Virus record (IMG/VR): IMGVR_UViG_3300024259_000010
Coordinates: 1 to 64,000 of that record
Direction: 5' to 3' (one strand)
Length of the DNA: 64,000 nt
In this document: in pieces, positions 1-64,000 of the stretch
How the letters are laid out: each line of letters opens with the position of its first letter
Position numbering within the stretch: position 1 is the first letter of the stretch
Made by a program: the position numbers and the translations under genes
The notes under the pieces: generated by a model
Databases searched by the model: none
The model's input: only the letters and a program-made list of their open reading frames with translations
Told to the model about the DNA's origin: nothing

Positions 1-328
1 TGCTTTACCTAAACCTTTATCAGCTTTCTTAATTCCTTTAAGAGCCAGACCAGGTAATGATCTATCAAACATCTTCTTACCGAATTTGCCAATAGCTTTA
101 CCAGCTTTAGATCCAGCGATCTTTCTAGCACCCATACCAACAAGACCACCAGTTGCTAAGAACTTACCAGTCTTTTTGAGAGCAGCTTTAGGATCATCAA
201 TTGCTTTACCTAAACCTTTATCAGCTTTCTTAATTCCTTTAAGAGCCAGACCAGGTAATGATCTATCAAACATCTTCTTACCGAATTTGCCAATAGCTTT
301 ACCAGCTTTAGATCCAGCGATCTTTCTA
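1..328. repeat. Exact 127-bp direct repeat (1-127 and 202-328, period 201 nt = 67 codons)
   Basis: Base-by-base comparison of the two copies. Confidence 0.95.
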
Positions 329-3300
329 CCAGCCATACCAACTAGTCCACCACCAAGAACAAATTTACCAAGTTTGGATTTACCAAGCTTAGAGTTTTTG
401 ATCTTACCAGCAATACCTCTAGCAGCCATACCAGCTAATCCACCAGTAGCCATGAATCCAGCGACCTTACCAAACTTAGTTTTCTTAAACTTAGCAAACG
501 CACCTTCATTTTCAATACCTTCTTCTTCAGCCTTCTGTCCAGCTTCCCACTCTTCTTTATCCTTAGATTCAACATCTTCAGGATTAAGTTTGCCATCAGC
601 TTTAGCAGTCATAAACTTGTTAGCCATATTTTCAGCTTCATCACGTTTACCAGCTTTGAATAAAGATTTGAATTTCTTAATGAATTTTTTAGATGCATTC
701 TTTTCAGTTAAAGTATCAACCCAGTTATCTAATTGTTGATCAGCGTAAGCACCAGCGGCCATCTTCTGAGCCTTCTCAGCTTTCTTACGAGCACGGCGCT
801 TCTTAAGTTTCTTAGCAAGTATAACACCACCTACAGCAACACCAGCAACAGCTAATGCAGGTAATAGGAATGGTGCGGCAGCAGCGGCAGCACCAGCAAT
901 GGCTGTACCAGCAGCAGCACCTGCTCCAGCAAGAGCAGTTCCAGCAGTAGCAAGACCTCCACCAATAGCACCAGCTCCAGGTATCATAGTAGCTAACCCT
1001 GCGGCTTTACTACCAAATCTACCAAGTGCCCCACCAATCTTTCCAAACTTACCTAGCTTACCAAGATTCTTGGCATTCTTACCAGCTTTCGCTAGCTTAG
1101 CAGCCTTCTTAAGTTTACGAGCATCATTCAAACCTTTGAGTGTATTACCAGTATCGATCGCTGCAGAGATACCCATACCAGCACTACCTATCTTACCTAG
1201 TAAACCAGGTTTGTTAGCTAGATTCTGCATACCACCTTTGAGCATACCTTTTGCATCAGTCATATTAGCAGGTACTTTAATTCCCCTACCTTCAGCCTTT
1301 GCCCGCATCTGATCTAAGTATGAACCTTTACGATGTACATCTTCTTCATAATCATCTTCAGCATCGTCAGCACTACCTTCATCATCCATAGGATTGGTTT
1401 TACTAGCAGTAACACCAGCACCAGCTTTACCTGTTGATCCAATAGTTGGAGAAGTTGTAGTAGGTTCACCTGTAGTTGCGCCTAACCGTGTGTTTAATAG
1501 TTCATACATAGTGGAATGGTTTTCATTAACGGCTGCAGTCAATTCTTCAACTTTAGCAGCAATACCTCCACTACCGAAACCCATATCACTTAGTTTGTCT
1601 TTAGCATATCCCATTGCTCCGAGACCTGCTTTACCTGCACCCTTAAGTATAGAGCCATAAACTCCAACACCACCAGACAACACATTAAGACCACTGCTTA
1701 GTAAACCACCAGCTCCAGCAAAAGCTCCACCTAGATCGATATGTATTCCACCACCTGCTCCATCATAAATGGATTTACCAGATACTGTAACTAGACCTTT
1801 TTCAATATCTTCTTCAGATACTAATACGTCTCCAGTTTCAGAATGAATAATAGGTGAGGTGATCTCAATTGTTTTCTTAAGTCTTTTTTTAGTCTCTGCA
1901 ACAAGACCATTCTTTTTCTGAACCTTAGCAGAAACTAGTGGACTACCAACTTTGACTTCATCTTTGATATATACATCGACAAAATTAGGTTGAACAGCTA
2001 AACCAGGAACTTTATCTACTAATGATTTAGCAAGACCGAATCCTCCTTTATAGAATTCTCCCATCATGTCTAAACCACTACCGGCTATATCACTACCACC
2101 TTTGGCTAATATACCAGCTAGATCTCCAAGTTTACCAACACCAGTTCCAAGAGCACTACCAATATGAGGAGCAGCTTGACCAGTTTTATCAGCAAGCCAT
2201 TTTCCAGCACCTTTAAGACCTTTACCATAAGTTGTAGCAACACCACCAATAGTTCGTCCAAGTTTTCCACCACCAGATTTAATACTATCTTTAGCACGTC
2301 TGGTAAGACTCTTAGTGATTTCCCACTTAGTATCTTTAATCATGTCGTCATCATCATAGCCTTCTAAACTTCCAGTTTTAGCGAATACTCTAAATGATTT
2401 ATGGAAACTCTTCATCTCTAGTAGTAATCTAGAACTACCAATAGTTTTATCTTGAACAGTACCGATTGCACCTAATGCCTGATCCTTTAAAGATACAGCA
2501 CCTTTTTTAAGACTATCAAAACCATACATGGATTTAATTGCCAAGGTTTCAGCCCCGGATGCAATCTTATCTCCAGCATACATTCCTTTAATCTGAGCTG
2601 TCTCTATACCAGATCTAGCTTTAGTCACATGACTGGATATATTCTTATCATAAAAGTCTTTAGATACGGTTCTATATTTAGTAAGCTTCTCTCTAACAGA
2701 TGCATTAGTAGCATCAACTGTTTTCATAAGTTTATCTTGGTCTTCTTCCGAGACAACCTTACTAATCTCTTTCATGATAACAGAGTTGATCTTTTTAACA
2801 CGATTGATAACAGATGGATCTTCATCTGGATCTAATTCAGCAGCTTTGTTTAATTCTTTTATTAAACTACCTACCTTCTTTTTAGATCTAGTTAGATCAG
2901 CTCTAAGTTCATCGGGAGTTTTGTTCAATTGAGTATCCACTGCATCAACTACTGATTTACCAGCACCTAATGCTTTGTCCTTAGCAGAGTTTCCAATACC
3001 AATAGCTTTTCGTTTAGCTGACATTCCAGCACTAGGCATAGGTCCAATAAAGTCAGGATCACTAGATGTGTTGCTATAAAGACCTTTCGCCTTTTTAACC
3101 CCTTGTTTAACACCATGTTTAGCTCTGTCAAATGTGTTTTTACCAGTACCCATGGCCATCTGTTTGATGGTCTGTTGTGGCATAGGTCCAACCATCTCAG
3201 GCATAGGTCCATAAAAATCACCAGAACTACTACCTGCAACATTAGAATACTCAGGTGTTTCAATTCTAATTGTCCCATCTGCATCAACAGAAATTGGAAC

Positions 3301-5442
3301 ATCACCAGATGCACCTGAAATATAAGATGCTAGATCTGATAGTAAGAATACATCTTTCTTAGCTAACTTACCAGCAGCGGTTTTAATACCGGATGGGATA
3401 TTCTGAGCAAATTTTGAATTGGTAAAATTCTCACGATCTTCTCGATAGATCATGCTTAAATCTTTTGTCTGTTGAGCTGCTCCACTTAGATAACTACCTG
3501 GATCATCAGAAAGAGAACTTTCTGCAATATTCAAACGTTCTTTATTGAGAGCATCTGTGGAAAACTGTCCACCATCTATATCATCAGCAAAAAGATTATA
3601 TGATCCAAATGTTTCCAATGTACTAGATAGTTTAGTTCTTAATGTATCATTAGCATGTGCATTATGAATACCATCATTGATAAAACTTATGTTTTCATTA
3701 TTTTTAGTACCATCAGGATTAAAATATAACGCCTTGATTAACTGGATAACTCCAATAGGGTCTTTAGTACCCTTCATCAATAATTTAATACCTCGTCCGG
3801 TCAGCTCTTCTGGTTTACTAGCAGCAGTTGCTTCTTTGATAACCCTTGCACTAATAGTAACACCATTGACAACAGCGTTGTTAATAACGATCAATAAATC
3901 TGCTTCTAATTCTTTATATGTGGATTCCTTGACAGTTGACGTCATTGCAGCTATACCTTTGATAGCACCCAATGATTCTACCATGGCTTGACCACGTTCT
4001 TCAGGAGCACCAAGCATAGATTCCATCACAGAAGCTTTAGCCTGAGTCATTGAAACGATTTTACGTTTCTTGGGATCATATGCTTCTATTTCAGTATCAG
4101 TACCAGTAACACTATCTCTAGTATTTTTAGCAATTTTAGATAACCATAGAGGTATGACTTCAACAATAGATTGACGAGTAGCGTTATCAAATACAGAGGC
4201 AGTTGCTCCTTCTTCAAATAATTGATTACCAACATCTACATGTGTCGTCTTCTTGGGTATCATGCTTCCGATTAATTTCAAAGCAATATTATCGGATTCA
4301 CTCAACGCATCGGCAAAGTCACGACCACCAGTTTTAATCTTACCTTGAACAGTTCTTGCTGTTCTATCGGCAACGTTAGCAATAGGTCTTATTTTATTAA
4401 GAGCAGATCTCCCACCGATCATACCAAGTATTGTACCAAGTGGACCACCGGCTTTCTCGCCTTTGCTTTTACCCATACCCAATTGATCAAAGTCGCCTTC
4501 CATGTCCCTTTCGACTTCCATGCTATCAATGAGCATATCGAGCATAGGAGCTAACTGTCCAATGTTATCAACCACATTTGATTTAAATCCTTTGGCAGCG
4601 CCTCCTACCATACCACTAATAGAATTAACACCAAGATCTGCAATCTTACCACGAACACTATGTTTTAAAAATTCAGCTGATTGTGCTTTTGCAACTTCAG
4701 GTAAGGCAGTGTTCTTACTAACAATAGCGATATTGTCTTCGAACGATTGTGCAAATACTTTCAATACACCAAGAGTTTCTTTAGAAGTATATAAGTGCAT
4801 ATACTTTAACTCAAGCATTTTCTTCATCCAGTCCTGCTGAGCAGAAACTGTATATTGATTTGAAAATTCTAACTGTGAGTTAATATTGGATAACATTCCA
4901 ATAGTGCTTCTATGTCTCAGTGAGTCACGGGCTTTGTCAACTAACTTATCAGCCCGAGCATGTTCATCTTTTGTCTTATTGGTACTAGCTATATTTGCAA
5001 ACATAGCTTCAGATGAAGCTCGTGCTACATTCTGTGCTTCAGAATATGCATCCTCAGCTTCAGCACCCGTTGATTCAGAAGAGGATTTGGAAAACTCTTC
5101 TAGCTTATTATACATGCCTTTTGGAATGAATCGTTTAGCAGTAGGTAAAGCAAATGCGGTAGCACGTTTTCCAACAATGGCAGCCTTACGTACTTCAGCA
5201 CGTAGTTCACCGAGTGATTCAACACCTATATCTTTTGCAGCACCTATGTCGCTTAATAACTCAGATGTATTAGGCATTGAACTTAAAATATGTTTACCAG
5301 CAGTTTTCATTCCAGCAGGTACACCTGCTTTAACTAAGTCTTTGGCATTGGAACCCAATCCCATTACTGGTTTTCTAGATTTAGGATCTATTGAATCAGA
5401 TGAATAATTACTGCTGAAATCATCAGCCATAAAACTATCCAT
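1..5442 (-). CDS. Large tail/tape-measure protein, phiKZ gp181-like (C-terminus beyond the window, >1814 aa)
   Basis: ATG at 5442 (alternative 5430). The frame was translated or spot-checked by hand to position 1 with no stop seen; it is absent from the ORF track because its stop is outside the window. Ala/Gly/Lys-rich, with FDNATRQSIVEVIPLWLSKI and VDVYIKDE segments resembling phiKZ gp181-type proteins, and a hydrophobic segment PFLLPALAVAGVAVGGVILA. Confidence 0.75.
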   Translation of the reverse strand, partial: MDSFMADDFSSNYSSDSIDPKSRKPVMGLGSNAKDLVKAGVPAGMKTAGKHILSSMPNTSELLSDIGAAKDIGVESLGELRAEVRKAAIVGKRATAFALPTAKRFIPKGMYNKLEEFSKSSSESTGAEAEDAYSEAQNVARASSEAMFANIASTNKTKDEHARADKLVDKARDSLRHRSTIGMLSNINSQLEFSNQYTVSAQQDWMKKMLELKYMHLYTSKETLGVLKVFAQSFEDNIAIVSKNTALPEVAKAQSAEFLKHSVRGKIADLGVNSISGMVGGAAKGFKSNVVDNIGQLAPMLDMLIDSMEVERDMEGDFDQLGMGKSKGEKAGGPLGTILGMIGGRSALNKIRPIANVADRTARTVQGKIKTGGRDFADALSESDNIALKLIGSMIPKKTTHVDVGNQLFEEGATASVFDNATRQSIVEVIPLWLSKIAKNTRDSVTGTDTEIEAYDPKKRKIVSMTQAKASVMESMLGAPEERGQAMVESLGAIKGIAAMTSTVKESTYKELEADLLIVINNAVVNGVTISARVIKEATAASKPEELTGRGIKLLMKGTKDPIGVIQLIKALYFNPDGTKNNENISFINDGIHNAHANDTLRTKLSSTLETFGSYNLFADDIDGGQFSTDALNKERLNIAESSLSDDPGSYLSGAAQQTKDLSMIYREDRENFTNSKFAQNIPSGIKTAAGKLAKKDVFLLSDLASYISGASGDVPISVDADGTIRIETPEYSNVAGSSSGDFYGPMPEMVGPMPQQTIKQMAMGTGKNTFDRAKHGVKQGVKKAKGLYSNTSSDPDFIGPMPSAGMSAKRKAIGIGNSAKDKALGAGKSVVDAVDTQLNKTPDELRADLTRSKKKVGSLIKELNKAAELDPDEDPSVINRVKKINSVIMKEISKVVSEEDQDKLMKTVDATNASVREKLTKYRTVSKDFYDKNISSHVTKARSGIETAQIKGMYAGDKIASGAETLAIKSMYGFDSLKKGAVSLKDQALGAIGTVQDKTIGSSRLLLEMKSFHKSFRVFAKTGSLEGYDDDDMIKDTKWEITKSLTRRAKDSIKSGGGKLGRTIGGVATTYGKGLKGAGKWLADKTGQAAPHIGSALGTGVGKLGDLAGILAKGGSDIAGSGLDMMGEFYKGGFGLAKSLVDKVPGLAVQPNFVDVYIKDEVKVGSPLVSAKVQKKNGLVAETKKRLKKTIEITSPIIHSETGDVLVSEEDIEKGLVTVSGKSIYDGAGGGIHIDLGGAFAGAGGLLSSGLNVLSGGVGVYGSILKGAGKAGLGAMGYAKDKLSDMGFGSGGIAAKVEELTAAVNENHSTMYELLNTRLGATTGEPTTTSPTIGSTGKAGAGVTASKTNPMDDEGSADDAEDDYEEDVHRKGSYLDQMRAKAEGRGIKVPANMTDAKGMLKGGMQNLANKPGLLGKIGSAGMGISAAIDTGNTLKGLNDARKLKKAAKLAKAGKNAKNLGKLGKFGKIGGALGRFGSKAAGLATMIPGAGAIGGGLATAGTALAGAGAAAGTAIAGAAAAAAPFLLPALAVAGVAVGGVILAKKLKKRRARKKAEKAQKMAAGAYADQQLDNWVDTLTEKNASKKFIKKFKSLFKAGKRDEAENMANKFMTAKADGKLNPEDVESKDKEEWEAGQKAEEEGIENEGAFAKFKKTKFGKVAGFMATGGLAGMAARGIAGKIKNSKLGKSKLGKFVLGGGLVGMAGRKIAGSKAGKAIGKFGKKMFDRSLPGLALKGIKKADKGLGKAIDDPKAALKKTGKFLATGGLVGMGARKIAGSKAGKAIGKFGKKMFDRSLPGLALKGIKKADKGLGKA

Positions 5443-5461
5443 ATTCTCTTCTTTAAACTTA

Positions 5462-6259
5462 TTATTTTTCATAAGTAATATCCATTATTACAAACTTAAA
5501 ATCACAAAATGCATTGAATACAATTTCAGTATTCTGCAATATCTGATCATCAGTTAATTTTTCGTCACCAGGCTTAACATCTTGCACTTCCTCAATAAAT
5601 GGAAATGTATGTAGTGATTTATGTACAAGTAATGTTCCAGCTTCTAGCAGAGGTTGAAATCTCCCGTGCTCCATAAACTTACCCAATTTATAGATAGACA
5701 TGTGGTCTAGGGTTGTTACAATCTCTTCACCATAATCATATATTTGGGGATCAGTTATAGTGATGTTCCAATATGACAATTCTTTTTTAAGACAAGCGAT
5801 TAATTTATCCTTACCTTCAAGTGACAATTTAACATCACCTGATCCGATGAATAGTTGAGGTACAACATTAGCATCACTACCCATTCTATTATTACCTAAA
5901 ACAGCATCGCCGAATTTAAAAAAGTATTTATAATAATCAGTAGGTGGGCTAATACGTTCTAGCTTTGCATGATTATCAGTGTCTTGCATAAATGCATATA
6001 TATCTTCATCTGTAAATTTTAGTTTAGGGAAATATTTCATAACTTTATCTTCTCTGCGATCATTATAATTCGACAGATTAGCTAGTAGATAATCATACTC
6101 TTCTTTGCTAGATATAAGACTCAATAATGCACCTATTCTAAAATCAAAAAAACAATCCAGATCAACATACAGCACACCTACTGGTGCAACTATATCTTCC
6201 ATTGCTGCACCGGCTATTGATTGTAATGAGGCTGCCACATCTCCAGACATTTTTTCCAT
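5462..6259 (-). CDS. Conserved phiKZ-like hypothetical protein
   Basis: ORF; GGAG RBS before ATG 6259; LYVDLDCFFDFRIGAL resembles a motif common in phiKZ-like phage proteins. Confidence 0.65.
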   Translation of the reverse strand: MEKMSGDVAASLQSIAGAAMEDIVAPVGVLYVDLDCFFDFRIGALLSLISSKEEYDYLLANLSNYNDRREDKVMKYFPKLKFTDEDIYAFMQDTDNHAKLERISPPTDYYKYFFKFGDAVLGNNRMGSDANVVPQLFIGSGDVKLSLEGKDKLIACLKKELSYWNITITDPQIYDYGEEIVTTLDHMSIYKLGKFMEHGRFQPLLEAGTLLVHKSLHTFPFIEEVQDVKPGDEKLTDDQILQNTEIVFNAFCDFKFVIMDITYEK

Positions 6260-6382
6260 AATTTCTCTCCGTTTTTTATCCATATAATGGGCTTTATTGA
6301 CATTTTTTAAAAACATAAATAATCATTTAATGTACTATAATTATAAAAATTTTTAGATTACAAAATATTAAAGGAGATTGTC

Positions 6383-6739
6383 ATGGATATTACAGAGGTA
6401 CAAGAAAAAGAATTATTAACAGATAGATTCACTAAACGTTATTCAAGTGTTAACTCACTTATTACATTTTTGATTGCTACCGATGATTATATTACAGTGG
6501 GCGATATTTTGGATGTTGTAAATAACCAAGGGCAGTTCGAATACTTGGACGACGCTGATATTGAAATGGTAGTAGGGTTTGATAAACCTGCTTCTGATAA
6601 CCAAGTTTTATTCGCATTAGTAGATCTTGAATCATGGGGTCTTATTGAAAATATTAAGACTATGGAAGATGGAGTGGAAGTTACTTACATTCGGTGGGGA
6701 ACTAATGATAAAGGTGAACTTCCTACTGTAGCTGAATAA
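6383..6739 (+). CDS. Hypothetical protein
   Basis: 118-aa ORF with AAGGAG RBS. Confidence 0.8.
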   Translation: MDITEVQEKELLTDRFTKRYSSVNSLITFLIATDDYITVGDILDVVNNQGQFEYLDDADIEMVVGFDKPASDNQVLFALVDLESWGLIENIKTMEDGVEVTYIRWGTNDKGELPTVAE

Positions 6740-6740
6740 T

Positions 6741-7070
6741 ATGAAATTTATAATTTGCACAATGATGGATGCTGAGCCGATGACAAAATCTGAGGCTCAG
6801 ATGAAAATCCACGGTAAAGAATTACCAAAGGATGTGTTAGATGAGGATGGGTATTTGGTTAGCTATCCTAATGATCTATCAACTTGGTATAACAAAGAGT
6901 CTTTCTTAAGAAAAGCTTTCCCATTGAATGATGGCGATATGATAACAACTGAGGATGTAAATAAGTTTCATGAAACCTCCACATATTTCACTGGAGATAA
7001 GACTATGACAACACATGTCTTAAATGTTATAATGAAATGGACGAGAGGCACATTGTTTAAAAATAAATAA
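6741..7070 (+). CDS. Phage hypothetical protein (AEPMT...GYLVxY..W domain)
   Basis: 109-aa ORF; motif resembles a widespread small phage domain. Confidence 0.65.
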   Translation: MKFIICTMMDAEPMTKSEAQMKIHGKELPKDVLDEDGYLVSYPNDLSTWYNKESFLRKAFPLNDGDMITTEDVNKFHETSTYFTGDKTMTTHVLNVIMKWTRGTLFKNK

Positions 7071-7128
7071 TTTTGATTAATAGTATACCTAGTATATATA
7101 AGTGGATATCTCATGTCTATTATAAGTA

Positions 7129-7136
7129 TATATTAC
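7129..7136 (+). promoter_or_regulatory. phiKZ-type early promoter TATATTAC
   Basis: Exact match to the published phiKZ early promoter consensus; intergenic, upstream of a plus-strand gene; one of 19 copies found. Confidence 0.8.
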
Positions 7137-7181
7137 TTTTTTGTATCAATGAATATAAACTATAATCAAAAGGATATCCGT

Positions 7182-7646
7182 ATGGATGACAATAAATTAA
7201 ATATTATTAAAGATGCGATTAAAACTGTTGTTGAAGCTGAAGTTGGAGTAGATGTTCTATATCCTATTTTATTTACTACTAAATTTGGTATTGATCGTAA
7301 AGTGGCTGCGCTTGCATACACTATGCGTGTTGATAAAGAAGAACTTGTTTCCATCTTACCTAAGCGTGCTGAAGGAGAAGGTGTTAATGCTAGAGCATCT
7401 ATTGCGGTTCTTGTGGAGCTAATCAGAAAAGCACGTGGTTTTGAACCTAAGCCTGCAAAGGTTAAGACAGATAAACCTACTGAGGAAAAACCAGTAACAC
7501 ATAAGTGTGACTGTGGTGCCTGTATGTGTGATAAGGATCATAAATCTCTTGGGGGAGATGATGACTCTATTGAAGAAGGTATTCCTCTGACCGCAGATAA
7601 TGCATCTTTACCAGAAGAAAAGGAAGCTGAACTTATTGCTGAATAA
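7182..7646 (+). CDS. Hypothetical early protein
   Basis: AAGGA RBS before ATG 7182; downstream of the promoter. Confidence 0.75.
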   Translation: MDDNKLNIIKDAIKTVVEAEVGVDVLYPILFTTKFGIDRKVAALAYTMRVDKEELVSILPKRAEGEGVNARASIAVLVELIRKARGFEPKPAKVKTDKPTEEKPVTHKCDCGACMCDKDHKSLGGDDDSIEEGIPLTADNASLPEEKEAELIAE

Positions 7647-7730
7647 ATATGTATGAACAGCCACCATTTAACCATATAAGATTGTCAAATAAATGTTTCA
7701 TAGAACAGGGGTGATTTAAGATAGAAAGTA

Positions 7731-7814
7731 GGCCGCATGGCGGAATGGCAGACGCAACGGTCTTAAAAACCGTTTTCTTCGGAAGTGTGAGTTCGACTCT
7801 CACTGTGGCTACCA
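7731..7814 (+). tRNA. tRNA-Leu(UAA)
   Basis: Acceptor GGCCGCA/TGTGGCT, D arm GCGGAATGGCAGACGC, anticodon arm ACGGT-CTTAAAA-ACCGT, long variable arm, TTCGA T loop, encoded CCA. Confidence 0.95.
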
Positions 7815-7819
7815 ACTAT

Positions 7820-7875
7820 CTTAAAATCTGTCGACTATTGCAGTCGTGTCGGTTCGATTCCGGCCTTGGGTACCA
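7820..7875 (+). pseudogene. Orphan 3' half of a second tRNA-Leu(UAA)
   Basis: CTTAAAA loop, variable arm, T arm GTCGG-TTCGATT-CCGGC, CTTGGGT-A-CCA; no matching 5' half nearby. Confidence 0.75.
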
Positions 7876-7893
7876 AAATGTTATTCTAGTTAA

Positions 7894-8384
7894 GTCGGAG
7901 CGTAACGTTATACATTAATTAGTAGCGATAGGACGCTAAGACAAAACTACGATGAAACTCACAAGCTGATAAACCAGAGTATATTCCTTTCTATGATTTG
8001 GAATGAATTGATACTAGATATGTCTGGTTGTTTTATCTATTACGATGATATCTTAAGATTGATTCGTGATGCATTTATTATAATCCTAAAGGATCTTATG
8101 ATAGATGTAAAGACCTGATCGCAGATCCAAAAGATGGGCGCGATTTGGGCAACCCAGCCAAGAATGCAACTGCTTGGTGTCGTTTGACTTAATAGACGGG
8201 TTATATACGTCATGTGTTGTGGTAACGGTTCTATGGACGCATAGACTGGTCGACGGTGGTTCCGGTTATAACCAAGGATTGAGAGGGAAGATGTGGGTGC
8301 CAATGTTATCAAGGATTATTGCAATACGTTGTAGTGATCAGATATTACGCATCATTCGAACACGCCCCTACCTCGCTCTCCGAC
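7894..8384 (+). ncRNA. Candidate ~490-nt structured ncRNA (RNA-A), family unassigned
   Basis: 5'/3' closing helix, many internal hairpins, terminator directly after; only weak short ORFs overlap. Confidence 0.6.
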
Positions 8385-8391
8385 CTTTTTA

Positions 8392-8428
8392 AATACTTCT
8401 ACCTCAATCGGGTAGGAGTATTCTTTTT
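8392..8428 (+). terminator. Rho-independent terminator
   Basis: TACTTCTACC/GGTAGGAGTA stem plus T-rich tail. Confidence 0.8.
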
Positions 8429-8467
8429 ATATCTGTTATCAAATTAATCAATAAATAAGGAAGAACA

Positions 8468-8725
8468 ATGGCTAAGAAGAAAGAACAAGGACCAAGAATT
8501 TCAGCATGTGGTACACATAAACACATGATCAATGAACGCTTAACTGAAGCTGTTATCAATGAAGGCAAGATCGTATGTAAAGACTCTAAAGGTTTTTATG
8601 TAACTACTGCTCGTGAAATTGATAGTGGTCTTATGGACCCTAATCGTCAGAAGTGTACTCGTGTGCGGGATAATGAACTCGCCGCTGAAGGTATTGTTAT
8701 CGGTACTACTCATAATGCAGATTAA
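8468..8725 (+). CDS. Hypothetical protein
   Basis: 85-aa ORF, AAGGAAG RBS. Confidence 0.75.
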   Translation: MAKKKEQGPRISACGTHKHMINERLTEAVINEGKIVCKDSKGFYVTTAREIDSGLMDPNRQKCTRVRDNELAAEGIVIGTTHNAD

Positions 8726-8843
8726 AGAAGTATGGGATAAATGCGCCCAAGAAGAAAAAGATAAGCTTTTTAAAATAGGATGGTTTTCTTTAATAGGAAT
8801 TCTTATTGCATGTGGTGCACTTGTTATATTTTACAAAGGATAG
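8715..8843 (+). CDS. Small membrane protein (42 aa)
   Basis: ATG 8715; hydrophobic segment GWFSLIGILIACGALVIF. Confidence 0.55.
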   Translation: MQIKEVWDKCAQEEKDKLFKIGWFSLIGILIACGALVIFYKG

Positions 8844-8846
8844 TTT

Positions 8847-9389
8847 ATGAAAATAGAAATACTCACACCATTATTAGTACGCTGTCGCCGATATGGAATC
8901 TCATTTGATTATGGATGGGATGATGAAACTGATACATACAGATTAAAGCTATTCATAAATAAGACTAAAGTATATGATACTGGTCCGACTATGGAAATAG
9001 AAGCTGGTGTGCAGGAAGCTATTAAACGCATTGATAAAGAAAATGAAAATGGTGATCTTAATAACCATACTAATGTTATCGATGCTACTATTAATGTAGA
9101 TAAAGAAGATTCTGAGTTATTCCACAAGATCAAGGAAACTATTGGATTCTTACTTGGTGTACCTGAGAAAAAGATTACATTGAAATCAAGTATCGTAGAA
9201 GATCTTAAAGCTAATTCATTGGATTCAGTTGAATTGATCATGCAGATTGAAGAAGACTTTGGTGTTACTATCTTGGATGAGGACGCTGTTAAAATTAAGA
9301 CAGTGGAAGATATCTATAATTGGGCGGTAGCATATGGCTCACCTAGTTGTCGAGTACTTGCTGTAACTAAGATAACCAAAATAGATTAA
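8847..9389 (+). CDS. Acyl carrier protein domain fused to an unknown N-terminal domain
   Basis: EDLKANSLDSVELIMQIEEDFGVTILDEDAVKIKTVEDI matches the AcpP consensus except DSL is NSL. Confidence 0.85.
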   Translation: MKIEILTPLLVRCRRYGISFDYGWDDETDTYRLKLFINKTKVYDTGPTMEIEAGVQEAIKRIDKENENGDLNNHTNVIDATINVDKEDSELFHKIKETIGFLLGVPEKKITLKSSIVEDLKANSLDSVELIMQIEEDFGVTILDEDAVKIKTVEDIYNWAVAYGSPSCRVLAVTKITKID

Positions 9390-9446
9390 TTAAGAATATG
9401 CAAATCTTGCTTTCAAAAAGTGAGTTTAATAATTTATATCCCTGAG

Positions 9447-9830
9447 TATAATAAGTTGGTTATGCGGATTGCTTGTTTGCGGTCGGCCTGCTTATAACTA
9501 ATTGGGGTATATAAAATCCATGATGTACCGGCGTATCCTTCGGGGTACATTACCCACGTCATGGTCTAGTATATTGATTACTTGTTATTGTAACCCATAC
9601 GAGGGTTATTAGAGTATACGGTATCATGTTGATGATTCCTTGCCTGAAGACGGGCAAGTGGAGACAGTACTAAACAATATGCAAACCAGTAAACAGTCTG
9701 GCAGAACGGGGAGCAACTAGCCCGCCAGATGAGGACCTATACATTATTTATAGGAGGGTCGGGAGCAGTGGCCTTTTAAATCACTATCATGAAAAACAAT
9801 GATAGCACTGCCACCAATTTATTGATTATA
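9447..9830 (+). ncRNA. Candidate ~385-nt structured ncRNA (RNA-B), family unassigned
   Basis: 11-bp closing helix (9450-9460/9813-9823), at least 7 internal stems, no ORF of 60 aa or more on either strand, terminator follows. Confidence 0.65.
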
Positions 9831-9870
9831 AGATACTACTGGATTGTCCAGTAGTATCTTATATATTTTT
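9828..9870 (+). terminator. Long hairpin terminator
   Basis: Perfect 16-bp IR ATAAGATACTACTGGA/TCCAGTAGTATCTTAT plus T-rich tail. Confidence 0.8.
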
Positions 9871-9893
9871 TAAAAATTAAAAAGGAGTATTAT

Positions 9894-10181
9894 ATGAAAT
9901 ATGTAATTGTAAATGATGGATGGGATACAGACCCAGTACCATGTGCTCATGTCTTCTCAGAAGAGATTGGTCACAAAATGGTTGTGGATATGAATACCCA
10001 AGTTATGAGCGCAGGTTTCTGTAATGTAGTGGACGGTCGAATGATTGTTCAAGTTGGTCGTCCTTCTGATTCATTAAATATTGGACCTGCACCTAATGAT
10101 GGAGATCTTCTAACAAAATTAATCCTCCAAGGCAAAGAGCCTATGGATATTGTACGTGAGCGAAGGGATGCTAATGAATAA
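9894..10181 (+). CDS. Hypothetical protein
   Basis: 95-aa ORF, AAGGAG RBS. Confidence 0.8.
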   Translation: MKYVIVNDGWDTDPVPCAHVFSEEIGHKMVVDMNTQVMSAGFCNVVDGRMIVQVGRPSDSLNIGPAPNDGDLLTKLILQGKEPMDIVRERRDANE

Positions 10182-10695
10182 AATAACTAAAATGAAATTA
10201 TGTGTATGGTGGTTCCATCGTGGTCAGAAATATGGTGAGTTGCCATACACATTCCACTTAAATCAATGTTTTGATAGACTACTTGGTTTACACTGTGTAG
10301 ACGTAGATCTACTATGTGCTATGCTTGGTCATGATCTATTTGAAGATACGAAATGTTATTATGCATTTGTTGAAAAACATTTTGGATATCGTGTAGCAGA
10401 GTTGATCAAGGGTATGACTAAGAGTCAAGGAGCTGATTATACGAAGTATGTCAAATCTATTACAAAGAGGACTGAATATCGTAAGGATGTTATGATCCTT
10501 AAAATGATTGATAATATTTGTAACCATACTAATAGTTACATGACTCGTGACCGTAGACGTATGACTAAGTATGAAGGTTCGTTAGGTATATTGCGAGAAA
10601 CATGTGATATGTTATTACATACCAAATCTATATCTGAAATGGATGCGTTACATCAGTTAATAGCGTCTATGGCAGTCCCGACAATTGAGGAATAA
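10174..10695 (+). CDS. HD-domain hydrolase, RelA/SpoT (Mesh1 / small alarmone hydrolase)-like
   Basis: HRGQKYGELPYTFH, GHDLFEDT and KMIDNICN match SpoT-type HD motifs. Confidence 0.8.
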   Translation: MNKITKMKLCVWWFHRGQKYGELPYTFHLNQCFDRLLGLHCVDVDLLCAMLGHDLFEDTKCYYAFVEKHFGYRVAELIKGMTKSQGADYTKYVKSITKRTEYRKDVMILKMIDNICNHTNSYMTRDRRRMTKYEGSLGILRETCDMLLHTKSISEMDALHQLIASMAVPTIEE

Positions 10696-10712
10696 ATTAA
10701 AGAAAGAAAAAT

Positions 10713-10952
10713 ATGAATGATCATGAAATTTTATTAAAACATTATACCATACGTAGAGGTAGTAATGTAATATTCTTTATAATGAATGGTATGTTCACAT
10801 TAGGGTTTGCATATTTATTACCTGCGATAACGGTTGAGTATAATCCAATCACACCATTACCATGTATGCTTGTATGTATATATTTTGGTATAAAGTATAT
10901 ATATACTAATCGTATATGTAAAGAATTAACGAATAAATTAAAAGGAATATAA
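10713..10952 (+). CDS. Membrane protein (2 TM)
   Basis: 79-aa ORF with two hydrophobic segments. Confidence 0.7.
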   Translation: MNDHEILLKHYTIRRGSNVIFFIMNGMFTLGFAYLLPAITVEYNPITPLPCMLVCIYFGIKYIYTNRICKELTNKLKGI

Positions 10953-10953
10953 T

Positions 10954-11358
10954 ATGAAAATTACTGGAGAAATGAAGTCCAAAATAGTATTTGGATTAAT
11001 TATATCAGTATGTGTATTAATTGGAGTATATTGTCTGATCAATATTAATCTCCCATCGAGTGATACTGTTATTTATCGTGTCTCAAACTTGGTAGAAGAA
11101 ACATCACGTGATGTATCATCTACTAGTCGTAAAGAAATTATCGACATGTATGAGATTGAATTAAATAAAGGCATTGCATTAGTTGAAGATATTATTGTCG
11201 AAGAGGAAGTAACCTTCTCTCACCGATGGAGATATAAGAGATTAATGGATAGACTTGAAACAGTTGATAAACTAGATCGACTATATATAGATCTTGCCAG
11301 TATGCAAGAATCAGTTTCTCATTGTAGGATTACGAGGAAACATGTTGAAAAAGAATAA
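10954..11358 (+). CDS. Membrane-anchored hypothetical protein
   Basis: 134-aa ORF with an N-terminal TM segment. Confidence 0.7.
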   Translation: MKITGEMKSKIVFGLIISVCVLIGVYCLININLPSSDTVIYRVSNLVEETSRDVSSTSRKEIIDMYEIELNKGIALVEDIIVEEEVTFSHRWRYKRLMDRLETVDKLDRLYIDLASMQESVSHCRITRKHVEKE

Positions 11359-11476
11359 ACAATCATGTGGTAGATGTGGTGGACAACTACCAAACCGATG
11401 TTATATCAATTAATATCAGATGGTGTCAAGTTCTGTATACCAAAGAAATATAAGTAATTCATTTAGTTTTTAAGTA

Positions 11477-11484
11477 TATATTAC
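11477..11484 (+). promoter_or_regulatory. Early promoter TATATTAC
   Basis: Exact motif, intergenic. Confidence 0.8.
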
Positions 11485-11525
11485 TTTATTGCAATCTGGA
11501 CATAACTTCAGAGGAGGAATAAATT

Positions 11526-11630
11526 ATGAGTAAATTATATGACGATGACCCATTGGACACTACTAATTATACACCATCTGACGATGACCGTCAAGATGAA
11601 CAACAAGATGGCGAAGACGCTTTGGATTAA
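11526..11630 (+). CDS. 34-aa acidic micro-protein MSKLYDDDPLDTTNYTPSDDDRQDEQQDGEDALD
   Basis: Strong GAGGAGG RBS right after the promoter; below the ORF-track cutoff. Confidence 0.65.
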   Translation: MSKLYDDDPLDTTNYTPSDDDRQDEQQDGEDALD

Positions 11631-12497
11631 ACTCGTTTGGGTGAGTATAAACCGATGTGGATCGGACTCTGTAAATCAAACAACAATATGTAAGTCACTA
11701 GTACACGGTATCATTCCAGTGAGTAGGTGGCTATAAACAGTTAGAAATATCTGTAGCTCGAAACTATGAGCAGAGCATATGTTGATGTATGTAAGAGTAG
11801 CTTATTAGGCCCAACAGCGTTGAGAGAAGAGTTACCTACCACTTACCTAGTGGATGGACGAACCTACCAGGTTCAAACTTCTCTCAGGATAAGAATCACC
11901 TATGTTGTGTTATGAACTGCCTGTACCTAATCGGGTGGATTGTAACATAACCTCTAATAACGTCGAAAGACTTGATCTATTATAGATCAACGGGAATAAC
12001 TAAGAGTAGGGGATAAGTCTGCTATAAGGACTCTTAGAAAAACCTGTGTCATCTTGATGCCTTATCGAGATGGTTGTGTGATGCTTTAACCGGGAGACTT
12101 AGAAGGAATATCTATGTCAGATCAGCAAGCGGTTAAGGTTTAAATATAGATGCTCATTAAGCACAAGGTGATAGCTTCATCTATGTGAGCAGTTGGTTAT
12201 TTCAAGAGTTGGAGTTTAGCGAGTTAGCACTTATCGTGTGAGCGTTTGCTCCAACCCTTGACCTATTTTATAAATCTCTTGATCTTTAATAATGATGTGG
12301 TACTTGTATACCAAATGTTTATGTCATTGTTATTGATCGGGCTCCACGTCTACGTCCTTTCATACTACGTAACGTCGGGTTAAGTAAACACAAAAAGAGA
12401 GAGTAAATCCTAGCCCTGGTTAGGTTGAGTCATCAGTGGATATTACAATAAGTTCTAAACATTGTAGTTGTGATATCCTGTTTCGGCACCTGATGAC
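11631..12497 (+). ncRNA. Candidate giant (~870 nt) structured ncRNA (RNA-C), family unassigned
   Basis: At least 15 stems with G-U pairs and nested multi-stem domains; no ORF of 60 aa or more from 11737 to 12590; ends in a terminator. Confidence 0.72.
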
Positions 12498-12526
12498 AAG
12501 AAACTTCTAATAGTTTCTTTTTTTTA
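12498..12526 (+). terminator. Rho-independent terminator
   Basis: AAGAAACT/AGTTTCTT plus poly-T. Confidence 0.75.
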
Positions 12527-12547
12527 ATTTCATGTGTTATTTAGGTA

Positions 12548-12555
12548 TATATTAC
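12548..12555 (+). promoter_or_regulatory. Early promoter TATATTAC
   Basis: Exact motif, intergenic. Confidence 0.8.
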
Positions 12556-12590
12556 TTTTATGAGAAAGCATTTTAAATGAAAGGAATACT

Positions 12591-12923
12591 ATGCGTAGAA
12601 AACATAAACTTAAATTACAAAGAAAATTCTCTATTATAGATAGATTATTATATCGTAAAGTATTTAACTGTAATGATTCCAAATTAGTACTTGTTGATAT
12701 GGTCACCGCATGTATTAAGTATCGTAGTGAAATATTGAAGTTATATAAACTGGCTAAGATACAATGTGATTATGAATTTACTATGGAGCAACCAGAATCT
12801 CTAGAAGGTCTATATAATGAATTATGTTATATATCAGATCGATTTGGATGCATACATCGTATACAATTGATGTTAAATACACCAGAGTACTATGATAATT
12901 TAAACACGATGTTGGAGGAATAA
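12591..12923 (+). CDS. Hypothetical protein
   Basis: 110-aa ORF, AAGGA RBS. Confidence 0.75.
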   Translation: MRRKHKLKLQRKFSIIDRLLYRKVFNCNDSKLVLVDMVTACIKYRSEILKLYKLAKIQCDYEFTMEQPESLEGLYNELCYISDRFGCIHRIQLMLNTPEYYDNLNTMLEE

Positions 12924-12925
12924 CT

Positions 12926-13255
12926 ATGTCATTAGTAACACCATATGTAGATGAGAAAACACAGAAGCTTCATATACTACGATCTCTAATAATGAATTAC
13001 TATGCTGTTGAAGGTCATGGTACAGGTGGTAGTTTACATATTGTACTAGATGATCATAATTACGAACGCACTCATATTAAATTCTGCCTGGATGAGGCTA
13101 AGAAATGTAAAGATCTTATGGGTATTGAAATAGCAACTCGTATGCTTGAGTTCTCTGATGAAGAGAATAAAGTATTGGTAGAAACAGGTTGGGAAATTGA
13201 TGAGTTAATAGGTAGTTCATATAAAGCAGCCTACATCATGGCATATAAGAAATAG
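12926..13255 (+). CDS. Phage hypothetical protein (GGSLHIVLDD motif)
   Basis: 109-aa ORF, GGAGG RBS. Confidence 0.75.
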   Translation: MSLVTPYVDEKTQKLHILRSLIMNYYAVEGHGTGGSLHIVLDDHNYERTHIKFCLDEAKKCKDLMGIEIATRMLEFSDEENKVLVETGWEIDELIGSSYKAAYIMAYKK

Positions 13256-13269
13256 AAAGTATTGAATAG

Positions 13270-13773
13270 ATGGAAATAAAGATACACTACGATTTTACAG
13301 ATGGTACTGAACTTAGTTATGTAGAAGGTCTTGAAGCTATTGATTTAAATCTAAGCTTTACTACTAACTGCTTTGAGTTCTTTACCTCTGATAGATCATG
13401 TGAAGTGATTGTAGAGAAAGCCAGTGGTCGTTATATATCTATGCAGGAAGTTCTTGCTAATGATAATTTTTATACACGTAAGCATATTCGTAAGGCACAT
13501 AACCTACGCAAGATGTTAGTAGCTGGTGGTTTTAAATGGAAGGGTGATATAATTTCCCCTAACCAACAGATGATAAATACTATAGACCCTCTTATACTTA
13601 ATCAGTTTAACGATACAGAAGGACGTGGATTGAAAGACCATGAGATTGGTGCATTGGTAAATGTATTATCTATACATCTTAGTAAGTATATTAAGTTGGG
13701 TTTCTTACGAGAAGCTATATCAACTGTAACTAAGAAGTTTCTTAATGACACAGGACTTAGATATAACAATTAA
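13270..13773 (+). CDS. Phage hypothetical protein
   Basis: 167-aa ORF. Confidence 0.75.
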   Translation: MEIKIHYDFTDGTELSYVEGLEAIDLNLSFTTNCFEFFTSDRSCEVIVEKASGRYISMQEVLANDNFYTRKHIRKAHNLRKMLVAGGFKWKGDIISPNQQMINTIDPLILNQFNDTEGRGLKDHEIGALVNVLSIHLSKYIKLGFLREAISTVTKKFLNDTGLRYNN

Positions 13774-13784
13774 AGGAAACACCA

Positions 13785-14372
13785 ATGATACAAAGTATTA
13801 CATTTGCAAAGGAACTCTTTTGTTTCAAAGTAGGAGATTCATATGACTTCAAACCATTAACATTATTGGTCGGAGATCAAGGGTGTGGTAAAAGCACTAT
13901 ACTGAATCTATTGGGTAAGCAAGGTATGTATGGTAGTACGCAAATGGTAAACATTGAAGTTGGTAAGAATGACAATGGTTTCATTCACCATGATTTTGAA
14001 ATGGCTAGTCATCGTACTAATACTAGCGGACCAAATCCATACTCACCTGATTACAATGACCAGTTGATTAGAATGATTGATTCTAAGTCTATGTCTCACG
14101 GTGAAGCCACTAAGGTTTCCTTTGAAGATTTTGATAGAATTGAAACAGATATTCTTATATTGGATGAACCCGATATGTCACTGTCTATGCGAAGTGTACA
14201 TATGTTAGTGGAACATGTTAAACGATGGATTGATTCAGGTAAGCAAGTTATCTTGAGTTGTCATCATCCGTATCTTATAGAAGCTTTTGATGAAGTATTA
14301 TCCTTGGAACATAAACAATGGATGTCATCTAAAGAATTTATAGAATCACATAATTTAAAGATGGACCTGTAG
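13785..14372 (+). CDS. ABC/AAA-type ATPase
   Basis: Walker A GDQGCGKS, signature-like SHGE, Walker B ILILDEP, H-loop SCHH. Confidence 0.88.
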   Translation: MIQSITFAKELFCFKVGDSYDFKPLTLLVGDQGCGKSTILNLLGKQGMYGSTQMVNIEVGKNDNGFIHHDFEMASHRTNTSGPNPYSPDYNDQLIRMIDSKSMSHGEATKVSFEDFDRIETDILILDEPDMSLSMRSVHMLVEHVKRWIDSGKQVILSCHHPYLIEAFDEVLSLEHKQWMSSKEFIESHNLKMDL

Positions 14373-14439
14373 CTCAGTTGGTCAGAGCAGGACACTCATA
14401 ATGTCTTGGTCGGGGGTTCAAGTCCCTCCGGGTCCACCA
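14363..14439 (+). tRNA. tRNA-Ile2(CAU) (lysidine type; elongator Met not excluded)
   Basis: Acceptor GGACCTG/CGGGTCC, anticodon arm GGACA-CTCATAA-TGTCT, overall pattern like E. coli ileX, encoded CCA. Confidence 0.9.
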
Positions 14440-14632
14440 ACTTTTAGACAACACTAAGTATCGGCGAGAGAACGGTGTGGGGGAACAACACTATATAAGT
14501 GCCCTCTGTCTATTTCAATTTTATTGATAATACTAATCCAAACTTCAAATATATAAAAAAGAGAGATAGGGTTAGGTTACATGAAACGAAAGGTATAAAA
14601 CTAAATCAATAAATAGAAACAAAGGAAACAAC

Positions 14633-14935
14633 ATGAGCGAACAAACAAAGAAATACCCACGACATCATATCACACTCAGCGACGGATCTTTATTATCATT
14701 ATCTGTTAATAAGAATCCGATACCTGATTGGGAACATATTGTGGAGGCATTTCCTAAAATCGTAAATACTGTAACTTTGGGAGAACTTGTCAAGAGGATT
14801 GATGATATCAATACCGACACGGTAGAGTATCACAATACTATTGATGAGGCTACTGATAAGTTCACTGGTGCAGGTGAAGAATATTACCTGTACACTGATT
14901 CATGTGATCGTCAACAACGCGTTGACGTGAGTTAA
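14633..14935 (+). CDS. Hypothetical protein
   Basis: 100-aa ORF, AAGGA RBS. Confidence 0.75.
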   Translation: MSEQTKKYPRHHITLSDGSLLSLSVNKNPIPDWEHIVEAFPKIVNTVTLGELVKRIDDINTDTVEYHNTIDEATDKFTGAGEEYYLYTDSCDRQQRVDVS

Positions 14936-14942
14936 TCAAAAC

Positions 14943-14976
14943 GTAGTCACTCTCCCTTAATTGGGAGAGTGACTAC
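14943..14976 (+). terminator. 14-bp hairpin, probable terminator
   Basis: GTAGTCACTCTCCC/GGGAGAGTGACTAC. Confidence 0.6.
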
Positions 14977-15001
14977 ACCTATTTAATCGAATGGAGATAT
15001 T

Positions 15002-15262
15002 ATGTTAGAAGACGGATTGGGTATACGAATACTAGATAATCCATTCACTGGTAAGAAAATAATAAGTATACCAAAGAGTAGGCAAAGAGCCAAACGCATA
15101 AATGCAATATATATGTGTGAGCGTGCTATTATAATGGGTGGACATTCTTATTATGTAAATGCTTATACAGCTATGCAAGAAGCGGGTATGCAAAAGTGGC
15201 CGTTTACAGAACAAGAAGAAAATGAACTTTTAGAAAGAGATCAAATAAAGGCAAATATATGA
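15002..15262 (+). CDS. Hypothetical protein
   Basis: 86-aa ORF, GGAG RBS. Confidence 0.75.
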   Translation: MLEDGLGIRILDNPFTGKKIISIPKSRQRAKRINAIYMCERAIIMGGHSYYVNAYTAMQEAGMQKWPFTEQEENELLERDQIKANI

Positions 15263-15357
15263 AAAAGAAAATAGAAAGTAAAATTATTCCTGATAATAAA
15301 ATGCCAACAACTGATAAATCTGAAGACGAAGAAGAAGAAAAATAAGGGAGTATTAAT

Positions 15358-15498
15358 ATGTGTAAAGTAGATGATGGTAGAAAAGATGATGACTGTCGAA
15401 CATGTGGTGATGACAAAAGTAATAACTATACAAGCCAGTCTGGTAATAGTGTCTGTGGTTGCGGCACTCCAAGTCACACAGATAGTAAAGGTAAATAA
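15358..15498 (+). CDS. Small Cys-rich protein (46 aa)
   Basis: GGGAG RBS; contains CRTC and CGCG. Confidence 0.55.
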   Translation: MCKVDDGRKDDDCRTCGDDKSNNYTSQSGNSVCGCGTPSHTDSKGK

Positions 15499-15501
15499 GT
15501 T

Positions 15502-15681
15502 ATGGCAACAAATCCAGTAGGTAAGGGAACAAAGACGATTGGTTTGAATATGTCTAAGAAGATGGCAACGACTCTTGAGAAACGAGCTGCTTCTATGCAT
15601 ATCTCCACCAGTAAGTACTGTAAGATAATCTTACAGCAATGGATCGACTCTGGTAAAAAGTTGACCCTTAAAGAAGATTAG
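15502..15681 (+). CDS. Ribbon-helix-helix-like DNA-binding protein (59 aa)
   Basis: MATNPVGKGTKTIGLNMSKKMATTLEKRAASMHISTSKYCKIILQQWIDSGKKLTLKED shows the RHH strand-helix-helix pattern. Confidence 0.7.
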   Translation: MATNPVGKGTKTIGLNMSKKMATTLEKRAASMHISTSKYCKIILQQWIDSGKKLTLKED

Positions 15682-15693
15682 CTTCTATGATAT

Positions 15694-15719
15694 AGGCACC
15701 TTCGGGTGCCTTATTTTTT
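15694..15719 (+). terminator. Rho-independent terminator
   Basis: GGCACC-TTCG-GGTGCC plus T tract. Confidence 0.85.
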
Positions 15720-15755
15720 CACACATACTATCTATTATATAAATAGGAGATTATT

Positions 15756-16121
15756 ATGGAAGACAATGAATATTTATATCATTACAACGCAGTGGTAACG
15801 GGTGTCTACGATGGTGACACTATTACGGTAGATATAGATCTAGGAATGGACACGTGGCGTAAAGGTGAGAAAATTAGATTAGCTAGAATCAATACACCTG
15901 AAGTTAGAGGTAAAGAACGACCTGAAGGAATTAAATCTAGAGATTGGTTACGCAAACGTATTCTTGGGCGACATATCATGCTTGAAACCAAGCGTGATAA
16001 GAAAGGCAAGTACGGTCGGTACATTGCGGAGATCTGGGTACATGAAGAAGATCTTGCTACCTTCATTAATATTAACGATGAGTTAGTAATTGAGAAACTA
16101 GCAGAGTACGTTGAATATTAG
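15756..16121 (+). CDS. Thermonuclease (SNase-like)
   Basis: VYDGDTITV, IRLARINTPE, DKKGKYGRYIAEI. Confidence 0.88.
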   Translation: MEDNEYLYHYNAVVTGVYDGDTITVDIDLGMDTWRKGEKIRLARINTPEVRGKERPEGIKSRDWLRKRILGRHIMLETKRDKKGKYGRYIAEIWVHEEDLATFININDELVIEKLAEYVEY

Positions 16122-16133
16122 AAAAGAGAATTT

Positions 16134-16346
16134 ATGCAAAGAAAAGTCCTTACAATCGGTGGGTTTTGTACTAACAAAACTTGTCCTTTCTGTGGTGGAG
16201 ACCCAGTGGTCATAACCGGTGATAATAAGAAGAAACATATTGAATGTATAAACAGACATGGATCATGTCCTATGAACATGCGAACTAAGAAACATAAGTT
16301 AGAACGTGAGTGTCGTAAGGAATGGAACACGAGATTTTACCCGTAG
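16134..16346 (+). CDS. Lar-like restriction alleviation / Zn-ribbon protein
   Basis: CPFCGG...C...C...WNTR pattern. Confidence 0.6.
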   Translation: MQRKVLTIGGFCTNKTCPFCGGDPVVITGDNKKKHIECINRHGSCPMNMRTKKHKLERECRKEWNTRFYP

Positions 16347-16480
16347 TCTATATAACGACTTTATAAATGCAGGAGTGTAAGTTGATCCTTATTACCTCTG
16401 AATTTCTACAAACATATAACACTTCGGTTATATGGTTATATGGACTACGACTTTTTAATAAAAAGTTATATAGGAAGTCA

Positions 16481-17041
16481 ATGGATAAAAAAGAATTATT
16501 TAACAGTAATGGATATAGAGGGAAAAAAGGTAATGATAAAACATTGGACCAATTCTGTAATAATATTATTGGTTTAATAGGACATGATATTACGGTATTA
16601 GAGGTTGGATCTTACATGGGTCATTCCGCAGCTTATTTTGATAAATACTTTAGCTTTGTGTTTTGTGTAGACCCATGGTTTCATCCTAAAAACCAATATA
16701 ATAACCGTCATATACAATTAGCAGAAGAGATCTTTGATGATAGGATCACTCCAACTATTATAAAATGTAAAGGTCTATCTGAAGATATTGTCAAGGAATT
16801 TTCTGACAATTCCATTGATCTGATATATATTGATGCACAGCATGACTATGAATCAGTTACTCAAGACATTGGTTTATGGCTTACAAAATTAAAGAAAAAT
16901 GGAATAATGAGTGGGCATGATTATAATTTCTATCATAAAGATGTGGTCCGTGCTGTAGATGAATGCTTTGGAGTACCAACAGTATTACATGGTCATAATT
17001 GGCTTATTGTCGATCCTCATAGTAAATATAAAAAACTTTAA
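16481..17041 (+). CDS. Class I SAM-dependent methyltransferase (Methyltransf_24-like)
   Basis: VLEVGSYMGHS, IDLIYIDAQHDYESV, GIMSGHDY. Confidence 0.88.
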   Translation: MDKKELFNSNGYRGKKGNDKTLDQFCNNIIGLIGHDITVLEVGSYMGHSAAYFDKYFSFVFCVDPWFHPKNQYNNRHIQLAEEIFDDRITPTIIKCKGLSEDIVKEFSDNSIDLIYIDAQHDYESVTQDIGLWLTKLKKNGIMSGHDYNFYHKDVVRAVDECFGVPTVLHGHNWLIVDPHSKYKKL

Positions 17042-17123
17042 GGCACACGGATAAGGGTTGAGCATTTAAAAGGACAGAGCTGAAATAGGCCGACCAACCA
17101 AACTCCGTATTAATTAAAATAGT

Positions 17124-17168
17124 AATATACTACACTCCCTATTACGGGGAGTGTAGTATATTTTTTTA
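17124..17168. terminator. Bidirectional terminator hairpin at a convergent junction
   Basis: 16-bp IR between convergent genes; loop ATTAC is the reverse complement of the GTAAT loop of the other copies. Confidence 0.8.
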
Positions 17169-18035
17169 TTACAGCGCTGCTGCTAAGATAAATAATTGTT
17201 CCAACTCTTCTTGAGTTTTACCTAATACTTGTCTAATAGACTCAACTAGAGGATTACCAAGATTAACTTCTTGTTTATATTCCCATTGAGTTAATGCGAT
17301 TTCACGTTCAACTACATCTTCAATAGAAGTAATAGCAGTAGTAACATCTGATGGCATAATACCAATCTGAATGAGACCAAGTCTAAACTGTACCATAGAT
17401 ACTACTTGAGGAATATACACATGTTCAATTTCTTCAGCAATAACATTCTTTTGTCCAGGTGAAGTAATACCGTTGTACAATTCTACATCTTCAGCATACA
17501 AAGCCACAATACGTTCATGTTGACCCTGCGACACTCCCTGTTTCTCAACTGGGGTAGGCAAACTAACTAATTCAATATCATCAGAAAAATCTAAATCAGT
17601 TTTTAATTGACCAAGATCTTCTGGGAATTTGTATAGACCAATCGATCCGCTTTCTAAATAATCAGACTGCTTTTCGAATGCCTTATGTTCTGGTTCAAAT
17701 GATGCTTCCAGTGTATCGAGTACAGTATTGATATCTTCAATGCCATATTCGGCACATGCTGATAAGAAGCGATCCACTGGATTACGAACCAACATAATGG
17801 TAGAAGATGCATTTTCCTTTTCAATAGTTGGACACATCCATTGTACACGTGTATTGCCAAGAGTTTTACCCTCTGGTAGATGAAGCCCACCTGAAGGCTT
17901 TGGATTGTAAATCTTTTCACTAATTACTGGATGAAATGATTTGATGATAGCTCTTGCAATTGTTTCAGATCCCGATTTAGGATTAAGAATAACTGCGACA
18001 TTATTTGCATTTAAATATATTTTTTCCATTTTCAT
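17169..18035 (-). CDS. Sulfotransferase-like domain fused to a C-terminal phage tail-associated domain
   Basis: 5'PSB-like NPKSGS, 3'PB-like VRNPVDRFLSA; C-terminal PQVVSMVQFRLGL...WEY...LEQLFILAAAL domain. Confidence 0.7.
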   Translation of the reverse strand: MKMEKIYLNANNVAVILNPKSGSETIARAIIKSFHPVISEKIYNPKPSGGLHLPEGKTLGNTRVQWMCPTIEKENASSTIMLVRNPVDRFLSACAEYGIEDINTVLDTLEASFEPEHKAFEKQSDYLESGSIGLYKFPEDLGQLKTDLDFSDDIELVSLPTPVEKQGVSQGQHERIVALYAEDVELYNGITSPGQKNVIAEEIEHVYIPQVVSMVQFRLGLIQIGIMPSDVTTAITSIEDVVEREIALTQWEYKQEVNLGNPLVESIRQVLGKTQEELEQLFILAAAL

Positions 18036-18041
18036 TTACCT

Positions 18042-19010
18042 CTAATTAGTTACTTCCCAACCCTTATTTTGGGCTATAGTTACATCACATCCTGCAGACC
18101 CTGGATTGTTCATAATTTGTAGTTTACCATTTCCATAGTCTCCACCTAATGATACAGCATCTGGAAGATCGTCCATTAGTTGATTAAGTGTATCAATGTC
18201 CAATCCGTTACCGTTTAAATATACAGCAATTACATAACCAGATCCGTTAGATACATTACCAATCGCTACTACATCAGTTAGACTTACTGATGTAAGATTG
18301 GGACAATTACTTATATTCACCCCTTGTACTTCTGTAATATTGCTAATTGTAATAGATTCTAGATTGGCATTATCTTGGACATTAAAATGGTTGACTATAT
18401 TTTTATCTGACAATTCTAGTTCCGTTATTGCATTACAGTAGCGAATCTCTATATATTCCATATCAGTAGGCAACTCACTAAAATCAATAGTTTCCAAGTT
18501 CTCACATTGTAGTTTAATAAAATCGAGAGACTCTTGTCCAGAAAGATCGATATTGGATAATGCACCTGTTGTTATTAAGTCTAATGATTCCAATGGTATA
18601 GTATTGATATGCAACTCAGATATACTCATGGCAGATATTTCTAATTTTGTGATAACATCTGCTTGGACAAGGTTTGCTGCATCTAAAGCATAAATATACA
18701 ATGGCTGTGCTGTTAAGCCATAAGCACTGTCTAGCGAAGCGCTGTGTATTTGCTGCCCATCCACATCGGTAACAACACCCTTGTATTCATATGCTAATGA
18801 ACCAGCGGTGGTGTTTTTAAATATATAATCTACGCTCGTCGGTTCGACATATCTACCTGCAATGATTTTGATTACGTTAGGTGGTGGTAAAGATGATGCT
18901 CCACCTCCACCGCCTCCACCAGGTGCTTCTTCTGATAGTACTTCAACTCCTGCTATCTTTACTTTGGCTCCTTGTTCCATCTCAAGGTCACCGCTTATTT
19001 TCATAGTCAT
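18042..19010 (-). CDS. Leucine-rich-repeat protein, probably virion/tail-associated
   Basis: LxxLxLxxN/C repeats and a poly-Gly linker; on the late-gene strand. Confidence 0.7.
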   Translation of the reverse strand: MTMKISGDLEMEQGAKVKIAGVEVLSEEAPGGGGGGGASSLPPPNVIKIIAGRYVEPTSVDYIFKNTTAGSLAYEYKGVVTDVDGQQIHSASLDSAYGLTAQPLYIYALDAANLVQADVITKLEISAMSISELHINTIPLESLDLITTGALSNIDLSGQESLDFIKLQCENLETIDFSELPTDMEYIEIRYCNAITELELSDKNIVNHFNVQDNANLESITISNITEVQGVNISNCPNLTSVSLTDVVAIGNVSNGSGYVIAVYLNGNGLDIDTLNQLMDDLPDAVSLGGDYGNGKLQIMNNPGSAGCDVTIAQNKGWEVTN

Positions 19011-19057
19011 GATATTATTCTTTCTTTTAAATTAATATTTTAGTTAATAAGTTATGA

Positions 19058-19354
19058 TTAGTCTTCTGTCCACAACACCTGTTCTACCCAGTTGGTAGTA
19101 GATGCTTTAAACACTTGGAGACTAACACCATTGGTAACAGATACCAAGCGAGCAGCTTCTCCAATGTATACGGTAACAGTATCACCTGATTTAGTGGAAG
19201 TAATACCACTTGTAACAAGACGACCAGTATGAGCGCTAACTACTGGAACGTCATTGGGTTTAAGTGCAACCCCTTTAACGTTACGAACCTGTGCATAAGC
19301 ACCGATAGCAATAGAGCAAATTAATAATGTGAATAATCTAATTTTCTTCTTCAT
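19058..19354 (-). CDS. Signal-peptide protein, paralog of 47943-48722
   Basis: MKKKIRLFTLLICSIAIGAYA signal; shared PVVSAHTGRL motif. Confidence 0.75.
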   Translation of the reverse strand: MKKKIRLFTLLICSIAIGAYAQVRNVKGVALKPNDVPVVSAHTGRLVTSGITSTKSGDTVTVYIGEAARLVSVTNGVSLQVFKASTTNWVEQVLWTED

Positions 19355-19422
19355 AGTTATATCCTTTTCTTTTTAATGAACCTACATATAATGTTTGGCG
19401 ATATCGATATAAATTATAAGTA

Positions 19423-19430
19423 TATATTAC
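19423..19430 (+). promoter_or_regulatory. Early promoter TATATTAC
   Basis: Exact motif, intergenic. Confidence 0.8.
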
Positions 19431-19469
19431 TTAACTGGTATATGAATTTAAAACTAACTAAGGAATAAT

Positions 19470-20150
19470 ATGGAAAATAAAATAGATTCAGTTGTAACAT
19501 TTGAAGAGATTCGTGAAACGTTTTCAAACTTCTTACCAGATAATACAATCCTTGTTTTAACAGGTTTAGCATTTGATGATGAAGGTGGTATGTACCCATG
19601 TATATCAACCACTGTTAATATCAAACTTCATCGTGTTATGATCAAAGCTTTATATGAACAGAAAATGAATGAAGATGAACTTCGATTATGGGAAGAGTTC
19701 AGTATTGGCATATCAAAAGATGGTGGTAAGATTGAATATGATGCTAGTAAATTAAATGAATATCTCGACACTGTTAGCTCACAATTAGTATATCGTATAT
19801 TTGTTATATCTGAAAATGGGGCAACAGTTATATTTGAAAACATGAAGAAGGAATTACTACCGAGTGTTTATAAAATACTAGAAGAACATATGGATAGAAA
19901 TGAATATAGTTTTACACAAGTTGGTAATATCAATGAGCAGATAAATGAAGTCAAAACAGAAGAAGATAAAATTCTAGAGGATACAATTGTAGGGATTGCA
20001 AATACTACTGAAGATCTTGAGTTCCAATCTTTCTGTCAAGAAACATTACGATCTGATAATCCAAAAGAACACTTGGTTAATCATTACACAGAAGGTATTA
20101 ATAAAGAATGGTGTTTAGAGATGTGTCCTACTCTAGATGAACATGTTTAA
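19470..20150 (+). CDS. Hypothetical acidic protein
   Basis: 226-aa ORF, AAGGA RBS. Confidence 0.8.
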   Translation: MENKIDSVVTFEEIRETFSNFLPDNTILVLTGLAFDDEGGMYPCISTTVNIKLHRVMIKALYEQKMNEDELRLWEEFSIGISKDGGKIEYDASKLNEYLDTVSSQLVYRIFVISENGATVIFENMKKELLPSVYKILEEHMDRNEYSFTQVGNINEQINEVKTEEDKILEDTIVGIANTTEDLEFQSFCQETLRSDNPKEHLVNHYTEGINKEWCLEMCPTLDEHV

Positions 20151-20163
20151 ATAAGGAGAAGAT

Positions 20164-20349
20164 ATGTTACAATATTTACTTTTATCATTAGCATTGGTAA
20201 GTCTCGTATACCAATTCTATTTCACATTTGTATCAGTTCACATGAAACGTTATATGAATCATTGGAACATGGGTTCTGTCTTAGTAGTATTAGGATGGGT
20301 TGTTTGGGGAATCGTAAACATTAAAGTGATAGAGGTATGTTGGCCATGA
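20164..20349 (+). CDS. Small membrane protein
   Basis: 61 aa, 2 TM segments, AAGGAG RBS. Confidence 0.7.
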   Translation: MLQYLLLSLALVSLVYQFYFTFVSVHMKRYMNHWNMGSVLVVLGWVVWGIVNIKVIEVCWP

Positions 20350-20906
20350 GTAAAACAAATCATGTACAGAAAGAAATATTGAGTGGTAACACTGGTCCTA
20401 TAATGTTTCCATGTCTTGAGATAATTGACACAAAGGAATCATTTGATCTGCCTAAACCCAAAAATTCTGGTGTAACAATATCACCAGAAGAATTGTTCCA
20501 ATGGTTATTATCATTTAAGTTTACTATTAGTATTGATAAAGATAATACAAGTTGTATAAATTCTGATATGGTATATGGTAGATATGTACCAGAAGGAATA
20601 TGCCCTAATGATAAAGTAGCAATTGATAAGTACTTCAAATCTATAGAACATATTACGTATCACTTCAAGGATACAGTGATGCGGTTATATGATAGTGTAT
20701 TAAACAGGGTCATTAAAGAATGTGAATTTCAGATCATGGATCAGCGTATGTTATACTACATTGTAGATCAGTTTAAACACTTTGAGCGTATGTTGGAAAT
20801 TGAACATCGTGTAAATGTAGTACAGTGGTTAGAGATTAATTATGGTAGATTGTCATCATGGAACCCAAAGCCAAATAATATTGAGATTGATGTAATTTAT
20901 AATTAA
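20346..20906 (+). CDS. Hypothetical protein
   Basis: ATG overlaps the upstream stop (ATGA). Confidence 0.75.
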   Translation: MSKTNHVQKEILSGNTGPIMFPCLEIIDTKESFDLPKPKNSGVTISPEELFQWLLSFKFTISIDKDNTSCINSDMVYGRYVPEGICPNDKVAIDKYFKSIEHITYHFKDTVMRLYDSVLNRVIKECEFQIMDQRMLYYIVDQFKHFERMLEIEHRVNVVQWLEINYGRLSSWNPKPNNIEIDVIYN

Positions 20907-20933
20907 TAGTTCTCGATAATTATATAGACTTTT

Positions 20934-21198
20934 GATTTATAATGTGCGTTAGGTGGATAGTGAGTTCGATAAACAACCGCCCGCACGTGTGTATCCGGCA
21001 CAACACCTAGAGTTTGAAATAATAACTCGTTCCTGTACCATATTACGAAATGTATATGGTGGGCTAGTACGAAACCTTATTGAGAATTCAGTAAGGCCAG
21101 ATACCAGTAAAGCATGGAAATGGGGGTACTATAAACGTATCAGTTAAACGGATAGTGGAAGGTTGCCTAAGGGTAGTAATCCCACCGCATTATAAATC
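20934..21198 (+). ncRNA. Candidate ~265-nt structured ncRNA (RNA-D), family unassigned
   Basis: Perfect 11-bp closing helix plus a second helix GGTGG/CCACC; at least 4 internal hairpins. Confidence 0.65.
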
Positions 21199-21219
21199 AG
21201 ATTATGTAATGGAGAAATT

Positions 21220-21435
21220 ATGCCAACTATATATGAGTTCAGTGAAGAGGAATGGTGTCGTACGACAAACCGTCCAGTAGACGAATGTCCTTTCTGTACT
21301 AACGAAGCATGTAATAAATGTGGAGCTGGTTTAGGTGGTACATCTGATGAAAACTGTACACATGATGTTGTGGAAAGACATGAAGGTACAGTTAAAGAAC
21401 TTGATAACCCATATTATAAAGTAATAATGAAGTAA
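21220..21435 (+). CDS. Small Cys-rich protein
   Basis: CPFC and CNKC; GGAG RBS. Confidence 0.7.
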   Translation: MPTIYEFSEEEWCRTTNRPVDECPFCTNEACNKCGAGLGGTSDENCTHDVVERHEGTVKELDNPYYKVIMK

Positions 21436-21463
21436 TAAATAGAATGTATTGCGAAAGTATAAT

Positions 21464-21769
21464 ATGAAAAAAGATATATATGATTTTTATCCATGTAACT
21501 GGGGTTCAGAAAATAATGATCCAGTTATGTGGACTAAACGTGACATGAAAAAATTAGGAAGAGAAATCTTTAAGATGATTGGTAACCAGCCATTGACCAA
21601 ATTATCTTTTATAGATTCAGGTACACATACAATTGATAATATACCTACACCGTATATTAAAATGGAAATAGTAAAAGATGGTAATCTATGTTTCCCATTT
21701 ATGATCAGGCAAACGATGGATATCCGTAGACGATTAGATGATATCCGAATTCACTTTGTAAAAAAATAA
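21464..21769 (+). CDS. Hypothetical protein
   Basis: ORF in an operon context. Confidence 0.7.
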   Translation: MKKDIYDFYPCNWGSENNDPVMWTKRDMKKLGREIFKMIGNQPLTKLSFIDSGTHTIDNIPTPYIKMEIVKDGNLCFPFMIRQTMDIRRRLDDIRIHFVKK

Positions 21770-21789
21770 ACAATAAGGAAACAAAAACT

Positions 21790-22266
21790 ATGAAGATGGA
21801 AATCTTTGAATTAGGTAAAACAGTTAAAGATAAAGTTACTGGAATGGAAGGACATCTTAGTCATGCTTTAATTAACCCAGAACATACTACATATATTTTC
21901 CAACCTAAAGAGGTTCTAGAATCCTCTGGTAAGATGGCAGAAAGCATCCATATACCTGGATGGCGTGTTGTTGGTGGTAAGAAGATTACAGGTGAAGTCC
22001 CAATTGAGATTCTTGGGAAGACAGTTACTGACACAACACTTGGTGTTAAGGGAATTGCATTGCAGATCTCAATTCATATTAATAAATGCGTTCATGTGTG
22101 GGTACAACAAAAAGGTGCTACTGCATCATTTGAAGAGTATCACCAGCATGATTGTTATATTGATAACTTAACAGGCAAATGTATGAAGGGTAATAAGATC
22201 CTCGAATTTGTTAAAGAAGTTAAATCTACACCACGTAGTCCAGCTTCACAATCTTATGTTGTATAA
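21790..22266 (+). CDS. Hypothetical protein with an internally duplicated small beta domain
   Basis: ELGKTVKDKVTGMEG and ILGKTVTDTTLGVKG. Confidence 0.7.
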   Translation: MKMEIFELGKTVKDKVTGMEGHLSHALINPEHTTYIFQPKEVLESSGKMAESIHIPGWRVVGGKKITGEVPIEILGKTVTDTTLGVKGIALQISIHINKCVHVWVQQKGATASFEEYHQHDCYIDNLTGKCMKGNKILEFVKEVKSTPRSPASQSYVV

Positions 22267-22273
22267 ATAGAAG

Positions 22274-22306
22274 AAGATACTTGGGTAAAACCAAGTATCT
22301 TTTTTT
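22274..22306 (+). terminator. Rho-independent terminator
   Basis: AAGATACTTGG/CCAAGTATCTT plus poly-T. Confidence 0.85.
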
Positions 22307-22325
22307 ATCATTCTTATTACAGATA

Positions 22326-22333
22326 TATATTAC
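22326..22333 (+). promoter_or_regulatory. Early promoter TATATTAC
   Basis: Exact motif, intergenic. Confidence 0.8.
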
Positions 22334-22369
22334 TTTATTGAATCAATAAATTTTAAATAAAGGAATGAT

Positions 22370-22576
22370 ATGAAATACAAAGTAATCACAGTCACAAATA
22401 ATGTAAATGAATATCCGCAATATAGAAAGTCCACATTAGAACATCCAGAGTTAGTTGATCTAATCTGTGATGAGTGTGCTACATTCGTCGTAGATGAGAC
22501 TAATCAATATTGGCCTGCCGATGAGTTCTTCGCTATGGCTGATAATAACGTGGTAGAATTTGAAACAAAAGATTAG
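22370..22576 (+). CDS. Hypothetical protein
   Basis: 68-aa ORF, AAGGA RBS. Confidence 0.7.
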   Translation: MKYKVITVTNNVNEYPQYRKSTLEHPELVDLICDECATFVVDETNQYWPADEFFAMADNNVVEFETKD

Positions 22577-22587
22577 GATTATAGTTT

Positions 22588-22938
22588 ATGATGTCATTAA
22601 GGAAGATGGAACAACGACCTTCACCGGGTGAGAATGTGCATGTTACTGTGCAGAAAGGCGGTAGAGAACGAAGTAAGATGCGATTTACCATTAGTGGTAG
22701 AAAACTCTGTAAAGACAATGAACACAAGTTGTACTTAAAACATCGTGTGAGACTAAGGGTTATCATTAACGACATTGGTCCTATTATAGAATATCAAGAC
22801 AATGGCCCACACAGGCTTAATGTAGGCGGTTCAGGCGATATTACAATATCACTTGGGTTAACCAAAGTATGTGCTATTGGTACACATTTAACAATTGTAA
22901 ATATCTGTGATGAGCATATACAATTAAAAGAAGTTTAA
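22588..22938 (+). CDS. Hypothetical protein
   Basis: 116-aa ORF; exact start uncertain. Confidence 0.65.
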   Translation: MMSLRKMEQRPSPGENVHVTVQKGGRERSKMRFTISGRKLCKDNEHKLYLKHRVRLRVIINDIGPIIEYQDNGPHRLNVGGSGDITISLGLTKVCAIGTHLTIVNICDEHIQLKEV

Positions 22939-22947
22939 GGAGAAATT

Positions 22948-23268
22948 ATGATAGCTAATGCGATTATATTGAGCAGATATGATTTATCACCAAAGTCCAA
23001 AGATGTTAAACTAGAAGATCTTAGATGGCAGGATGTATCTGGATCAGTATTGTCCAAACAGGATTTTATGGAACAACGTTGTATCTTATTTATAGATAAA
23101 GATGGTAAAGTCCTTGTTATGAAAAAGAAGGCATATCAACTTTCAGGACATATATACGATTCTATGGAACATATGGCTGCTGATCCATTAATACAGGATA
23201 TGGCAATAGATAACCGTATACCTATGATTAAACCTATGGAGAATGTGGATGCCGAATCTGATAGTTAA
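22948..23268 (+). CDS. Hypothetical protein
   Basis: 106-aa ORF, AAGGAG RBS. Confidence 0.75.
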   Translation: MIANAIILSRYDLSPKSKDVKLEDLRWQDVSGSVLSKQDFMEQRCILFIDKDGKVLVMKKKAYQLSGHIYDSMEHMAADPLIQDMAIDNRIPMIKPMENVDAESDS

Positions 23269-23491
23269 AGTTGGAGATAAGAATAAACATTTAAAGGTAC
23301 CAGATGATTGGTATCTTGTTATTATTGGTAAATGTAAAGCCGGTGATAAATTTGCGAACCTACAGACATTTGAATGGCATGAAGTTGAAGAAGATGATAT
23401 TGGTTTGGATAATACAGATTTTGAAGTTCTAATTCGAGAGAATGAATCTGCTGTATTAGCTAGATCAATAGCTTGCCCAGGATCTAAATAA
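23243..23491 (+). CDS. Hypothetical protein
   Basis: 82-aa ORF, GGAG RBS. Confidence 0.65.
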   Translation: MWMPNLIVKVGDKNKHLKVPDDWYLVIIGKCKAGDKFANLQTFEWHEVEEDDIGLDNTDFEVLIRENESAVLARSIACPGSK

Positions 23492-23510
23492 AAAATAAAG
23501 GAAATAATAA

Positions 23511-24065
23511 ATGATGAAAATAATTGTATATTTGACAATGAAGTTTGTAAATACACCAATGCTTATTGACACTGGTATATTGATAACGAGTCCTGGTAAA
23601 AAGAACTTTGAAGATATCTCGGATATGGGTCGTAAGTATGACATGCAATCCCATTCGATTAAGTTAGTACCGGCTGGTGAGAAACTAGTATTGGCCACTG
23701 GTTCACTCGAAGAAGAGTTGGATGTTGATGATAAAGAGGATATGGAATTCGTTGTTCCACATCGACATCATAGTGCTAAAATTTATGCACGTGGTCCATT
23801 GTTGAAACATTTATTGTTGCAAACAGTAACTGAATCCGATAAGCATTCAACTCACCTGAAGATCGGTGACTCTGCTTATAGTATTGGGTATACGTTCGAA
23901 GATGAAGAACTTGCTAAAGTGGAAGTAGGTAAAACATTCCCTGAAGAACTTGCTGATAAAATAGTAGAGTATTACGATACATCAAGTGTAAGTATGAGTG
24001 TGCATCTATATATTACATCTGGTAGAACAGTTGGTTCTTACATGAAAAACCTTGGTAGTATCTAG
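23511..24065 (+). CDS. Hypothetical protein
   Basis: 184-aa ORF, AAGGA RBS. Confidence 0.75.
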   Translation: MMKIIVYLTMKFVNTPMLIDTGILITSPGKKNFEDISDMGRKYDMQSHSIKLVPAGEKLVLATGSLEEELDVDDKEDMEFVVPHRHHSAKIYARGPLLKHLLLQTVTESDKHSTHLKIGDSAYSIGYTFEDEELAKVEVGKTFPEELADKIVEYYDTSSVSMSVHLYITSGRTVGSYMKNLGSI

Positions 24066-24117
24066 AGTTAGTACCAATATCCCCTGATTATATTATGTAG
24101 AATAGTATAATTAGGGG

Positions 24118-24408
24118 ATGATAGATATGAGTAAAACAAAGAACGTTTTTTTCAAATGTCGAGATTTCCCGTTTGCTGTATTAGGAAAACGAAAACTTGT
24201 GTCAGAAAAACATATGGGTAAAACCTATAAACATTATGAGTATGTAGTAGAACAACCAGATGGTACCTCTCGTTCATATACTCAAGCACAAGTATGTCAG
24301 TGTTCACCAGTATTTATATTACGTGGTGTTTTGTTATCCACAGCGTATTGGGGAAATAAGAATAGGGGAAAATATTATGAAGGTAAAAGAACTTGTGAAG
24401 AGTGCTAA
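24118..24408 (+). CDS. Hypothetical basic protein
   Basis: 96-aa ORF. Confidence 0.6.
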   Translation: MIDMSKTKNVFFKCRDFPFAVLGKRKLVSEKHMGKTYKHYEYVVEQPDGTSRSYTQAQVCQCSPVFILRGVLLSTAYWGNKNRGKYYEGKRTCEEC

Positions 24409-24697
24409 ATTCTGGGTAATTTCATTAAGTATGTTATGTGGTGCATCAGTGGTACTTGCAAGCTATGTAGTATTGCCAGAGCGCGTTGAAGAATGTGAAA
24501 CTAAGATTGAAGAAGTTGAAGTTGAATCAGACGATACTTGTAATAAAGTTGAATTAATGGCTCAACGTATTGACGATTATGTAGTTGCTCAAGAAAAAGT
24601 AGAGAAGGAACGCGATAAGCGTTATGATCAACAAATGCAACATCAGAATAAGCAGAATGATATGATGTGGAAAGTATTAGATCGAGTAACTAAATAA
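24377..24697 (+). CDS. Membrane-anchored coiled-coil protein (holin/spanin-like topology)
   Basis: N-terminal TM followed by a charged helical tail. Confidence 0.6.
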   Translation: MKVKELVKSAKFWVISLSMLCGASVVLASYVVLPERVEECETKIEEVEVESDDTCNKVELMAQRIDDYVVAQEKVEKERDKRYDQQMQHQNKQNDMMWKVLDRVTK

Positions 24698-24767
24698 TTG
24701 ATAAAATCATTTAATGAGAGGCTAGACCTACGGGTCTGGTCTCTTGTTATTTTAACGGAGAAAAATA

Positions 24768-25607
24768 ATGTGTGATGCAGATATGGACCCAGAAGAACGG
24801 GAACGGCAGATTGAAGAAGCGCGTATCTTATCGCTAGATGAGATCCGAATGGCTAAACTATATCGTATACCTAAAGTGGGCGATAGAGTTATGTTCCTAC
24901 GAACATTGAAAAAAGGAACATCTCCAGATTCATTGTATCGTAAAAACGAGTACGGTACAGTTACTGGTCTTAATAATGAATACGGTATATGGGAAATTAA
25001 GAAAGACCTCAGTGATGATCCAGTGGGATGCTCACGTCAATGGTTCCAATTAACTGAAGACTCAGAAGTTGACTATTTGGTATATCCAAAGTTTTATCAG
25101 AAAAGACACTGTGTATGTGAGAATACTCGTGCTGACAGACTCGGACATTATCATACTGTAGAGTACTGTATTGGATGTGGTAGAATCAAAGATATTGGTA
25201 TCAACACCGATGATAATATTAAGTGGCTTAACATAATACCACTTAGTCTTAATCATTTAGGATATGGTAAACACAATTGGAAAATTGTAGCCGCTGCTCA
25301 TCGTAGTAAAGTATCTGGTATGGTAATCGTAGGTGTTAGACACTTTGATCATCATATCCGAGCAATGGCATTTGCAATAGGTGGTACGCCCATTGGTAAA
25401 TGTGTTGACTTTGAAAAGCATGTTGGTAACGATAACACTATGGTGTTTCCTGAAGATTGGAAATTTTCTGATCAAGGATTCGTAGATAACTTTGGAACGT
25501 ATATTGATCGTGAACAAGGTTGGATAATTGCATCTATAGCCAAACAAATAATCGCTCGTGGATTCGGCGGTGATGGTACATACTTGTATAGTGAAAATAT
25601 TCACTAA
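24768..25607 (+). CDS. Phage hypothetical protein with a conserved C-terminal domain
   Basis: IVAAA...GVRHFD...DQGFVD...LYSEN pattern seen in phage proteins; GGAG RBS. Confidence 0.75.
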   Translation: MCDADMDPEERERQIEEARILSLDEIRMAKLYRIPKVGDRVMFLRTLKKGTSPDSLYRKNEYGTVTGLNNEYGIWEIKKDLSDDPVGCSRQWFQLTEDSEVDYLVYPKFYQKRHCVCENTRADRLGHYHTVEYCIGCGRIKDIGINTDDNIKWLNIIPLSLNHLGYGKHNWKIVAAAHRSKVSGMVIVGVRHFDHHIRAMAFAIGGTPIGKCVDFEKHVGNDNTMVFPEDWKFSDQGFVDNFGTYIDREQGWIIASIAKQIIARGFGGDGTYLYSENIH

Positions 25608-25873
25608 ACTAAAGAGAGTCTTCGGACTCTTTTTTTAAGGAGAGATAAATGGAATTTTGTCATAAAGTAAAACCGGTTAGACAACGGTGAATTAGTTGTA
25701 AGTTAGGAATGATTATGCCAAGTGTATGTAATGGTTGTGGATGTAAAGAGAACTGTAGTTTCTTTATCGCATTCCCAGATAACCAAAAACAAAACTGTAA
25801 CACTAGAGAGTCTTTTGATTCTCTAATTGAAAAAAATAAATAGTAAGGAAATCTTACCAGTAGTAAGAAGGAA

Positions 25874-26728
25874 ATGATTATGAATATTGATGAAGTGTAT
25901 TGCGACATGCTCCGTAAGATTATTGCGGATGGAATTACTAAAGAAAACCGTACAGGTGTAACTACTAAGTCTATTAGTGGATATATGCTTGAGTACGATA
26001 TGGCAAATGGATTCCCGTTGCTTACAACTAAGAAAATGGCGTGGAAGACTCTTCGTGTTGAGCTTGAAGGATTCATTAAAGGTGTTACTAACAAACAATG
26101 GTTTACTGACCGTGGGTGCAATATCTGGAATGAATGGTGTAATCCTCAGAAGGTTGCTTATGGACATGATGAAGAGACTCAAGCTAAGATGAAAGCTGAA
26201 GATGATCTTGGTGTTATCTATGGATCACAATGGCGTAACTTCAATGGTGAAGATTGTGACCAGTTGGCTATTGCTATTGATAAACTTAAGAACAATCCCG
26301 AGTGTCGTCGTAATATTGTTATGGCTTGGAATCCTCTTAAGCTTGATCAGATGGCTTTAGTGCCTTGCCACTTCGGTTTCCAACTATTAGCTAATAACGG
26401 TACACTAGATTTACTATGGAGTCAGCGTAGTTGTGATAGCTTCCTCGGGATTCCTTTTAACATTGCCTCTTATGGTTTGCTACTAGAGCTTATTGCTAAA
26501 GAGTGTGGATTAAAAGCCGGTAAGCTTATTGGATTCCTCGGTGATGTACATATCTATGAAAACCATATGGATGTCATTGAAGAGCAACTTAATCGTAAAC
26601 CCCTCACTGCGCCTACATTGAATCTTAATGGTGATCTGTATAACAGTATCTTTGATTGGGAATGGGATCATGCTACTCTATTGGGATATGATTGTCATCC
26701 TGCACTAAAGGGTGCTGTAGCCGTATAA
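25874..26728 (+). CDS. thyA: Thymidylate synthase
   Basis: NRTGVTT, FPLLTTKK, LVPCH, QRSCDSFLGIPFNIASY, GDVHIYENH. Confidence 0.98.
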   Translation: MIMNIDEVYCDMLRKIIADGITKENRTGVTTKSISGYMLEYDMANGFPLLTTKKMAWKTLRVELEGFIKGVTNKQWFTDRGCNIWNEWCNPQKVAYGHDEETQAKMKAEDDLGVIYGSQWRNFNGEDCDQLAIAIDKLKNNPECRRNIVMAWNPLKLDQMALVPCHFGFQLLANNGTLDLLWSQRSCDSFLGIPFNIASYGLLLELIAKECGLKAGKLIGFLGDVHIYENHMDVIEEQLNRKPLTAPTLNLNGDLYNSIFDWEWDHATLLGYDCHPALKGAVAV

Positions 26729-26874
26729 TGAAAAAGATGGTTAGATTAGACGATGATGATATTAATGCATTGAAGAATGTTATTGAAATAGCACGAACCG
26801 AGTCGTGTGATGGAGAAGCTGATTCAGTTCAAGATATCATTAACCGTTATAATGAAGCACCGGAATGGAAATAA
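26728..26874 (+). CDS. Small hypothetical protein
   Basis: ATG overlaps the thyA stop; 48 aa. Confidence 0.55.
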   Translation: MKKMVRLDDDDINALKNVIEIARTESCDGEADSVQDIINRYNEAPEWK

Positions 26875-26877
26875 GAT

Positions 26878-27360
26878 ATGATTGGATTAGTTGCTAGAAG
26901 CATAAACAATGTGATCGGGAAAGATGGAGAACTCCCTTGGAAGTGTAAAGGTGATCTGAAGTTCTTTAAAAAGATGACTATGGGTAAAGATATTTTAGTT
27001 GGTAGATCAACTTGGGAAAAATTACCAGACTTAGCAGGTAGGCATGTATTTGTATTATCATCTAAACGCATACCAACCTTTACTAGATCTCATACATGCT
27101 TATCGATAAAGGAAGTTCCTGATAGTGTGATTGTATGTGGTGGTGCTAATGTCTACTCTCAGTTATTATCGGAGTGTGATATTATATATGTTACCACTAT
27201 TCGAAATGTTGTAGAAGGCGATACTCATTTCAATGAAGATTGGTTAAAGAATCATAAGGCCGCAGATGTTGTTGAGAATCATGAAGATTACTATATTACA
27301 CGGTATGTGAAACAAGATGAAGATCCACATAGATTCTTTGATTCAACAAATAAATTATAG
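26878..27360 (+). CDS. folA: Dihydrofolate reductase
   Basis: VIGKDGELPW, DLKFFKKMTMGK, VGRSTW, GG, GDTHF. Confidence 0.96.
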   Translation: MIGLVARSINNVIGKDGELPWKCKGDLKFFKKMTMGKDILVGRSTWEKLPDLAGRHVFVLSSKRIPTFTRSHTCLSIKEVPDSVIVCGGANVYSQLLSECDIIYVTTIRNVVEGDTHFNEDWLKNHKAADVVENHEDYYITRYVKQDEDPHRFFDSTNKL

Positions 27361-27425
27361 GTAAACCATAAATCATTTTATCCCACCGGATACTAGAATC
27401 AAGGAAATCTACATTTAAATTAATA

Positions 27426-27468
27426 ATAAGACACTACACCGTAATGGTGTAGTGTCTTATATTTTTTT
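27426..27468. terminator. Bidirectional terminator hairpin at a convergent junction
   Basis: ATAAGACACTACACC-GTAAT-GGTGTAGTGTCTTAT. Confidence 0.85.
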
Positions 27469-28123
27469 ACTTAATCTTAATGCCAATCATATTGCTGTCA
27501 TTATCACCACTGTAGGTATCTACTTCACATGTGATACCATTTATTATTTTGGTATAAACACCTTTAACAACTTGTTCATCTACTTTAGATCGTAAGAATC
27601 TTTTACGCTTAACAGTTTTTTCTTTCCATCCATTTTCTACAAGTTTTTTACCTGCCACAACATCAATGTTATTAATAAATTTGGATGCTTTTTTAGAATC
27701 ATCATCCGATTCATAGTCTCTGTCTTCACCATACATAGCGTCTTTATTCCAGCTATATTGTGCTATGGTAAAATATTCAAAGTCCCAATAATCATCCTCT
27801 TCATTCTTATCAAAAAAAGAGGCTTCAAATCCCCAGTTTTTTAAATCATCAGCATTGTGGTTCTTAATGAAAGACTTTATAGTAGATGCTAATTTACCTG
27901 CTTCCTTTGAAACTTCACTGATAGTTTTCTTATCATCATTTTCCACTATATCTTCAACACAGATGATTATTTTTTTAACTGACATATTTTTAGTCATACT
28001 TAAGAACACACTATCCCGTTGTAGAAAATCTACAATGGTCTCTGGATGGTCGCATTCTTTCATGGTATTTAATGCCTCACGTAACACACCCATGCCTATT
28101 GTCTTATACGTAACTTCATCCAC
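27467..28123 (-). CDS. Hypothetical protein
   Basis: 218-aa ORF, GGAG RBS. Confidence 0.75.
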   Translation of the reverse strand: MDEVTYKTIGMGVLREALNTMKECDHPETIVDFLQRDSVFLSMTKNMSVKKIIICVEDIVENDDKKTISEVSKEAGKLASTIKSFIKNHNADDLKNWGFEASFFDKNEEDDYWDFEYFTIAQYSWNKDAMYGEDRDYESDDDSKKASKFINNIDVVAGKKLVENGWKEKTVKRKRFLRSKVDEQVVKGVYTKIINGITCEVDTYSGDNDSNMIGIKIK

Positions 28124-28181
28124 AACGCTCTCCTTTTTTTAAAATCTATTCATATAATAGTATAAATTAAGGAATATAAAT

Positions 28182-28580
28182 ATGAAAACGATTTTTACAA
28201 ACGGATGTTTTGACATGATACATGCAGGACATGTTCGTTTATTAGTACATGCAAAATCTTTAGGTGATAAACTTGTAGTTGGTATTAATTCAGATGAGTC
28301 AGTAAGACGAATCAAAGGTCCCGGTCGACCATATCAATCACAAGAGGATCGTAAGTTTGTTTTAGAACAATTTGCCTTTGTAGATGAGGTAATTATTTTT
28401 AAAGAAGACACTGAGTATAAAACACTTGAGAGACTTATGCCAGATGTAACCGTTAAAGGTTCTGAGTGGAAAGGTATTCTTGATGTACCAGAAGGTATTG
28501 ATATTGAATATTATGATATAGGATGTGTAATATCCAAATTATCATCATCAGCATATATTAATGATAAGAAGAGGAACTGA
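28182..28580 (+). CDS. Cytidylyl/adenylyltransferase (RfaE domain II / TagD-like)
   Basis: NGCFDMIHAGH, VGINSDESVRRIKGPGRP. Confidence 0.92.
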   Translation: MKTIFTNGCFDMIHAGHVRLLVHAKSLGDKLVVGINSDESVRRIKGPGRPYQSQEDRKFVLEQFAFVDEVIIFKEDTEYKTLERLMPDVTVKGSEWKGILDVPEGIDIEYYDIGCVISKLSSSAYINDKKRN

Positions 28581-28582
28581 TT

Positions 28583-29326
28583 ATGAAATTTGGTAAAGTA
28601 GAAGTACCTGACAGTCTCAATAAAAGTGGTAAAGCTAAATGGGGGGCTACATTCGGCGGAACACCTTCATGTGAAAAAGTACACCATGAAAAAGGTAAAA
28701 TGATCTGCCCTATTAACTTAGATCAAACTGATGTAACAGCCAAGAATTATAAATCAGGATCATGTGGTGGATTTCCATTGATACATGCTGCTGCAACAAT
28801 ATCACCTAGTAACCCACAACCACGTTCTGATCTAACTGAGGAAGATGCTTTTGCGGTATTACGCAGAGCACAAGAGATTGATTGCAGAGAGGGTAGTGAT
28901 TATCTAGGTATTATGAACATTCGATATATTATGCAAGCTGGTATCGATTTAGGATATATCAGTCGTTATATTGAACTTAGAACCTTTGATGAAATGGTTG
29001 ATGCTCTTGAATATGTCGGACCAGTTGTTCTAGGTGTCACCATGTTCCCCGGAATGTCACAACCTGATAGTTTCAACTATATTGGAGTACTTGGCAAAAG
29101 ATGGAAAAAGAATATGAAGAGACATGCATTCTGCGCTATAGGTAACAGAACGTGGTCTAAGAAAAACTTTTGGAGTTTCGACTGGAATTGGAATTGTACC
29201 TTCATTAAGAACTCATGGCCTAGATGGGGCAAGTTCGGGGAGGTTATGATTGGCAATGGATGTCTTAAATGGTTATTTAAAAAAGGGTATGTACAAGCGT
29301 ATTTGCCAATAGTATCGGAAGGTTAG
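28583..29326 (+). CDS. Papain-like (C1A) cysteine peptidase
   Basis: LDQ...GSCGGF, HAFCAIG, IKNSW...WG..G catalytic pattern. Confidence 0.8.
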   Translation: MKFGKVEVPDSLNKSGKAKWGATFGGTPSCEKVHHEKGKMICPINLDQTDVTAKNYKSGSCGGFPLIHAAATISPSNPQPRSDLTEEDAFAVLRRAQEIDCREGSDYLGIMNIRYIMQAGIDLGYISRYIELRTFDEMVDALEYVGPVVLGVTMFPGMSQPDSFNYIGVLGKRWKKNMKRHAFCAIGNRTWSKKNFWSFDWNWNCTFIKNSWPRWGKFGEVMIGNGCLKWLFKKGYVQAYLPIVSEG

Positions 29327-29328
29327 TC

Positions 29329-29532
29329 ATGGGACTATTTGGAAAAAAGAAAAAGATATCACAGGTTGAAAAAGTAACTACTCCAGTGGATACAACACAA
29401 TATATTTGCAATGGATACGATCCTACAATATGTGATGTGAAAAGACCAGGGTGTAAACATAAAGCTCCACATAGTAATTGTGAATATGCTGGATGTACTA
29501 TTGTTGAATCCGCTAAATGTAAAAAAGTATAA
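29329..29532 (+). CDS. Small Cys-rich protein
   Basis: 67-aa ORF. Confidence 0.65.
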   Translation: MGLFGKKKKISQVEKVTTPVDTTQYICNGYDPTICDVKRPGCKHKAPHSNCEYAGCTIVESAKCKKV

Positions 29533-29556
29533 TTTAACCCATTAATTATTTGGAAC

Positions 29557-29564
29557 TATATTAC
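29557..29564 (+). promoter_or_regulatory. Early promoter TATATTAC
   Basis: Exact motif, intergenic. Confidence 0.7.
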
Positions 29565-29741
29565 AAATATAGAGACTTAAATTTAAGAAAGGTTTACCAT
29601 GATGTTTACAGATTGGACAGCTGAAGATCCTCGATATTTTTATTTACGAGGTGTTGTATATGGGTTTGTATTTTGTTTAATGTTAACAAAAGTATTTATA
29701 CCAATCATTATTATGAAATGGAATGAGAGGAAAAAGAAGTC

Positions 29742-30422
29742 ATGTTGATTGTTGTTGAAGGACCGGACATGAGTGGTAAGTCCACTATTGCAAAAAAGTT
29801 ATATGAAAAAATGGTTGGGTTGTATGGTGAAGATAAAGTAATCCTTACACGAGAACCAGGTGGATCAGAAACAGGTGAAGCTATTCGTGGTGTACTTGCT
29901 GCTGGATTAGATATGGGTGACAAATGTGAGTTGCTTTTATTTGAAGCAGCGCGTGCTGAGTTTGTACGTAAAGTATTGAAACCTCATTTGGAAGAAGATA
30001 AGATTGTTATCACCGACAGATTCTTCCATTCAACTATTGCGTATCAAGGATTCGGAAGAGAACTTGGTTGTGAGATGATTAATGAGTTGAACTTATATGC
30101 TCTTGATGATATTGGTAAATATAAAAATGTTACGTTAATCAATATGTTAACATTAGAAGAAGCCGATACACGTTCTGATCGTAACAAAGATGAAGACGTT
30201 GGTGGATTCGATAAAGCAGGTCGTGAAATCAAAGAACGTATCTTTGATGGTTATGGTGTTATGGCGCATGATATCTCTGTTCTACATCAAGGTTATAAAT
30301 CTGATAATGTACATCGTATCAATGCTGCATTACCACCTAATGATCACTTCAATCAAGTGGTTGATATATTACGACCGTATGTTGATGTATGGTCATCTGA
30401 ACGTGGGTTGCCAGGTATCTGA
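29742..30422 (+). CDS. tmk: Thymidylate kinase
   Basis: VEGPDMSGKST, TREPGG, ITDRF, AYQG. Confidence 0.95.
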   Translation: MLIVVEGPDMSGKSTIAKKLYEKMVGLYGEDKVILTREPGGSETGEAIRGVLAAGLDMGDKCELLLFEAARAEFVRKVLKPHLEEDKIVITDRFFHSTIAYQGFGRELGCEMINELNLYALDDIGKYKNVTLINMLTLEEADTRSDRNKDEDVGGFDKAGREIKERIFDGYGVMAHDISVLHQGYKSDNVHRINAALPPNDHFNQVVDILRPYVDVWSSERGLPGI

Positions 30423-30425
30423 TAA

Positions 30426-30620
30426 ATGAAGACCGTAATAGTCGACAATAGAACTAATAAGATTATATTAGCGTATAATAGTATGGAACCCACTCCCACA
30501 AAAGGACAGACTATGTCCCTTAATATAGGGAATAATGATATTACTATTAGGGTTATTAAAATAGGTTACTCAAATCATTTTAATAATCCAACCGCTAATA
30601 TACTAGCAGAAAGATTATAA
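30426..30620 (+). CDS. Hypothetical protein
   Basis: 64-aa coupled ORF. Confidence 0.6.
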   Translation: MKTVIVDNRTNKIILAYNSMEPTPTKGQTMSLNIGNNDITIRVIKIGYSNHFNNPTANILAERL

Positions 30621-30805
30621 TGTATAAATATAAGTTAACAACAACTGGGTGGTGGTTTGACTCTAAGGCTGGTGTAACTTATAATGAATGTTACATAATG
30701 GCTGATGAGTATATTGCAACAGGTGAGGCATACTTATTTGTAAAAAATAAAAAGGTTATATTCGAGATAACCAAATGCATGGTAGATATTGAAGAAATAA
30801 ATTAA
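30620..30805 (+). CDS. Hypothetical protein
   Basis: 61-aa coupled ORF. Confidence 0.6.
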   Translation: MYKYKLTTTGWWFDSKAGVTYNECYIMADEYIATGEAYLFVKNKKVIFEITKCMVDIEEIN

Positions 30806-30815
30806 AAGGAAAAGT

Positions 30816-31178
30816 ATGAAGAAAAGAGAAATAGGATTGTTCTGTATTATTATGTGCGCTTTGTCATTAATGTTATTAGGGGGGACTACTAATAATTGTA
30901 CAGATGAGTATAAGCCATATTATTTAACTACTAATAATGAAAACATCTCACCTGAAATTAATTGCAATGCAGATATATTAGTTATTGATACTAACGTATG
31001 TTATAATATTTTAATAGAAGTAGAATCACCACAGTATTTGATTATTGGTGATGGTATTATTAAGATCCATTGTGATACTGGTGAAGTTGAGATCGCTGCT
31101 GGTTATGATTTATCAGAAGCTTCTCTAGAGTTCTGGACTGCTATATCAAAAGCGTATCCAGAAATGTTTGGAAAGTGA
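30816..31178 (+). CDS. Exported/membrane hypothetical protein
   Basis: N-terminal signal-like segment. Confidence 0.7.
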   Translation: MKKREIGLFCIIMCALSLMLLGGTTNNCTDEYKPYYLTTNNENISPEINCNADILVIDTNVCYNILIEVESPQYLIIGDGIIKIHCDTGEVEIAAGYDLSEASLEFWTAISKAYPEMFGK

Positions 31179-31405
31179 AGAAGAAAGAACATAGACATTA
31201 TCAACCGGGTAGTGATCCTAGAAGTTGGAAATACTTTGAACCAAAGAAGTCTGGTAAGTTAAAAGCATATTGTAAAGAGTGTGGTAACATGATAATGCAA
31301 GGTGAAGACGTCTGTACTAAATGTAAATGTACAGAGTTTGTACAAAGCTCTCCTAAACAAGCAACAGTTGGACCACAGAAAGTCATATATTTAAGAGGAC
31401 CGTAA
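31175..31405 (+). CDS. Zn-ribbon protein
   Basis: CKEC and CTKC. Confidence 0.65.
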   Translation: MKKKEHRHYQPGSDPRSWKYFEPKKSGKLKAYCKECGNMIMQGEDVCTKCKCTEFVQSSPKQATVGPQKVIYLRGP

Positions 31406-31421
31406 TTAAAAAAGGAATAAA

Positions 31422-32033
31422 ATGGATATTACAAATATAACCCCACTATTTGCAATTGGGTTAATAGGTTTAGTAGTAGGTTTAAATACTGTTGCTAAGT
31501 TTATCAAACAACATCGTATTGATGTATCAGGTTCTGAGCGAATGAATCTGATAGACAATCTAACTAGAGCATCACATTGGTATAGTGAATCGCCAGAGGC
31601 ATTCTTAGCTATTCAAGCTATGGTTGATCAAATGATCGGTGGTGGTGTACATAATAATCAAGATGATGGTAGAGTTAAATGGCGCAAAGATGTTATTCAA
31701 GAGAAACAACGTCGTATTGATGAGTTTCCTCGGCAGTGTCCTGAACATCGTTACACTATCTTTAATGGTAACATGATGGAAGTGGATAAACAGTATCAAC
31801 ATTATGATGAAGAACATGCCATTAGATCGTTCTTATTGGAATGTAGGAATGAGATACCTGGACTTTCACAAGCTATGACTGTTGTTACTCCAACTAATGA
31901 AACTTTAGAAAATGAAGGTATCATAACTATTGAAGGAGTTTGTGATAAAGGATTTGAACAAGGTTGGAACTATGTTCAGAAACAAGGTTACGTATGTCTC
32001 CGTATGGAATTCAAAGAACTGGATGCGGCATGA
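31422..32033 (+). CDS. Membrane-anchored hypothetical protein
   Basis: 203 aa, AAGGA RBS. Confidence 0.75.
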   Translation: MDITNITPLFAIGLIGLVVGLNTVAKFIKQHRIDVSGSERMNLIDNLTRASHWYSESPEAFLAIQAMVDQMIGGGVHNNQDDGRVKWRKDVIQEKQRRIDEFPRQCPEHRYTIFNGNMMEVDKQYQHYDEEHAIRSFLLECRNEIPGLSQAMTVVTPTNETLENEGIITIEGVCDKGFEQGWNYVQKQGYVCLRMEFKELDAA

Positions 32034-32389
32034 TAAGAAGTAGATTGCATATAACATTGATGTCATTATTAATGTTTATTAAATGTCGTTACATCAGTCA
32101 GTTATTATGTAGAAATCATGACTGGCATGACCTACCTTGTAAGTGGCCTGAAAATGCTTCGAGAGCATGTATCAAATGTGGATTACAACAAGAACAAATA
32201 TTTACATTGTTTGAACATATCTGGGTTAAGAGACAGAAACGAGTGATTCCTAATATAGAAATTACAACTGTCGACGACTCAGTTTATGTTCCTTGTAATG
32301 ATACTACGTTTGGGATAAAGACAGAGACAGGACCACCTACACCCATTACCAATCCTAAGGTCGTGGAGAAAATATTTACTGAGAGATAA
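32030..32389 (+). CDS. Hypothetical protein
   Basis: ATGA overlap; CRNHDW...CIKC motif. Confidence 0.65.
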   Translation: MIRSRLHITLMSLLMFIKCRYISQLLCRNHDWHDLPCKWPENASRACIKCGLQQEQIFTLFEHIWVKRQKRVIPNIEITTVDDSVYVPCNDTTFGIKTETGPPTPITNPKVVEKIFTER

Positions 32390-32390
32390 T

Positions 32391-32555
32391 ATGAAGATAT
32401 GGAATTGTGGTCATTATACTGAAGAGGGTGCAGGGGATCGATGTATTGATTGTATTCGGGATAATATAGAGCTGAAGCCAAGTGGTATGGATAATACACA
32501 TTTGGTGAGGAGTGCTGACAAAAAGCTTAGAAACAAAAGGAAAAAAAGACGATGA
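32391..32555 (+). CDS. Small hypothetical protein (54 aa)
   Basis: Fills the gap between coupled ORFs. Confidence 0.5.
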   Translation: MKIWNCGHYTEEGAGDRCIDCIRDNIELKPSGMDNTHLVRSADKKLRNKRKKRR

Positions 32556-32830
32556 CACAACAAATTATATTTGAAGCTATTATGACAGGTGTTCTATTAG
32601 CTGCAATAGTATCATCATGTATTATAACACTTGGTTTGATCTGGGGGTTAATAGCTGGCCTTGCATGGATAGCTGGTTGGTTATATTCATTTGTACGATA
32701 TCACCACACAGCTATATGTGTTAAGATACGTAACTTTAAACTAGATATGAAACATCCTAGAATAAATACATGTAGTGATGTTTCCCTTAAAGATCATACA
32801 CATGTAGCAGGGAGTGAACATGGCCGATAA
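32552..32830 (+). CDS. Membrane protein
   Basis: Long hydrophobic N-terminal half. Confidence 0.7.
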   Translation: MTQQIIFEAIMTGVLLAAIVSSCIITLGLIWGLIAGLAWIAGWLYSFVRYHHTAICVKIRNFKLDMKHPRINTCSDVSLKDHTHVAGSEHGR

Positions 32831-33404
32831 AGAATTAGAAAAAAGAGTTGAAAGATTAGAGAAAACACTTGGTACTTTAATTGGATGGTTACAAGTTGAA
32901 CTAGGTGAGCATAATTGTAAAGCATTGCTTGATGTATTATATCCACCGGAAGTTGTTGTACATTCACATAAACTAAAAGTTGGACCTGAATCAAAAGCTG
33001 TACTTGGACCAGATGATAAGTTGCCAAAGGAATGGAGTGATAAACAAATTATGTCTCCATCTACAGATGATATACTCAATGAAGATCCTATACCTCAATG
33101 GGCAAGTGATCTTATTAAGATAGGGTGGAATATTGCTAGGAATTGTAATAGTCAGGAAGAAGCTGTAAATCGGTTACATACAACTATTATTGAAATAGAA
33201 ACTGTTAATGGACGGAAAGCCCCTGAAGGTAAATGTCCTGATTGGGCAATCGGTGAGATGGCTAATACATATAAGGTATTATCACGTACTGGTGGTATAT
33301 CTCAATTAGAATCATTCTCTATCTTTGGGCGTATGGTTGATCGATTGGGCTATGGTCGTACTGATAATAATCCTTCACTAACACCTATTCCTGTGGATGA
33401 TTAA
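32820..33404 (+). CDS. Hypothetical protein
   Basis: GGAG RBS before ATG 32820. Confidence 0.75.
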   Translation: MADKELEKRVERLEKTLGTLIGWLQVELGEHNCKALLDVLYPPEVVVHSHKLKVGPESKAVLGPDDKLPKEWSDKQIMSPSTDDILNEDPIPQWASDLIKIGWNIARNCNSQEEAVNRLHTTIIEIETVNGRKAPEGKCPDWAIGEMANTYKVLSRTGGISQLESFSIFGRMVDRLGYGRTDNNPSLTPIPVDD

Positions 33405-33421
33405 ATAAACGAGGTGTTAAA

Positions 33422-33691
33422 ATGGGTGAAGCCAAACGTCGGGGATCGTATGAACAACGTAAAGCAGTTGCTATTGAGAACGTTCAGATAAAACGTGAAC
33501 GTGAAGCTCAAGCTGAGATTGAACGTCGTATCAATATGACTCCGGAAGAAAAGAGAAGAGAAGTTTATGTACAAAAGAAGCTTGCTGCTGTAATGGGTAT
33601 GTTAGGAGCATTTGGAGGATTTGGCCAAACTAATCATTTGTACCATAAGAGTAATCCACCACCTAATATACCAAGGTCTCGTGATTATTAA
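33422..33691 (+). CDS. MGEAKRR-start small protein
   Basis: GAGG RBS; this N-terminus is common among phage proteins. Confidence 0.75.
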   Translation: MGEAKRRGSYEQRKAVAIENVQIKREREAQAEIERRINMTPEEKRREVYVQKKLAAVMGMLGAFGGFGQTNHLYHKSNPPPNIPRSRDY

Positions 33692-33718
33692 CATATGTGA
33701 TTCTTTATATTTCAGATA

Positions 33719-33726
33719 TATATTAC
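33719..33726 (+). promoter_or_regulatory. Early promoter TATATTAC
   Basis: Exact motif, intergenic. Confidence 0.8.
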
Positions 33727-33763
33727 ATTATTAGATAATCTAATTTAACCAAAGGAGTAAAGT

Positions 33764-34057
33764 ATGAAAAAAGTTATTGATCAGAAAATATTGGAAGAGA
33801 CAAGTACCAGTGGATTACAGATGTCTATTGATACTGCATTGAAAGATGGGTTTGAAATGGTTGGTACAATGCAAGTTGTACAATCATATAAGTCGCCTCA
33901 TAACTTCCAGGATGTACCACCTCGATATACGCAACAGATGGTAAAATTTGATGCGGGCCCGTCCCTCGTAGAACTTAACAACATTCTGAAACAACGTGGT
34001 CAACCTATTGTAACAGAGAAAGACATTAAGAACCAAAGAGGTCAATCACATGTTTGA
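33764..34057 (+). CDS. DUF1737-like protein
   Basis: LQMSIDTALKDGFEMVG...YTQQMVK pattern. Confidence 0.6.
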   Translation: MKKVIDQKILEETSTSGLQMSIDTALKDGFEMVGTMQVVQSYKSPHNFQDVPPRYTQQMVKFDAGPSLVELNNILKQRGQPIVTEKDIKNQRGQSHV

Positions 34058-34502
34058 GGTAACAGTGTTCATGGAGAAGATCGGGCTTTACAAGAAGCTC
34101 GATGATGCTATATATGTTCTTGTCAAAACTGTCAAAGATGCTATCAGAGATGGCAATGGGAACAAGATGGCATTAGAACAAGCCACATGGGTTCATGACC
34201 TCGATTCACCACTACCTATCGGATTTTATAAGTGTGTTGATAAAGCACATGAGATCGGTGGTATTTTAAATGAGCAAGGTGATCTGATTGTAAGACCAGA
34301 TCCTAAATCACATATGCCAAACAAAAATGAAGCAGTTTGTTATGTGTGTAAACGTATCCATGATATAAGCACTTATGGTAGAGTGTTTGTCACGATAGAT
34401 AATAAAACTGTATGTAGAGATCACGCTGGTGTTGAGAAAGCATTGGCAAAAGAAATTCACAAAGAGTACCAGAACAACTGGGAAGAGATAAGGAATAAAT
34501 AG
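34050..34502 (+). CDS. Hypothetical protein
   Basis: 150 aa; CYVC...CRDH. Confidence 0.75.
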   Translation: MFEVTVFMEKIGLYKKLDDAIYVLVKTVKDAIRDGNGNKMALEQATWVHDLDSPLPIGFYKCVDKAHEIGGILNEQGDLIVRPDPKSHMPNKNEAVCYVCKRIHDISTYGRVFVTIDNKTVCRDHAGVEKALAKEIHKEYQNNWEEIRNK

Positions 34503-34503
34503 T

Positions 34504-34803
34504 ATGAAATGCGGTGGTATATATGATACATGTGGGGATAGATGTCCTGAGTGCGTAAGATTCGAAGATGACTGTGATGGCCATCCTGGGTTTTATATGA
34601 ATGATAATAGTGTCTGGACTAGAGACGAGAGTGTAGATGTTATTAATGAAGAAACAAGACAAGCCGTTGAATTGAAAAACGGTGACATTTGGGTACCTCC
34701 ACTAACTGTATCACAAGCACATGCAGAACATATTGTTGAATCAAATCCTTCTATTACTAATATGAAAGAACTTGATAAACTTGCTACAGCTACAAGTGAA
34801 TAA
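34504..34803 (+). CDS. Hypothetical Cys-rich protein
   Basis: 99-aa ORF. Confidence 0.7.
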   Translation: MKCGGIYDTCGDRCPECVRFEDDCDGHPGFYMNDNSVWTRDESVDVINEETRQAVELKNGDIWVPPLTVSQAHAEHIVESNPSITNMKELDKLATATSE

Positions 34804-34811
34804 ATAATAAG

Positions 34812-34844
34812 AAAAGAAAGGGTGTAAAAACCCTTTCTTTTTTT
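34812..34844 (+). terminator. Terminator (near-duplicate at 35297-35330)
   Basis: AAAAGAAAGGGT-GTAAAA-ACCCTTTCTTTT. Confidence 0.85.
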
Positions 34845-34866
34845 GTAGTTCATTCCTTTATAAGTA

Positions 34867-34874
34867 TATATTAC
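34867..34874 (+). promoter_or_regulatory. Early promoter TATATTAC
   Basis: Exact motif, intergenic. Confidence 0.8.
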
Positions 34875-34915
34875 TTTTATAGTTAAACTGATTTAAATAA
34901 ATAAAGGAGAATATA

Positions 34916-35278
34916 ATGAGTACAGATAAGAAGATGGTGAAAGCAGTATTTATCCCAACGTGTCCCGCATTAGATCGTAGTTATTTTGACGACCTTCCTG
35001 ATGACATGAAAGAAATGTATACATCCACCTCAGCTAAGCGTATCAGTCGTCTTGCTGGTATTGGTGGTATTGATATGGTCAATGGTGTTATCAAAGAAGG
35101 TGACAAAGGGATTGTGGTTGACTGGGTCATGGAAGTAGATGGTAAGCATGTAAACATTACAGATATTAATATTAATGTGTATGGTAAAGCAGAGTACATG
35201 ACATTACCAGCTTATCTTAAGTTGGATTATTTTAATTCTATCAAAGAAGATGGTGTTAAGATGAATGTATGGATCTAA
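34916..35278 (+). CDS. Hypothetical protein
   Basis: 120 aa, AAGGAG RBS. Confidence 0.8.
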   Translation: MSTDKKMVKAVFIPTCPALDRSYFDDLPDDMKEMYTSTSAKRISRLAGIGGIDMVNGVIKEGDKGIVVDWVMEVDGKHVNITDININVYGKAEYMTLPAYLKLDYFNSIKEDGVKMNVWI

Positions 35279-35296
35279 ATATTGATCTATCACAAG

Positions 35297-35330
35297 AAAA
35301 AGAAGGGGTGTAAAAACCCTTTCTTTTTTT
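35297..35330 (+). terminator. Terminator
   Basis: Same family as 34812. Confidence 0.8.
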
Positions 35331-35355
35331 ATCGTTTCTCATTATATCTCAGGCA

Positions 35356-35363
35356 TATATTAC
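35356..35363 (+). promoter_or_regulatory. Early promoter TATATTAC
   Basis: Exact motif, intergenic. Confidence 0.8.
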
Positions 35364-35485
35364 ATATATAGTAATCTACTAGTAATGAACAAATTGTGTA
35401 TGTTAAGAGTTAATATGTATTAATAATAAGATTAACATAACCTTAACAAAAATCCTAGGAGTTAATCCCTAGGTAGGAGAACACA

Positions 35486-35932
35486 ATGGACACAGCACTT
35501 GGTAGTAAACTCATGGAATACGTAGCCCTCACCGATGGTTATATGTTTCAGGAACGACTGGAAGTAGTAGGAGTTACGTTATTTGAAAACCGTTCATTCG
35601 GGAAACATCTAACTAACCTTGCTAGGAAACTCCAGGTAGCAATCGATCTTCCAAATGATGATCGTGTACACCAATCTTTTCATGGTGGACCTGCTACGGT
35701 TGATGCGTATCGTGCTATTAATAAGCACTTAATGAAACATCTTAATGATTGGGTGACGCAAAAGTCCGATCATGTAGATGTTGATGGTACACCATGTCAC
35801 TCACATGAGGAAGTCATGGATGTAGCTTTTATGAAGTTAATAGGCAATAGATGTTGTAGGGAAGATTCACTCAACCTTGCAATAGATACGGTCGATGCTT
35901 TAAACGAGCTGAAGTCACTCATTAATCTTTAA
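35486..35932 (+). CDS. Hypothetical protein
   Basis: 148 aa, AGGAG RBS. Confidence 0.8.
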   Translation: MDTALGSKLMEYVALTDGYMFQERLEVVGVTLFENRSFGKHLTNLARKLQVAIDLPNDDRVHQSFHGGPATVDAYRAINKHLMKHLNDWVTQKSDHVDVDGTPCHSHEEVMDVAFMKLIGNRCCREDSLNLAIDTVDALNELKSLINL

Positions 35933-35951
35933 CATTAGAAAGGATGTTAAA

Positions 35952-36392
35952 ATGAATATGTTCAAACCTGTACGTCATGCAATTCAGCATGTCTTGAAGG
36001 ATAGCCCTATCGGTGGTGAATGGGCTATAGTAGTTGTCTCAATATGGGGTAACATTGAGTTGATGTATTCCACTGGAATGTCAACCGGTGAAGCTCATGG
36101 GCTTCTAACAATCGATGATCGTTGTAAAGCTAAACCTGATTCACTTCAGGAACTTGCCGCACCGATCTCCGATCGCATTGGTGAATTGAATCTTGACAAC
36201 CTTGATGGGGTTGCTGAGTTCATCGATGAATTGAAGGAAATTGCTTACTATCGGATAATCCGATTAAGTAGAGATACTATCTCTACAAGAAGTAAATTTC
36301 TCTTTGATGAGGATGATGCGAATAAGCTTCACGCTGATGTACTTAAATGTATATCAAATTCGCATACTTCACGAGATTATATTAAAATATAA
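35952..36392 (+). CDS. Hypothetical protein
   Basis: 146 aa, AAGGA RBS. Confidence 0.8.
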   Translation: MNMFKPVRHAIQHVLKDSPIGGEWAIVVVSIWGNIELMYSTGMSTGEAHGLLTIDDRCKAKPDSLQELAAPISDRIGELNLDNLDGVAEFIDELKEIAYYRIIRLSRDTISTRSKFLFDEDDANKLHADVLKCISNSHTSRDYIKI

Positions 36393-36444
36393 TCTCAAAC
36401 TAAAAGAACTTTCGGGTTCTTTTTTTTCATTTATCTTATGGATA

Positions 36445-36452
36445 TATATTAC
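36445..36452 (+). promoter_or_regulatory. Early promoter TATATTAC
   Basis: Exact motif after a UUCG terminator. Confidence 0.8.
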
Positions 36453-36494
36453 ATTAATGTATTGTAAATAAAACATTTATTGAAAGGGATGTTT

Positions 36495-37094
36495 ATGAAA
36501 GTTAATCACAATGTATTTGAATTAAGAAATTTCTGCTTACCGTATTATGAAAAGAATGATGCAGGTCATGACATCAGACATGCTGATCGTGTAGCAGAAG
36601 AAGTTGGTTATATTGCAGCATTATGTAACTGTGATCCAAACATGACAGAGCTTGCATTATATGCGGCTTACTTACACGACACACAGGTTCATGTGGATAG
36701 AGAGAGTCATCATCTTCTAGGTTATGATTTTATTATGAAGAATCCTGATATTCCAGTCCTTAAAGAAATGTCTCTTGTTAAGAGAAATATGATAGGTCGA
36801 GCTGTACTTGAACATCGTGCATCTAGAATTGAAGATTTCTATACGTCGGATGTTTCTATCTTATTAGCATGTGCTGATAAAGGTCGTCCTAACTATAAAG
36901 AATCTCGTAGACGCTGTACTGCTTATAATGAAGAACAAGGTCTGAAAGGTTTTGAATTAGGTTGTGCTGTAACTAAACATCTGAGAGAGAAGTATGGTAC
37001 AGGAGGATATGCTAAGTATCCAGAGTTGTATCACGAAATCTATTCAGTGCAGTTACGTGAATTTCAAGAAAAGATTGATAATTGGAGAAGTTAA
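36495..37094 (+). CDS. HD-domain phosphohydrolase
   Basis: AGHDIRH, AAYLHD, EHRAS, LACAD. Confidence 0.85.
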   Translation: MKVNHNVFELRNFCLPYYEKNDAGHDIRHADRVAEEVGYIAALCNCDPNMTELALYAAYLHDTQVHVDRESHHLLGYDFIMKNPDIPVLKEMSLVKRNMIGRAVLEHRASRIEDFYTSDVSILLACADKGRPNYKESRRRCTAYNEEQGLKGFELGCAVTKHLREKYGTGGYAKYPELYHEIYSVQLREFQEKIDNWRS

Positions 37095-37095
37095 T

Positions 37096-37311
37096 ATGAG
37101 CGTGGAAATAATTGATCCCGATGGGGTATTAGATCTAAAGTTCAAGTGTCCTAAGTGTGGTAGTTCCAAATTCGGAACAGGTGAGATAGATGATAAGAGT
37201 ACTGGGTATTGCCATGGTGATATAAACGATAGAATGAAATGTCGTTATACATGGGAACGTCCAAAGGATGACGATAAAGTTTTTGTCAAGAAAGATAAGT
37301 CAGATGAATGA
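37096..37311 (+). CDS. Small Zn-ribbon protein
   Basis: KCPKCG...C...C. Confidence 0.65.
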   Translation: MSVEIIDPDGVLDLKFKCPKCGSSKFGTGEIDDKSTGYCHGDINDRMKCRYTWERPKDDDKVFVKKDKSDE

Positions 37312-37711
37312 TGAATCCAAGAAGAAGATTAAAGTATTAGTACTTGGCACAGCACATGACATGCATAGTAAGATAATTGAAGCTATCTCTTCTATTAAGG
37401 ATGAACCTGAAATTATATTTAGGGATAATATTAAGGAAGCAGAACTTCTGGAACTGAAACCTGATTATGCATTCTTTGATAGATTCAATGGTGAGATATC
37501 TGAGTCTTTAAAGAAACATATGGGTGGAGAGAAAGAAGACCTTGTAACCCCACGTGACTTTGATAGCACTCCATCTGAAATGACATTGACATGTGACAAT
37601 GCACGGATACAAGATGATAATGATATCTTAGAGGATTCCACTGCTTACTTGCGTAACTTTAATAATAAGAAAAAGAAGAATCATAACTTTAAGAAAAAAG
37701 GAAGACGATGA
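37304..37711 (+). CDS. Hypothetical protein
   Basis: Coupled ORF. Confidence 0.7.
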   Translation: MNDESKKKIKVLVLGTAHDMHSKIIEAISSIKDEPEIIFRDNIKEAELLELKPDYAFFDRFNGEISESLKKHMGGEKEDLVTPRDFDSTPSEMTLTCDNARIQDDNDILEDSTAYLRNFNNKKKKNHNFKKKGRR

Positions 37712-38358
37712 AATTTAATTTTGTATTAGATATTAGTAACACTGTATTACAATGTGGTAGGGTAAAAATGGCACCACTTACAAGTATTGAAGTACTTGTA
37801 GCGGATGGTTTTACTATGCATATTAATAGTGGTAATATTACACACATTGAACAGAGTAATGACAGACCGTCTATTGTAACTGGTAACCATTGTGTTGCAC
37901 GTTGTATTGTTGATTTCAATCATGCAACATTTCACAATATGTTATGGATGGTAAAGAATCTCCTTGGTAAAGAATTTGAAGAGTGTGATAATACTGTTTC
38001 AAGAATAGTATTACAATTATCTGATGATGAATATATCCATATGCTACAGCATTTTGTAGACACTAAATACATTGGAGAGTTTATCCCCGATTATGGTAAT
38101 GTGTATCGTGATAGAATCAAATTGATTTTCCAGAACTTTGATTTCTACCTAAATGATAGAGATCATCATGTGGCAGTAGTTGAACATGAGGTACCTATTG
38201 ATTATAATGGTACCAAATTAAATGAGTTTATAGAAGAGGCAACTTCACATATGAGTGATCCATTATCACCATTGTTTATCATTCCTTCTAAGAACTTTAA
38301 CCGCTGGGATCTTATGAACCAGATTCGTGATAACTGTGAAAAGGAAGAAACAACATGA
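37708..38358 (+). CDS. Hypothetical protein
   Basis: 216 aa, ATGA overlap. Confidence 0.8.
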   Translation: MKFNFVLDISNTVLQCGRVKMAPLTSIEVLVADGFTMHINSGNITHIEQSNDRPSIVTGNHCVARCIVDFNHATFHNMLWMVKNLLGKEFEECDNTVSRIVLQLSDDEYIHMLQHFVDTKYIGEFIPDYGNVYRDRIKLIFQNFDFYLNDRDHHVAVVEHEVPIDYNGTKLNEFIEEATSHMSDPLSPLFIIPSKNFNRWDLMNQIRDNCEKEETT

Positions 38359-38744
38359 CATGTGTAAATGAAAAAGATTATGTAAGGGGTCAGTCATTTG
38401 GTTCTATCGTCCCAGTAGATGAGAATGGTAGAAGAGTTACACGAACTAAAATTACTCACCCATATTCATATGCTGGGTTTGTACAAGAACGTGTTCTCCC
38501 TCAGGAAGAAGCTACTGCTACAGTTTATACTGACAGGCTTCTTGAGTGGGATTATGACTTAACTCGTAAATTACAGAAAGAACATTTTGGTAATGATGGT
38601 GACTACTACGACAAGAGAAGCGCTGCCAAGATCCAAGAGTTCCTTCGTGAACGTTTAACACGACCTACTATTGAAGTAGTATGTGTTATGGAATATTGTA
38701 ATCAATCAACTGGTTATCCAACATGGAGAATCGACTATAAATAA
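38355..38744 (+). CDS. Phage hypothetical protein
   Basis: 129 aa, ATGA overlap. Confidence 0.8.
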   Translation: MTCVNEKDYVRGQSFGSIVPVDENGRRVTRTKITHPYSYAGFVQERVLPQEEATATVYTDRLLEWDYDLTRKLQKEHFGNDGDYYDKRSAAKIQEFLRERLTRPTIEVVCVMEYCNQSTGYPTWRIDYK

Positions 38745-39039
38745 TCCATTCCTTAGTTATTATTATATGTGACTTTTACAAATAATAGTAATTTTGAATG
38801 GATTGATTATGTGGACGAAAAAGGAAAAGATATATTTGTCATTTATGTGGACACTTATATTAGTAGGCGGTATATATTTAATAGTGAGATGTTATGAGAT
38901 TTCCAAGGCTGAATCTTGGGAAGCATTACAATCGGAGGTTTCTAAATAAATATAATATCCATAGGGTATAGAGCATTTGCTATATACCCTATTTTAAATT
39001 TAATATCATCAAGTATGAATAAAAAGGAAAATAAGTAAA

Positions 39040-39531
39040 ATGATTATAAGATCTGATAATCCAATTGTAAATGTCATTAATAACAATAAAGGATTTAAAA
39101 CTTTTGGTGAAATTATGGTTGCAGTGGCATCACATAAAACAGCCAAGATTGAAAAATGGCGTATGTCATGTGATATGCCTAATGTGGATATCGAGATTCA
39201 TGTTAATCCTGATTGGTCTGATAAGTTTGAAATGAAACCTATCCAGTGTAAATATATGATGGATGGTGAAATGCAAGATGTTGAATTACAATCTCTTGTG
39301 TCAAGTGTTATTGACCCGTTTGAATTTCCTAATGGTACAGAGTTGAAAGATAACGAGATGTTCATGGAAATGATCAAAGCCCATGTTGAATATCTCAAAC
39401 AGTTCTCAATCTTCTTTGATGAGATTGTGGATATCGAATGCCCGTTTGTTAATGAAAATGCAATGGGTGAATTCTGTAGTGCATTGCGGATATTCCTGGA
39501 CTTTGACTACGTCCGTGGAATGGGACATTAA
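39040..39531 (+). CDS. Hypothetical protein
   Basis: 163 aa. Confidence 0.75.
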   Translation: MIIRSDNPIVNVINNNKGFKTFGEIMVAVASHKTAKIEKWRMSCDMPNVDIEIHVNPDWSDKFEMKPIQCKYMMDGEMQDVELQSLVSSVIDPFEFPNGTELKDNEMFMEMIKAHVEYLKQFSIFFDEIVDIECPFVNENAMGEFCSALRIFLDFDYVRGMGH

Positions 39532-39592
39532 ACGACATTATATAGTAACTTTATATAAAAGTAAACAGCCTAAATATAAAAAGGAAAAAGAA

Positions 39593-39769
39593 ATGAGTCT
39601 AGGTGGTCAGTTAAGAAAAGGTGATGTATTGTTGTGCTTCCATCCTACGTGCCCTAAGTGCATTAGTAAAGATGGTATCTGTACTATTGGTACACCCAAG
39701 TGTCGTGACATTGTCAAAACAGTTAAAGAAGGCATAGCTCTTAAAGAAAAAATAGAAGCTATGGCATGA
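39593..39769 (+). CDS. Small Cys-rich protein (58 aa)
   Basis: AAGGA RBS. Confidence 0.6.
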   Translation: MSLGGQLRKGDVLLCFHPTCPKCISKDGICTIGTPKCRDIVKTVKEGIALKEKIEAMA

Positions 39770-39821
39770 TATTTTAAAAATATAAATCGTAATATTATAA
39801 AGATTTAAATAGTACGATATT

Positions 39822-39899
39822 GCCCCGGTAGCTCAGTTGGATAGCAGCAACGGCCTTCTAAGCCGTAGGTCACTGGTTCGAGTCCAGTTCGGGGTACCA
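39822..39899 (+). tRNA. tRNA-Arg(UCU)
   Basis: Acceptor GCCCCGG/TCGGGGT, anticodon arm ACGGC-CTTCTAA-GCCGT, TTCGA T loop, encoded CCA. Confidence 0.93.
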
Positions 39900-39967
39900 A
39901 AATATTATGCTAAGTATATATACCTTCTAACGAGGGTATATATATTTTTTTATAAAAAGGAGTTATA

Positions 39968-40717
39968 ATGATTGTAGATATTTTTTGTAGAACATGTGAT
40001 AAAGATGTTAAATGGTTAGAGTTGTCATTACCTTCATGGATTCATTTTTTTAAAGGATATAGATCTATAAAGATTGTTGGTATTGAAAATGAATGTTGTA
40101 AAATTAAACGAATATGTGATATGTATAATGTTGAATTTGTACCAGATAATAATAGTGCCGTTATTCAAGATGGTAACATTAATCATCAGTATTCTAAATT
40201 ATGTGCCGATTTATTAACTGATGCATCATATGTGTTATTTATGAATAGTGTTACATTCTGCTATGAAGAGATTGATATTAATACGCATATTATAAATGAC
40301 AAGCCTATAGTTCAGTATTGTAACTGGGATAAAAGATTTAGGGGATATGTTTGGTGTAAACCAACTTGTGAATTTATGAAAATAGATACGCCTTATAATT
40401 TTATGTGTAATATGCCGTTTATATATCCAACAAGTGTGATACGTGACACACGTAAATATATAGAAGATGTTAATTGTAAAAAGTTAGTTGATCTATTAAA
40501 AAATGTGAAAGAAAGTATTGGTGGTGTTAGTGAATATAATTTATTAGGTTGTTATGCTTATCTATTTTGTAACGATATGTTTAATTGGATAAATATAGTT
40601 GAAGATAATGAGATATTTACTGGATTACACGATTTTTTTAAATTTGGTAGCTTAAACCAAATAAAAGAATTTAATTATGTATCTATAGAAGAAAGAGAAT
40701 CAGAACATGGATATTAA
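39968..40717 (+). CDS. Glycosyltransferase-like protein (DUF6492-like, DxD degenerate)
   Basis: IFCRTCDKD..WL, QYSKLCAD, VLFMNSV and SEYNLLG patterns; family call from recall. Confidence 0.55.
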   Translation: MIVDIFCRTCDKDVKWLELSLPSWIHFFKGYRSIKIVGIENECCKIKRICDMYNVEFVPDNNSAVIQDGNINHQYSKLCADLLTDASYVLFMNSVTFCYEEIDINTHIINDKPIVQYCNWDKRFRGYVWCKPTCEFMKIDTPYNFMCNMPFIYPTSVIRDTRKYIEDVNCKKLVDLLKNVKESIGGVSEYNLLGCYAYLFCNDMFNWINIVEDNEIFTGLHDFFKFGSLNQIKEFNYVSIEERESEHGY

Positions 40718-41207
40718 AAAACCTAATGATATACAAGTAGGAATACATGTAGAATCAAAACAAGCTATATGTGATCAACGTATATTACATGTAGCTAGTG
40801 ATATTGCTGGGTGGAGTAAAAATAGAAAACGCAAAGTTGGATGTGTTATTACTAATGATAGAGGTGATGTAGTGTCCACAGGATGTAATGGATTTCCTAG
40901 AGGTATTGATGATAATATTGAAGAACGCCATATATCACCATTAAAACATCTATTTGTTGAACATGCAGAACGCAACGCTATTTATAATGCCGCTGCTGCT
41001 GGATCAGCCGTGAGAGACTGTACTCTCTATTCCACATTATACCCATGTGCCGAATGCGCTAAAGCTATTATACAATCTAGTATTAAAAGACTTGTGACTT
41101 ATCCACCTGATTGGGATGATAAAAGATATAAAGAATCATTTGCTGTATCAAAACAAATGTTCGATGAAGTTGGAATTGAGATAACCTTCTATGACGTACC
41201 TCAGTAA
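40707..41207 (+). CDS. dCMP deaminase
   Basis: KVGCVI, GCNGFPRG, HAERNA, PCAECAKAIIQ. Confidence 0.95.
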   Translation: MDIKKPNDIQVGIHVESKQAICDQRILHVASDIAGWSKNRKRKVGCVITNDRGDVVSTGCNGFPRGIDDNIEERHISPLKHLFVEHAERNAIYNAAAAGSAVRDCTLYSTLYPCAECAKAIIQSSIKRLVTYPPDWDDKRYKESFAVSKQMFDEVGIEITFYDVPQ

Positions 41208-41217
41208 ATTATAAGCA

Positions 41218-41225
41218 TATATTAC
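41218..41225 (+). promoter_or_regulatory. Early promoter TATATTAC
   Basis: Exact motif, intergenic. Confidence 0.8.
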
Positions 41226-41261
41226 CTTATTGAATAAACTAAATTTAAATAAGGAGAATAT

Positions 41262-41468
41262 ATGAAACTTACAGGTGAGTATGTCTGTCGCCGTGAAGGA
41301 TTCCTTCACTATGTTATTTTACTCGAAGTGATTAATAACAACAGTAAGGGATATATGCAATTAAGCAAGATCCCAAGTCGTGTATTAGCCGATCCTGATA
41401 ATGCAGATGCATGTCAGTTGATATTATGTACCGCTGTAAAAGAAGCTAGAAGTAAAGGATTACTATGA
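41262..41468 (+). CDS. Hypothetical protein
   Basis: 68 aa, AAGGAG RBS. Confidence 0.75.
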   Translation: MKLTGEYVCRREGFLHYVILLEVINNNSKGYMQLSKIPSRVLADPDNADACQLILCTAVKEARSKGLL

Positions 41469-41791
41469 GTAAACAATTAGATTTATTTCAGAAAGAAGTT
41501 CCTAAGCCAGAGGTTGTTATTAGTGATGAACAATTCATTGCCAATAAGGACAAGCCTTATAATTGGGACCCTGCTCTTAAACGTGTTCGTGAAATAACAT
41601 TTGCCAGCACTGTACCTATGCGTGAAGCGATTCACCAAGTGGCAGTTGAATTTGATGTAGATCATCATGACCTAGCTAAGGTTATGAATCATCGTAGTCA
41701 GGAAAGTAAAAAGATTGCTAAGTCCATTAAGGACAGAAACAATCATCTACCACAATGGCGTCTTGATCAAATTCAAAATGAAGACGATTAA
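41465..41791 (+). CDS. Hypothetical protein
   Basis: 108 aa, ATGA overlap. Confidence 0.75.
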   Translation: MSKQLDLFQKEVPKPEVVISDEQFIANKDKPYNWDPALKRVREITFASTVPMREAIHQVAVEFDVDHHDLAKVMNHRSQESKKIAKSIKDRNNHLPQWRLDQIQNEDD

Positions 41792-41900
41792 TTTAAAAAC
41801 GCTGATGATTAGAGATAGTCGGTCAGCCCGTCCCATAAAAACTGACGGTCATAGGTAAAATTGTAGGTGAGTAGTTGCCCTACTACAAAAATAAAGAAGA

Positions 41901-41932
41901 AGAGAGAGTGATGATCAACTCTCTCTTTTTTT
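41901..41932 (+). terminator. Rho-independent terminator
   Basis: AGAGAGAGT/ACTCTCTCT plus poly-T. Confidence 0.8.
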
Positions 41933-41997
41933 TCATTATCTTTATAAACATATATTATTTAAATGTAAGCCAATCGCAATTATTTATAAGGGAGCAG

Positions 41998-42435
41998 ATG
42001 AAACAGAAGATAGAGAATCACACAACGTATATATTAGATAAGATCGATCAACTATCACATGACTGTATGTATAGTCCAGTAGTAACGATGGATGACATAC
42101 GATTCGGAGAATATTTAGCACAAGTATCACTTTCTTTAGAACAGAACATGGATCTGTACTTAGGTACAGTAGAGTTTGGTCAGACAGAAGAAATTGAACC
42201 AGAATATGCATTGAAACTACAAGCGATGCAAACAGTATACCGCGCTTGCTCAAGAGTAGGTGGAAGTATACGAATATATAACTTAACTGACGATAACGTT
42301 ATGATTAATAAGTTATATTCTTATTTGAACATATCTTGTTTAGGTCTTGATCTAAATGAAGTTCGGATAGAAAAAATAGAAATAGATAAGAAGATAACAT
42401 ATATCCAAATTACAAATTTAAGGGAAAAACTATGA
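41998..42435 (+). CDS. Hypothetical protein
   Basis: GGGAG RBS before ATG 41998. Confidence 0.7.
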   Translation: MKQKIENHTTYILDKIDQLSHDCMYSPVVTMDDIRFGEYLAQVSLSLEQNMDLYLGTVEFGQTEEIEPEYALKLQAMQTVYRACSRVGGSIRIYNLTDDNVMINKLYSYLNISCLGLDLNEVRIEKIEIDKKITYIQITNLREKL

Positions 42436-42854
42436 TAACTACTGGTAAACAAATAAGACCATTTAAATTAAACTTTAAGACTGATACGCCTATTGCTCAA
42501 TCGAGTACTGGCGCAACATTAATATATCCAAAACATGTAATGGCATCAGCTATCAAACAAGAATTCGTTGGTGGTAAGTTAGCTATCTATTCTCAATTTG
42601 ATCAGAACTCTTTACAGATGTCTGAGAAAGTATCTGTTGCCGATGCACAGATGCAACATCTTATTGGATATGTTGAAGAGTTCAAAATAGAAGAAGATGG
42701 TACAGTTAACTTCAATGCTGATTGCTCCCATACAATTCTACAGATAGATACTGATGAAGTATATGCTATCACTATGATAGGAACACCTGATACAGGACCA
42801 GTTCGAACTGTACAGAATGTTAAAATTGTATGTTTAGTTTTATCTAAGAAATAA
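42432..42854 (+). CDS. Hypothetical protein
   Basis: 140 aa. Confidence 0.75.
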   Translation: MITTGKQIRPFKLNFKTDTPIAQSSTGATLIYPKHVMASAIKQEFVGGKLAIYSQFDQNSLQMSEKVSVADAQMQHLIGYVEEFKIEEDGTVNFNADCSHTILQIDTDEVYAITMIGTPDTGPVRTVQNVKIVCLVLSKK

Positions 42855-42855
42855 T

Positions 42856-43311
42856 ATGAGTAAACATGAATGTGTAGGTGAGATATTTGGGAGGATAGAT
42901 GAATTTGATTCCTCTTTGAATATGGTAACATATGTGGTAGGAGAATCACCTAGTCTATCAGCAGCAGAAAAGTTAAGTGTTCTTAGTGTTATAGAATATA
43001 TTAAGAAAGTTAACAGAGCATTAGGAAGTGATATTTATAAATCTAAATTTGTAAGTATTAAAGAAGAAGACTTTGATCATATGAGATCTCTCACAGAAAC
43101 TTTCGGATTAGATCTATCTGATGAGTTTGTAGACTTCTACTCACTACCATCTATTTATATCAATGAATGTCGTGTCCGTGCAAGAGCAGTTGAGAGATCG
43201 TTTTTAAAACATGTAAAAATTAGGAAATTAGATATTGATGAGAAGTTACTAGACTTTATCAATGAGATAAATAGATTGCTATTTTTAATAGCATGTGATT
43301 TAAATAAATAA
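42856..43311 (+). CDS. PduO-type cob(I)alamin adenosyltransferase-like protein (divergent)
   Basis: GRIDEFDSSL, CRVRARAVER and FINEINRLLFLIA align with the PduO motifs GtvDElns, aRtvcRRAER and yLNRLSDllF. Confidence 0.65.
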   Translation: MSKHECVGEIFGRIDEFDSSLNMVTYVVGESPSLSAAEKLSVLSVIEYIKKVNRALGSDIYKSKFVSIKEEDFDHMRSLTETFGLDLSDEFVDFYSLPSIYINECRVRARAVERSFLKHVKIRKLDIDEKLLDFINEINRLLFLIACDLNK

Positions 43312-43326
43312 AACATAAGGGTTATA

Positions 43327-43638
43327 ATGACGCAAGAACAGAATAAATTCACAGATCAACAATATAAAGACTGGACTGATTATATTGAAACGATCACACA
43401 AACACAAATTAGAACACATGTTGCTAAACTACTCTGGTGGGTTATGTTTTCAGATTGTCCAAATAGACCTGATTATAAACAAGATAAGTGGGTGGAGTGG
43501 AAGTGTGAATTCATAAACACACCATTGGTAGATTATCTCAGTACGGTAACACATCACCTAATGACAATGTGTGCACCTGCACGTGTAATATCACATGCAA
43601 AGAAAACACTTAGGCAAATACCTACCAAAGGGGGATAA
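43327..43638 (+). CDS. Hypothetical protein
   Basis: 103 aa. Confidence 0.7.
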   Translation: MTQEQNKFTDQQYKDWTDYIETITQTQIRTHVAKLLWWVMFSDCPNRPDYKQDKWVEWKCEFINTPLVDYLSTVTHHLMTMCAPARVISHAKKTLRQIPTKGG

Positions 43639-43973
43639 TGAACACATCTTATTTTGCAATAGCTTCTAAAGATCCTAATGCAGTATCTATATCACTAGTG
43701 TCACCTAAGTTTGCAAAAGGGATACGTGAGTATAAGAAACTAGCACCCACTTCTGAGTTATTATTTAAGATAAAGAATAAATATATAACGCATGAAGAAT
43801 ATGAAGAAATTTATAATGAAGAGGTGTTGGGATTATTAGACCCTGTGGAAGTATATGCAGAATTAGGCCCAGATGCAATCATATGTTGCTGGGAAAAATC
43901 TAGCTTCTGTCATCGACATATTGTTGCACGTTGGCTAGAACATAATTTAGGAATAGAAATAACTGAAAAATAA
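43638..43973 (+). CDS. DUF488-family protein
   Basis: TSYF, LAPT..LL, CWEK..FCHRHIVA.WL. Confidence 0.8.
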   Translation: MNTSYFAIASKDPNAVSISLVSPKFAKGIREYKKLAPTSELLFKIKNKYITHEEYEEIYNEEVLGLLDPVEVYAELGPDAIICCWEKSSFCHRHIVARWLEHNLGIEITEK

Positions 43974-43991
43974 AAGGAAGCTCCAATAAGA

Positions 43992-44384
43992 ATGAAAAAA
44001 GTAATAATAGAAACACGTAAAGGCAATGTATTGTATTTACACTTCCCAACTAAATCTATCTTGAAAGTAGACAAAGTAGAGATTGAAGAAAAGTTGAAAG
44101 ACTTTATGGGAATCGTTATCACCTCTCCGTCCCATGAACGTCTATCAGGGCGTCATATGCAAATTGTTAAGACTGCTACCCGTATTGCAAAATCTACAGG
44201 TAAGCATATTAAAACAATCCTAACTCAACACAAACATGCTATTAATGTAAATGGGGTTGTGTACCATACTTATATGTTGATCAATGAAGATGTATTTAAA
44301 GATATCACATGTGAATTAACAGAAGGTGTGTTGCAAGTTCTAGAAGAAGAACAAGGTGTTACAGACGTATCACCATTTGAATAA
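43992..44384 (+). CDS. Hypothetical protein
   Basis: 130 aa. Confidence 0.75.
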   Translation: MKKVIIETRKGNVLYLHFPTKSILKVDKVEIEEKLKDFMGIVITSPSHERLSGRHMQIVKTATRIAKSTGKHIKTILTQHKHAINVNGVVYHTYMLINEDVFKDITCELTEGVLQVLEEEQGVTDVSPFE

Positions 44385-44500
44385 AGACGTAAGATATACT
44401 AGATGGGTTAATTCCCATCTAGTATATTAATTTTCACCTTATATGATATTAAAGTATTTGTTGAAATCATATTACGAAAGAAATAAATAAAAGGAATAAT

Positions 44501-46204
44501 ATGAAAAGTAAATGGATATTTAAAAGCCCCCCTATAGAAGATGTAGATATGGTGTGTAAGCTAACAGGTATGCCTCATCCAATCGCTAAACACTTAGCAA
44601 GCATTGGAATGACCACCAATGAAAAGTTAGAAGAATACTTACATCCTAACTACTCTAAACTTCTAGACCCGTTTGATATTCCAGTGATGGAAGATGCATG
44701 TACTAGAATTTGGAAATGTATTTTGGAGAATAAACTCATCTTAGTATATGGAGATTATGATGTAGATGGTATTACATCGTCTGCTTTACTAACACGAGCA
44801 CTTAAGAAACTTAATGCTAATGTAGATGTATTTGTACCATCTAGGAAAGATGGATATGGATTCTCCATTCCAACTATGGAAAAGGTATTAAAAGATTTAG
44901 ATCCAACATTAGTGATAACAGTTGACTGTGGTATTAATTCTAAAGACACTGCTGATTTCTTAGAATCAAAAGGTATTGATGTTATTATTACAGATCATCA
45001 TGAACCTGATGAAACAGTAGCCCTTCCTCATTTGATCATTAACCCTAAACTCTTTGACATCCCAAGAATCTTGAATATGTCTGGAGCCGGTGTAGCGTTT
45101 AAATTAGTCCAAGGAATATTGGACTTTGGTCGACGCTATAAGCACGCTGGGTCGTTTGAGACTGACTGCCTTGACTTCATTGATATTGCCACTCTAGGAA
45201 CTGTTGCAGATATTGTACCACTCCAAGAAGAGAATCGTATTATTGCTAATGAAGGTCTTAAGGTAATGCCTACGACTAAGAATCCAGGTATTAAAGCATT
45301 GTTAAATCTTTGCGGACTCTATGATAAAGTAGATGCCTCAAATATTAGTTTCAAGCTTGCACCTAGAATCAATGCCGTTGGACGCATGGGTAATCCTCGT
45401 AAAGCATTAGATCTGTTATTGACTGATGATATTTGTGTAGCTAACCAACTTGCTATTGAGATTGATAATCTTAATATTGAGAGACGTATTTTAACTACAT
45501 CTATCGAACAAGAAGCGTTGAAGTATATTGATAAGAATATTGATATTGCTAAAACACGTAGTATTGTTGTGGTTGATAAATGGGATGATGGTGTGTTAGG
45601 TATTATTGCATCTCGTATTACAGAGAAATATAATATCCCAGCTATTGTTATGACGTTGGATGAAGAGAAAGGTGTTGCTAAAGGATCATGTCGTAGTGTT
45701 GACCAAATCAGTATCCTTGATGGACTGAACATGTGTAGTGATTTACTTACACGTTTTGGTGGACATAAATACGCGGCTGGATTAGAACTACCTATTGCGA
45801 ACTTAGAAGAGTTTACCAAGAAGATTGATATTGCTATTAGAACACAAGTGCCTGATAATGTTATCCTTGAACCTAAGATTAAAGTAACCTCATTGATTGA
45901 AGAGTCCGATGTTAACTGGGACTTCATTGAAAATGTAAATAAACTTGAACCATTTGGTTATGATAATCAAGAACCTAGATGGTGTTTGAAAGAAGTAAAG
46001 ATTATTTATTCTAAGTTAATTAATGATAAACATCTGCAATTAACATTAGATATAAATGGTAAACCTGTGAAAGCTATTATGTTTAATTACAACGTAGCTA
46101 TTGATTCGGGAACATATGTTGATCTAGTATTCTACCTTAAGGAGAATAACTGGAAAGGTAATATGTCTATCCAACTACACATTATTGATTTAGATATTGT
46201 TTAA
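44501..46204 (+). CDS. recJ: Single-stranded-DNA-specific exonuclease RecJ
   Basis: GDYDVDG, ITVDCG, TDHHE, LGTVADIVPL, APRINAVGR, GSCRS, GGHKYAAG. Confidence 0.97.
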   Translation: MKSKWIFKSPPIEDVDMVCKLTGMPHPIAKHLASIGMTTNEKLEEYLHPNYSKLLDPFDIPVMEDACTRIWKCILENKLILVYGDYDVDGITSSALLTRALKKLNANVDVFVPSRKDGYGFSIPTMEKVLKDLDPTLVITVDCGINSKDTADFLESKGIDVIITDHHEPDETVALPHLIINPKLFDIPRILNMSGAGVAFKLVQGILDFGRRYKHAGSFETDCLDFIDIATLGTVADIVPLQEENRIIANEGLKVMPTTKNPGIKALLNLCGLYDKVDASNISFKLAPRINAVGRMGNPRKALDLLLTDDICVANQLAIEIDNLNIERRILTTSIEQEALKYIDKNIDIAKTRSIVVVDKWDDGVLGIIASRITEKYNIPAIVMTLDEEKGVAKGSCRSVDQISILDGLNMCSDLLTRFGGHKYAAGLELPIANLEEFTKKIDIAIRTQVPDNVILEPKIKVTSLIEESDVNWDFIENVNKLEPFGYDNQEPRWCLKEVKIIYSKLINDKHLQLTLDINGKPVKAIMFNYNVAIDSGTYVDLVFYLKENNWKGNMSIQLHIIDLDIV

Positions 46205-46347
46205 GATGGATAAGAATATAGAAGTAGTGGCTTGGTAGTGTTTCTCATGTGGTCAACGTGCTACAGATAGTGAGATCTGTTTTGGATGTAATGAACCAAA
46301 TATCCAGCCACAGCATAAATGAATATTAAAAGGAGTACAGAATTAAA

Positions 46348-47886
46348 ATGGAAGAAGTTAAGAACATTGTAGAAGTCGAATCATTGTCAGAACTAAAGAT
46401 TCTTGTCAATGGAAAAAAGCATGTTGTAGTAAAGTTATGGGCACCTTGGTGTGGTCCTTGTAAAACCTTTGCACCTATTGTAAACAAAGTTAACAGTGAA
46501 CTCGAATTAGACGTAAGTATTGTTGGAGTAGATGTTGATGCTGTCCCGATTGTTGCGGCTGTGTATGGAGTACGTAGTATTCCTACTCTACTAATGTTTG
46601 AAGATGGCGAATGTAGGAAACAGATTCAAGGTATAGTTCCTGAGCACCAGCTCAAAGAACTTATCGCTGATTTTGTTAATGGTGTAGAAGAAGAATTAAC
46701 TGAGGAGGTACAAGTTGAAAAACCCATTGATACAGTTGAAACTGAAGTTGAAGTCGCTACAGAGAGTCAGACAGATGAGAAGGGAACGCACCAAGATGAT
46801 GATGAATCGGATGTGGTTGGAGAATTAGAAGAAGCTCCATCTATTCCTGAAGAAGTCGTCGAGGCTGAAGTACCAGGTGATAGTGAACCACCATCGGTGA
46901 AGCAGGAAGGATCTATCTTTGCCGCCTCTCCCGATGCAACATTAGTTACTGAAGAAACTCCAGGTATTGGTAAGGTGACTGCTATTGAACGTGGTGATGA
47001 AGGAACTGTATTAGATGTGCCCAATCAAGAGCAAGGGACTGTGTCAGATGTTAAGGTTGAAAACAGAGCATTGACTGAAAAAGAGATACAGGAAGAACTT
47101 GATGCTGTTAAGCCTATTGATGTTGTAATACACCCTGAGTTGCTTACTAAAGATGAGGTAGTGGAAGAAGCAGTTGCCACTAGTGATCGTGTTAAGCAAA
47201 CCTCACCAGGTATTGTATTACCTACTGAAGATGAAACAGTTCTTGAATGTCCTATCCAAGATTGTGCCTATAATGAAGCTTGTGAATGTGCATTTGCTGA
47301 AGCTACTATTCAGACTATTGCACCACCATGTGGTAATGTACCGAATGAATGTCCTGCAGTAATTAATAATACCTCAGATCAAGAAAAATCACTACCACCT
47401 GATCAAGATTGGAATGAAGAAAAAGATATTGATGTAGATCGTCGTCATAATCATTTCAAGATTAAAGCAACAGCTGCACATGTTCACGCTATGTATCAAG
47501 ATCATGAACACTATCATGAAGGCGATGCTGGATTGGATCTATTCATTGCTGAAGATCAGATTATCCCAGTTGGTCTTGGTAACAAGATTGATCTATGTAT
47601 TGTCTGTGAACCGGAAGATGGTATTGCATATGAGCTATGGCCTCGTAGTAGTATCTCTAAGACTCCTCTCCGTCTTGCCAATAGTATTGGTTTGATTGAT
47701 GGTGGTTACCGTGGACACATCATGGCTGTGGTTGATAACTTTGGTCCAGTTGGCTATGAGATTAACGCTGGTACTCGTTTGTTCCAACTTGTTGCTGCTG
47801 ATAAGATGCCTATTACATTTGAGATGGTAACTGAAGTATCAGAGACCGCTCGTGGTACAGGTGGGTTCGGTAGTACTGGAGCTTAA
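46348..47886 (+). CDS. dut: Thioredoxin - acidic linker - Cys-rich module - dUTPase fusion
   Basis: N-terminal WAPWCGPC; C-terminal AGLDL, PRSS, GLIDGGYRG, QLV, RGTGGFGSTG; a single 512-aa ORF. Confidence 0.92.
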   Translation: MEEVKNIVEVESLSELKILVNGKKHVVVKLWAPWCGPCKTFAPIVNKVNSELELDVSIVGVDVDAVPIVAAVYGVRSIPTLLMFEDGECRKQIQGIVPEHQLKELIADFVNGVEEELTEEVQVEKPIDTVETEVEVATESQTDEKGTHQDDDESDVVGELEEAPSIPEEVVEAEVPGDSEPPSVKQEGSIFAASPDATLVTEETPGIGKVTAIERGDEGTVLDVPNQEQGTVSDVKVENRALTEKEIQEELDAVKPIDVVIHPELLTKDEVVEEAVATSDRVKQTSPGIVLPTEDETVLECPIQDCAYNEACECAFAEATIQTIAPPCGNVPNECPAVINNTSDQEKSLPPDQDWNEEKDIDVDRRHNHFKIKATAAHVHAMYQDHEHYHEGDAGLDLFIAEDQIIPVGLGNKIDLCIVCEPEDGIAYELWPRSSISKTPLRLANSIGLIDGGYRGHIMAVVDNFGPVGYEINAGTRLFQLVAADKMPITFEMVTEVSETARGTGGFGSTGA

Positions 47887-47894
47887 TTAAATTA

Positions 47895-47940
47895 AATATA
47901 AGATACTACACCGTAATGGTGTAGTATCTTATATTTTTTT
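47895..47940. terminator. Bidirectional terminator hairpin at a convergent junction
   Basis: 18-bp IR with GTAAT loop. Confidence 0.85.
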
Positions 47941-47942
47941 AT

Positions 47943-48722
47943 TTAATCAGCAACAACAGTAACTGTATATACAACACCGTTATCGGTAAACTTAAGAACT
48001 CCACCTACCACAGATAGTGTATCTTCTGCATTAAGCTCAACATCACCAGGTGCAGTAGCAGTATCAACATAAGCCTTAACAGACTCAGCACTAGCTACAT
48101 TAGAATCAGTAGCAGTAGCCATAGTATCGTCATCAATGATAGTAACTAGACCAGTAACTGCCGTAGATAAATCCTCCGCTACTGTAACAGGTGGGCCATA
48201 TGGTCCTTGTTCAGTTTCTCCATTTCCAATCGCGAAACCCGCCTGTGTAAGATCTATGTCGGTGTGTCTTGCCCAATCCCCAACTTTAGAGCCTAGCGTG
48301 TCACTAACATACCATCTATCAGTCGCCCACCAGAATGTCTTCGTAGCCCCTACGTAAACATTTTCCCCATTATACTGAGTCTCGGCTGTAGGGTATACAC
48401 CTGCTGGTATTCTAGCGTCACCGCCTGTTACAACAATACCAATAGTTTGTCCTCCCACAGCAGCTGCTGGTGTAGCATCAGTGATAGCTGTCTCTAAAGC
48501 ATTAGACACAACTAGGTCTGCTGCAATATATGCATCTGCAGTAGCTACAACGTTAGTAAGTTCTGCAAGATCAACCCCTGATGAGATCAACCGACCAGTA
48601 TGTGCGCTAACAACTGGGATATCACCTGGTACAAGCCTAATCCCTTTAATATTTCTAGTTTGCCCCATGGCACCACCTGCGATTAAGCAAGCTAATGTAA
48701 TTAGTAATCCTGTCTTCTTCAT
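47943..48722 (-). CDS. Signal-peptide-bearing, Thr/Ala/Val-rich protein (virion fibre-like)
   Basis: MKKTGLLITLACLIAGGAMG signal; PVVSAHTGRL shared with 19058-19354. Confidence 0.7.
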   Translation of the reverse strand: MKKTGLLITLACLIAGGAMGQTRNIKGIRLVPGDIPVVSAHTGRLISSGVDLAELTNVVATADAYIAADLVVSNALETAITDATPAAAVGGQTIGIVVTGGDARIPAGVYPTAETQYNGENVYVGATKTFWWATDRWYVSDTLGSKVGDWARHTDIDLTQAGFAIGNGETEQGPYGPPVTVAEDLSTAVTGLVTIIDDDTMATATDSNVASAESVKAYVDTATAPGDVELNAEDTLSVVGGVLKFTDNGVVYTVTVVAD

Positions 48723-48822
48723 AATTATAACCTTTCCTATTCCCACATACTCATACGTCAGTGTCGAGTATTATATGTCTCATATAATGATTCTTTATAT
48801 ATTTAATTTTTTTCATCATTGA

Positions 48823-49515
48823 ATGGGTAAAGTAAAGGATGATTCTACTATGATAAAACTAGTCAAAAAATATTTATTTAGACGCAAGATAGGGCAAGTT
48901 CTCGTAATAAAAGATTGTAAGATTGTTAGTAGACCACAATCTATATTCTTTAATAAGCATACTAAGATGCTGTATAAAAACATAATAGGTAAAGATACTA
49001 TATTAGTATTAGACTTTAAAACTTTTAATAAACTTGAGAGGAATCATATAGATAACTTAAGCTGTAAAGTTGCAGTACTAATAAGTCAGTCACAAAAGAT
49101 AGATTCCGATCTGTACCCAAATATATTGTTTATAGATAACATAGGTAAGATTTTAGATCTCCATTTAGTATTTAGTTCTAAAATTAGAAGTGTGGTCATT
49201 TATGGTTCTAATGATTTTATGCTAGCTACTACACATATGGCCAAGCGTATATTCATAACAGATATGAATGATTCTTTTATTGTATTAGAAGACATAGGTA
49301 AGTTTGCAGGTAGAGACTATATTGAAAAAAGATTATATAACCCATTTGTATACTTTAAATACACTACAACAAAAGTATTTAAAACAGATCCTATATTAGA
49401 TTCAGATAGACCACCTATAGTATCCTATATGTTAAAGAGGGGCTTTAAAGATTTCCTATTTAATAAAACTAAAGTTACAGATTTCAGATTAGCAGATCAA
49501 TTCAATCTCATCTAA
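48823..49515 (+). CDS. Degenerate DHFR-fold protein
   Basis: Segment order ILVLDFKTFNKL / VAVLISQS / VVIYGS / KRIFITDM parallels DHFR; NADPH motifs altered. Confidence 0.5.
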   Translation: MGKVKDDSTMIKLVKKYLFRRKIGQVLVIKDCKIVSRPQSIFFNKHTKMLYKNIIGKDTILVLDFKTFNKLERNHIDNLSCKVAVLISQSQKIDSDLYPNILFIDNIGKILDLHLVFSSKIRSVVIYGSNDFMLATTHMAKRIFITDMNDSFIVLEDIGKFAGRDYIEKRLYNPFVYFKYTTTKVFKTDPILDSDRPPIVSYMLKRGFKDFLFNKTKVTDFRLADQFNLI

Positions 49516-49525
49516 ATTATAAATA

Positions 49526-49533
49526 TATATTAC
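49526..49533 (+). promoter_or_regulatory. Early promoter TATATTAC
   Basis: Exact motif, intergenic. Confidence 0.75.
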
Positions 49534-49603
49534 GAATATGTAGGTTGTTTTAGTAAACATTATATAGTCGAATTAAAATTAACTTACGTATTGGGGGATA
49601 AAG

Positions 49604-50260
49604 ATGAGAGAAATGGTTGACGCAATAGCAAAATCGATGGTGTACTCTGTAGCTAAGAGAATGGATTATACACAGAAAAACTTATTCAAAAAAAATAGAT
49701 CTAAAATTATTTTAGCTGTTCTTTATAAAGACTTTGATGTAATTCTTAGTTTTACTAAAACACAGTTTAAACAATATTGTAGACTATGGTCTGAAGGTGA
49801 TTACAATGGTAGTCAGCCAACTCTCGATGGAAGAAGAATAGTATTTGTATTCTCATTATATGGATTAAAATACATTGCCAGTGTTCCACAGAAAACATTT
49901 GACACAAGAATATGTGATTACTCACAAGAGTTATTACATGATCTATATAATTTCTATGTGGATAAAACAAATGATGAAACTACTATTGTCTATGATGATA
50001 TAGTGGGTATCTATGAACAGTATGTTGTATTTGGAGCTACCTGTGGCACTTCTAAAAAATTCATATATTTCACAAGTCTTGGGGAAGATGATTATACGAT
50101 CGAACAACCTTATGATTTAATTTCTAGTAAATTATTAAAATCCGATATATCTCTTAATATAAAAATATGTAAGATGTATCCAAAGTTTTTTGCTAAATAT
50201 CAAAACCATGTTCTGTATAGACCAATGGTAAAAGTATTTGGTAAGTTGAGTAAAAAATAA
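49604..50260 (+). CDS. Hypothetical protein
   Basis: 218 aa. Confidence 0.75.
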   Translation: MREMVDAIAKSMVYSVAKRMDYTQKNLFKKNRSKIILAVLYKDFDVILSFTKTQFKQYCRLWSEGDYNGSQPTLDGRRIVFVFSLYGLKYIASVPQKTFDTRICDYSQELLHDLYNFYVDKTNDETTIVYDDIVGIYEQYVVFGATCGTSKKFIYFTSLGEDDYTIEQPYDLISSKLLKSDISLNIKICKMYPKFFAKYQNHVLYRPMVKVFGKLSKK

Positions 50261-50294
50261 CATTAACAATAACACATGCAAATAGAGGAGTACC

Positions 50295-51080
50295 ATGCTT
50301 AAGACGAACGTAGATGTATTAGCTGAAACAATCACCGGAGCTATCAAGCACGAGGATATGACAGCGTATATAGGAACAAAGGGTGTATCAACAACCCGTT
50401 ATATTTTATTCACAAAAGGTGATGAGAAATTGTTGTTTCATAATATTAATGAATTGGTTGTACAATATTGTATCATGAAGAAGGATAATAACATTGTTGG
50501 TATTATCCGTCAACTAGTTGAAAATTGGGTAAACGGTGGAAAGCCTAATCCTATCAACGTATGCGATATGGTTATATCAGTTGTATTTAGCGCATTGCTA
50601 AAAGAATGTAAAGACCTACCAGAAGATAAATCTGAAAAGATTTTACAAACATGTAAAATTCTTGCTGGTACAAACCCAAGAAATCTTAAATCAATTGTAG
50701 ATGCATTTGCTCTATACACCTCGGGATGTTTCGACACCCGTATTGTACAAGGACGTGCTAATAACTATTTGAATTATCCAGATAGTCGTAACAAATTTGA
50801 TGCAAGAGGATTCTGTGCAGACACAACTATTCCTGTGTTTGGTATCATCAAAGATCAGCGTATTCGTTTCCCTAAGGAAATTCCAGCTGCTTTTGATATC
50901 AAGACTGAACATGGTGAAGACATTGAACGCATTTCTAAGGATCTTGCAGTTGAACCTATTGTACTCATGTATGCATGTGTTATTGTTAATAAGCATAATA
51001 CCATAGAATTCCTATGTGATGAGTATAATGTCTGTACACCAGCGGATGAAAATAAATTAAAAGAACTGATGAATCTTTAA
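50295..51080 (+). CDS. Hypothetical protein
   Basis: 261 aa, GAGGAG RBS. Confidence 0.85.
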   Translation: MLKTNVDVLAETITGAIKHEDMTAYIGTKGVSTTRYILFTKGDEKLLFHNINELVVQYCIMKKDNNIVGIIRQLVENWVNGGKPNPINVCDMVISVVFSALLKECKDLPEDKSEKILQTCKILAGTNPRNLKSIVDAFALYTSGCFDTRIVQGRANNYLNYPDSRNKFDARGFCADTTIPVFGIIKDQRIRFPKEIPAAFDIKTEHGEDIERISKDLAVEPIVLMYACVIVNKHNTIEFLCDEYNVCTPADENKLKELMNL

Positions 51081-51243
51081 ATTTAAAGTAATAGAATGAA
51101 TATACACATTACCATAATATAGAATGTTTTTCATTACGACATTTCTTGTTTGTTGGTATATATGTTCCTTCTTATATACTTATGTCATATATCAATTAGC
51201 TTGTACTCCGAGTTGATATATAGACAGTCCGCTCGTTGAGCGT

Positions 51244-51292
51244 CCTACACGTACTAGCTTAATTGCTAGTACGTGTAGGTTTTTCTTTTTTT
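51244..51292 (+). terminator. Rho-independent terminator
   Basis: 15-bp IR CCTACACGTACTAGC/GCTAGTACGTGTAGG plus poly-T. Confidence 0.85.
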
Positions 51293-51314
51293 GTAGTTCA
51301 ATGTTCTACAGGTA

Positions 51315-51322
51315 TATATTAC
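51315..51322 (+). promoter_or_regulatory. Early promoter TATATTAC
   Basis: Exact motif, intergenic. Confidence 0.8.
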
Positions 51323-51359
51323 TTTAATGTATTAGCTAATTTAAACAAAGGAGTTATAT

Positions 51360-51629
51360 ATGGAAAAGGTAAATATTACTATTGAAACTGGTTCAGTCAC
51401 AACCACCGATTTATATATGGAACCATCGCATAAAGTGATGGAGGTAGCACAGAAGCTATCTATTGCATATCCTGGTTGCACTGTTAATGTGCAGTTGTTT
51501 GTCAGGATTCGTCGATCATACAAAGATGGTGAGATCGTATCAAGTCGCCCTGACTTAACTGAGTTCTACACAGATGTCTCGGAAGAGGATAAGTGGACCT
51601 GGTCGATGTTTGGACAGGAAAAGGAATAG
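51360..51629 (+). CDS. Hypothetical protein
   Basis: 89 aa, AAGGAG RBS. Confidence 0.75.
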   Translation: MEKVNITIETGSVTTTDLYMEPSHKVMEVAQKLSIAYPGCTVNVQLFVRIRRSYKDGEIVSSRPDLTEFYTDVSEEDKWTWSMFGQEKE

Positions 51630-51838
51630 GTAATCTGGGGTCTAACCAACCCCTAATAATTTTCTCACATAAGTATAATAATAAATAAGGAGATAGCAAT
51701 GAATAAGGTATATACTAATGAGTCCACAACAGATCAAGTACTAGATAGTCTATTAGACGCTTTTCTAGGAAGTATCTGGAAGTAAGAAAAATAAATAATC
51801 TTGGGGGAGATTATTTTTTTTCATTCTTATTATAAGTA

Positions 51839-51846
51839 TATATTAC
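51839..51846 (+). promoter_or_regulatory. Early promoter TATATTAC
   Basis: Exact motif, intergenic. Confidence 0.8.
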
Positions 51847-51890
51847 TTTTTTGTATCAATGAATCTAATTTAAACTAAGAAAGGTAATTT

Positions 51891-52307
51891 ATGAGTTGTT
51901 CAACATACGTAATTATAGCCAATGTATTCTACATGATTAGTGTAATATCTGCTGTAGCGGTAGTAATCTGGTTAATTATAACAAGTAGTAAAACCAGTAA
52001 GCGTAGTTGTGTAGTACGTTCTGTTTCTGTTTCATTCTTAACTATAGCTTTCTCATGTTTTAGTATTTCAATAACAGCTAATACACATTGTAAAGAAATC
52101 ATATTAGACTGTTCAGATGACTGGACGGTATTTGTAAGTAATGATTCATCTATAGATATGTATAAACAGAAATATGTTTTAGCTGCAATATCTGTACTTG
52201 AATTTGAAGCTAATGGAGACGCATTGATCATAGTAGATAGTATAACACGATTCAGAGATTCATGTGAAATTGCACAGTATAACACAGACCGTTTATATAA
52301 CTTTTAA
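51891..52307 (+). CDS. Membrane protein (2 TM)
   Basis: 138 aa. Confidence 0.7.
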   Translation: MSCSTYVIIANVFYMISVISAVAVVIWLIITSSKTSKRSCVVRSVSVSFLTIAFSCFSISITANTHCKEIILDCSDDWTVFVSNDSSIDMYKQKYVLAAISVLEFEANGDALIIVDSITRFRDSCEIAQYNTDRLYNF

Positions 52308-52324
52308 ACTTAAGGGATAATAGT

Positions 52325-52453
52325 ATGACAAATGAAGTAATTACAGTAGCAACAGAAGCCGTACAGAATAGTGAAGCCATTGGTTGGCCTGCAGCTATTA
52401 TGTGGTCTTGTATTGCATTTTCAGTAGCATATGTATTAGGTAAACTATTTTAG
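52325..52453 (+). CDS. Small membrane protein (42 aa)
   Basis: GGGA RBS; one TM segment. Confidence 0.5.
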   Translation: MTNEVITVATEAVQNSEAIGWPAAIMWSCIAFSVAYVLGKLF

Positions 52454-52517
52454 TATGAAGTAATATCTTTTTGGGGTTTATAATAATAAACAAACTTAAC
52501 CCCGAAAGGAAAGTCTC

Positions 52518-52835
52518 ATGAGAGAATCTTCGTATTATCAGGAATCCGCAATGCAAAGTGAATCATCTACCAATGGTTCATTATACAACATGGTCATCGA
52601 ATCGCATACTGAGTATAAAGGCACACATTGTGTAGTACTTGCAAAGTATGCGAATCATAGTAACTTTGGTGGACTTAAATTAATGGTCCTCAAAGGAACT
52701 GGAGTTCCACCATTCAACCAAGATCCGCACTTCTTTGAAGATGCGCGAGTACTTGCACGGTTCATACCAACTGACAAGGGTATGGAAATGGCAAAGTTAT
52801 TTGCCGAAGCACTAGATCTCCAAAAACCTTGGTAG
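52518..52835 (+). CDS. Phage hypothetical protein
   Basis: 105 aa; DPHFFED..VLARFIPT..G motif. Confidence 0.75.
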   Translation: MRESSYYQESAMQSESSTNGSLYNMVIESHTEYKGTHCVVLAKYANHSNFGGLKLMVLKGTGVPPFNQDPHFFEDARVLARFIPTDKGMEMAKLFAEALDLQKPW

Positions 52836-52879
52836 ATCTAATCATGGGGTGTTAATACCACCCCTTACAATTTTAAAAC

Positions 52880-53308
52880 GGGCCTGCCTGGTTTCGACAG
52901 TACAATGGAATTCATAACTACAAGTAGAGGATGATCGTCGGCCTCTTTAAACATCGGTCAACAATTAGTTGGAACGAAAGTGATCAACTTCCCTAGTGCT
53001 CGCGCTCTTGCAGCGTAATCACGTCCCTTTTAATTAAGGGAGGGCTTGAGGATACCTAGAATTCTCTGGGATGAAGTATCTTCTAACTTAGGTATACCCA
53101 AAGAGGTGTGCTTAATACAATTAAGCAGAGAGCCCTATAGCAGCAATGCTATTTAAATAGTTAGGATCACTATATGGAAAAGAGATCTGAGTGTGAGTAG
53201 TGCTGTATATACTATTTGGTTTACTAGTAAAGTAAAACTAGGTAAAAACTTGTAACAACGTTATGTTGGAAATTATATTGGACGAGGGTTCGACTCCCTC
53301 CAGGTCCA
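52880..53308 (+). ncRNA. ssrA: tmRNA; tag (A)GTKVINFPSARALAA at 52971-53018
   Basis: 5' GGGCCTGCCTGGTTTCGACAG; 3' GGACGAGGGTTCGACTCCCTCCAGGTCCA with a G3-U wobble; P2 pairings TACAAGT/ACTTGTA and ATAAC/GTTAT; internal ORF ending ALAA-stop. Confidence 0.95.
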
Positions 53309-53390
53309 AATCCACAATAATTACTGCCTCCACGCGGCGTGGGTTGGATACTATACTTAGGTATAGGCTAAATGTAATAAGAAAGGAATA

Positions 53391-53909
53391 ATGATGAGTA
53401 AGATTAATGATACTGTTGTTATAGCATATACTAAAGGGTATAGAGTGCTTGATAATGGTGTTGTTAAAAGCCACATGGGTACTCTAAGAAAAACTATAAA
53501 CCATGGTGGGTATGAGAAGGTTAATGTAGATATTGGTAACAGTAAAAAGTTTCCAGTACCTGTACATAAACTTCAAGCCTACCAGAAGTTTGGAGAAGAG
53601 GTATTCCATGAAGATGTGCAAGTTAGACATCTAGATGGTGACTCAACGAACAATGAATCAGACAATATATCAATAGGATCGGCAAGTGATAATGCTATGG
53701 ACAAACCAGAATCATTGAGAAAATCACAAGCTCGTAGAGCAAGTCATTCCAGTAAAGATATTATATCGGTTGAAACTTGGCTTATGGTTGACGAGCATCA
53801 ACGTGGTGGATGTAGCTACAGTGAACTGTCATTGATATTCGGTATATCTAAATCTACATTATCATATCACTATTCACAAACTGCTAAGCGAACAGCATTG
53901 TCTGCTTAG
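53391..53909 (+). CDS. HNH homing endonuclease with C-terminal HTH
   Basis: VHKLQAY, VRHLDGDSTNN...N...GSASDN; C-terminal SYSELSLIFGISKSTL. Confidence 0.88.
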   Translation: MMSKINDTVVIAYTKGYRVLDNGVVKSHMGTLRKTINHGGYEKVNVDIGNSKKFPVPVHKLQAYQKFGEEVFHEDVQVRHLDGDSTNNESDNISIGSASDNAMDKPESLRKSQARRASHSSKDIISVETWLMVDEHQRGGCSYSELSLIFGISKSTLSYHYSQTAKRTALSA

Positions 53910-53985
53910 TCCACCATCTTCTCTCCTTGTATCCTTCTCCTGTCCTTTGAGGCAGTGCTAGGATTGGAGAGAGTCTTATTTTAAT

Positions 53986-54127
53986 GGATGAGTGACAGAA
54001 GTAATGTAGGCAAGCCGGATAGTGACCGGACAGTACCAGACGGTACCAATCAAAAATAGATTGATTGAGTTGAAGCCGCTAGTAATCGGTTCTAGTATGT
54101 AGGTGTCAAATCCTACCTCATCCATCA
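53986..54127 (+). ncRNA. tRNA-like RNA with an expanded multi-hairpin anticodon domain (142 nt)
   Basis: Acceptor GGATGAG/CTCATCC plus A, D-like ACA/TGT, variable arm CTAG/CTAG, T-like GTAGG-TGTCAAAT-CCTAC; three hairpins replace the anticodon loop. Confidence 0.6.
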
Positions 54128-54260
54128 CTTTTAATAAGGAATAATTTGAATAGAATAAAATATAGATCACGTGTGTGGTCATACTATTCAGAATGCTGGC
54201 AGTACATTAATGCTGCTATTGTAAATAACCTAGCCGTGTGGTTAGGAGAAATGAGGAAGA

Positions 54261-54815
54261 ATGAAGAAGGAAACAGGTACTAAATTAAACATGATGAGTG
54301 ATGATAATATACTCAGTGTCAACTCACCGTTGGGACGTGTAGGTGGACCATACGTAGTAATTCATAAAGATGTGAAAGAACGTTGGGCATTAGTGGCCAT
54401 GGCGTTCGATGATAACCCAACTCTCGGTATGAGATGGTTCTGGGGATCAGGCGGGAGTCCGTTTGCACGTCAAGCTACGTGGTTCATCATACCAAAGGAC
54501 TTACATAATTCAATGCTTGACAGATTGTGTTCATCAGTTAGTATGAAACAACAGGTGGTTGATTTCTTATGTAATAAGATCCCAGGTAAAGAACTTAAAT
54601 CATTTTACAATGATAAAATTACACCAATCCCAAGATCATTAGCAGATCTTGTAGCGGATGGGTCGATGATACCCATACCCCAAGTCTCGTGGCTTGGAAA
54701 ATGTATTACTTGTGGGGCAGAAGTGCATCAGCAATGTAACTATGATTCTCCAACCGATCCTGGAATGGCAATAGAGACTGGTAACTATATACACAAAGAA
54801 CGTGAATATAAATAG
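54261..54815 (+). CDS. Hypothetical protein
   Basis: 184 aa; GMRWF and W...P motif. Confidence 0.75.
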   Translation: MKKETGTKLNMMSDDNILSVNSPLGRVGGPYVVIHKDVKERWALVAMAFDDNPTLGMRWFWGSGGSPFARQATWFIIPKDLHNSMLDRLCSSVSMKQQVVDFLCNKIPGKELKSFYNDKITPIPRSLADLVADGSMIPIPQVSWLGKCITCGAEVHQQCNYDSPTDPGMAIETGNYIHKEREYK

Positions 54816-55034
54816 AAGGGATTATTATGCCTACAGGATTTGAAAGATGTACGCGAAGAAAGCAAACATGGAAAAACATGGACCGTCACCAACGGAAAGC
54901 GTTTCATCGTGAGAATAGATGTAGAGAAATCGAAGGATTACCTTTACTCAAAAAACCCTAAGTAATTAGGTTGGTGGAATATAACCTCGTCCGATGGACA
55001 CCGGTTATCCCTTCTAATATTAACGTATTAGTTT

Positions 55035-55085
55035 ATAAGTACATGCGTAGCATTATGCTACGCATGTACTTATTATAATTTTTTT
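55035..55085 (+). terminator. 17-bp hairpin terminator
   Basis: ATAAGTACATGCGTAGC/GCTACGCATGTACTTAT. Confidence 0.75.
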
Positions 55086-55107
55086 GTAGATCAATCCTTT
55101 ATGGATA

Positions 55108-55115
55108 TATATTAC
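55108..55115 (+). promoter_or_regulatory. Early promoter TATATTAC
   Basis: Exact motif, intergenic. Confidence 0.8.
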
Positions 55116-55217
55116 ATCCATAGAGAAGTGAATTAAAAGCATATCCTTCTTCATCACAAGTGTGATCAGCTGAAAAGCGAAATTGGTGTATATGTCACTA
55201 CAAGTTTAATAAGGAGA

Positions 55218-55595
55218 TTGATAATGAGTGTATTAAATACAATGAAGAAAATGATTGAGATTGCTAAAAAAGGATCAGATGAGCTGGTGGATTTACATGA
55301 TAACTTTTACCCCAATTATGTAGACGGAGTTGTTGAATACAGAAATGTGATTCTGAATTATATTCGGGATAATATTGAAGAGATAATTTCAGCCAGTGAG
55401 GTCACTCAGAGTATCTCTACTAATAACCAGAACTGTTTGGTTGGAGGTGGGGAGGTTGATAGTGAGACCATCATGCTCTGGGAAGATGAGAATAGTACTA
55501 GTTATATAAAACTCAAACGAGGATGGTCTGGGTTGGAATGTAGCTGGGATTGGAAGATCGTAGGTGCTTATTATGGCACACTATTCTCGTATTAA
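55218..55595 (+). CDS. Hypothetical protein
   Basis: 125 aa, AAGGAG RBS. Confidence 0.75.
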   Translation: MIMSVLNTMKKMIEIAKKGSDELVDLHDNFYPNYVDGVVEYRNVILNYIRDNIEEIISASEVTQSISTNNQNCLVGGGEVDSETIMLWEDENSTSYIKLKRGWSGLECSWDWKIVGAYYGTLFSY

Positions 55596-55667
55596 ATAAA
55601 AGAGGAACCCTAACGGGTTTCTTTTTTTTATTACATTATATGTACTAATATATGTTAAGGAGTTACT

Positions 55668-56096
55668 ATGGCCAAGAGAAAAAAGAAACCTGTACATCCA
55701 GTAACTGGGTTAACTAAAGTTCAAACCAATCAGAGATGTAAAGCCGCTATGAGACAGGTGTGGCGTAAAACATCCCGTGCTAAATGCATACGTGATAATA
55801 GATTTCCTCACCCAGACCCTACTTCAAGTTTTACATATGCTGTTCCATGTGCTCACTGTCCTAAGATAATGGGGCAGAGTGAGAAGATAATGTACATTAC
55901 AAAAAAAGGAAGACGACGGAGAAGGGGAGCATATGATGTTAACCATATTACCGATACAACAATGCCACCTGTTAATGACATAGTTACAGACCTAGGCCCA
56001 TATGCAGATGAGTTATTACATACACCAGTTGAGATAGTATGCCCAGAGTGTCATGCTAAGATTACTGCTGAACAACGTAAGTTAAAATTTGGATAA
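55668..56096 (+). CDS. Zn-binding HNH-like endonuclease
   Basis: CAHC...DVNH...CPECHAKIT; AAGGAG RBS. Confidence 0.55.
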   Translation: MAKRKKKPVHPVTGLTKVQTNQRCKAAMRQVWRKTSRAKCIRDNRFPHPDPTSSFTYAVPCAHCPKIMGQSEKIMYITKKGRRRRRGAYDVNHITDTTMPPVNDIVTDLGPYADELLHTPVEIVCPECHAKITAEQRKLKFG

Positions 56097-56154
56097 TATA
56101 AAAGAGAGGCCCCTAACAGGGTTTCTCTTTTTGTTATTCAGGATATTTCAGATA

Positions 56155-56162
56155 TATATTAC
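56155..56162 (+). promoter_or_regulatory. Early promoter TATATTAC
   Basis: Exact motif, intergenic. Confidence 0.8.
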
Positions 56163-56200
56163 TTTATTGATATGTAATCAAAGAGGAAAGGAATATAATT

Positions 56201-56623
56201 ATGGACAATGAGTATAAACAGATAATAGATAAATTTTCTAAGAGTTATAATAACTCCACGCGAGCTTTTATAATGTTCGTGTTATTATTTGCAACAAAAC
56301 ACGTACCTGGTACAAATCAAGACGGGTGTGAGTTATTGACATTGATGGAAAAGCTTAATGAGTTATATCTCGGTAGGGAAAGATCTAACGGAAGCTGGGT
56401 ATCTTTAAAACGACTCGATAAAGTAGATTTTGATATAAAAGTTCTATTTGAGAAATTAAAAATATCGTTTGGTAATATGTATTCCACAATAACCTGTGAT
56501 GATAAGGAATTTACTAATGATAACCTTGTTCTCATATTGGGTACCATATATGGTAAAGATTGCTTCGAGTTGGATCTAACGAATATGGACAAAGCATGGC
56601 CCGTTACAACTGACCCATCATAA
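56201..56623 (+). CDS. Hypothetical protein
   Basis: 140 aa. Confidence 0.75.
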   Translation: MDNEYKQIIDKFSKSYNNSTRAFIMFVLLFATKHVPGTNQDGCELLTLMEKLNELYLGRERSNGSWVSLKRLDKVDFDIKVLFEKLKISFGNMYSTITCDDKEFTNDNLVLILGTIYGKDCFELDLTNMDKAWPVTTDPS

Positions 56624-56674
56624 CAAGAAGAGAAACCCGTTGGGGTTTCTTTTTTTTCATCTTAGATATAAACA

Positions 56675-56682
56675 TATATTAC
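56675..56682 (+). promoter_or_regulatory. Early promoter TATATTAC
   Basis: Exact motif, intergenic. Confidence 0.8.
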
Positions 56683-56721
56683 TTATATAGATATACTATT
56701 TAAAATTAAAAGGAGTTGAAT

Positions 56722-56964
56722 ATGAATGAGGAACTTAAAAAATATCTCTTAGAGAAAATGAAAGATGGTGTTGCTCGATTTGATACATGGGGTGGTACTA
56801 AGGGTAAAGAATTATATAAGTTGTTAAAAGATGAAAAGTTAATTGACATAGATGGTACAATATTCACAGTATCACATACTAATCGTGGTGGTATGGGTAT
56901 GGGTGCTTATCCAAATTCAATTACAGTCACACAAGTTGATCCATCTAAAGCAACTAAAGTATGA
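56722..56964 (+). CDS. Hypothetical protein
   Basis: AAGGAG RBS. Confidence 0.75.
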   Translation: MNEELKKYLLEKMKDGVARFDTWGGTKGKELYKLLKDEKLIDIDGTIFTVSHTNRGGMGMGAYPNSITVTQVDPSKATKV

Positions 56965-57021
56965 ATAATTAAAAAGAAGAGCCATTACAGCTCTTCTTTT
57001 TTTTCATCTTAGTTATAAACA

Positions 57022-57029
57022 TATATTAC
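57022..57029 (+). promoter_or_regulatory. Early promoter TATATTAC
   Basis: Exact motif, intergenic. Confidence 0.8.
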
Positions 57030-57088
57030 TTCTATGTACTGATTTTTAATAAACAAATAAGTTTATACTATACGTTATAAAGGAGTAT

Positions 57089-58675
57089 ATGAAAAAAGAA
57101 GAAGGTGAAGTAGATATCAATCTTCTTGTACCATTTTATTTAATGAGTTCATTCTTATATTACAAAGAGGACCTAAGTCCCCTAACTGATCATAAGTATG
57201 ATATGCTATGTAAGAAACTCCTGAAGCATTGGGATGACATTGAGCATCAGCATAAGAAGTATATAGATAAAGAAGCACTTAGTTCTGGAACTGGTTACTA
57301 CATCAATTGGGATGAGTTGCCATCTAGGATAAAAGGCGGTGCAAAGCATTGGTATGAGGTAGCTAGGTCAGAAATGCCTAGTTTGAATAAATTTATAAAA
57401 AAAGGAAAGTCTATGAATGATGGACAACAGGTGTTTGTATTATCATGTGGTGATATGGATAGCATTATGGCTTCAAAGATTATTTGCAAAGCCATCCCAG
57501 GGAGCATACATCTTGCTGCCTCCAGAAAACAAATAGATGTCCCAAATGGTTCTCTAATATATTTAGTGAGACCTTACATGGGTTATCGTAGAATTTGTGA
57601 TCTCTTACATAATTATGAAGTACGTCTAATTGATTACGATGTGAGTGATGAATATAAGTCGAAAGATCTTCTTGAATCAAATGGTTGTAAAACTACTTGG
57701 GTTAAGACCAAAGAGAATGTTCTATCAGAAGTTGTCTGGGATATGTTCTTCAATGGTAAAGAGAAGCCAGAGATTATCAAACATGTTCGTGATTACATGA
57801 AATGGGAATTCCAAATAGAAAACACATTAGCTATTCATTATGGGTATGAGTTGATCATACCTAAGTTTGGCTCAAATAGCTCTGTGTTTGGTAAGCTTTT
57901 GGATAACGACGTAGATGCTCTAAATCATCTCAAGGCAGGTGGTCTGGAAATAAAAGGGTACGTAGACTTCGTTAATTCAGAGTTATTAAAAGAACTTGGA
58001 TTTTCAGCAACTATAGATGGACGACCAGTTATCTGTGCAAATATTGCTGGAGTGAATTCACTATTCTTTAATGTGGATGGAACTCAAATAGATTCATATG
58101 ATATTGCTCAGACATTTTATTATGTACCAGCTAACAATATGGTCCACAGTGCTATCTATGCTATCTCAGATGATATCGATGTGGGTAAGCTAGCATCAGA
58201 TCATTTTCAAGGTGGTGGTAATAGAGGAGCTGCTGGTTTCAATACTAGAGGATTACCATTTGATAAGATTGAAGCTGAGACTATGGGCACTACAGATTAT
58301 GAAGGTATGATCAAAGCTTCAATTAAATCATCTAACATTATTCAGTATGTTAAATCTAAAATACATGGATGGCCTCGTAATACGTTCTATGGAACATGGA
58401 GAGGTATGTCTGCAGTATTTTACAACACACCATTCTTAATTGGTACCGACTTCTTTGAGAAGATGGATACTCGTGGTTGTGATGTACGAGTAACATTCTG
58501 TATGTTAGGTAATGGACATTATCGAATTGCATGTAAAGGTAAAGATGGGTTCCCATTGCCTGATGAATTCGGTAAGAAGGTTGATGCATATTCAATTGAG
58601 ACACTCCCTGAATTAGTTCACGCTACATTCACTAAGGGTGAAATCAAGAAAGATATGTTTTTCGAGAAATCATAA
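57089..58675 (+). CDS. LigA-Ia-like N-terminal domain fused to a degenerate DHH/DHHA1 phosphoesterase
   Basis: SFLYYKEDLSPLTDHKYDML resembles the NAD-ligase Ia module; GDMDS, LIDYD (for IDHH), VRDYMKWEF, GGGNRGAAGF. Confidence 0.65.
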   Translation: MKKEEGEVDINLLVPFYLMSSFLYYKEDLSPLTDHKYDMLCKKLLKHWDDIEHQHKKYIDKEALSSGTGYYINWDELPSRIKGGAKHWYEVARSEMPSLNKFIKKGKSMNDGQQVFVLSCGDMDSIMASKIICKAIPGSIHLAASRKQIDVPNGSLIYLVRPYMGYRRICDLLHNYEVRLIDYDVSDEYKSKDLLESNGCKTTWVKTKENVLSEVVWDMFFNGKEKPEIIKHVRDYMKWEFQIENTLAIHYGYELIIPKFGSNSSVFGKLLDNDVDALNHLKAGGLEIKGYVDFVNSELLKELGFSATIDGRPVICANIAGVNSLFFNVDGTQIDSYDIAQTFYYVPANNMVHSAIYAISDDIDVGKLASDHFQGGGNRGAAGFNTRGLPFDKIEAETMGTTDYEGMIKASIKSSNIIQYVKSKIHGWPRNTFYGTWRGMSAVFYNTPFLIGTDFFEKMDTRGCDVRVTFCMLGNGHYRIACKGKDGFPLPDEFGKKVDAYSIETLPELVHATFTKGEIKKDMFFEKS

Positions 58676-58704
58676 CTATTGTGTAACTCAATAATATACA
58701 GGTA

Positions 58705-58712
58705 TATATTAC
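58705..58712 (+). promoter_or_regulatory. Early promoter TATATTAC
   Basis: Exact motif, intergenic. Confidence 0.8.
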
Positions 58713-58796
58713 TTATATAGAATTGAACCAATAACGTAATTAACTGTTAGAGAAATTATGATAGTTATCAAAGATGGAAATAAGGAGAGTATAGTC

Positions 58797-59096
58797 ATGA
58801 GTGAAGTAGAAAAAGAACAAGAAGAAGTTACTTCTGAAGAAGAAGTGGTTGAAGAAGAAATCATCGAAGAAGAAGTTGTAGAAGTAGTCGCTGAAGAAAC
58901 ACCGGTTGAAGTAGCAGATAATAAGACTGTGGCCAAGGTACCGTTTAAAGAACGGGTATCGGAAGTTGCTTCAACTGCTAAATATGCAGTTTCGGATTCG
59001 TATGTAAAGCATCCAAAAGTATGGAAGACTGTTGGGCTTTGCGCACTCGTAGGAACATGTGCCTTCTTAGGTGCGCGTGCTGGTTCTGATGATTAA
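58797..59096 (+). CDS. Acidic protein with a C-terminal membrane anchor
   Basis: AAGGAG RBS; Glu-rich N-terminus; C-terminal TM. Confidence 0.75.
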   Translation: MSEVEKEQEEVTSEEEVVEEEIIEEEVVEVVAEETPVEVADNKTVAKVPFKERVSEVASTAKYAVSDSYVKHPKVWKTVGLCALVGTCAFLGARAGSDD

Positions 59097-59110
59097 GTCA
59101 GATGAATTAA

Positions 59111-59155
59111 AATATAAGACACACTCGTAATGAGTGTGTCTTATATTTTTTTATT
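59111..59155. terminator. Bidirectional terminator hairpin at a convergent junction
   Basis: 16-bp IR with GTAAT loop. Confidence 0.85.
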
Positions 59156-59158
59156 CAA

Positions 59159-60643
59159 TTAAGCAAATTCTACAAAGTACTTAGAAATGAACTTAGTAAT
59201 AATTTCAGCATAGACTTTAACAGTAGATTCATCTACGAGGTCTTGGTCAACAGTTTTATTATTATTAAGAACTTCATTATATTTTGCACCTAGCTTATGA
59301 TAGAGTTCTTCAACCATAGTATCTTTATGCATGACCTTAAGGAGTACACCATATAAGACATCATGTAATGGAGTCTTATTGATAACCATCTTACCGGCAG
59401 CGTATGCAATATCGTCATACATATCTCTGCTGTTAAATTCTTTAACATGATTAGATAGTACAACAGATACAGTACGTACCATAATATCATTTTGTTTAGC
59501 AGTAACATATTTTTCATCTTCAGCAGAAGAGTTAGCATATGTATCAGCAACACGTTCTTTACTACTAGTAAGTTTTTCAACAGTCAAACCAATCTTAGAG
59601 ATAGGTAAGTTACTATTAACAACAGTGCGATGTTTCACAACATCTTCATCTGTAATACCAGCAGCGGTTGCTTTGGTAGCAACATCAGGATTCTTCAATC
59701 CATTAGAGAACAATACAGTATCGTTATAAGTATACAAACGATGATGATATACGAAGTAAGCACAGATATCTAAAACAGATGAAAGAATCTTAACATTACC
59801 ATTGATAGCGTCTGGATCAAACCCAGCTCCAACAATAGCACCTTCTGCATCTGTAAGACAAGGTCCATACTTATTAACTACATCCATACATTTGTACATA
59901 GCTTTATCAGTAGAAGGTTGGTCAACAATCGTGCTTTTAGTTTCTGAAACTAATGCATTTAAACCAGTACCTTTTGTCAGATGTGACAACACTGCTGTAA
60001 CAGATTCTGTATCATGTCCTTTTTCAAGTAATGATGTAGCGATCTTCTGTTTTGATTCTTCATCGATAACAAGTTGTCCAGTAGTAACACCACTGAGCAT
60101 TCTAGGAAGATATCTACTACATGATACTTTAAATTTGTATTCAGCAGATAGATCACCAGAATCAATAACAGTTTCTTCAACACCATTGATAACAGATGCA
60201 CTGTCACCAACTGTTGCCAAAGCACTGAAGTCATATGACTCTAATGCAAAGTCTACGGATTCACCTTCTGAAGCTTTTGCAAGTTTAGGGTCTAAAGCAA
60301 TACGTCTATTATATTCTTCATTAATACCACCTTGAAGAGTTTCCACAGTATTGTGCAATTCTTTAAGGGAGGTAATACCATCTGTAATTTTTTCTTCAAA
60401 AGAAGTTGCCACAGTTGATATAACACCAACTAGTGATTCTTTGTCAGCTTCGGTGAATGAATCCAACCAAGCTGTAACTTGTTCTAATTCGGTACCGCCT
60501 TCAACTGCTGCAGTATCTGCTGGAATATTTTTCAATAATTCAGCATATAGATTACTACCTTGCTTAAAACTGATGTCTGGAAGAGCTTCAGCTTTAACGG
60601 AACTCAGAATGTGATTTTTAATAAATTCAAAATTAATCATCAT
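59159..60643 (-). CDS. phiKZ-like virion structural protein
   Basis: 494-aa ORF next to the baseplate gene on the late strand; assignment by context and general resemblance. Confidence 0.6.
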   Translation of the reverse strand: MMINFEFIKNHILSSVKAEALPDISFKQGSNLYAELLKNIPADTAAVEGGTELEQVTAWLDSFTEADKESLVGVISTVATSFEEKITDGITSLKELHNTVETLQGGINEEYNRRIALDPKLAKASEGESVDFALESYDFSALATVGDSASVINGVEETVIDSGDLSAEYKFKVSCSRYLPRMLSGVTTGQLVIDEESKQKIATSLLEKGHDTESVTAVLSHLTKGTGLNALVSETKSTIVDQPSTDKAMYKCMDVVNKYGPCLTDAEGAIVGAGFDPDAINGNVKILSSVLDICAYFVYHHRLYTYNDTVLFSNGLKNPDVATKATAAGITDEDVVKHRTVVNSNLPISKIGLTVEKLTSSKERVADTYANSSAEDEKYVTAKQNDIMVRTVSVVLSNHVKEFNSRDMYDDIAYAAGKMVINKTPLHDVLYGVLLKVMHKDTMVEELYHKLGAKYNEVLNNNKTVDQDLVDESTVKVYAEIITKFISKYFVEFA

Positions 60644-60645
60644 GA

Positions 60646-60810
60646 TTAGCCTGCCTTTTCACTAAGGGTTGTAGATACTGTTTCAGCAACAGATCCCTGT
60701 AGATTCTTTGATGAATCTAAAGATATATTTTTATTTGATCCCAAAGCTTTTGAAACAATAGCATGAACTACTACGTTTGTAAAAACTGAAATTTTATTTA
60801 CTTTGCTCAT
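60646..60810 (-). CDS. Small hypothetical protein (54 aa)
   Basis: GGAG RBS before ATG 60810. Confidence 0.6.
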   Translation of the reverse strand: MSKVNKISVFTNVVVHAIVSKALGSNKNISLDSSKNLQGSVAETVSTTLSEKAG

Positions 60811-60905
60811 TTTTTCTCCAATATTAACATTAAAATAGAATAGATAGTACATACTCACATATAATGATAAGATATGTACTATCTATTTATACAATAAATA
60901 CCTGA

Positions 60906-63900
60906 TTACAGATCGCCTTCTGCATCAACTATTAAGAATTGGAAACCAATATCACGGTCGATTTCGATCACACCAGTATTGGAATTATAAACAAGAATAT
61001 GTTTAAGATTCAATACAGTACCGTCATCTACATGTACCAATGTTTGGTCTTCCATATTTGAATTAAGTCCGAATGTATCTACAGATTTTACAAAATGTCC
61101 GAGCTGACTAGTAATAGCATCTGCTATCTGAGTTAACGCGAAAATATTATTAACTGTATATTCATCTACAATCTTAACAATAGTTTGCCTGATTGAATGT
61201 AAGATCTTATCGTCTCCAATAACACGTCGTACTACAAATAATTTAAAGTGAATACTAAACTCTAAATCAAATTGTGTTATGAATGGTGAACTTACTTTGA
61301 AGTCTGCTTTTCCAATAGATTTACTTGGTCTATAATAAATATCAGTATTAGGGATCAACCTCGGTTTAGAAGTTGCCACAACACCACAGTTATCAAGAAT
61401 AAGCTGTTTCATTGAATTAACATATTCCTCAGTACTTTCATAATTAGCATATGAATTTAGATCACCATATAAAATACGTTTATTAATATGGATCATATAC
61501 ACACGATAATATGTTTCTCTACTTAGTTGAACAGGTGTTAAATCTGATAATGTTTTAACATTACCTTTGATAGACTCATATACAGGAGGTGATACAATCT
61601 TTGTCACTGGTCCAGTAAAGCCTAGTGTCAGTATAACATCTCTTACCAATTGACTACTATCAATATCAACGGGTTTAGATATAGATATATCAGCTGCCCC
61701 ACCAGTATCATCACCTGCTTGACCAGCATCAATAGTGAATGTAGTATCATCTATTACAATTACAGAACTTACATATTCCCCATCTGGTAGATCATCAGTA
61801 TTAGTAGAGCTTGCAACCGTTAATGTATCACCTGTTGTTAAAAAATGATCAGCTAATGTAAATGTAACGGTATTACCAGATGAAGCAAATGGTACAGCAA
61901 GTCCTGTAAATGGTGTTTCATTAGATAGATCGCTTCTATTTAATACAACAAACTGTGATAAGTCAATACCATTATTATCCAGTATACCTGTAGCTTCATA
62001 TTTAAATGAAATTGTATACGTAGGTTCACCTTCCGAGTCAGGATATCTAAATGGAGCCCATCCAAATTTAGGTGGTACCATGATACCACCATCATTGGCT
62101 TCAGCAGGAGCAGATGTTAATGGTACCCCAGACTCTTTTAAATACCATGTATCAGTATCAAAGGTTAATGTAAAGTTACCAGATACCCATTCAGGTAATC
62201 CGCCATTTAAAGCAAACGTGAAGTCTGTAACATGTGTATTGAATGCATAATTATCTAACGTAATGATACGTGGAAATGCACGTATTAAAGAGTTAGCTAC
62301 GATATTATTATCTAATTCAATATAACCGTAATAATCTTCTCCAACATCGATCTTTGTTATCTTTACAATCTCTCCAGTACGAGAGATTTCAAAGTCTTCA
62401 AGATATGATACACCGTCTTCATCTGGTCTATACATATATTGACCAACTTGTTTTATCTTAATAAAGTCAGCACCAGATCCAGGATCGTATAAAACAAGAG
62501 AACCATTAGTATCTCTAAGATAACTGTCAGTTGAATATTTTTGATTTATATTATCGGGATAAGTCTCAAATTCATGCTGATCATATGAAATATCAACAGC
62601 AGTGAACAGCTCTTTAATAGTAGACCCGAATTTTACATTTAGATTATAAATAGACAATGTCTCAAATCCAATAGTAGCACTAGTTGTCAAATATTCATTA
62701 TCTATTCCATCTAAGGTGGGAATAATAGAACCATTGAGCAATAGTGATATTGTGATATCATCATTAAGTCTAATAAACCCAGTTACACTATTTTCAAACT
62801 TAAACTGAATGAGTTCGGGAGTGTTTATCCAACCATTAGTTTCAAGTTCAATATCATAAGTATATAACCCATTTTCATCAAATACAGCATCAACACCAGT
62901 ATCATTATTATTCTTAAAAACAGTATTATTAAGTTTATTAACAGTAGATGCAACCACAGCAACATTAGTAGGTACTAATGGAGTAGGCAGTTCTTGTGCA
63001 TATGATGCTTTAACTTCAACACTAATAATATATTTCAAAATAGAAGTATTGCGATCACCAGCATCGGCATCAACTATTTCCATACGTTCGGCATTAATTA
63101 CAACATTGTTAATTGACAGTTGTATTTCAGCAGCAGCCTCTGCAACAAAATCTCTATTAATAATCTCTGGTGATTCTAAATCAAATGTTTCACCAAATGG
63201 TATATTATTTATAGTTGATACTTTATTATAGAAAGGATTGTATGTATATGTACTATTATTAAGATCATCAATAAATGCTTGTTGTGTTAGTGGGTTTTCT
63301 TTTTTGCTCTCCAATAATAACACTTCCGCATCACTCATCGGTTTAGCAATATCAGTATCTTTATTATAAAGGTACATAACATCAGGTGTCATTAGAAATG
63401 ATCCATCACGATATCGTCTAATATTTTTAATTTTATAATCATTACCAGATTCAATATCAGAAGTACGTAAAAGTGTTGTAATATCACCAGATGGTACAAT
63501 AGCACCTTTAACATCTCTAAGTTCTTTATAGCATAAATAAATTCTAGATGTAATACCATCTTTAAACTTACTAACTTTCATTCCAACATTAAGATCTTCA
63601 AAGTAGCCAACTAAATCCATAGGTGTGATTAACAATTCATCATTAAACGTATCATAAATAACACGGCGACGTAGATTAGTATAATCCATTCCAACACTAC
63701 CACCAATAATACGTTGATCAATTATCCCAATGTTAATATTATTTCTATTGGTTAACATAGATGAATATTTATCAGTACTTTCAACACCAGTAAGTGGGAA
63801 CTTGGCTGGAATTAATGCACCTGCTAATGGAGAAGTATCGATATCTACCTCACCTTTAGTAGCTAGAATTTCAATCTTGAGTTTATTACCTAACTGATCC

Positions 63901-64000
63901 TGTGTCATATATACAAATGGGATAGCTAGTTTGATAGACTTAGTTTCCTGCATAACCGTAACAATAGCTGTTGGCACATCCTCAGAATCTACATCATAAA
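60906..64000 (-). CDS. Baseplate wedge-like protein, phiKZ-type (N-terminus beyond the window, >1030 aa)
   Basis: Frame stays open to the window end; IEILATKGEVDID, GGSVGMDYTNLRRRVI, LITPMDL and DGITSRIY segments are typical of jumbo-phage wedge proteins. Confidence 0.7.
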   Translation of the reverse strand, partial: YDVDSEDVPTAIVTVMQETKSIKLAIPFVYMTQDQLGNKLKIEILATKGEVDIDTSPLAGALIPAKFPLTGVESTDKYSSMLTNRNNINIGIIDQRIIGGSVGMDYTNLRRRVIYDTFNDELLITPMDLVGYFEDLNVGMKVSKFKDGITSRIYLCYKELRDVKGAIVPSGDITTLLRTSDIESGNDYKIKNIRRYRDGSFLMTPDVMYLYNKDTDIAKPMSDAEVLLLESKKENPLTQQAFIDDLNNSTYTYNPFYNKVSTINNIPFGETFDLESPEIINRDFVAEAAAEIQLSINNVVINAERMEIVDADAGDRNTSILKYIISVEVKASYAQELPTPLVPTNVAVVASTVNKLNNTVFKNNNDTGVDAVFDENGLYTYDIELETNGWINTPELIQFKFENSVTGFIRLNDDITISLLLNGSIIPTLDGIDNEYLTTSATIGFETLSIYNLNVKFGSTIKELFTAVDISYDQHEFETYPDNINQKYSTDSYLRDTNGSLVLYDPGSGADFIKIKQVGQYMYRPDEDGVSYLEDFEISRTGEIVKITKIDVGEDYYGYIELDNNIVANSLIRAFPRIITLDNYAFNTHVTDFTFALNGGLPEWVSGNFTLTFDTDTWYLKESGVPLTSAPAEANDGGIMVPPKFGWAPFRYPDSEGEPTYTISFKYEATGILDNNGIDLSQFVVLNRSDLSNETPFTGLAVPFASSGNTVTFTLADHFLTTGDTLTVASSTNTDDLPDGEYVSSVIVIDDTTFTIDAGQAGDDTGGAADISISKPVDIDSSQLVRDVILTLGFTGPVTKIVSPPVYESIKGNVKTLSDLTPVQLSRETYYRVYMIHINKRILYGDLNSYANYESTEEYVNSMKQLILDNCGVVATSKPRLIPNTDIYYRPSKSIGKADFKVSSPFITQFDLEFSIHFKLFVVRRVIGDDKILHSIRQTIVKIVDEYTVNNIFALTQIADAITSQLGHFVKSVDTFGLNSNMEDQTLVHVDDGTVLNLKHILVYNSNTGVIEIDRDIGFQFLIVDAEGDL

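What the first reader, a model, noticed from the sequence alone, without database searches (positions are those of the whole stretch)
7731..21198. Candidate system: a phage repertoire of several unrelated large structured RNAs
Within 14 kb there are four largely ORF-free folded regions (about 490, 385, 870 and 265 nt). Three have 5' and 3' ends that pair into a closing helix, and three end at an intrinsic terminator. They lie among tRNAs, a half-tRNA, an ACP and an alarmone hydrolase. Elsewhere the window adds a tmRNA and a tRNA-like RNA. I see no sequence similarity between them, so they are not simple repeats. Closing helices are typical of stable processed RNAs such as RNase P, 6S and tRNA. 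Inference: an RNA toolkit for host takeover, such as decoys for RNA-sensing defences, scaffolds, or translation control in a compartment-forming phage.
Basis: partly seen in the sequence, partly recalled or inferred. Interest (0 to 1): 0.85.

Follow-up and report, generated by a model that had tools for sequence, protein, structure and literature searches.

The report
One convincing orphan phage RNA, three doubtful
A phiKZ-like jumbo phage has a stretch of about 5 kb that is half non-coding; one ~870-nt region folds like a real, strand-specific structured RNA made early in infection, but the claimed four-RNA "toolkit" is not supported and no relatives exist to prove any structure.

Summary
The four ORF-free regions are real: A 7878-8432, B 9390-9875, C 11631-12530, D 20907-21219. 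All six frames carry TAA, TAG and TGA. There is no codon periodicity and no Rfam, Pfam or PHROG hit. Window 7647-12590 is 52% non-coding against 12% elsewhere.

The evidence for folding is very uneven.
- C (~870 nt) is strong: z -6.1 on the + strand against -1.5 on the antisense, better than the window's own tmRNA (-4.0). It forms its own unit: phiKZ-type early promoter, 34-codon acidic ORF, C, terminator. It also carries a local cluster of ACCUA motifs.
- B (~370-430 nt) is marginal but strand-specific (z -2.3 against -0.6).
- A looks like coding-sequence controls once its terminator is removed.
- D has an unstructured interior (z -0.26). Its only signal is a ~30-bp long-range stem that pairs the sequence just after the upstream stop codon with the Shine-Dalgarno of the next gene.

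The phage is IMG/VR UViG_3300024259_000010. Only near-identical copies were found, so covariation could not be tested.

Verdict: one good and one possible new orphan structured RNA, comparable in kind to GOLLD and ROOL but not members of those families. A coordinated system is unsupported.

The parts
7126..7138 (+). phiKZ-type early promoter motif GTATATATTACTT. It heads the unit: gene (about 7197-7646), tRNA-Leu, tRNA half, region A, terminator.
   Evidence: There are 28 matches in the window against 8.2 expected. The flanks align. The phiKZ early promoter core is TATATTAC (PMC7058600).
7731..7814 (+). tRNA-Leu(UAA)
   Evidence: ARAGORN; Rfam tRNA at 55.6 bits.
7832..7877 (+). Truncated tRNA: anticodon-arm-like hairpin, T arm, 3' acceptor strand and CCA. 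No 5' half is present.
   Evidence: Exact GGTTCGATTCC at 7851-7861. Fold. No ACCCAAG 5' strand nearby. 79% identical to the T-arm region of tRNA-Arg.
7878..8391 (+). Region A: the ORF-free trailer of the tRNA transcript. No structure signal beyond background.
   Evidence: z -1.2 to -1.4 on the + strand and -0.95 on the - strand. Period-3 power 1.6. ORF pieces score like spurious ORFs and have no family hits.
8392..8430 (+). Intrinsic terminator ending A
   Evidence: 13-bp stem followed by a T-run.
9390..9826 (+). Region B: a possible ~370-430-nt structured RNA, or a 3' UTR of the 85-aa/42-aa/ACP operon.
   Evidence: z -2.3 on the + strand against -0.6 on the - strand. GC 0.43 at 9500-9800. 12-bp closing helix 9449-9460/9813-9824, P 0.83, dependent on context. 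No Rfam hit.
9827..9870 (+). Intrinsic terminator ending B
   Evidence: 17-bp stem followed by a T-run.
11474..11486 (+). Early promoter motif of the C transcription unit
   Evidence: Exact motif.
11526..11630 (+). 34-codon, very acidic ORF with a GGAGGA Shine-Dalgarno, immediately upstream of C.
   Evidence: Called as a gene on three independent contigs. Codon score 0.69 bits per codon, in the range of real genes.
11631..12497 (+). Region C: a ~870-nt structured RNA candidate made of about 10 independently folding hairpin or junction domains.
   Evidence: z -6.1 on the + strand against -1.5 on the antisense. Thirds: -1.7, -4.8, -4.3. 294 pairs, 41 of them G-U. Period-3 power 0.44. No Rfam hit.
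11834..11929 (+). Cluster of five ACCUA motifs inside a three-way junction plus a long hairpin
   Evidence: 6 copies in C against 0.71 expected. Positions. The 141-nt module has z -4.0, with 0 of 200 shuffles as good.
12498..12527 (+). Terminator of the C unit, followed at once by the next early promoter (12545)
   Evidence: 8-bp stem, P 0.94, then T8. Promoter.
20907..21219 (+). Region D: a 313-nt spacer inside an early operon. A long interrupted stem encloses an unstructured ~240 nt.
   Evidence: Stem segments: 20910-20914/21212-21216 (P 0.92), 20919-20927/21202-21210 (P 0.82), 20931-20946/21186-21201 (P 0.91). Interior z -0.26. Whole region z -2.5 on the + strand and -2.3 on the - strand.
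21211..21216 (+). Shine-Dalgarno GGAGAA of gene 21220-21435. It is paired in the D stem with UUCUC at 20910-20914, which lies 4 nt after the upstream stop codon.
   Evidence: Sequence; pair probability 0.92.
14363..14439 (+). tRNA-Met(CAU), context only

Best explanation
The window is the early, accessory end of an uncultured phiKZ-like jumbo phage. The four regions are four different things, not one system.

(1) C is a real, strand-specific structured non-coding RNA. It is transcribed from a phiKZ-type early promoter, behind a 34-codon acidic ORF, and stops at an intrinsic terminator. The transcript is about 1.0 kb. Its last ~870 nt form a string of stable hairpin and junction domains, one of which displays several ACCUA motifs. 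I infer that it acts as an RNA in trans, most likely as a multivalent binding platform (a sponge or decoy) for a host or phage RNA-binding factor or RNase early in infection. It resembles GOLLD and ROOL in kind but is not homologous to them.

(2) B is a weaker candidate of the same sort, or a structured 3' UTR of the ACP operon.

(3) D is not an autonomous folded RNA. It is a cis element: a ~30-bp long-range stem pairs the sequence just after the upstream stop codon with the Shine-Dalgarno of the next gene. Translation of that gene would then depend on ribosomes finishing the upstream gene.

(4) A is the unremarkable trailer of a tRNA transcript, next to a decayed tRNA.

Shown: the regions are non-coding, the promoter and terminator anatomy, and the folding statistics. 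Inferred: that the regions are transcribed, that the RNAs are stable, and every functional statement.
For: - Non-coding: stops of all three kinds in all six frames. Period-3 power is 0.4-1.6 against a mean of 8.2 in coding sequence. ORF pieces in A-C score like spurious ORFs and have no Pfam or PHROG hits.
- Long, GC-enriched gaps: A-C are 37-39% GC, against 27-33% in most other gaps; the tmRNA gap is 40%. The segment is 52% non-coding against 12% elsewhere.
- C: MFE -257 kcal/mol, z -6.1, against z -1.5 on the antisense strand. The middle and 3' thirds score -4.8 and -4.3, with 0 of 100 shuffles as good. 41 of 294 pairs are G-U, and many helices have P above 0.9. It beats the tmRNA control at -4.0.
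- Transcription unit of C: exact early promoter motif at 11474 and the next one at 12545; the motif contains the phiKZ core TATATTAC. The 34-aa ORF looks coding.
- ACCUA cluster.
- B: z -2.3 on the + strand against -0.6 on the - strand.
- D: stem probabilities 0.82-0.92 with the Shine-Dalgarno included, and an interior z of -0.26.
- A: z -1.2 to -1.4, the same as coding controls.
- Context precedent: GOLLD and ROOL are phage or prophage RNAs near tRNA islands.
Against: - No homologue of any region was found, so there is no covariation support. All structure is single-sequence prediction.
- No expression data exist.
- In a noisy sliding scan, some coding windows also reached z below -4.
- C is predicted as beads on a string, with few confident long-range helices. 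A fortuitous run of hairpins in fast-evolving spacer DNA is therefore not excluded.
- The ACCUA enrichment is only marginal after correcting for all pentamers.
- B's z-score varied from -1.4 to -2.6 between shuffle sets.
- D's stem is equally stable on the antisense strand, so a DNA-level inverted repeat is not excluded. Its 64-codon GTG ORF has an ambiguous codon score of 0.13.
- A relative at 40% identity in the neighbouring giant protein does not keep this gene neighbourhood.
Confidence: 0.5

Rival explanations
1. All four regions are functionless spacer: decayed genes or tRNAs and recombination scars in a hypervariable early region. The predicted folds are incidental.
For: - A truncated tRNA sits at 7832-7877.
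- The neighbourhood is not conserved in the nearest relative.
- The flanking ACP and HD genes have no close homologues.
- A and the interior of D fold like background.
Against: - C's z of -6.1 with strong strand asymmetry is hard to obtain by decay.
- No residual codon periodicity or protein similarity remains.
- Relaxed ARAGORN finds no excess of tRNA-like remnants.
- The regions are GC-enriched like the tmRNA gap.
- C has its own promoter and terminator.
Confidence: 0.22
2. The regions are cis-acting untranslated regions. B and C would be long 3' UTRs that stabilise or regulate their own mRNAs (the ACP operon and the 34-aa ORF). D would be a leader for the next gene.
For: - None has a promoter of its own separate from an upstream ORF.
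- D's stem covers the downstream Shine-Dalgarno.
- B and C end at the operon terminator.
Against: A terminator hairpin alone protects a 3' end, so 400-870 nt of extra structure behind a 34-codon ORF is out of proportion. No complementarity to other phage transcripts in the window exceeds chance.
Confidence: 0.15
3. One reading: the four RNAs form a coordinated toolkit for host takeover (decoys, scaffolds, translation control) in a compartment-forming phage.
For: - The regions cluster within 14 kb among tRNAs in an early region.
- The phage is distantly phiKZ-like.
Against: - The four regions lie in separate transcription units.
- They share no motif or similarity.
- Two of the four show no structure signal.
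- No co-occurrence data are possible.
Confidence: 0.05
4. DNA-level elements. D would be a miniature inverted-repeat insertion. C or B would be an origin, packaging or recombination site built of palindromes.
For: - D is flanked by a perfect 12-bp inverted repeat, 16 bp if G-U pairs are allowed.
- D's z-score is the same on both strands.
Against: - D is single-copy in the window and in IMG/VR, and no target-site duplication is visible.
- C and B are strongly strand-asymmetric, with many G-U pairs.
- C has no iterons or repeats.
Confidence: 0.05
5. C or B is a very divergent GOLLD, ROOL, group I intron or other catalogued RNA that the models missed.
For: Size and tRNA-rich phage context match GOLLD and ROOL.
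Against: No Rfam 15 hit, even at E up to 10 with relaxed filters on short slices. Flanking ORFs are complete, so nothing would be spliced.
Confidence: 0.03

Closest known systems
[quoted passage not shown]
   Same: It is phage- or prophage-encoded and often lies next to tRNA genes. One marine example lies downstream of a Met-tRNA. It is about 800 nt or longer, and its function is unknown. C is ~870 nt in a phage region that carries tRNAs.
   Different: There is no match to the Rfam model at any threshold tried. C is predicted as serial local domains rather than a multi-pseudoknot fold. Nothing is known about oligomerisation.
ROOL RNA (Rumen-Originating, Ornate, Large)
   Same: It is a phage or prophage RNA near tRNA islands, about 580 nt long, with no known protein partner. 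B and A are of similar size and context.
   Different: There is no model match. B's structure signal is marginal and A's is absent.
Small RNAs mapped in phiKZ and 201phi2-1
   Same: They come from the same broad phage group with the same early-promoter logic. Transcription units without a coding sequence, and sRNAs next to tRNAs, have been reported there.
   Different: Those RNAs were selected as under 250 nt and are mostly derived from 5' UTRs. Nothing of 400-900 nt is described in those papers.
Multivalent sponge RNAs such as CsrB/RsmZ (from general knowledge)
   Same: They are strings of hairpins that present a short repeated motif in loops. C has five ACCUA motifs within 96 nt, several of them in or beside loops.
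   Different: The motif differs: GGA is not enriched (13 against 12.8 expected). The partner is unknown, and only part of C carries the motif.
Long-range stems that mask a ribosome-binding site and couple translation of neighbouring genes, as in RNA phage MS2 (from general knowledge)
   Same: D's stem pairs the nucleotides just after the upstream stop codon with the next gene's Shine-Dalgarno.
   Different: Here the two strands are ~270 nt apart, around an apparently unstructured insert. Coupling has not been tested.

Membership tests
GOLLD RNA | Match to the family covariance model (conserved 3' domain) | tested here: not met
   No hit at gathering score, or at E up to 10 on 11450-12560 and 7000-22000.
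GOLLD RNA | Phage or prophage location near tRNA genes; length about 800 nt | tested here: met
   The contig is an IMG/VR jumbo phage. tRNAs lie at 7731 and 14363. C is ~870 nt.
GOLLD / ROOL | Homo-oligomeric RNA nanocage | not testable with these tools
   Needs native gels, SEC-MALS or cryo-EM.
ROOL RNA | Match to the family covariance model (six multistem junctions, three pseudoknots) | tested here: not met
   No hit.
Group I / group II intron | Model match, and interruption of a gene whose exons rejoin | tested here: not met
   No Rfam hit. Flanking ORFs have their own stops, starts, terminators and promoters.
tRNA gene array or its remnants | tRNA-like cloverleaf segments | tested here: not met
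   ARAGORN at 85% and 75% thresholds shows no excess in A-D. Only the 3' half at 7832-7877 is present.
Protein-coding or recently degraded gene | Open frame, codon periodicity, codon usage, similarity of the pieces to proteins | tested here: not met
   D's 64-codon GTG ORF remains ambiguous: codon score 0.13, no Shine-Dalgarno, no homologue, and not present in the protein database even as itself.
Conserved structured RNA in general | Compensatory base changes among homologues | not testable with these tools
   Only copies 99.94-100% identical were found, with no differences inside A-C. No other relative was found.
Miniature inverted-repeat element (region D) | Terminal inverted repeats plus multiple copies and a target-site duplication | tested here: not met
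   Inverted repeats are present. D is single-copy, and no duplication is visible.
CsrB-type sponge RNA | Many GGA motifs in hairpin loops | tested here: not met
   GGA occurs 13 times against 12.8 expected. A different motif, ACCUA, is locally clustered.

The most novel reading that the evidence does not exclude
C founds a new class of ~0.9-kb phage structured RNA. The virion RNA polymerase of a phiKZ-like jumbo phage would make it in the first minutes of infection. Its array of ACCUA-presenting hairpins would titrate a host RNA-binding protein, RNase or RNA-sensing defence. B would be a second, unrelated class in the same accessory island.
Probability: 0.15. Interest if true: 0.7.

Novelty: new member of a known kind. 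Interest (0 to 1): 0.4.

Why it matters
Very few bacterial or phage non-coding RNAs exceed 500 nt. The two phage-borne ones, GOLLD and ROOL, turned out to build RNA-only nanocages whose purpose is still unknown.

A third, unrelated large RNA would be a useful handle on what such RNAs do. It sits in a phiKZ-like phage and is tied to an early promoter. In that group only RNAs under 250 nt were reported in the papers read here.

As it stands, the case rests on one sequence and on folding statistics. It is a lead for transcript mapping and probing, not a discovery. The practical value of this check is to narrow four claimed RNAs to one good and one possible candidate, and to give D a simpler, testable cis-regulatory reading.

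Tried and rejected
- **Stop-codon recoding.** Rejected: all three stop codons occur in all six frames.
- **Degraded genes.** No periodicity, spurious-like codon scores, and no Pfam or PHROG hits for nine stop-free pieces. The D ORF has no homologue.
- **Hidden small ORFs with a Shine-Dalgarno.** None is convincing.
- **Known RNA families.** Five Rfam searches, three of them on short slices with relaxed filters, found only the tRNAs and the tmRNA.
- **tRNA remnants.** Relaxed ARAGORN shows no excess.
- **Repeats or similarity between the regions.** Only promoter and terminator elements are shared.
- **Antisense targets in the window.** Nothing exceeds chance.
- **Homologue hunting, all negative:**
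  - GenBank phages by megablast and blastn.
  - ACP neighbour: only itself among 5.8 billion proteins.
  - HD neighbour: best hit 32% identity.
  - Giant-protein relatives at 51% and 40% identity sit on short contigs that do not keep the neighbourhood.
  - An IMG/VR scan with an alignment of that protein found only itself.
  - Exact 18-27-mers of B, C and D in IMG/VR found only themselves.
  - A C 18-mer in JGI metagenomes found itself plus five mutually homologous contigs with no other similarity to C.
  - A B 27-mer in 185,579 genomes found nothing.
  - An ACCUA-spacing pattern gave 117 or more loci, none matching a covariance model of the 141-nt C module.
- **Sliding-window z-scan.** Too slow and too noisy with 15 shuffles; stopped at 14.3 kb.

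Full report
**Source and context.** The window is the first 64 kb of IMG/VR contig UViG_3300024259_000010 (235.8 kb). The same phage occurs in four samples. The two further copies that could be read are nearly identical: an ENA contig at 99.94% and a Logan contig at 100%. No GenBank phage matches at the DNA level. A 1023-aa virion protein is 23-27% identical to proteins of large Serratia, Klebsiella, Ralstonia, Vibrio, Erwinia and Pseudomonas phages of 270-320 kb. A 13-nt motif, GTATATATTACTT, occurs 28 times with up to two mismatches, against 8.2 expected. Nearly all copies are on the + strand, just after a T-run and 35-50 nt before a ribosome-binding site. It contains TATATTAC, the published early-promoter core of phiKZ and 201phi2-1 (PMC7058600). 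So this is the early, rightward-transcribed accessory region of a distant phiKZ-like jumbo phage.

**The observation.** Four stretches lack ORFs: A 7878-8432, B 9390-9875, C 11631-12530 and D 20907-21219.
- Each has TAA, TAG and TGA in all six frames, so a reassigned stop codon cannot explain them.
- Period-3 spectral power is 0.4-1.6, like the tmRNA at 1.5. Fifteen genes have a mean of 8.2.
- The longest stop-free pieces in A-C have codon scores like spurious ORFs: -0.36 to -0.08 bits per codon, except one 41-codon piece in A at +0.24. The null is -0.23 ± 0.19 and real small genes score +0.08 to +0.66.
- Nine pieces have no Pfam or PHROG match at E up to 1.
- Window 7647-12590 is 52% non-coding against 12% for the rest. 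The four regions are among the seven longest gaps in the window, and two of the other three hold the tmRNA and tRNA-Arg.
- GC is 37-39% in A-C. Most other gaps are 27-33%, and the tmRNA gap is 40%.
- The stated neighbours are all there: tRNA-Leu, tRNA-Met, a tRNA 3' half, an ACP and an HD_4-type phosphohydrolase.
- The regions share no similarity.

**Transcription anatomy** (sequence).
- A: promoter at 7126, a gene, tRNA-Leu, the tRNA half, A, then the terminator at 8392-8430.
- B follows the 85-aa, 42-aa and ACP genes and ends at the terminator at 9827-9870. No early motif precedes it.
- C: promoter at 11474, a 34-codon acidic ORF with a strong Shine-Dalgarno (codon score 0.69), C, the terminator at 12498-12527, and immediately the next promoter at 12545.
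- D lies inside an operon that starts at promoter 19420. It has neither promoter nor terminator.

These are four separate settings, not one locus.

**Is it folded more than chance?** With terminators included, z-scores looked good for all four (-3.0, -5.2, -6.0, -2.6). Much of that signal is the terminator hairpin. Without terminators:
- A scores -1.2 to -1.4 on the + strand and -0.95 on the - strand. This is the same as twelve coding controls, which range from +0.2 to -2.4.
- B scores -1.4 to -2.6 across shuffle sets. The best estimate is -2.3 from 100 shuffles, against -0.6 on the antisense.
- C scores -6.1 against -1.5 on the antisense, a difference of 57 kcal/mol. Its middle and 3' thirds score -4.8 and -4.3, with none of 100 shuffles as stable.
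- The phage's own tmRNA scores -4.0.

C has 294 predicted pairs, 41 of them G-U. It has about ten domains whose helices have probability above 0.9, but few confident long-range helices. The strand asymmetry argues for selection on the RNA rather than on DNA palindromes.

**Region D.** D's interior (20947-21185) has z -0.26. Its whole signal is a three-segment stem:
- 20910-20914 with 21212-21216
- 20919-20927 with 21202-21210
- 20931-20946 with 21186-21201

The pair probabilities are 0.82-0.92. The outermost segment pairs UUCUC, 4 nt after the upstream stop codon, with GAGAA of the Shine-Dalgarno GGAGAA of gene 21220. That is the geometry of translational coupling through a masking stem. The stem is as stable on the antisense strand. 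D is single-copy. A 64-codon GTG ORF inside it is ambiguous (codon score 0.13). It has no Shine-Dalgarno, and it has no match in the protein database, not even to itself.

**Closing helices.** They are confirmed for D. B has a 12-bp helix, 9449-9460 with 9813-9824 (P 0.83), but it disappears when folding starts at 9391. C's is weak (4 bp, P 0.56), and A has none.

**A feature inside C.** The pentamer ACCUA occurs six times in C against 0.71 expected. Five copies lie within 11834-11929. The enclosing 141 nt fold into a three-way junction plus a long hairpin (z -4.0, 0 of 200 shuffles as good). Several copies lie in or beside loops. This suggests a multivalent recognition array. After correction for all pentamers the enrichment is only marginal, and GGA is not enriched.

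**Known families.** Rfam 15 returns only the tRNAs and the tmRNA, at gathering scores and at E up to 10 on short slices. GOLLD, ROOL, group I and II introns, RNase P, 6S and the like therefore gave no hit above chance level (best E about 0.6-0.8). Relaxed ARAGORN shows no buried tRNAs. No antisense complementarity to the rest of the window exceeds chance.

**Relatives.** None is usable.
- The ACP has no homologue but itself, and the HD protein's best hit is 32% identical.
- The giant protein next door has relatives at 51% and 40% identity on 8-11-kb contigs. The one that extends this way does not keep the neighbouring genes and has no tRNA.
- IMG/VR holds no other relative.
- Exact-pattern scans of IMG/VR, JGI metagenomes and 185,579 genomes found only the phage itself. 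One 18-mer also hit five mutually homologous contigs with no other similarity to C.
- A motif-spacing scan followed by a covariance model of the C module found nothing.
- The eleven differences between the two long copies all lie outside A-C.

Covariation, the standard proof of RNA structure, could therefore not be tested.

**Interpretation.**
- C is most likely a real structured non-coding RNA made early. I commit, with modest confidence, to a trans-acting binding-platform (sponge or decoy) role, because of its serial-hairpin architecture, motif cluster and early promoter.
- B may be a second such RNA or a structured 3' UTR.
- D is best read as a cis-acting coupling stem around an insert.
- A is an ordinary trailer beside a decayed tRNA.

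In kind, C resembles GOLLD and ROOL: large phage RNAs near tRNA genes with unknown function. It fails their membership test. In the phiKZ and 201phi2-1 transcriptome papers read here, only RNAs under 250 nt were reported.

**Verdict.** Interest is moderate.

Noticed in passing
window, 28 sites, e.g. 7126, 11474, 12545, 19420, 34864, 51312, 51836, 58702: The phage-specific promoter motif GTATATATTACTT contains the phiKZ early core TATATTAC. It has a conserved upstream TTCAT...TTATAA context and usually follows a terminator T-run directly. It marks this whole window as early and presumably dependent on the virion RNA polymerase.
   Followed up: partly
window 7832-7877: A truncated tRNA: anticodon-arm-like hairpin, perfect T arm, 3' acceptor strand and CCA, with no 5' half. 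It starts 18 nt after tRNA-Leu, and its T-arm region is 79% identical to that of tRNA-Arg at 39822. It looks like a deletion remnant, though it could still act as an RNase P/Z or CCA-adding signal.
   Followed up: partly
window 11526-11630: A 34-codon ORF for a very acidic peptide (MSKLYDDDPLDTTNYTPSDDDRQDEQQDGEDALD) with a strong Shine-Dalgarno and gene-like codon usage. It is the only coding sequence in the ~1-kb early transcript that carries RNA C.
   Followed up: partly
window 11834-11929: Five ACCUA motifs lie within 96 nt of RNA C, several in predicted loops. The partner is unknown.
   Followed up: partly
window 54816-55217: A 402-nt gap with very strong predicted structure on both strands (z -5.1 and -6.4). 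It includes a 39-nt near-perfect palindrome, and a two-mismatch copy of the promoter motif lies at 55105. It looks like a bidirectional terminator or a DNA-level palindrome rather than an RNA gene.
   Followed up: no
window 15028-15091 (inside gene 15002-15262): Ten of the eleven differences between this contig and the ENA copy fall within 64 nt of one 86-aa gene, yet change only two residues (IIS I to IES T). No template-like repeat occurs in the window. This may be a recombination patch or a local hypervariable spot.
   Followed up: partly
L010, L012-L015 (JGI metagenome contigs): An 18-19-nt stretch of RNA C (GCCTGTACCTAATCGGGTG) is identical to part of a repeated element on five contigs from other metagenomes. 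Those contigs are homologous to one another over at least 160 nt but unrelated to the phage. This looks like a chance match to a multi-copy family.
   Followed up: yes
window 52880-53308: A phage-encoded tmRNA (Rfam 100 bits) with the tag GTKVINFPSARALAA. It served here as the positive control for the folding statistics.
   Followed up: no
window 1-5472 (- strand), continuing beyond the window: A giant protein of about 2628-2695 aa with no recorded Pfam domain. It has relatives at 51% and 40% identity on short metagenome contigs. More distant 2100-3200-aa relatives at 22-27% identity include some with lytic transglycosylase (PF01464) or chitinase-type (PF00182) domains, and one is named a virion structural protein.
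   Followed up: partly
window 9827-9870 and 47896-47933: The terminator hairpin that ends region B shares 13-14-nt arms with another hairpin near 47.9 kb, so the same terminator sequence is reused.
   Followed up: no

What the first reader, a model, noticed from the sequence alone, without database searches (positions are those of the whole stretch)
7894..8428. RNA-A: ~490-nt RNA with a closing helix downstream of the tRNA-Leu locus
GTCGG-AGCG (7894-7902) pairs with CGCT-CT-CCGAC (8374-84). Internal stems include TAGCG/CGCTA (7923-38), nested GATAAA+CCAGA+ATTCC/GGAAT+TCTGG+TTTATC (7968-8037), CCAAG/CTTGG (8158-77) and CTATG-GACG-CATAG (8231-44). There is a possible long-range ACTCACA/TGTGGGT pairing (7957/8292). 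A terminator starts 8 nt after the helix. GATGAAACTC loosely echoes RNase P CR-I, but CR-V is not recognisable. Size and tRNA adjacency recall ROOL; this is unverified.
Basis: partly seen in the sequence, partly recalled or inferred. Interest (0 to 1): 0.75.

Follow-up and report, generated by a model that had tools for sequence, protein, structure and literature searches.

The report
Orphan ORF-less tail after phage tRNA-Leu
The flagged stretch is a real protein-free ~0.5-kb spacer between a tRNA-Leu gene and a transcription terminator in a marine jumbo phage, but it is not ROOL or RNase P RNA, its proposed closing helix does not hold up, and no relatives exist to show that it is a conserved structured RNA.

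Summary
The window is the first 64 kb of a 236-kb seawater jumbo-phage contig. Three parts of the proposal fail.

- **Closing helix:** it is no better than chance (41% of shuffles do as well). A second natural allele, seen in several samples, deletes its 5' strand.
- **Overall fold:** without the terminator the fold is not unusually stable (z -1.3).
- **Known families:** no Rfam family, including ROOL and RNase P, matches even at E<=10.

The stretch is non-coding. All six frames are closed by all three stop codons. The overlapping ORFs have non-coding codon usage and no homologues.

It lies in one transcription unit: phage promoter motif (7126), small gene, tRNA-Leu(UAA), remnant of an older tRNA-Leu, RNA-A, terminator.

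The two alleles give weak, mixed support for local hairpins: one compensated hairpin, two to three G.U to A-U changes, and two broken pairs. No homologue was found in any collection, and five related phage lineages lack it.

Best reading: a species-specific, tRNA-linked non-coding transcript tail made of local hairpins. It is analogous to T4 RNAC/RNAD and phage K lncRNAs, and no function is shown. Two neighbouring ORF-less stretches (9390-9863, 11632-12525) look more strongly structured.

The parts
7101..7136 (+). Phage-specific promoter-like motif (extended upstream element, then GTATATATTAC at 7126-7136)
   Evidence: About 40 copies with at most 1 mismatch, nearly all on the + strand upstream of genes and sharing an extended upstream consensus. 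In the window there are 8 exact copies on the + strand, while 2-mismatch copies are near chance level (73 found against 61 expected). No copy with at most 1 mismatch lies between 7136 and 11474.
7182..7646 (+). Small gene (154 aa from ATG 7182; the 177-aa ORF from 7113 overlaps the promoter motif)
   Evidence: Homologues P0004-P0006 start at residue 24 of the 177-aa ORF. Codon score is 0.97. The family has only 6 proteins in 5.8 billion.
7731..7814 (+). tRNA-Leu(UAA), the newer copy
   Evidence: ARAGORN and Rfam, 55.6 bits.
7815..7877 (+). 3' remnant of an older tRNA-Leu(UAA): anticodon loop, variable arm, T arm, acceptor 3' strand and CCA
   Evidence: Identical to the 3' 60 nt of the intact tRNA-Leu of allele L004. 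The L004-type joint is seen in runs X3 and X4.
7878..8391 (+). RNA-A body: ORF-less stretch, 39% G+C against 34% for the genome
   Evidence: All six frames carry TAA, TAG and TGA stops. ORF codon scores are -0.24 to +0.24, within the wrong-frame null of -0.09 +/- 0.32, while 8 of 9 neighbouring ORFs score 0.30-0.97. No Pfam, PHROG or tblastn hits. No Rfam hit.
7894..7942 (+).
   Evidence: 51-nt indel. The local fold GUC / AGCGU / CGUUAU pairing with GUAGCG / ACGCU / GAC appears in the MFE and the centroid.
7951..8037 (+). Hairpin domain closed by GAUGAAAC/GUUUUAUC, with inner hairpin 7983-7987/8000-8004
   Evidence: Consensus fold of both alleles. G7954.U8034 becomes A-U. The inner stem ATTCC/GGAAT becomes GCTCC/GGGGT with all 5 pairs kept. 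A7978-U8024 is broken in L004.
8039..8108 (+). Two adjacent hairpins (8039-8070 and 8071-8108); the only part with a clearly non-random local fold
   Evidence: 120-nt windows starting at 8000 and 8040 give z -2.9 and -3.1 on the + strand against -0.15 and -0.65 on the minus strand. The hairpins are present in the MFE, the centroid and the consensus.
8274..8387 (+). Long irregular 3' hairpin domain with inner hairpin 8314-8339
   Evidence: Consensus fold. G8321.U8332 (pair probability 1.0) becomes A-U in the other allele. G8297 is G.U to A-U in the consensus fold but G-C to A.C in the window-only MFE.
8392..8430 (+). Intrinsic terminator: 13-bp stem, 5-nt loop, T-run
   Evidence: Identical in all alleles. 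No promoter motif follows it before the gene at 8468.

Best explanation
RNA-A is the untranslated 3' tail of a tRNA-carrying phage transcript. It is not a closed, ornate RNA of a known family.

Transcription starts at the phage promoter motif at about 7126. It runs through a small gene (7182-7646), tRNA-Leu(UAA) (7731-7814), the remnant of an older tRNA-Leu (to 7877) and the 514-nt ORF-less stretch, and ends, at least partly, at the intrinsic terminator 8392-8422.

Excision of the tRNA by the host's tRNA-maturation nucleases would release a roughly 0.5-kb RNA whose 3' end is capped by the terminator hairpin. The RNA is best described as a chain of local stem-loops, some of them modular (one is an indel between alleles), with no long-range closure. 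The promoter-less genes downstream (8468-9389) would depend on read-through of this terminator.

Shown: non-coding nature, gene order, terminator, promoter motif, two alleles, absence from relatives, no match to any Rfam family.

Inferred: co-transcription, release by tRNA processing, hairpin chain, read-through. No specific trans-acting function is shown. The nearest functional analogues are the tRNA-region RNAs of unknown role in T4 (RNAC/RNAD) and the tRNA-adjacent lncRNAs of phage K.
For: - Non-coding.
- One unit: promoter motif at 7126, with the next copies only at 11474 and 12545. In allele L004 the tRNA starts 9 nt after the stop codon of the upstream gene, which leaves no room for its own promoter. 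The only terminator-like site reported on either strand in 7000-9500 is at 8392-8422, on the + strand.
- Strand: local z-scores favour +, and the G.U pairs 7954/8034 and 8321/8332 are possible only on +.
- Hairpin chain rather than closure: consensus fold; closing duplex at chance level; its 5' strand is a deletable, self-folding module.
- Local hairpins tolerated by both alleles: 6 of 6 variable pairs kept in the consensus, against 1-3 of 6-9 with slid partners.
- Precedent: T4 RNAC/RNAD from the tRNA region, roles unknown (PMC3014915, PMC9697503); phage K and ICP1 lncRNAs (PMC9241854, PMC7567579).
Against: - No transcript data: no RNA run was listed.
- Without the terminator the fold is not more stable than shuffles (z -1.30).
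- The consensus fold was fitted to both alleles. With the window-only MFE only 5 of 12 variable pairs survive in L004, and T8119A and G8297A break high-probability pairs.
- The compensated inner hairpin consists only of transitions, so chance retention is about 0.04-0.25 (my estimate).
- All three SNPs between alleles downstream of 8005 lie in RNA-A and none in about 690 nt of adjacent coding DNA, so there is no sign of stronger constraint than on genes.
- No homologue exists in any searched collection, so conservation cannot be shown.
Confidence: 0.45

Rival explanations
1. Evolutionary debris. The stretch is a non-functional spacer left by recombination in a hypervariable tRNA island, possibly a gene or tRNA cluster decayed beyond recognition. 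It is carried along only because it sits between a needed tRNA and a needed terminator.
For: - The site is demonstrably recombinogenic. A tRNA was replaced leaving a 60-nt remnant, there is a 51-nt indel, and a 35-nt block was swapped between alleles.
- Five related lineages have tRNA-Asn, tRNA-Arg plus other spacers, or protein genes at this position, and none has RNA-A.
- SNPs concentrate in it rather than in the flanking genes.
- The global fold is not significant.
Against: - Phage genomes rarely keep 0.5 kb of useless DNA (91% of this one falls in ORFs by my rough greedy call).
- G+C is above the genome mean.
- No residual similarity to any protein, including the relatives' neighbouring genes, or to tRNA.
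- The hairpins at 8039-8108 are non-random.
Confidence: 0.28
2. A dedicated large structured trans-acting RNA of a new family, functionally comparable to ROOL or GOLLD. It would be one of three such RNAs (with 9390-9863 and 11632-12525) in this early gene row.
For: - Size, phage location and tRNA adjacency match the known habits of ROOL and GOLLD (PMC5737381, PMC7567579).
- Raised G+C.
- A modular hairpin indel, one compensated hairpin, and G.U to A-U changes.
- The two neighbouring ORF-less regions fold well beyond chance (z -3.1 and -4.9).
Against: RNA-A itself has z -1.30. There is no long-range helix beyond chance, no homologues at all, and two natural changes break predicted pairs.
Confidence: 0.14
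3. A cis-acting leader or attenuator. RNA-A plus the terminator would tune read-through into the promoter-less genes 8468-9389, for example through alternative pairings of the repeated CUACCUC element (8368-8374 and 8401-8407) with the terminator's 3' strand.
For: There is no promoter motif between the terminator and the next genes. The CUACCUC repeat is visible in the sequence. The same layout occurs at 9827-9863.
Against: About 500 nt is far longer than known attenuators. No riboswitch, T-box or leader family matches. The proposed alternative pairing is my inspection only and has no comparative support.
Confidence: 0.08
4. Protein-coding or recoded. One of the overlapping ORFs, the 33-aa ORF at 8291-8392, or a stop-codon-reassigned gene is translated.
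For: A weak GAGGG lies 3 nt before ATG 8291.
Against: All three stop codons occur in every frame. Codon scores are at the non-coding level. Both SNPs inside the 33-aa ORF are non-synonymous (sequence). No family or homologue matches.
Confidence: 0.04
5. A divergent member of ROOL, RNase P RNA or another Rfam family.
For: Only the size and the tRNA adjacency.
Against: cmscan of 1.1 kb against all 4227 families at E<=10 returns only noise snoRNA hits. RF03087 and RF00010 find nothing in the whole phage (the RNase P control rang in 11 of 14 genomes). The CR-I-like motif is not invariant even within the species.
Confidence: 0.01

Closest known systems
T4 RNAC and RNAD (stable RNAs of the T4 tRNA region)
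   Same: Non-coding RNAs encoded beside phage tRNA genes and transcribed with them, with unknown function (PMC3014915, PMC9697503).
   Different: The T4 RNAs are much shorter (about 120-140 nt, from my own knowledge). There is no sequence relation. Expression of RNA-A is not shown.
Phage K (Kayvirus) lncRNAs and the ICP1 ~800-nt ncRNA
   Same: Orphan, ORF-less, several-hundred-nt regions of lytic phages. The phage K RNAs are tRNA-adjacent and abundantly transcribed (PMC9241854, PMC7567579).
   Different: Those are backed by RNA-seq and RNA-A is not. No homology. ICP1 has no tRNAs.
ROOL RNA (RF03087)
   Same: Roughly 0.5-0.6 kb, found in phages, often near tRNA genes (PMC5737381, PMC7567579).
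   Different: No covariance-model match. ROOL comes mainly from rumen samples and Firmicutes (my own recollection), whereas this is a marine jumbo phage. No evidence for a conserved ornate fold.
Bacterial RNase P RNA (RF00010/RF00011)
   Same: Only a loose echo of CR-I (GATGAAACTC) and a comparable length.
   Different: No model match. No CR-V. The echo varies between alleles and is predicted to be base-paired.

Membership tests
ROOL (RF03087) | Match to the ROOL covariance model (574 positions, gathering score 99.1 bits) | tested here: not met
   No hit at E<=10 in 7600-8700 or in the whole 236-kb phage. In one search the control genomes did not ring either, so one search is the valid test.
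ROOL (RF03087) | Location in a phage or prophage near tRNA genes; length about 0.5-0.6 kb | tested here: met
   It starts 64 nt after tRNA-Leu and directly after a tRNA remnant. Length is 514 nt, or about 550 nt with the terminator.
Bacterial RNase P RNA (type A/B) | Match to RNaseP_bact_a/b models; conserved CR-I to CR-V and the P4 pseudoknot | tested here: not met
No hit (the control rang in 11 of 14 genomes). The CR-I-like GATGAAAC carries a natural G-to-A change and pairs with GTTTTATC.
GOLLD, HEARO/omega RNA, OLE, group I and II introns, tmRNA, 6S, riboswitches, leaders | Match to the respective Rfam covariance model | tested here: not met
   cmscan against all 4227 families at gathering threshold and at E<=10. 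I did not confirm the accession of each family in the library; I assume from memory that all of those listed here are in Rfam 15. Of them, one search checked a group II domain model only.
tRNA-linked phage stable RNAs (T4 RNAC/RNAD type) | Encoded in a phage tRNA region on the tRNA strand, within the same transcription unit | tested here: met
   Same strand, no intervening promoter motif or terminator. In allele L004 the tRNA abuts the upstream gene.
tRNA-linked phage stable RNAs (T4 RNAC/RNAD type) | Accumulates as a discrete processed RNA in infected cells | not testable with these tools
   No RNA run was listed for this sequence. The host is unknown.
Conserved structured RNA (any new family) | Homologues with statistically supported covariation | tested here: inconclusive
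Only two alleles exist. In the fitted consensus 6 of 6 variable pairs are kept. In the window-only MFE 5 of 12 are kept.
Protein-coding gene | Open frame with the phage's codon usage, or homologues | tested here: not met

The most novel reading that the evidence does not exclude
RNA-A, together with the two neighbouring ORF-less stretches (9390-9863 and 11632-12525), could be a set of previously undescribed large structured RNAs. A marine jumbo phage would make them early in infection from tRNA-linked or mRNA-linked precursors. That would be a marine counterpart of ROOL and GOLLD, with modular peripheral hairpins.
Probability: 0.13. Interest if true: 0.65.

Novelty: new member of a known kind. 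Interest (0 to 1): 0.3.

Why it matters
If RNA-A accumulates as a discrete RNA, it adds a marine jumbo-phage example to the small, unexplained group of tRNA-linked phage non-coding RNAs: T4 RNAC/RNAD, phage K lncRNAs, and ROOL/GOLLD near tRNAs. The two alleles would then offer a natural deletion of one hairpin module for study.

As it stands, the practical value is mostly negative. It should not be annotated as ROOL or RNase P RNA, and the proposed closed fold should not be used as a model.

The neighbouring regions 9390-9863 and especially 11632-12525 are better candidates for a structured phage RNA.

Tried and rejected
**Homologue searches, all empty or returning only the source**
- blastn against 50,697 phage records found only tRNA similarity.
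- IMG/VR scans with three RNA-A 19-20-mers and a tRNA-Leu variable-arm pattern gave 0 hits.
- A JGI metagenome 20-mer scan found only the source contig.
- GTDB genome scans gave 0 hits.
- Neighbouring proteins were tried as anchors. The 85-aa and ACP-like proteins have no homologues beyond themselves. The upstream protein family has 6 members, and their contigs (L007-L014, L016-L019, 42 kb) show no RNA-A by nhmmer or blastn.
- RecJ used as an anchor found no close relatives in IMG/VR.

**Other checks that led nowhere**
- Paralogues in the phage itself: none.
- RNA runs: none listed.
- Reads from four seawater runs show only the two alleles.
- Stop-codon recoding is rejected.
- A decayed orthologue of the relatives' genes is rejected.
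- Decayed tRNA genes inside RNA-A are rejected; the only tRNA-clan signal at E<=10 is in the remnant at 7848-7864.

**Corrections to my own earlier readings**
- Two apparent 'gaps' at 1661 and 3992 turned out to be part of a giant minus-strand gene.
- My first SNP test used a wrong coordinate (7951 instead of 7954) and was corrected.
- RF01998 is a group II intron domain, not GOLLD as I had recalled.

**Not attempted**
- A covariance model of RNA-A was not built, because no sequence set was left in which it could find anything new.

Full report
**Context.** The window is bases 1-64000 of a 235,833-bp IMG/VR virus record (34% G+C, CheckV 91% complete) from a seawater metagenome.
- It carries three tRNAs and a tmRNA.
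- Its large proteins have only distant relatives, at about 23-27% identity, among cultured jumbo phages.
- Window bases 1-5472 belong to a giant minus-strand gene of 2628-2695 aa that runs off the window start.
- From about 6380 onward the genes are on the + strand.

**The observation.** The hairpin with a T-run at 8392-8422 is the only terminator-like site reported on either strand in 7000-9500. tRNA-Leu(TAA) is at 7731-7814.

The statistical support is weaker than it first looks.
- The 546-nt stretch including the terminator gives z = -3.05 on the + strand and -1.59 on the minus strand.
- Without the terminator (7878-8391) the z-score is -1.30, and 11 of 100 shuffles fold as well. The minus strand gives -1.18.
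- In 120-nt windows only those starting at 8000 and 8040 are clearly non-random and strand-specific (z -2.9 and -3.1 on +, against -0.15 and -0.65 on minus). These correspond to the hairpins 8039-8070 and 8071-8108.
- The proposed closing helix is not special. The best duplex between the 5' 40 nt and the 3' 60 nt is equalled by 41% of 1000 dinucleotide shuffles. It scores high in the ensemble only when the sequence is cut exactly at its ends.

**Non-coding nature.**
- All six frames of 7878-8467 contain TAA, TAG and TGA stops, so stop-codon reassignment cannot open a frame.
- I trained a codon log-odds score on 97 long ORFs of the phage. The ORFs and frames inside RNA-A score between -0.24 and +0.24. 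All lie inside the wrong-frame null (-0.09 +/- 0.32). Of nine neighbouring ORFs, eight score 0.30-0.97; the 65-aa ORF at 11539-11736 scores -0.30 and is probably not a gene.
- No stop-free piece of 30 aa or more matches Pfam at a meaningful level. PHROGs, scanned with five listed ORFs of the region (41-89 aa), also gave nothing. The two long ORFs have no tblastn match in phages. The language-model 'recognition' of the longest piece is in the range of shuffled sequences.
- The only start with a Shine-Dalgarno-like element is ATG 8291 (33 aa). It has non-coding codon usage, and both natural SNPs in it are non-synonymous.

**Known RNA families.** cmscan of the whole window at gathering thresholds, of 7600-8700 at E<=10, and of 1-15000 at E<=1 returns nothing inside 7878-8430 except chance snoRNA-level hits. 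Whole-phage searches with ROOL (RF03087) and RNaseP_bact_a find nothing. The RNase P control rang in 11 of 14 reference genomes, but the ROOL control did not ring, so one search is the operative ROOL test. RNA-A is not a member of ROOL, RNase P RNA or any other curated family.

**Transcription context.**
- A phage-specific motif occurs about 40 times, almost only on the + strand and 40-60 nt before start codons. It consists of an extended upstream element followed by GTATATATTAC. The window has eight exact copies.
- One copy lies at 7126-7136. This is inside the nominal 177-aa ORF. The homologues start at residue 24 of that ORF, so the real start is ATG 7182.
- The next copies are at 11474 and 12545, and none lies in between.
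- In the second allele the tRNA begins 9 nt after the stop codon of the upstream gene.
- The simplest reading is a single unit: promoter, gene 7182-7646, tRNA-Leu, RNA-A, terminator. The promoter-less genes at 8468-9389 would be fed by read-through. This is inferred, because no RNA run could be listed.

**Two natural alleles.** Contigs carrying the identical downstream 85-aa protein and contigs of four seawater runs show exactly two forms. L004, and the same joints in X3 and X4, differs from the window as follows.
- **(a) tRNA replacement.** Window 7648-7819 is replaced by 39 nt. L004 therefore has one intact 'old' tRNA-Leu(TAA), while the window has a different, complete tRNA-Leu followed directly by the last 60 nt of the old one (7815-7877).
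- **(b) 51-nt indel.** Window 7892-7942 is absent from L004. This segment contains the 5' strand of the closing helix and the TAGCG/CGCTA hairpin, and it folds on itself as an independent stem-loop. The closing helix is therefore neither conserved nor the preferred partner of its own 5' strand.
- **(c) Swapped hairpin tip.** The tip at 7978-8003 is replaced by a diverged block. A7978-U8024 of the CCAGA/TCTGG stem is lost.
- **(d) Point changes.** These are G7954A, G7965A, T8119A, G8297A and G8321A.

**What the alleles say about structure.**
- In the RNAalifold consensus, six variable pairs are all kept (7954.8034, three in the inner hairpin, 8297.8353 and 8321.8332). With 3' partners slid by 1-3 columns, only 1-3 of 6-9 are kept.
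- That consensus is fitted to both alleles. With the fold predicted from the window alone, only 5 of 12 variable pairs survive. T8119A breaks a pair of probability 0.99, and G8297A breaks a G-C pair.
- The compensated hairpin consists only of transitions, so I estimate its chance retention at 0.04-0.25.
- All three SNPs downstream of 8005 fall in RNA-A and none in the adjacent 690 nt of coding DNA. This looks like a recombination tract rather than special constraint.
- The net result is weak, mixed support for some local hairpins on the + strand and none for a global fold.

**Search for homologues.**
- Nothing similar exists elsewhere in the phage, in 50,697 phage records, in IMG/VR, in JGI metagenomes apart from the source contig, or in GTDB genomes.
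- A pattern from the distinctive variable arm of the old tRNA-Leu finds nothing either.
- The downstream 85-aa and ACP-like proteins have no homologues among 5.8 billion proteins.
- The upstream protein has five relatives. What follows the gene on their contigs is:

| Locus | What follows the gene |
|---|---|
| L007 | tRNA-Asn |
| L008-L011 | tRNA-Arg, small genes, a tRNA-Leu(TAA) 84% identical to the old remnant, and other spacers with tRNA-like pieces |
| L012-L014, L016-L019 | Protein genes |

- None of these contains RNA-A, and none of their proteins maps onto it.
- RNA-A is therefore confined to one phage species, inside a fast-changing tRNA island. A proper covariation test is impossible with present data.

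**Interpretation.**
- **Best reading (0.45).** A non-coding, terminator-capped transcript tail. It would be released by tRNA processing and is built from local hairpins. It is analogous to T4 RNAC/RNAD and the phage K lncRNAs (PMC3014915, PMC9697503, PMC9241854, PMC7567579), and no function is demonstrated.
- **Debris (0.28).** The same DNA as evolutionary debris of the tRNA island.
- **Genuinely new ornate RNA (0.14).**
- **Attenuator for the downstream genes (0.08).**
- **Coding (0.04).**
- **Known Rfam family (0.01).**

**Verdict.**
- The ROOL and RNase P idea is rejected.
- The closing helix is rejected.
- The label 'non-coding RNA downstream of tRNA-Leu' is plausible but unproven.
- Interest is modest at 0.3. 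It would rise only with transcript data or newly found homologues.
- The neighbouring ORF-less regions are stronger candidates and deserve their own follow-up: 9390-9863 (z -3.1 without its terminator) and 11632-12525 (z -4.9).

Noticed in passing
window 9390-9863 (+): A second ORF-less stretch of about 0.47 kb after the ACP-like gene. It ends in a 17-bp terminator (9827-9863). It folds better than shuffles even without the terminator (z -3.09). No Rfam hit, no homologues, and all stop codons occur in all frames.
   Followed up: partly
window 11632-12525 (+): A third ORF-less stretch of about 0.9 kb, the most strongly structured of the three (z -4.94 without its terminator). It is preceded by a promoter motif at 11474 and a 34-aa acidic ORF (11527-11631) with a GAGGAGG Shine-Dalgarno sequence. 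It is followed by a terminator near 12499-12525 and the next promoter at 12545. The listed 65-aa ORF at 11539-11736 has non-coding codon usage. No Rfam hit.
   Followed up: partly
window 7647-7877; L004 164-262: tRNA-Leu(UAA) gene replacement polymorphism. The window allele carries a different complete tRNA-Leu plus 84 nt of new upstream DNA, followed directly by the last 60 nt of the old tRNA. The other allele has the old tRNA intact. Both forms occur in several seawater samples.
   Followed up: yes
whole phage, e.g. window 7126, 11474, 12545, 19420, 34864, 51312, 51836, 58702: A conserved promoter-like motif (extended upstream element, then GTATATATTAC) in about 40 copies, almost all on the + strand 40-60 nt before start codons and often right after a T-run. 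Its spacing does not fit sigma-70, so it may serve a phage-specified polymerase or sigma factor.
   Followed up: partly
window 52880-53309 (+): Phage-encoded tmRNA (Rfam 100 bits) with the unusual tag peptide GTKVINFPSARALAA.
   Followed up: no
window 46348-47886 (+): A 512-aa ORF that joins an N-terminal thioredoxin domain to a C-terminal dUTPase domain. About 280 residues of unassigned sequence lie between them.
   Followed up: no
window 1-5472 (-): The start of the window is the 5' part of a giant minus-strand gene (2628-2695 aa in fuller contigs) that runs off the window. The + strand ORFs listed there are spurious.
   Followed up: partly
L008 6921-7165: In a related phage, the spacer after tRNA-Leu holds what looks like a tRNA 5' half (about 6921-6953) and a tRNA-like gene at 7047-7119. 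Rfam scores the latter at 49 bits with anticodon loop CUUAUAA, but ARAGORN missed it. A terminator follows. This shows that the locus is a decaying and renewing tRNA island in the lineage.
   Followed up: partly

What the first reader, a model, noticed from the sequence alone, without database searches (positions are those of the whole stretch)
8847..9389. Phage acyl carrier protein with NSL instead of DSL, fused to an unknown domain
The C-terminal ~80 aa is an AcpP. Established: the Ser of the DSL motif is phosphopantetheinylated and the preceding Asp is highly conserved. Here the Ser is kept but Asp is Asn. An ~85-aa N-terminal domain is in frame. Inference: an ACP mimic or decoy that diverts host acyl-transfer or lipid enzymes, or an acyl donor for phage protein modification.
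Basis: partly seen in the sequence, partly recalled or inferred. Interest (0 to 1): 0.6.

Follow-up and report, generated by a model that had tools for sequence, protein, structure and literature searches.

The report
Jumbo-phage acyl carrier protein, Asn-Ser-Leu variant
A marine phiKZ-like jumbo phage encodes a two-domain protein whose second half is a genuine fatty-acid-type acyl carrier protein carrying the one natural substitution (Asp to Asn before the carrier serine) that, when engineered in E. coli, stops the housekeeping loading enzyme AcpS from loading the carrier, so it may work as an unloaded or selectively loaded carrier during host takeover.

Summary
Window 8847-9389 (+) is a 180-aa ORF with a good ribosome-binding site. 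Residues 89-165 are an AcpP-type acyl carrier domain (NCBIfam above cut-off; E. coli ACP Z 14.8). The motif is Asn123-Ser124-Leu125. An N-terminal alpha-beta3-alpha domain (1-67) with no detectable relatives is joined by a disordered linker.

The genome is a 236-kb phiKZ-like jumbo phage from seawater, host unknown. No PPTase and no ACP-using enzyme was found in it.

Asn here is rare:
- 31 of 185,579 bacterial species genomes carry the Asn pattern.
- In one sampled class, 188 genomes have the Asp pattern and 1 has the Asn pattern.
- Viral contigs give 7 Asn loci against at least 120 Asp loci.

Published work shows that D35N blocks AcpS loading in E. coli but still allows Sfp loading. However, a few bacteria use an NSL AcpP as their only housekeeping ACP, so Asn does not prove a decoy. 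Phage ACPs fused to unknown extensions turn out to be common.

My best reading (about 0.4) is an ACP that AcpS cannot load. It would then be mostly unloaded (apo) or loaded only by an Sfp-type PPTase, and would act on host ACP-client enzymes. This is a new variant of a known kind, of moderate interest.

The parts
8847..9389 (+). Complete ORF, 180 aa plus stop (protein P0001): orphan N-terminal domain + linker + AcpP-type carrier domain + short tail
   Evidence: identical protein and DNA in other assemblies
8836..8840 (+). Shine-Dalgarno-like AAGGA, 6 nt upstream of the ATG; the stop of the preceding 42-aa ORF (TAG 8841-8843) lies between them, which suggests translational coupling
   Evidence: sequence
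8847..9047 (+). N-terminal domain, residues 1-67: predicted helix 3-15, strands 18-25, 30-37 and 40-44, helix 48-67. No relatives found by sequence and no assignable fold.
   Evidence: AF2 pLDDT 60-79. No homologue. The Atlas structure search gave only small hypothetical clusters at TM 0.55-0.65.
9048..9110 (+). Disordered, Asn- and acid-rich linker, residues 68-88
   Evidence: pLDDT about 39-57
9111..9341 (+). AcpP-type acyl carrier domain, residues 89-165 (four-helix bundle). Net charge over residues 90-163 is -7, against -13.6 +/- 2.9 for the aligned stretch in 56 stand-alone viral ACPs.
9213..9215 (+). Asn123 codon (AAT) at the position of E. coli ACP Asp35. Two residues earlier, Lys121 replaces the usual Gly33.
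   Evidence: The codon is unchanged in contigs from other seawater runs that cover it (X2 record 5, X4 record 16).
9216..9218 (+). Ser124 codon (TCA), the predicted 4'-phosphopantetheine attachment serine
9342..9386 (+). C-terminal tail, residues 166-180, predicted disordered; contains Cys168
8468..8725 (+). First gene of the same transcription unit: 85-aa basic protein with Cys and His residues, no family match
8715..8843 (+). Second gene of the unit: 42-aa ORF with a C-terminal hydrophobic segment. It overlaps the stop of the first gene and ends 3 nt before the ACP start codon.
8392..8422 (+). Terminator-like hairpin that closes the preceding unit
9827..9863 (+). 17-bp terminator-like hairpin with a T run; the likely end of the ACP transcription unit, after a 437-nt structured non-coding stretch

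Best explanation
The gene is an accessory host-takeover gene of a marine phiKZ-like jumbo phage. Its product tethers a true AcpP-type carrier domain to an orphan 67-residue domain through a flexible linker.

The carrier domain keeps the serine and the helix II residues that ACP-client enzymes and Sfp-type PPTases recognise: Asp126, Glu129, Glu135 and Glu136. These correspond to E. coli D38, E41, E47 and E48. It has neutralised the patch that AcpS-type PPTases dock on, through D35 to Asn123 and G33 to Lys121.

I infer that the protein is poorly loaded, or not loaded, by a housekeeping AcpS. It would then be largely apo, or be loaded only where an Sfp-type PPTase is present. I further infer that it acts by binding host ACP-client enzymes of lipid synthesis as a competitor or adaptor, with the N-terminal domain giving location or a second contact.

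Shown: the domain identity, the motif, the rarity of Asn, the absence of phage partner enzymes, and the published effect of D35N. Inferred: the loading state, the targets, and the role of the N-terminal domain.
For: Domain identity: AcpP-type by sequence and by fold.

Strong selection on Asp:
- The Asn pattern occurs in 31 of 185,579 species genomes.
- In one sampled bacterial class of 201 genomes, 188 have the Asp pattern and 1 has the Asn pattern.
- Among aligned stand-alone viral ACPs, 55 have Asp and 1 has Asn.
- Viral contigs give 7 Asn loci against at least 120 Asp loci.

Published effects of the substitution:
- D35N blocks AcpS loading in vivo for E. coli ACP, mouse mitochondrial ACP and Salmonella IacP, while Sfp still loads them.
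- In the same study E41A and E47A/E48A were not converted by Sfp in vitro, and D38 was left unmutated because earlier work showed it is needed by Sfp. All these residues are retained here (bioRxiv 10.1101/2025.01.28.635281; alignment).
- D35N also abolishes ACP-IscS binding (PMC13343975).
- Apo-ACP inhibits glycerol-3-phosphate acyltransferase more strongly than holo-ACP (PMC3896788).

Further sequence features:
- The neighbouring Gly33 is also replaced, by Lys, and the domain is about 2 SD less acidic than other viral ACPs.

Phage context:
- No PPTase, adenylating enzyme, ketosynthase or PlsC-type acyltransferase is present.
- Whole-genome Pfam tallies show none either.
- A distant kin phage carries an ACP-like protein with no serine at all (DVY), so ACP folds without a prosthetic group are used in this phage group.
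- The gene lies in a region of small early-type genes and is absent from a kin phage that is 90% complete.
Against: - In five bacterial genomes, the only AcpP scoring above the equivalog cut-off is an NSL protein, and those genomes hold PF01648 PPTases. Some PPTases must therefore load NSL carriers.
- The host is unknown. If it uses an Sfp-type PPTase for primary metabolism, Asn is simply tolerated.
- Retention of Ser-Leu-Asp and of all residues needed for Sfp loading fits a working carrier equally well.
- Only one sequence type exists, with identical DNA in every sample. Constraint on Ser124 or Asn123 therefore cannot be measured.
- There is no expression or loading data.
- Most phage ACPs keep DSL, so the general role of phage ACPs probably needs loading.
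Confidence: 0.4

Rival explanations
1. Working holo-carrier (a classical auxiliary metabolic gene). The host PPTase loads Ser124 normally, and the protein adds to or redirects the host's acyl-ACP pool for membrane or lipid A synthesis during infection. In that host, Asn is a tolerated neutral change.
For: - The serine and helix II recognition residues are intact.
- The score is above the cut-off of an NCBIfam ACP model.
- NSL AcpPs serve as the sole housekeeping ACP in some bacteria.
- Phage ACPs are widespread and mostly DSL. The literature annotates them as metabolic genes (PMC8224337).
Against: - Asn at this position is very rare and blocks AcpS in the tested systems.
- The additional G33K change and the loss of about 6 negative charges point away from a plain AcpP substitute.
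- An obligatory N-terminal domain is not needed by a pool-filling ACP.
- ACP is already very abundant in bacteria (general knowledge).
Confidence: 0.3
2. Non-catalytic ACP-fold subunit. The domain would serve as a structural or regulatory adaptor in a phage assembly, or as a virion-associated protein. This would resemble mitochondrial ACP in complex I and LYR complexes, or ribosomal L50, with or without the prosthetic group. The N-terminal domain would be the docking piece.
For: - Kin phage G003 has an ACP-like protein without the serine, beside an RNA polymerase beta' gene piece. It matches Ribosomal_L50 and DUF1493 weakly.
- An ACP was detected by mass spectrometry in virions of Erwinia jumbo phages (PMC7760394).
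- Many structural hits are ACPs bound as subunits of large complexes.
Against: - No partner was identified. The one complex prediction gave no answer.
- The gene is absent from a near-complete kin genome, so it is not a core structural part.
- The serine is retained.
Confidence: 0.15
3. Dedicated acyl donor. After loading and acylation by host enzymes, the carrier hands an acyl group to a phage or host protein or small molecule, as IacP does for SipB in Salmonella. A target might be the small membrane peptide encoded just upstream.
For: - The gene appears translationally coupled to a 42-aa hydrophobic peptide and an 85-aa protein in one terminator-bounded unit.
- Specialised ACPs of this kind exist (IacP).
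Against: - No acyltransferase, adenylating enzyme or thioesterase-type family was seen in the phage.
- There is no relative with such a context.
- Asn would hinder loading by AcpS.
Confidence: 0.1

Closest known systems
Bacterial housekeeping AcpP (for example E. coli ACP, PDB 4ihf_G and 1acp)
   Same: - The four-helix carrier fold (Z 14.8, rmsd 2.0, 42% identity).
- The serine at the start of helix II.
- The Leu-Asp-x-Val-Glu-Leu helix II, and the E47/E48 equivalents.
   Different: - Asn replaces Asp35 and Lys replaces Gly33.
- About 6 fewer negative charges.
- An 88-residue N-terminal addition and a 15-residue tail.
- No fab gene neighbours; the gene is encoded by a phage.
Phage-encoded ACPs (PHROG 5934 and relatives; for example the ACPs of Ralstonia phage RSL1, Burkholderia phage BCSR5, Vibrio phage P018-4 and Olleya phage Harreka_1)
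   Same: - A PP-binding domain in a phage with no fatty-acid synthesis genes around it.
- Often fused to an extension of unknown function: BCSR5 is 162 aa with an N-terminal extension, P018-4 is 186 aa with a C-terminal one, and many IMG/VR ORFs are 141-177 aa.
   Different: - Those examined keep Asp-Ser-Leu.
- None of their extensions resembles this N-terminal domain.
- No close relative of the whole protein exists in any collection searched.
Engineered D35N acyl carrier proteins (Dhembla et al., bioRxiv 10.1101/2025.01.28.635281)
   Same: Exactly the same residue change in the DSL motif, with D38, E41 and E47/E48 left intact. That combination made ACPs refractory to AcpS in vivo but loadable by Sfp.
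   Different: Those are laboratory mutants of E. coli, mouse and Salmonella ACPs, whereas this is a natural phage sequence. Its behaviour with any PPTase is untested.
Natural NSL carriers found here: sole AcpP of some Chloroflexia and Alphaproteobacteria MAGs, and two other viral types (L021-type 81-aa moron; L023, 170 aa)
   Same: An Asn-Ser-Leu-Asp-x-Val-Glu-Leu motif in an otherwise AcpP-like protein.
   Different: - The bacterial ones are stand-alone housekeeping proteins from high-GC soil lineages.
- The viral ones have no domain like residues 1-67.
- Similarity to the phage domain is no higher than for DSL proteins (57-60 bits against 57), so common descent of the Asn is not indicated.
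ACP-fold proteins used without carrier chemistry (mitochondrial ribosomal L50; the serine-less ACP-like protein of kin phage G003)
   Same: A small acidic helical bundle used as a binding module.
   Different: The protein studied here keeps the serine and the full AcpP signature apart from the Asp.

Membership tests
AcpP-type acyl carrier protein (Pfam PF00550; NCBIfam NF002148 / TIGR00517) | Significant match to the family models over the whole domain | tested here: met
   PF00550 38.9 bits (cut-off 20.8); NF002148 78.3 bits (cut-off 71); TIGR00517 68.9 bits, just under its 70.45 cut-off
AcpP-type acyl carrier protein | Four-helix bundle fold | tested here: met
   AF2 pLDDT 93-98 over residues 90-165; E. 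coli ACP Z 14.8, rmsd 2.0
AcpP-type acyl carrier protein | Conserved serine at the N-terminus of helix II for 4'-phosphopantetheine | tested here: met
   Ser124 aligns with the carrier serine
AcpP-type acyl carrier protein | Asp immediately before the serine (DSL) | tested here: not met
   Asn123; Asp is present in 55 of 56 aligned viral ACPs and the Asp pattern in 188 of 201 sampled genomes of one class
AcpP-type acyl carrier protein | Acidic recognition helix II (D38, E41, E47, E48 equivalents) | tested here: met
   Asp126, Glu129, Glu135 and Glu136 are present. The domain as a whole is less acidic than usual.
AcpP-type acyl carrier protein | Actual phosphopantetheinylation and acyl carriage | not testable with these tools
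   Needs mass spectrometry of the expressed protein
AcpP-type acyl carrier protein | Genomic association with fab genes or a PPTase | tested here: not met
   No PF01648, PF00109, PF00501 or PF01553 in the 236-kb genome, and none in the Pfam tallies
Phage ACP group (PHROG 5934) | Match to the PHROG profile in a phage genome | tested here: met
   phrog_5934 E 5.6e-14, residues 85-158; the genome carries phiKZ-type capsid, vertex, internal head and multisubunit RNA polymerase genes
AcpS-refractory, Sfp-loadable carrier (the D35N phenotype) | Asn at position 35 with D38, E41 and E47/E48 retained | tested here: met
   Alignment compared with the mutant set in bioRxiv 10.1101/2025.01.28.635281
AcpS-refractory, Sfp-loadable carrier (the D35N phenotype) | Not loaded by AcpS but loaded by Sfp | not testable with these tools
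   Biochemical assay required

The most novel reading that the evidence does not exclude
The phage has evolved a natural 'AcpS-proof' acyl carrier domain (D35N plus G33K). The domain would stay unloaded in the infected cell. Tethered by an orphan domain, it would act as an apo-ACP-type inhibitor or hijacker of host ACP-client enzymes. That would be the first viral host-takeover factor built on an unloaded ACP, and a clue to what the many fused phage ACPs do.
Probability: 0.2. Interest if true: 0.75.

Novelty: new variant of a known kind. Interest (0 to 1): 0.45.

Why it matters
Phage-encoded ACPs are common, and they are annotated as metabolic genes. In the papers I could search, none has a demonstrated function.

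This one differs from a normal ACP at the residue whose neutralisation was shown to separate AcpS loading from Sfp loading. That gives a sharp and cheap experiment: a loading assay plus an N123D revertant. The result could show whether a phage ACP acts as a carrier or as a protein-binding decoy.

The survey also shows that a large share of viral ACPs are fused to unknown extensions. This suggests that tethering an ACP to something else is a general phage strategy worth studying.

Tried and rejected
- **Word-index protein searches.** Searches with the whole protein, with residues 1-88 and with residues 86-180 found only the protein itself or nothing.
- **Viral contig and megablast searches.** The pattern search of viral contigs and a megablast against phages found no relative.
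- **Exhaustive HMMER search with residues 1-90.** It gave only the protein itself and a 1579-aa repeat protein, P0002. That E-value comes from four near-identical 45-residue repeats at 27% identity, so I treat it as not meaningful.
- **Paralogues.** The N-terminal domain has none in the phage. It shows no similarity to the extensions of other viral ACPs.
- **Single-sequence AF2.** It failed, with pLDDT 37.
- **Fold searches with the two-domain model.** The lists were filled by the ACP domain, so the fold of residues 1-67 was not properly tested.
- **Complex prediction.** The ACP protein with the co-transcribed 85-aa protein gave no answer. This is neither support nor evidence against binding.
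- **Cytidylyltransferase-like ORF at 28182-28580.** I considered whether it is a phosphopantetheine adenylyltransferase. It matches RfaE domain II far better, so I dropped it.
- **SpoT-like HD_4 ORF at 10150-10695.** I considered whether it links the ACP to the ACP-SpoT switch. Three points speak against this: it lies in the next transcription unit; it only matches the N-terminal hydrolase region of RelA/SpoT models, so it lacks the part of SpoT that I recall as the ACP-binding region (memory); and SpoT does not bind apo-ACP. I left it as a passing note.
- **Host inference.** It failed. The closest isolates share only 25-30% identity in the RNA polymerase beta subunit. The RecJ hits were to mislabelled bacterial fragments.
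- **Reads and contigs from other seawater runs.** They showed no variation inside the gene, so no dN/dS could be computed.

Full report
**What is there.** The window is the first 64 kb of a 235,833-bp virus record, 34% G+C, rated 91% complete. Pfam tallies over its ORFs show the phiKZ major capsid protein, the phiKZ vertex protein, phiKZ internal head proteins, a divergent family B DNA polymerase and multisubunit RNA polymerase pieces. The closest isolates (PBS1/AR9, phiKZ-like phages) share only 25-30% identity in the RNA polymerase beta subunit. The DNA is held by seawater and marine metagenome runs from several studies. It is therefore a marine phiKZ-like jumbo phage with an unknown host.

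**The gene.** ORF 8847-9389 (+) encodes 180 aa. An AAGGA lies 6 nt before the ATG. The stop of a preceding 42-aa ORF lies between the two, and that ORF overlaps the stop of an 85-aa ORF. Terminator-like hairpins at 8392-8422 and 9827-9863 bound this three-gene unit. Contigs from an ENA assembly and a Logan run match the window DNA letter for letter, and a JGI metagenome contig encodes the identical protein with the same neighbouring genes although its DNA could not be read. Contig fragments from three further seawater runs show no difference inside the gene. Differences occur only in the non-coding stretch 9659-9846.

**The carrier domain.**
- Residues 94-159 match PP-binding (E 1.1e-9).
- An NCBIfam ACP model is passed at 78.3 bits against a 71-bit cut-off. 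The AcpP equivalog model is missed by 1.5 bits.
- phmmer finds AcpPs of Aquifex, Thermus, E. coli and others at E 1e-15 to 1e-12.
- With an alignment of 56 viral ACPs, AF2 models residues 90-165 at pLDDT 93-98.
- The best structural match is E. coli ACP (Z 14.8, rmsd 2.0, 76 residues, 42% identity).

The motif reads Leu-Lys-Ala-Asn-Ser-Leu-Asp-Ser-Val-Glu-Leu. The serine, Asp38, Glu41 and Glu47/Glu48 equivalents are present. Asp35 is Asn123 and Gly33 is Lys121. Further consensus acidic positions are replaced: E53 to Thr141, E60 to Val148, and three Lys in the helix I to loop region. Over residues 90-163 the domain has net charge -7, against -13.6 +/- 2.9 for the same aligned stretch in the 56 viral ACPs.

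**The N-terminal part.** AF2 gives helix 3-15, three strands (18-25, 30-37, 40-44) and helix 48-67 at pLDDT 60-79. A disordered linker covers residues 68-88. No relative was found by any of these:
- the word search;
- the exhaustive HMMER search of 1.84 billion representatives (the single other hit is a repeat artefact);
- comparison with other viral ACP extensions;
- a search within the phage itself.

The ESM Atlas holds no two-domain look-alike. Because the ACP domain filled the structural hit lists, the fold of this part remains untested against PDB.

**How unusual is Asn?** I scanned for the DNA pattern encoding [N or D]-S-L-D-x-V-E-L-x-M-x-x-E-E.
- In IMG/VR, the Asn form occurs in 7 loci of two sequence types. 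One is an 81-aa gene on the opposite strand inside a head-tail module. The other is a 170-aa ORF.
- In one genome per 185,579 prokaryote species, the Asn form occurs in 31 loci. All are soil-type MAGs: Chloroflexia, Alphaproteobacteria, Acidobacteriota and a few others.
- In a 201-genome sample of the class that holds one of them, 188 genomes have the Asp form and only that one genome has the Asn form. Four genomes in that tally (G114, G099, G131, G095) are unpublished and are used only as counts.

Asp is therefore under strong selection, and Asn is a rare, sporadic state.

Two limits apply. In five of the Asn genomes, the NSL protein is the only one above the AcpP equivalog cut-off (103-108 bits), and those genomes have PF01648 PPTases. 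NSL is therefore compatible with an essential, loaded ACP in the right enzymatic context. The phage domain is also no closer to those NSL proteins than to DSL ones.

**What the substitution does where it was tested.** A 2025 preprint mutated charged residues of E. coli ACP that pair with AcpS arginines.
- D35N, E41A and E47A/E48A all expressed as apo-protein in E. coli.
- Only D35N could still be loaded by Sfp in vitro.
- The same held for mouse mitochondrial ACP and Salmonella IacP (10.1101/2025.01.28.635281).

The phage protein has this exact combination. In addition, D35N ACP no longer binds IscS (PMC13343975). [quoted passage not shown]

**Context in the phage.**
- No PPTase, AMP-binding enzyme, ketosynthase or PlsC-type acyltransferase is found in six-frame searches.
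- Pfam tallies over 247 ORFs show nucleotide metabolism, replication, structural genes and a few glycosyl- and sulfotransferases, but nothing of lipid or polyketide chemistry. One tally was capped at 25 families.
- A kin genome that is 90% complete lacks any ACP.
- Another kin genome has a 131-aa ACP-like protein with Asp-Val-Tyr in place of Asp-Ser-Leu, beside an RNA polymerase beta' piece.

**Phage ACPs in general.**
- tblastn and BFVD find many phage ACPs.
- Among 107 distinct viral ORFs with the motif, about half are 141-181 aa. Most of these have a C-terminal extension of about 40-70 residues, and a few have N-terminal ones.
- In ten such ORFs scanned, only PP-binding is recognised.
- Isolates show the same: BCSR5 is 162 aa and P018-4 is 186 aa.
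- The papers I found only annotate such genes (PMC8224337, PMC13573597) or detect one in virions (PMC7760394). I found no functional study.

**Interpretation.** The domain is a true AcpP relative, so the family assignment is safe except for the Asp. The most economical reading of Asn123, Lys121 and the reduced acidity, with the Sfp-relevant residues retained and no phage partner enzymes, is a carrier domain insulated from AcpS. It would then be mostly apo, or loaded only by an Sfp-type enzyme, and would act through binding of host ACP clients. The orphan domain would serve as a tether.

I give this reading 0.4. The host PPTase is unknown, natural NSL housekeeping ACPs exist, and the retained serine equally fits a normal carrier (0.3). 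A structural adaptor role (0.15) and a dedicated acyl-donor role (0.1) remain open. A complex prediction with the co-transcribed 85-aa protein gave no answer and is not used as evidence.

**Verdict.** This is a new variant of a known kind: a phage ACP with an orphan N-terminal domain and a naturally occurring D35N-type motif. Interest is moderate. It rises if loading assays show that the protein is AcpS-refractory.

- Read laying was given 1,501 letters.
- Only genetic code 11 was used.
- No spliced model was involved.

Noticed in passing
window 52880-53309 (+): A full-length one-piece tmRNA gene encoded by the phage (Rfam RF00023, 100 bits, model positions 1-374). ARAGORN predicts a tag peptide ending in ALAA.
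   Followed up: partly
window 7731-7814, 14363-14439, 39822-39899 (+): Three phage tRNA genes: Leu(taa), Met(cat) and Arg(tct).
   Followed up: no
window 10150-10695 (+): A small ORF with a RelA/SpoT-type HD hydrolase domain (HD_4). It keeps the HRGQK...PY..H and HD..ED motifs and is a candidate phage small alarmone hydrolase. It lies one transcription unit downstream of the ACP.
   Followed up: partly
window 9390-9826 (+) and 7815-8467 (+): Two non-coding stretches with G+C up to 0.45-0.48 in a 34% G+C genome. The first folds far better than shuffles (z -5.2, with its terminator included) and has no Rfam match. It is also the only place where contigs from other seawater runs differ from the window (9659-9846). 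Both are possible structured RNAs.
   Followed up: partly
window 8715-8843 (+): A 42-aa ORF called by two annotation pipelines. It has a C-terminal hydrophobic segment containing Leu-Ile-Ala-Cys, which resembles a lipobox, and appears translationally coupled to the ACP gene.
   Followed up: no
window 28182-28580 (+): A 132-aa nucleotidyltransferase most like RfaE domain II (heptose-1-phosphate adenylyltransferase, E 4e-38). It is not a phosphopantetheine adenylyltransferase.
   Followed up: partly
window 46348-47886 (+): A 512-aa fusion of an N-terminal thioredoxin and a C-terminal dUTPase, with about 280 unassigned residues between them. Nearby are thymidylate synthase (25874-26728) and DHFR (26878-27360). 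dCMP deaminase and thymidylate kinase matches were also seen in the window but not located.
   Followed up: no
L018 1342-1737 (-) (IMG/VR record G003, 318 kb kin phage): A 131-aa ACP-like protein with Asp-Val-Tyr where ACPs have Asp-Ser-Leu, so it has no carrier serine. It lies next to an RNA polymerase beta' fragment with the NYDFDGD motif.
   Followed up: partly
IMG/VR loci L028-L147 (for example L044 2901-3389, L031 6821-7243, L075 2033-2533): A large set of viral ACPs of 141-177 aa. They have about 20 extra N-terminal residues and a C-terminal extension of about 40-70 residues. In the members scanned, the extensions have no Pfam match. This appears to be an uncharacterised fused-ACP class.
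   Followed up: partly
L021 9817-10059 (-) and five near-identical IMG/VR loci: An 81-aa NSL-type ACP encoded on the opposite strand inside a head-tail module, between a DUF6441 gene and a tail tube gene. The layout is moron-like.
   Followed up: partly
L149-L179 (bacterial MAGs): Sporadic species of Chloroflexia and Alphaproteobacteria whose sole housekeeping AcpP reads NSL. In some Acidobacteriota loci a short NSL ACP-like ORF lies near a normal DSL ACP.
   Followed up: partly
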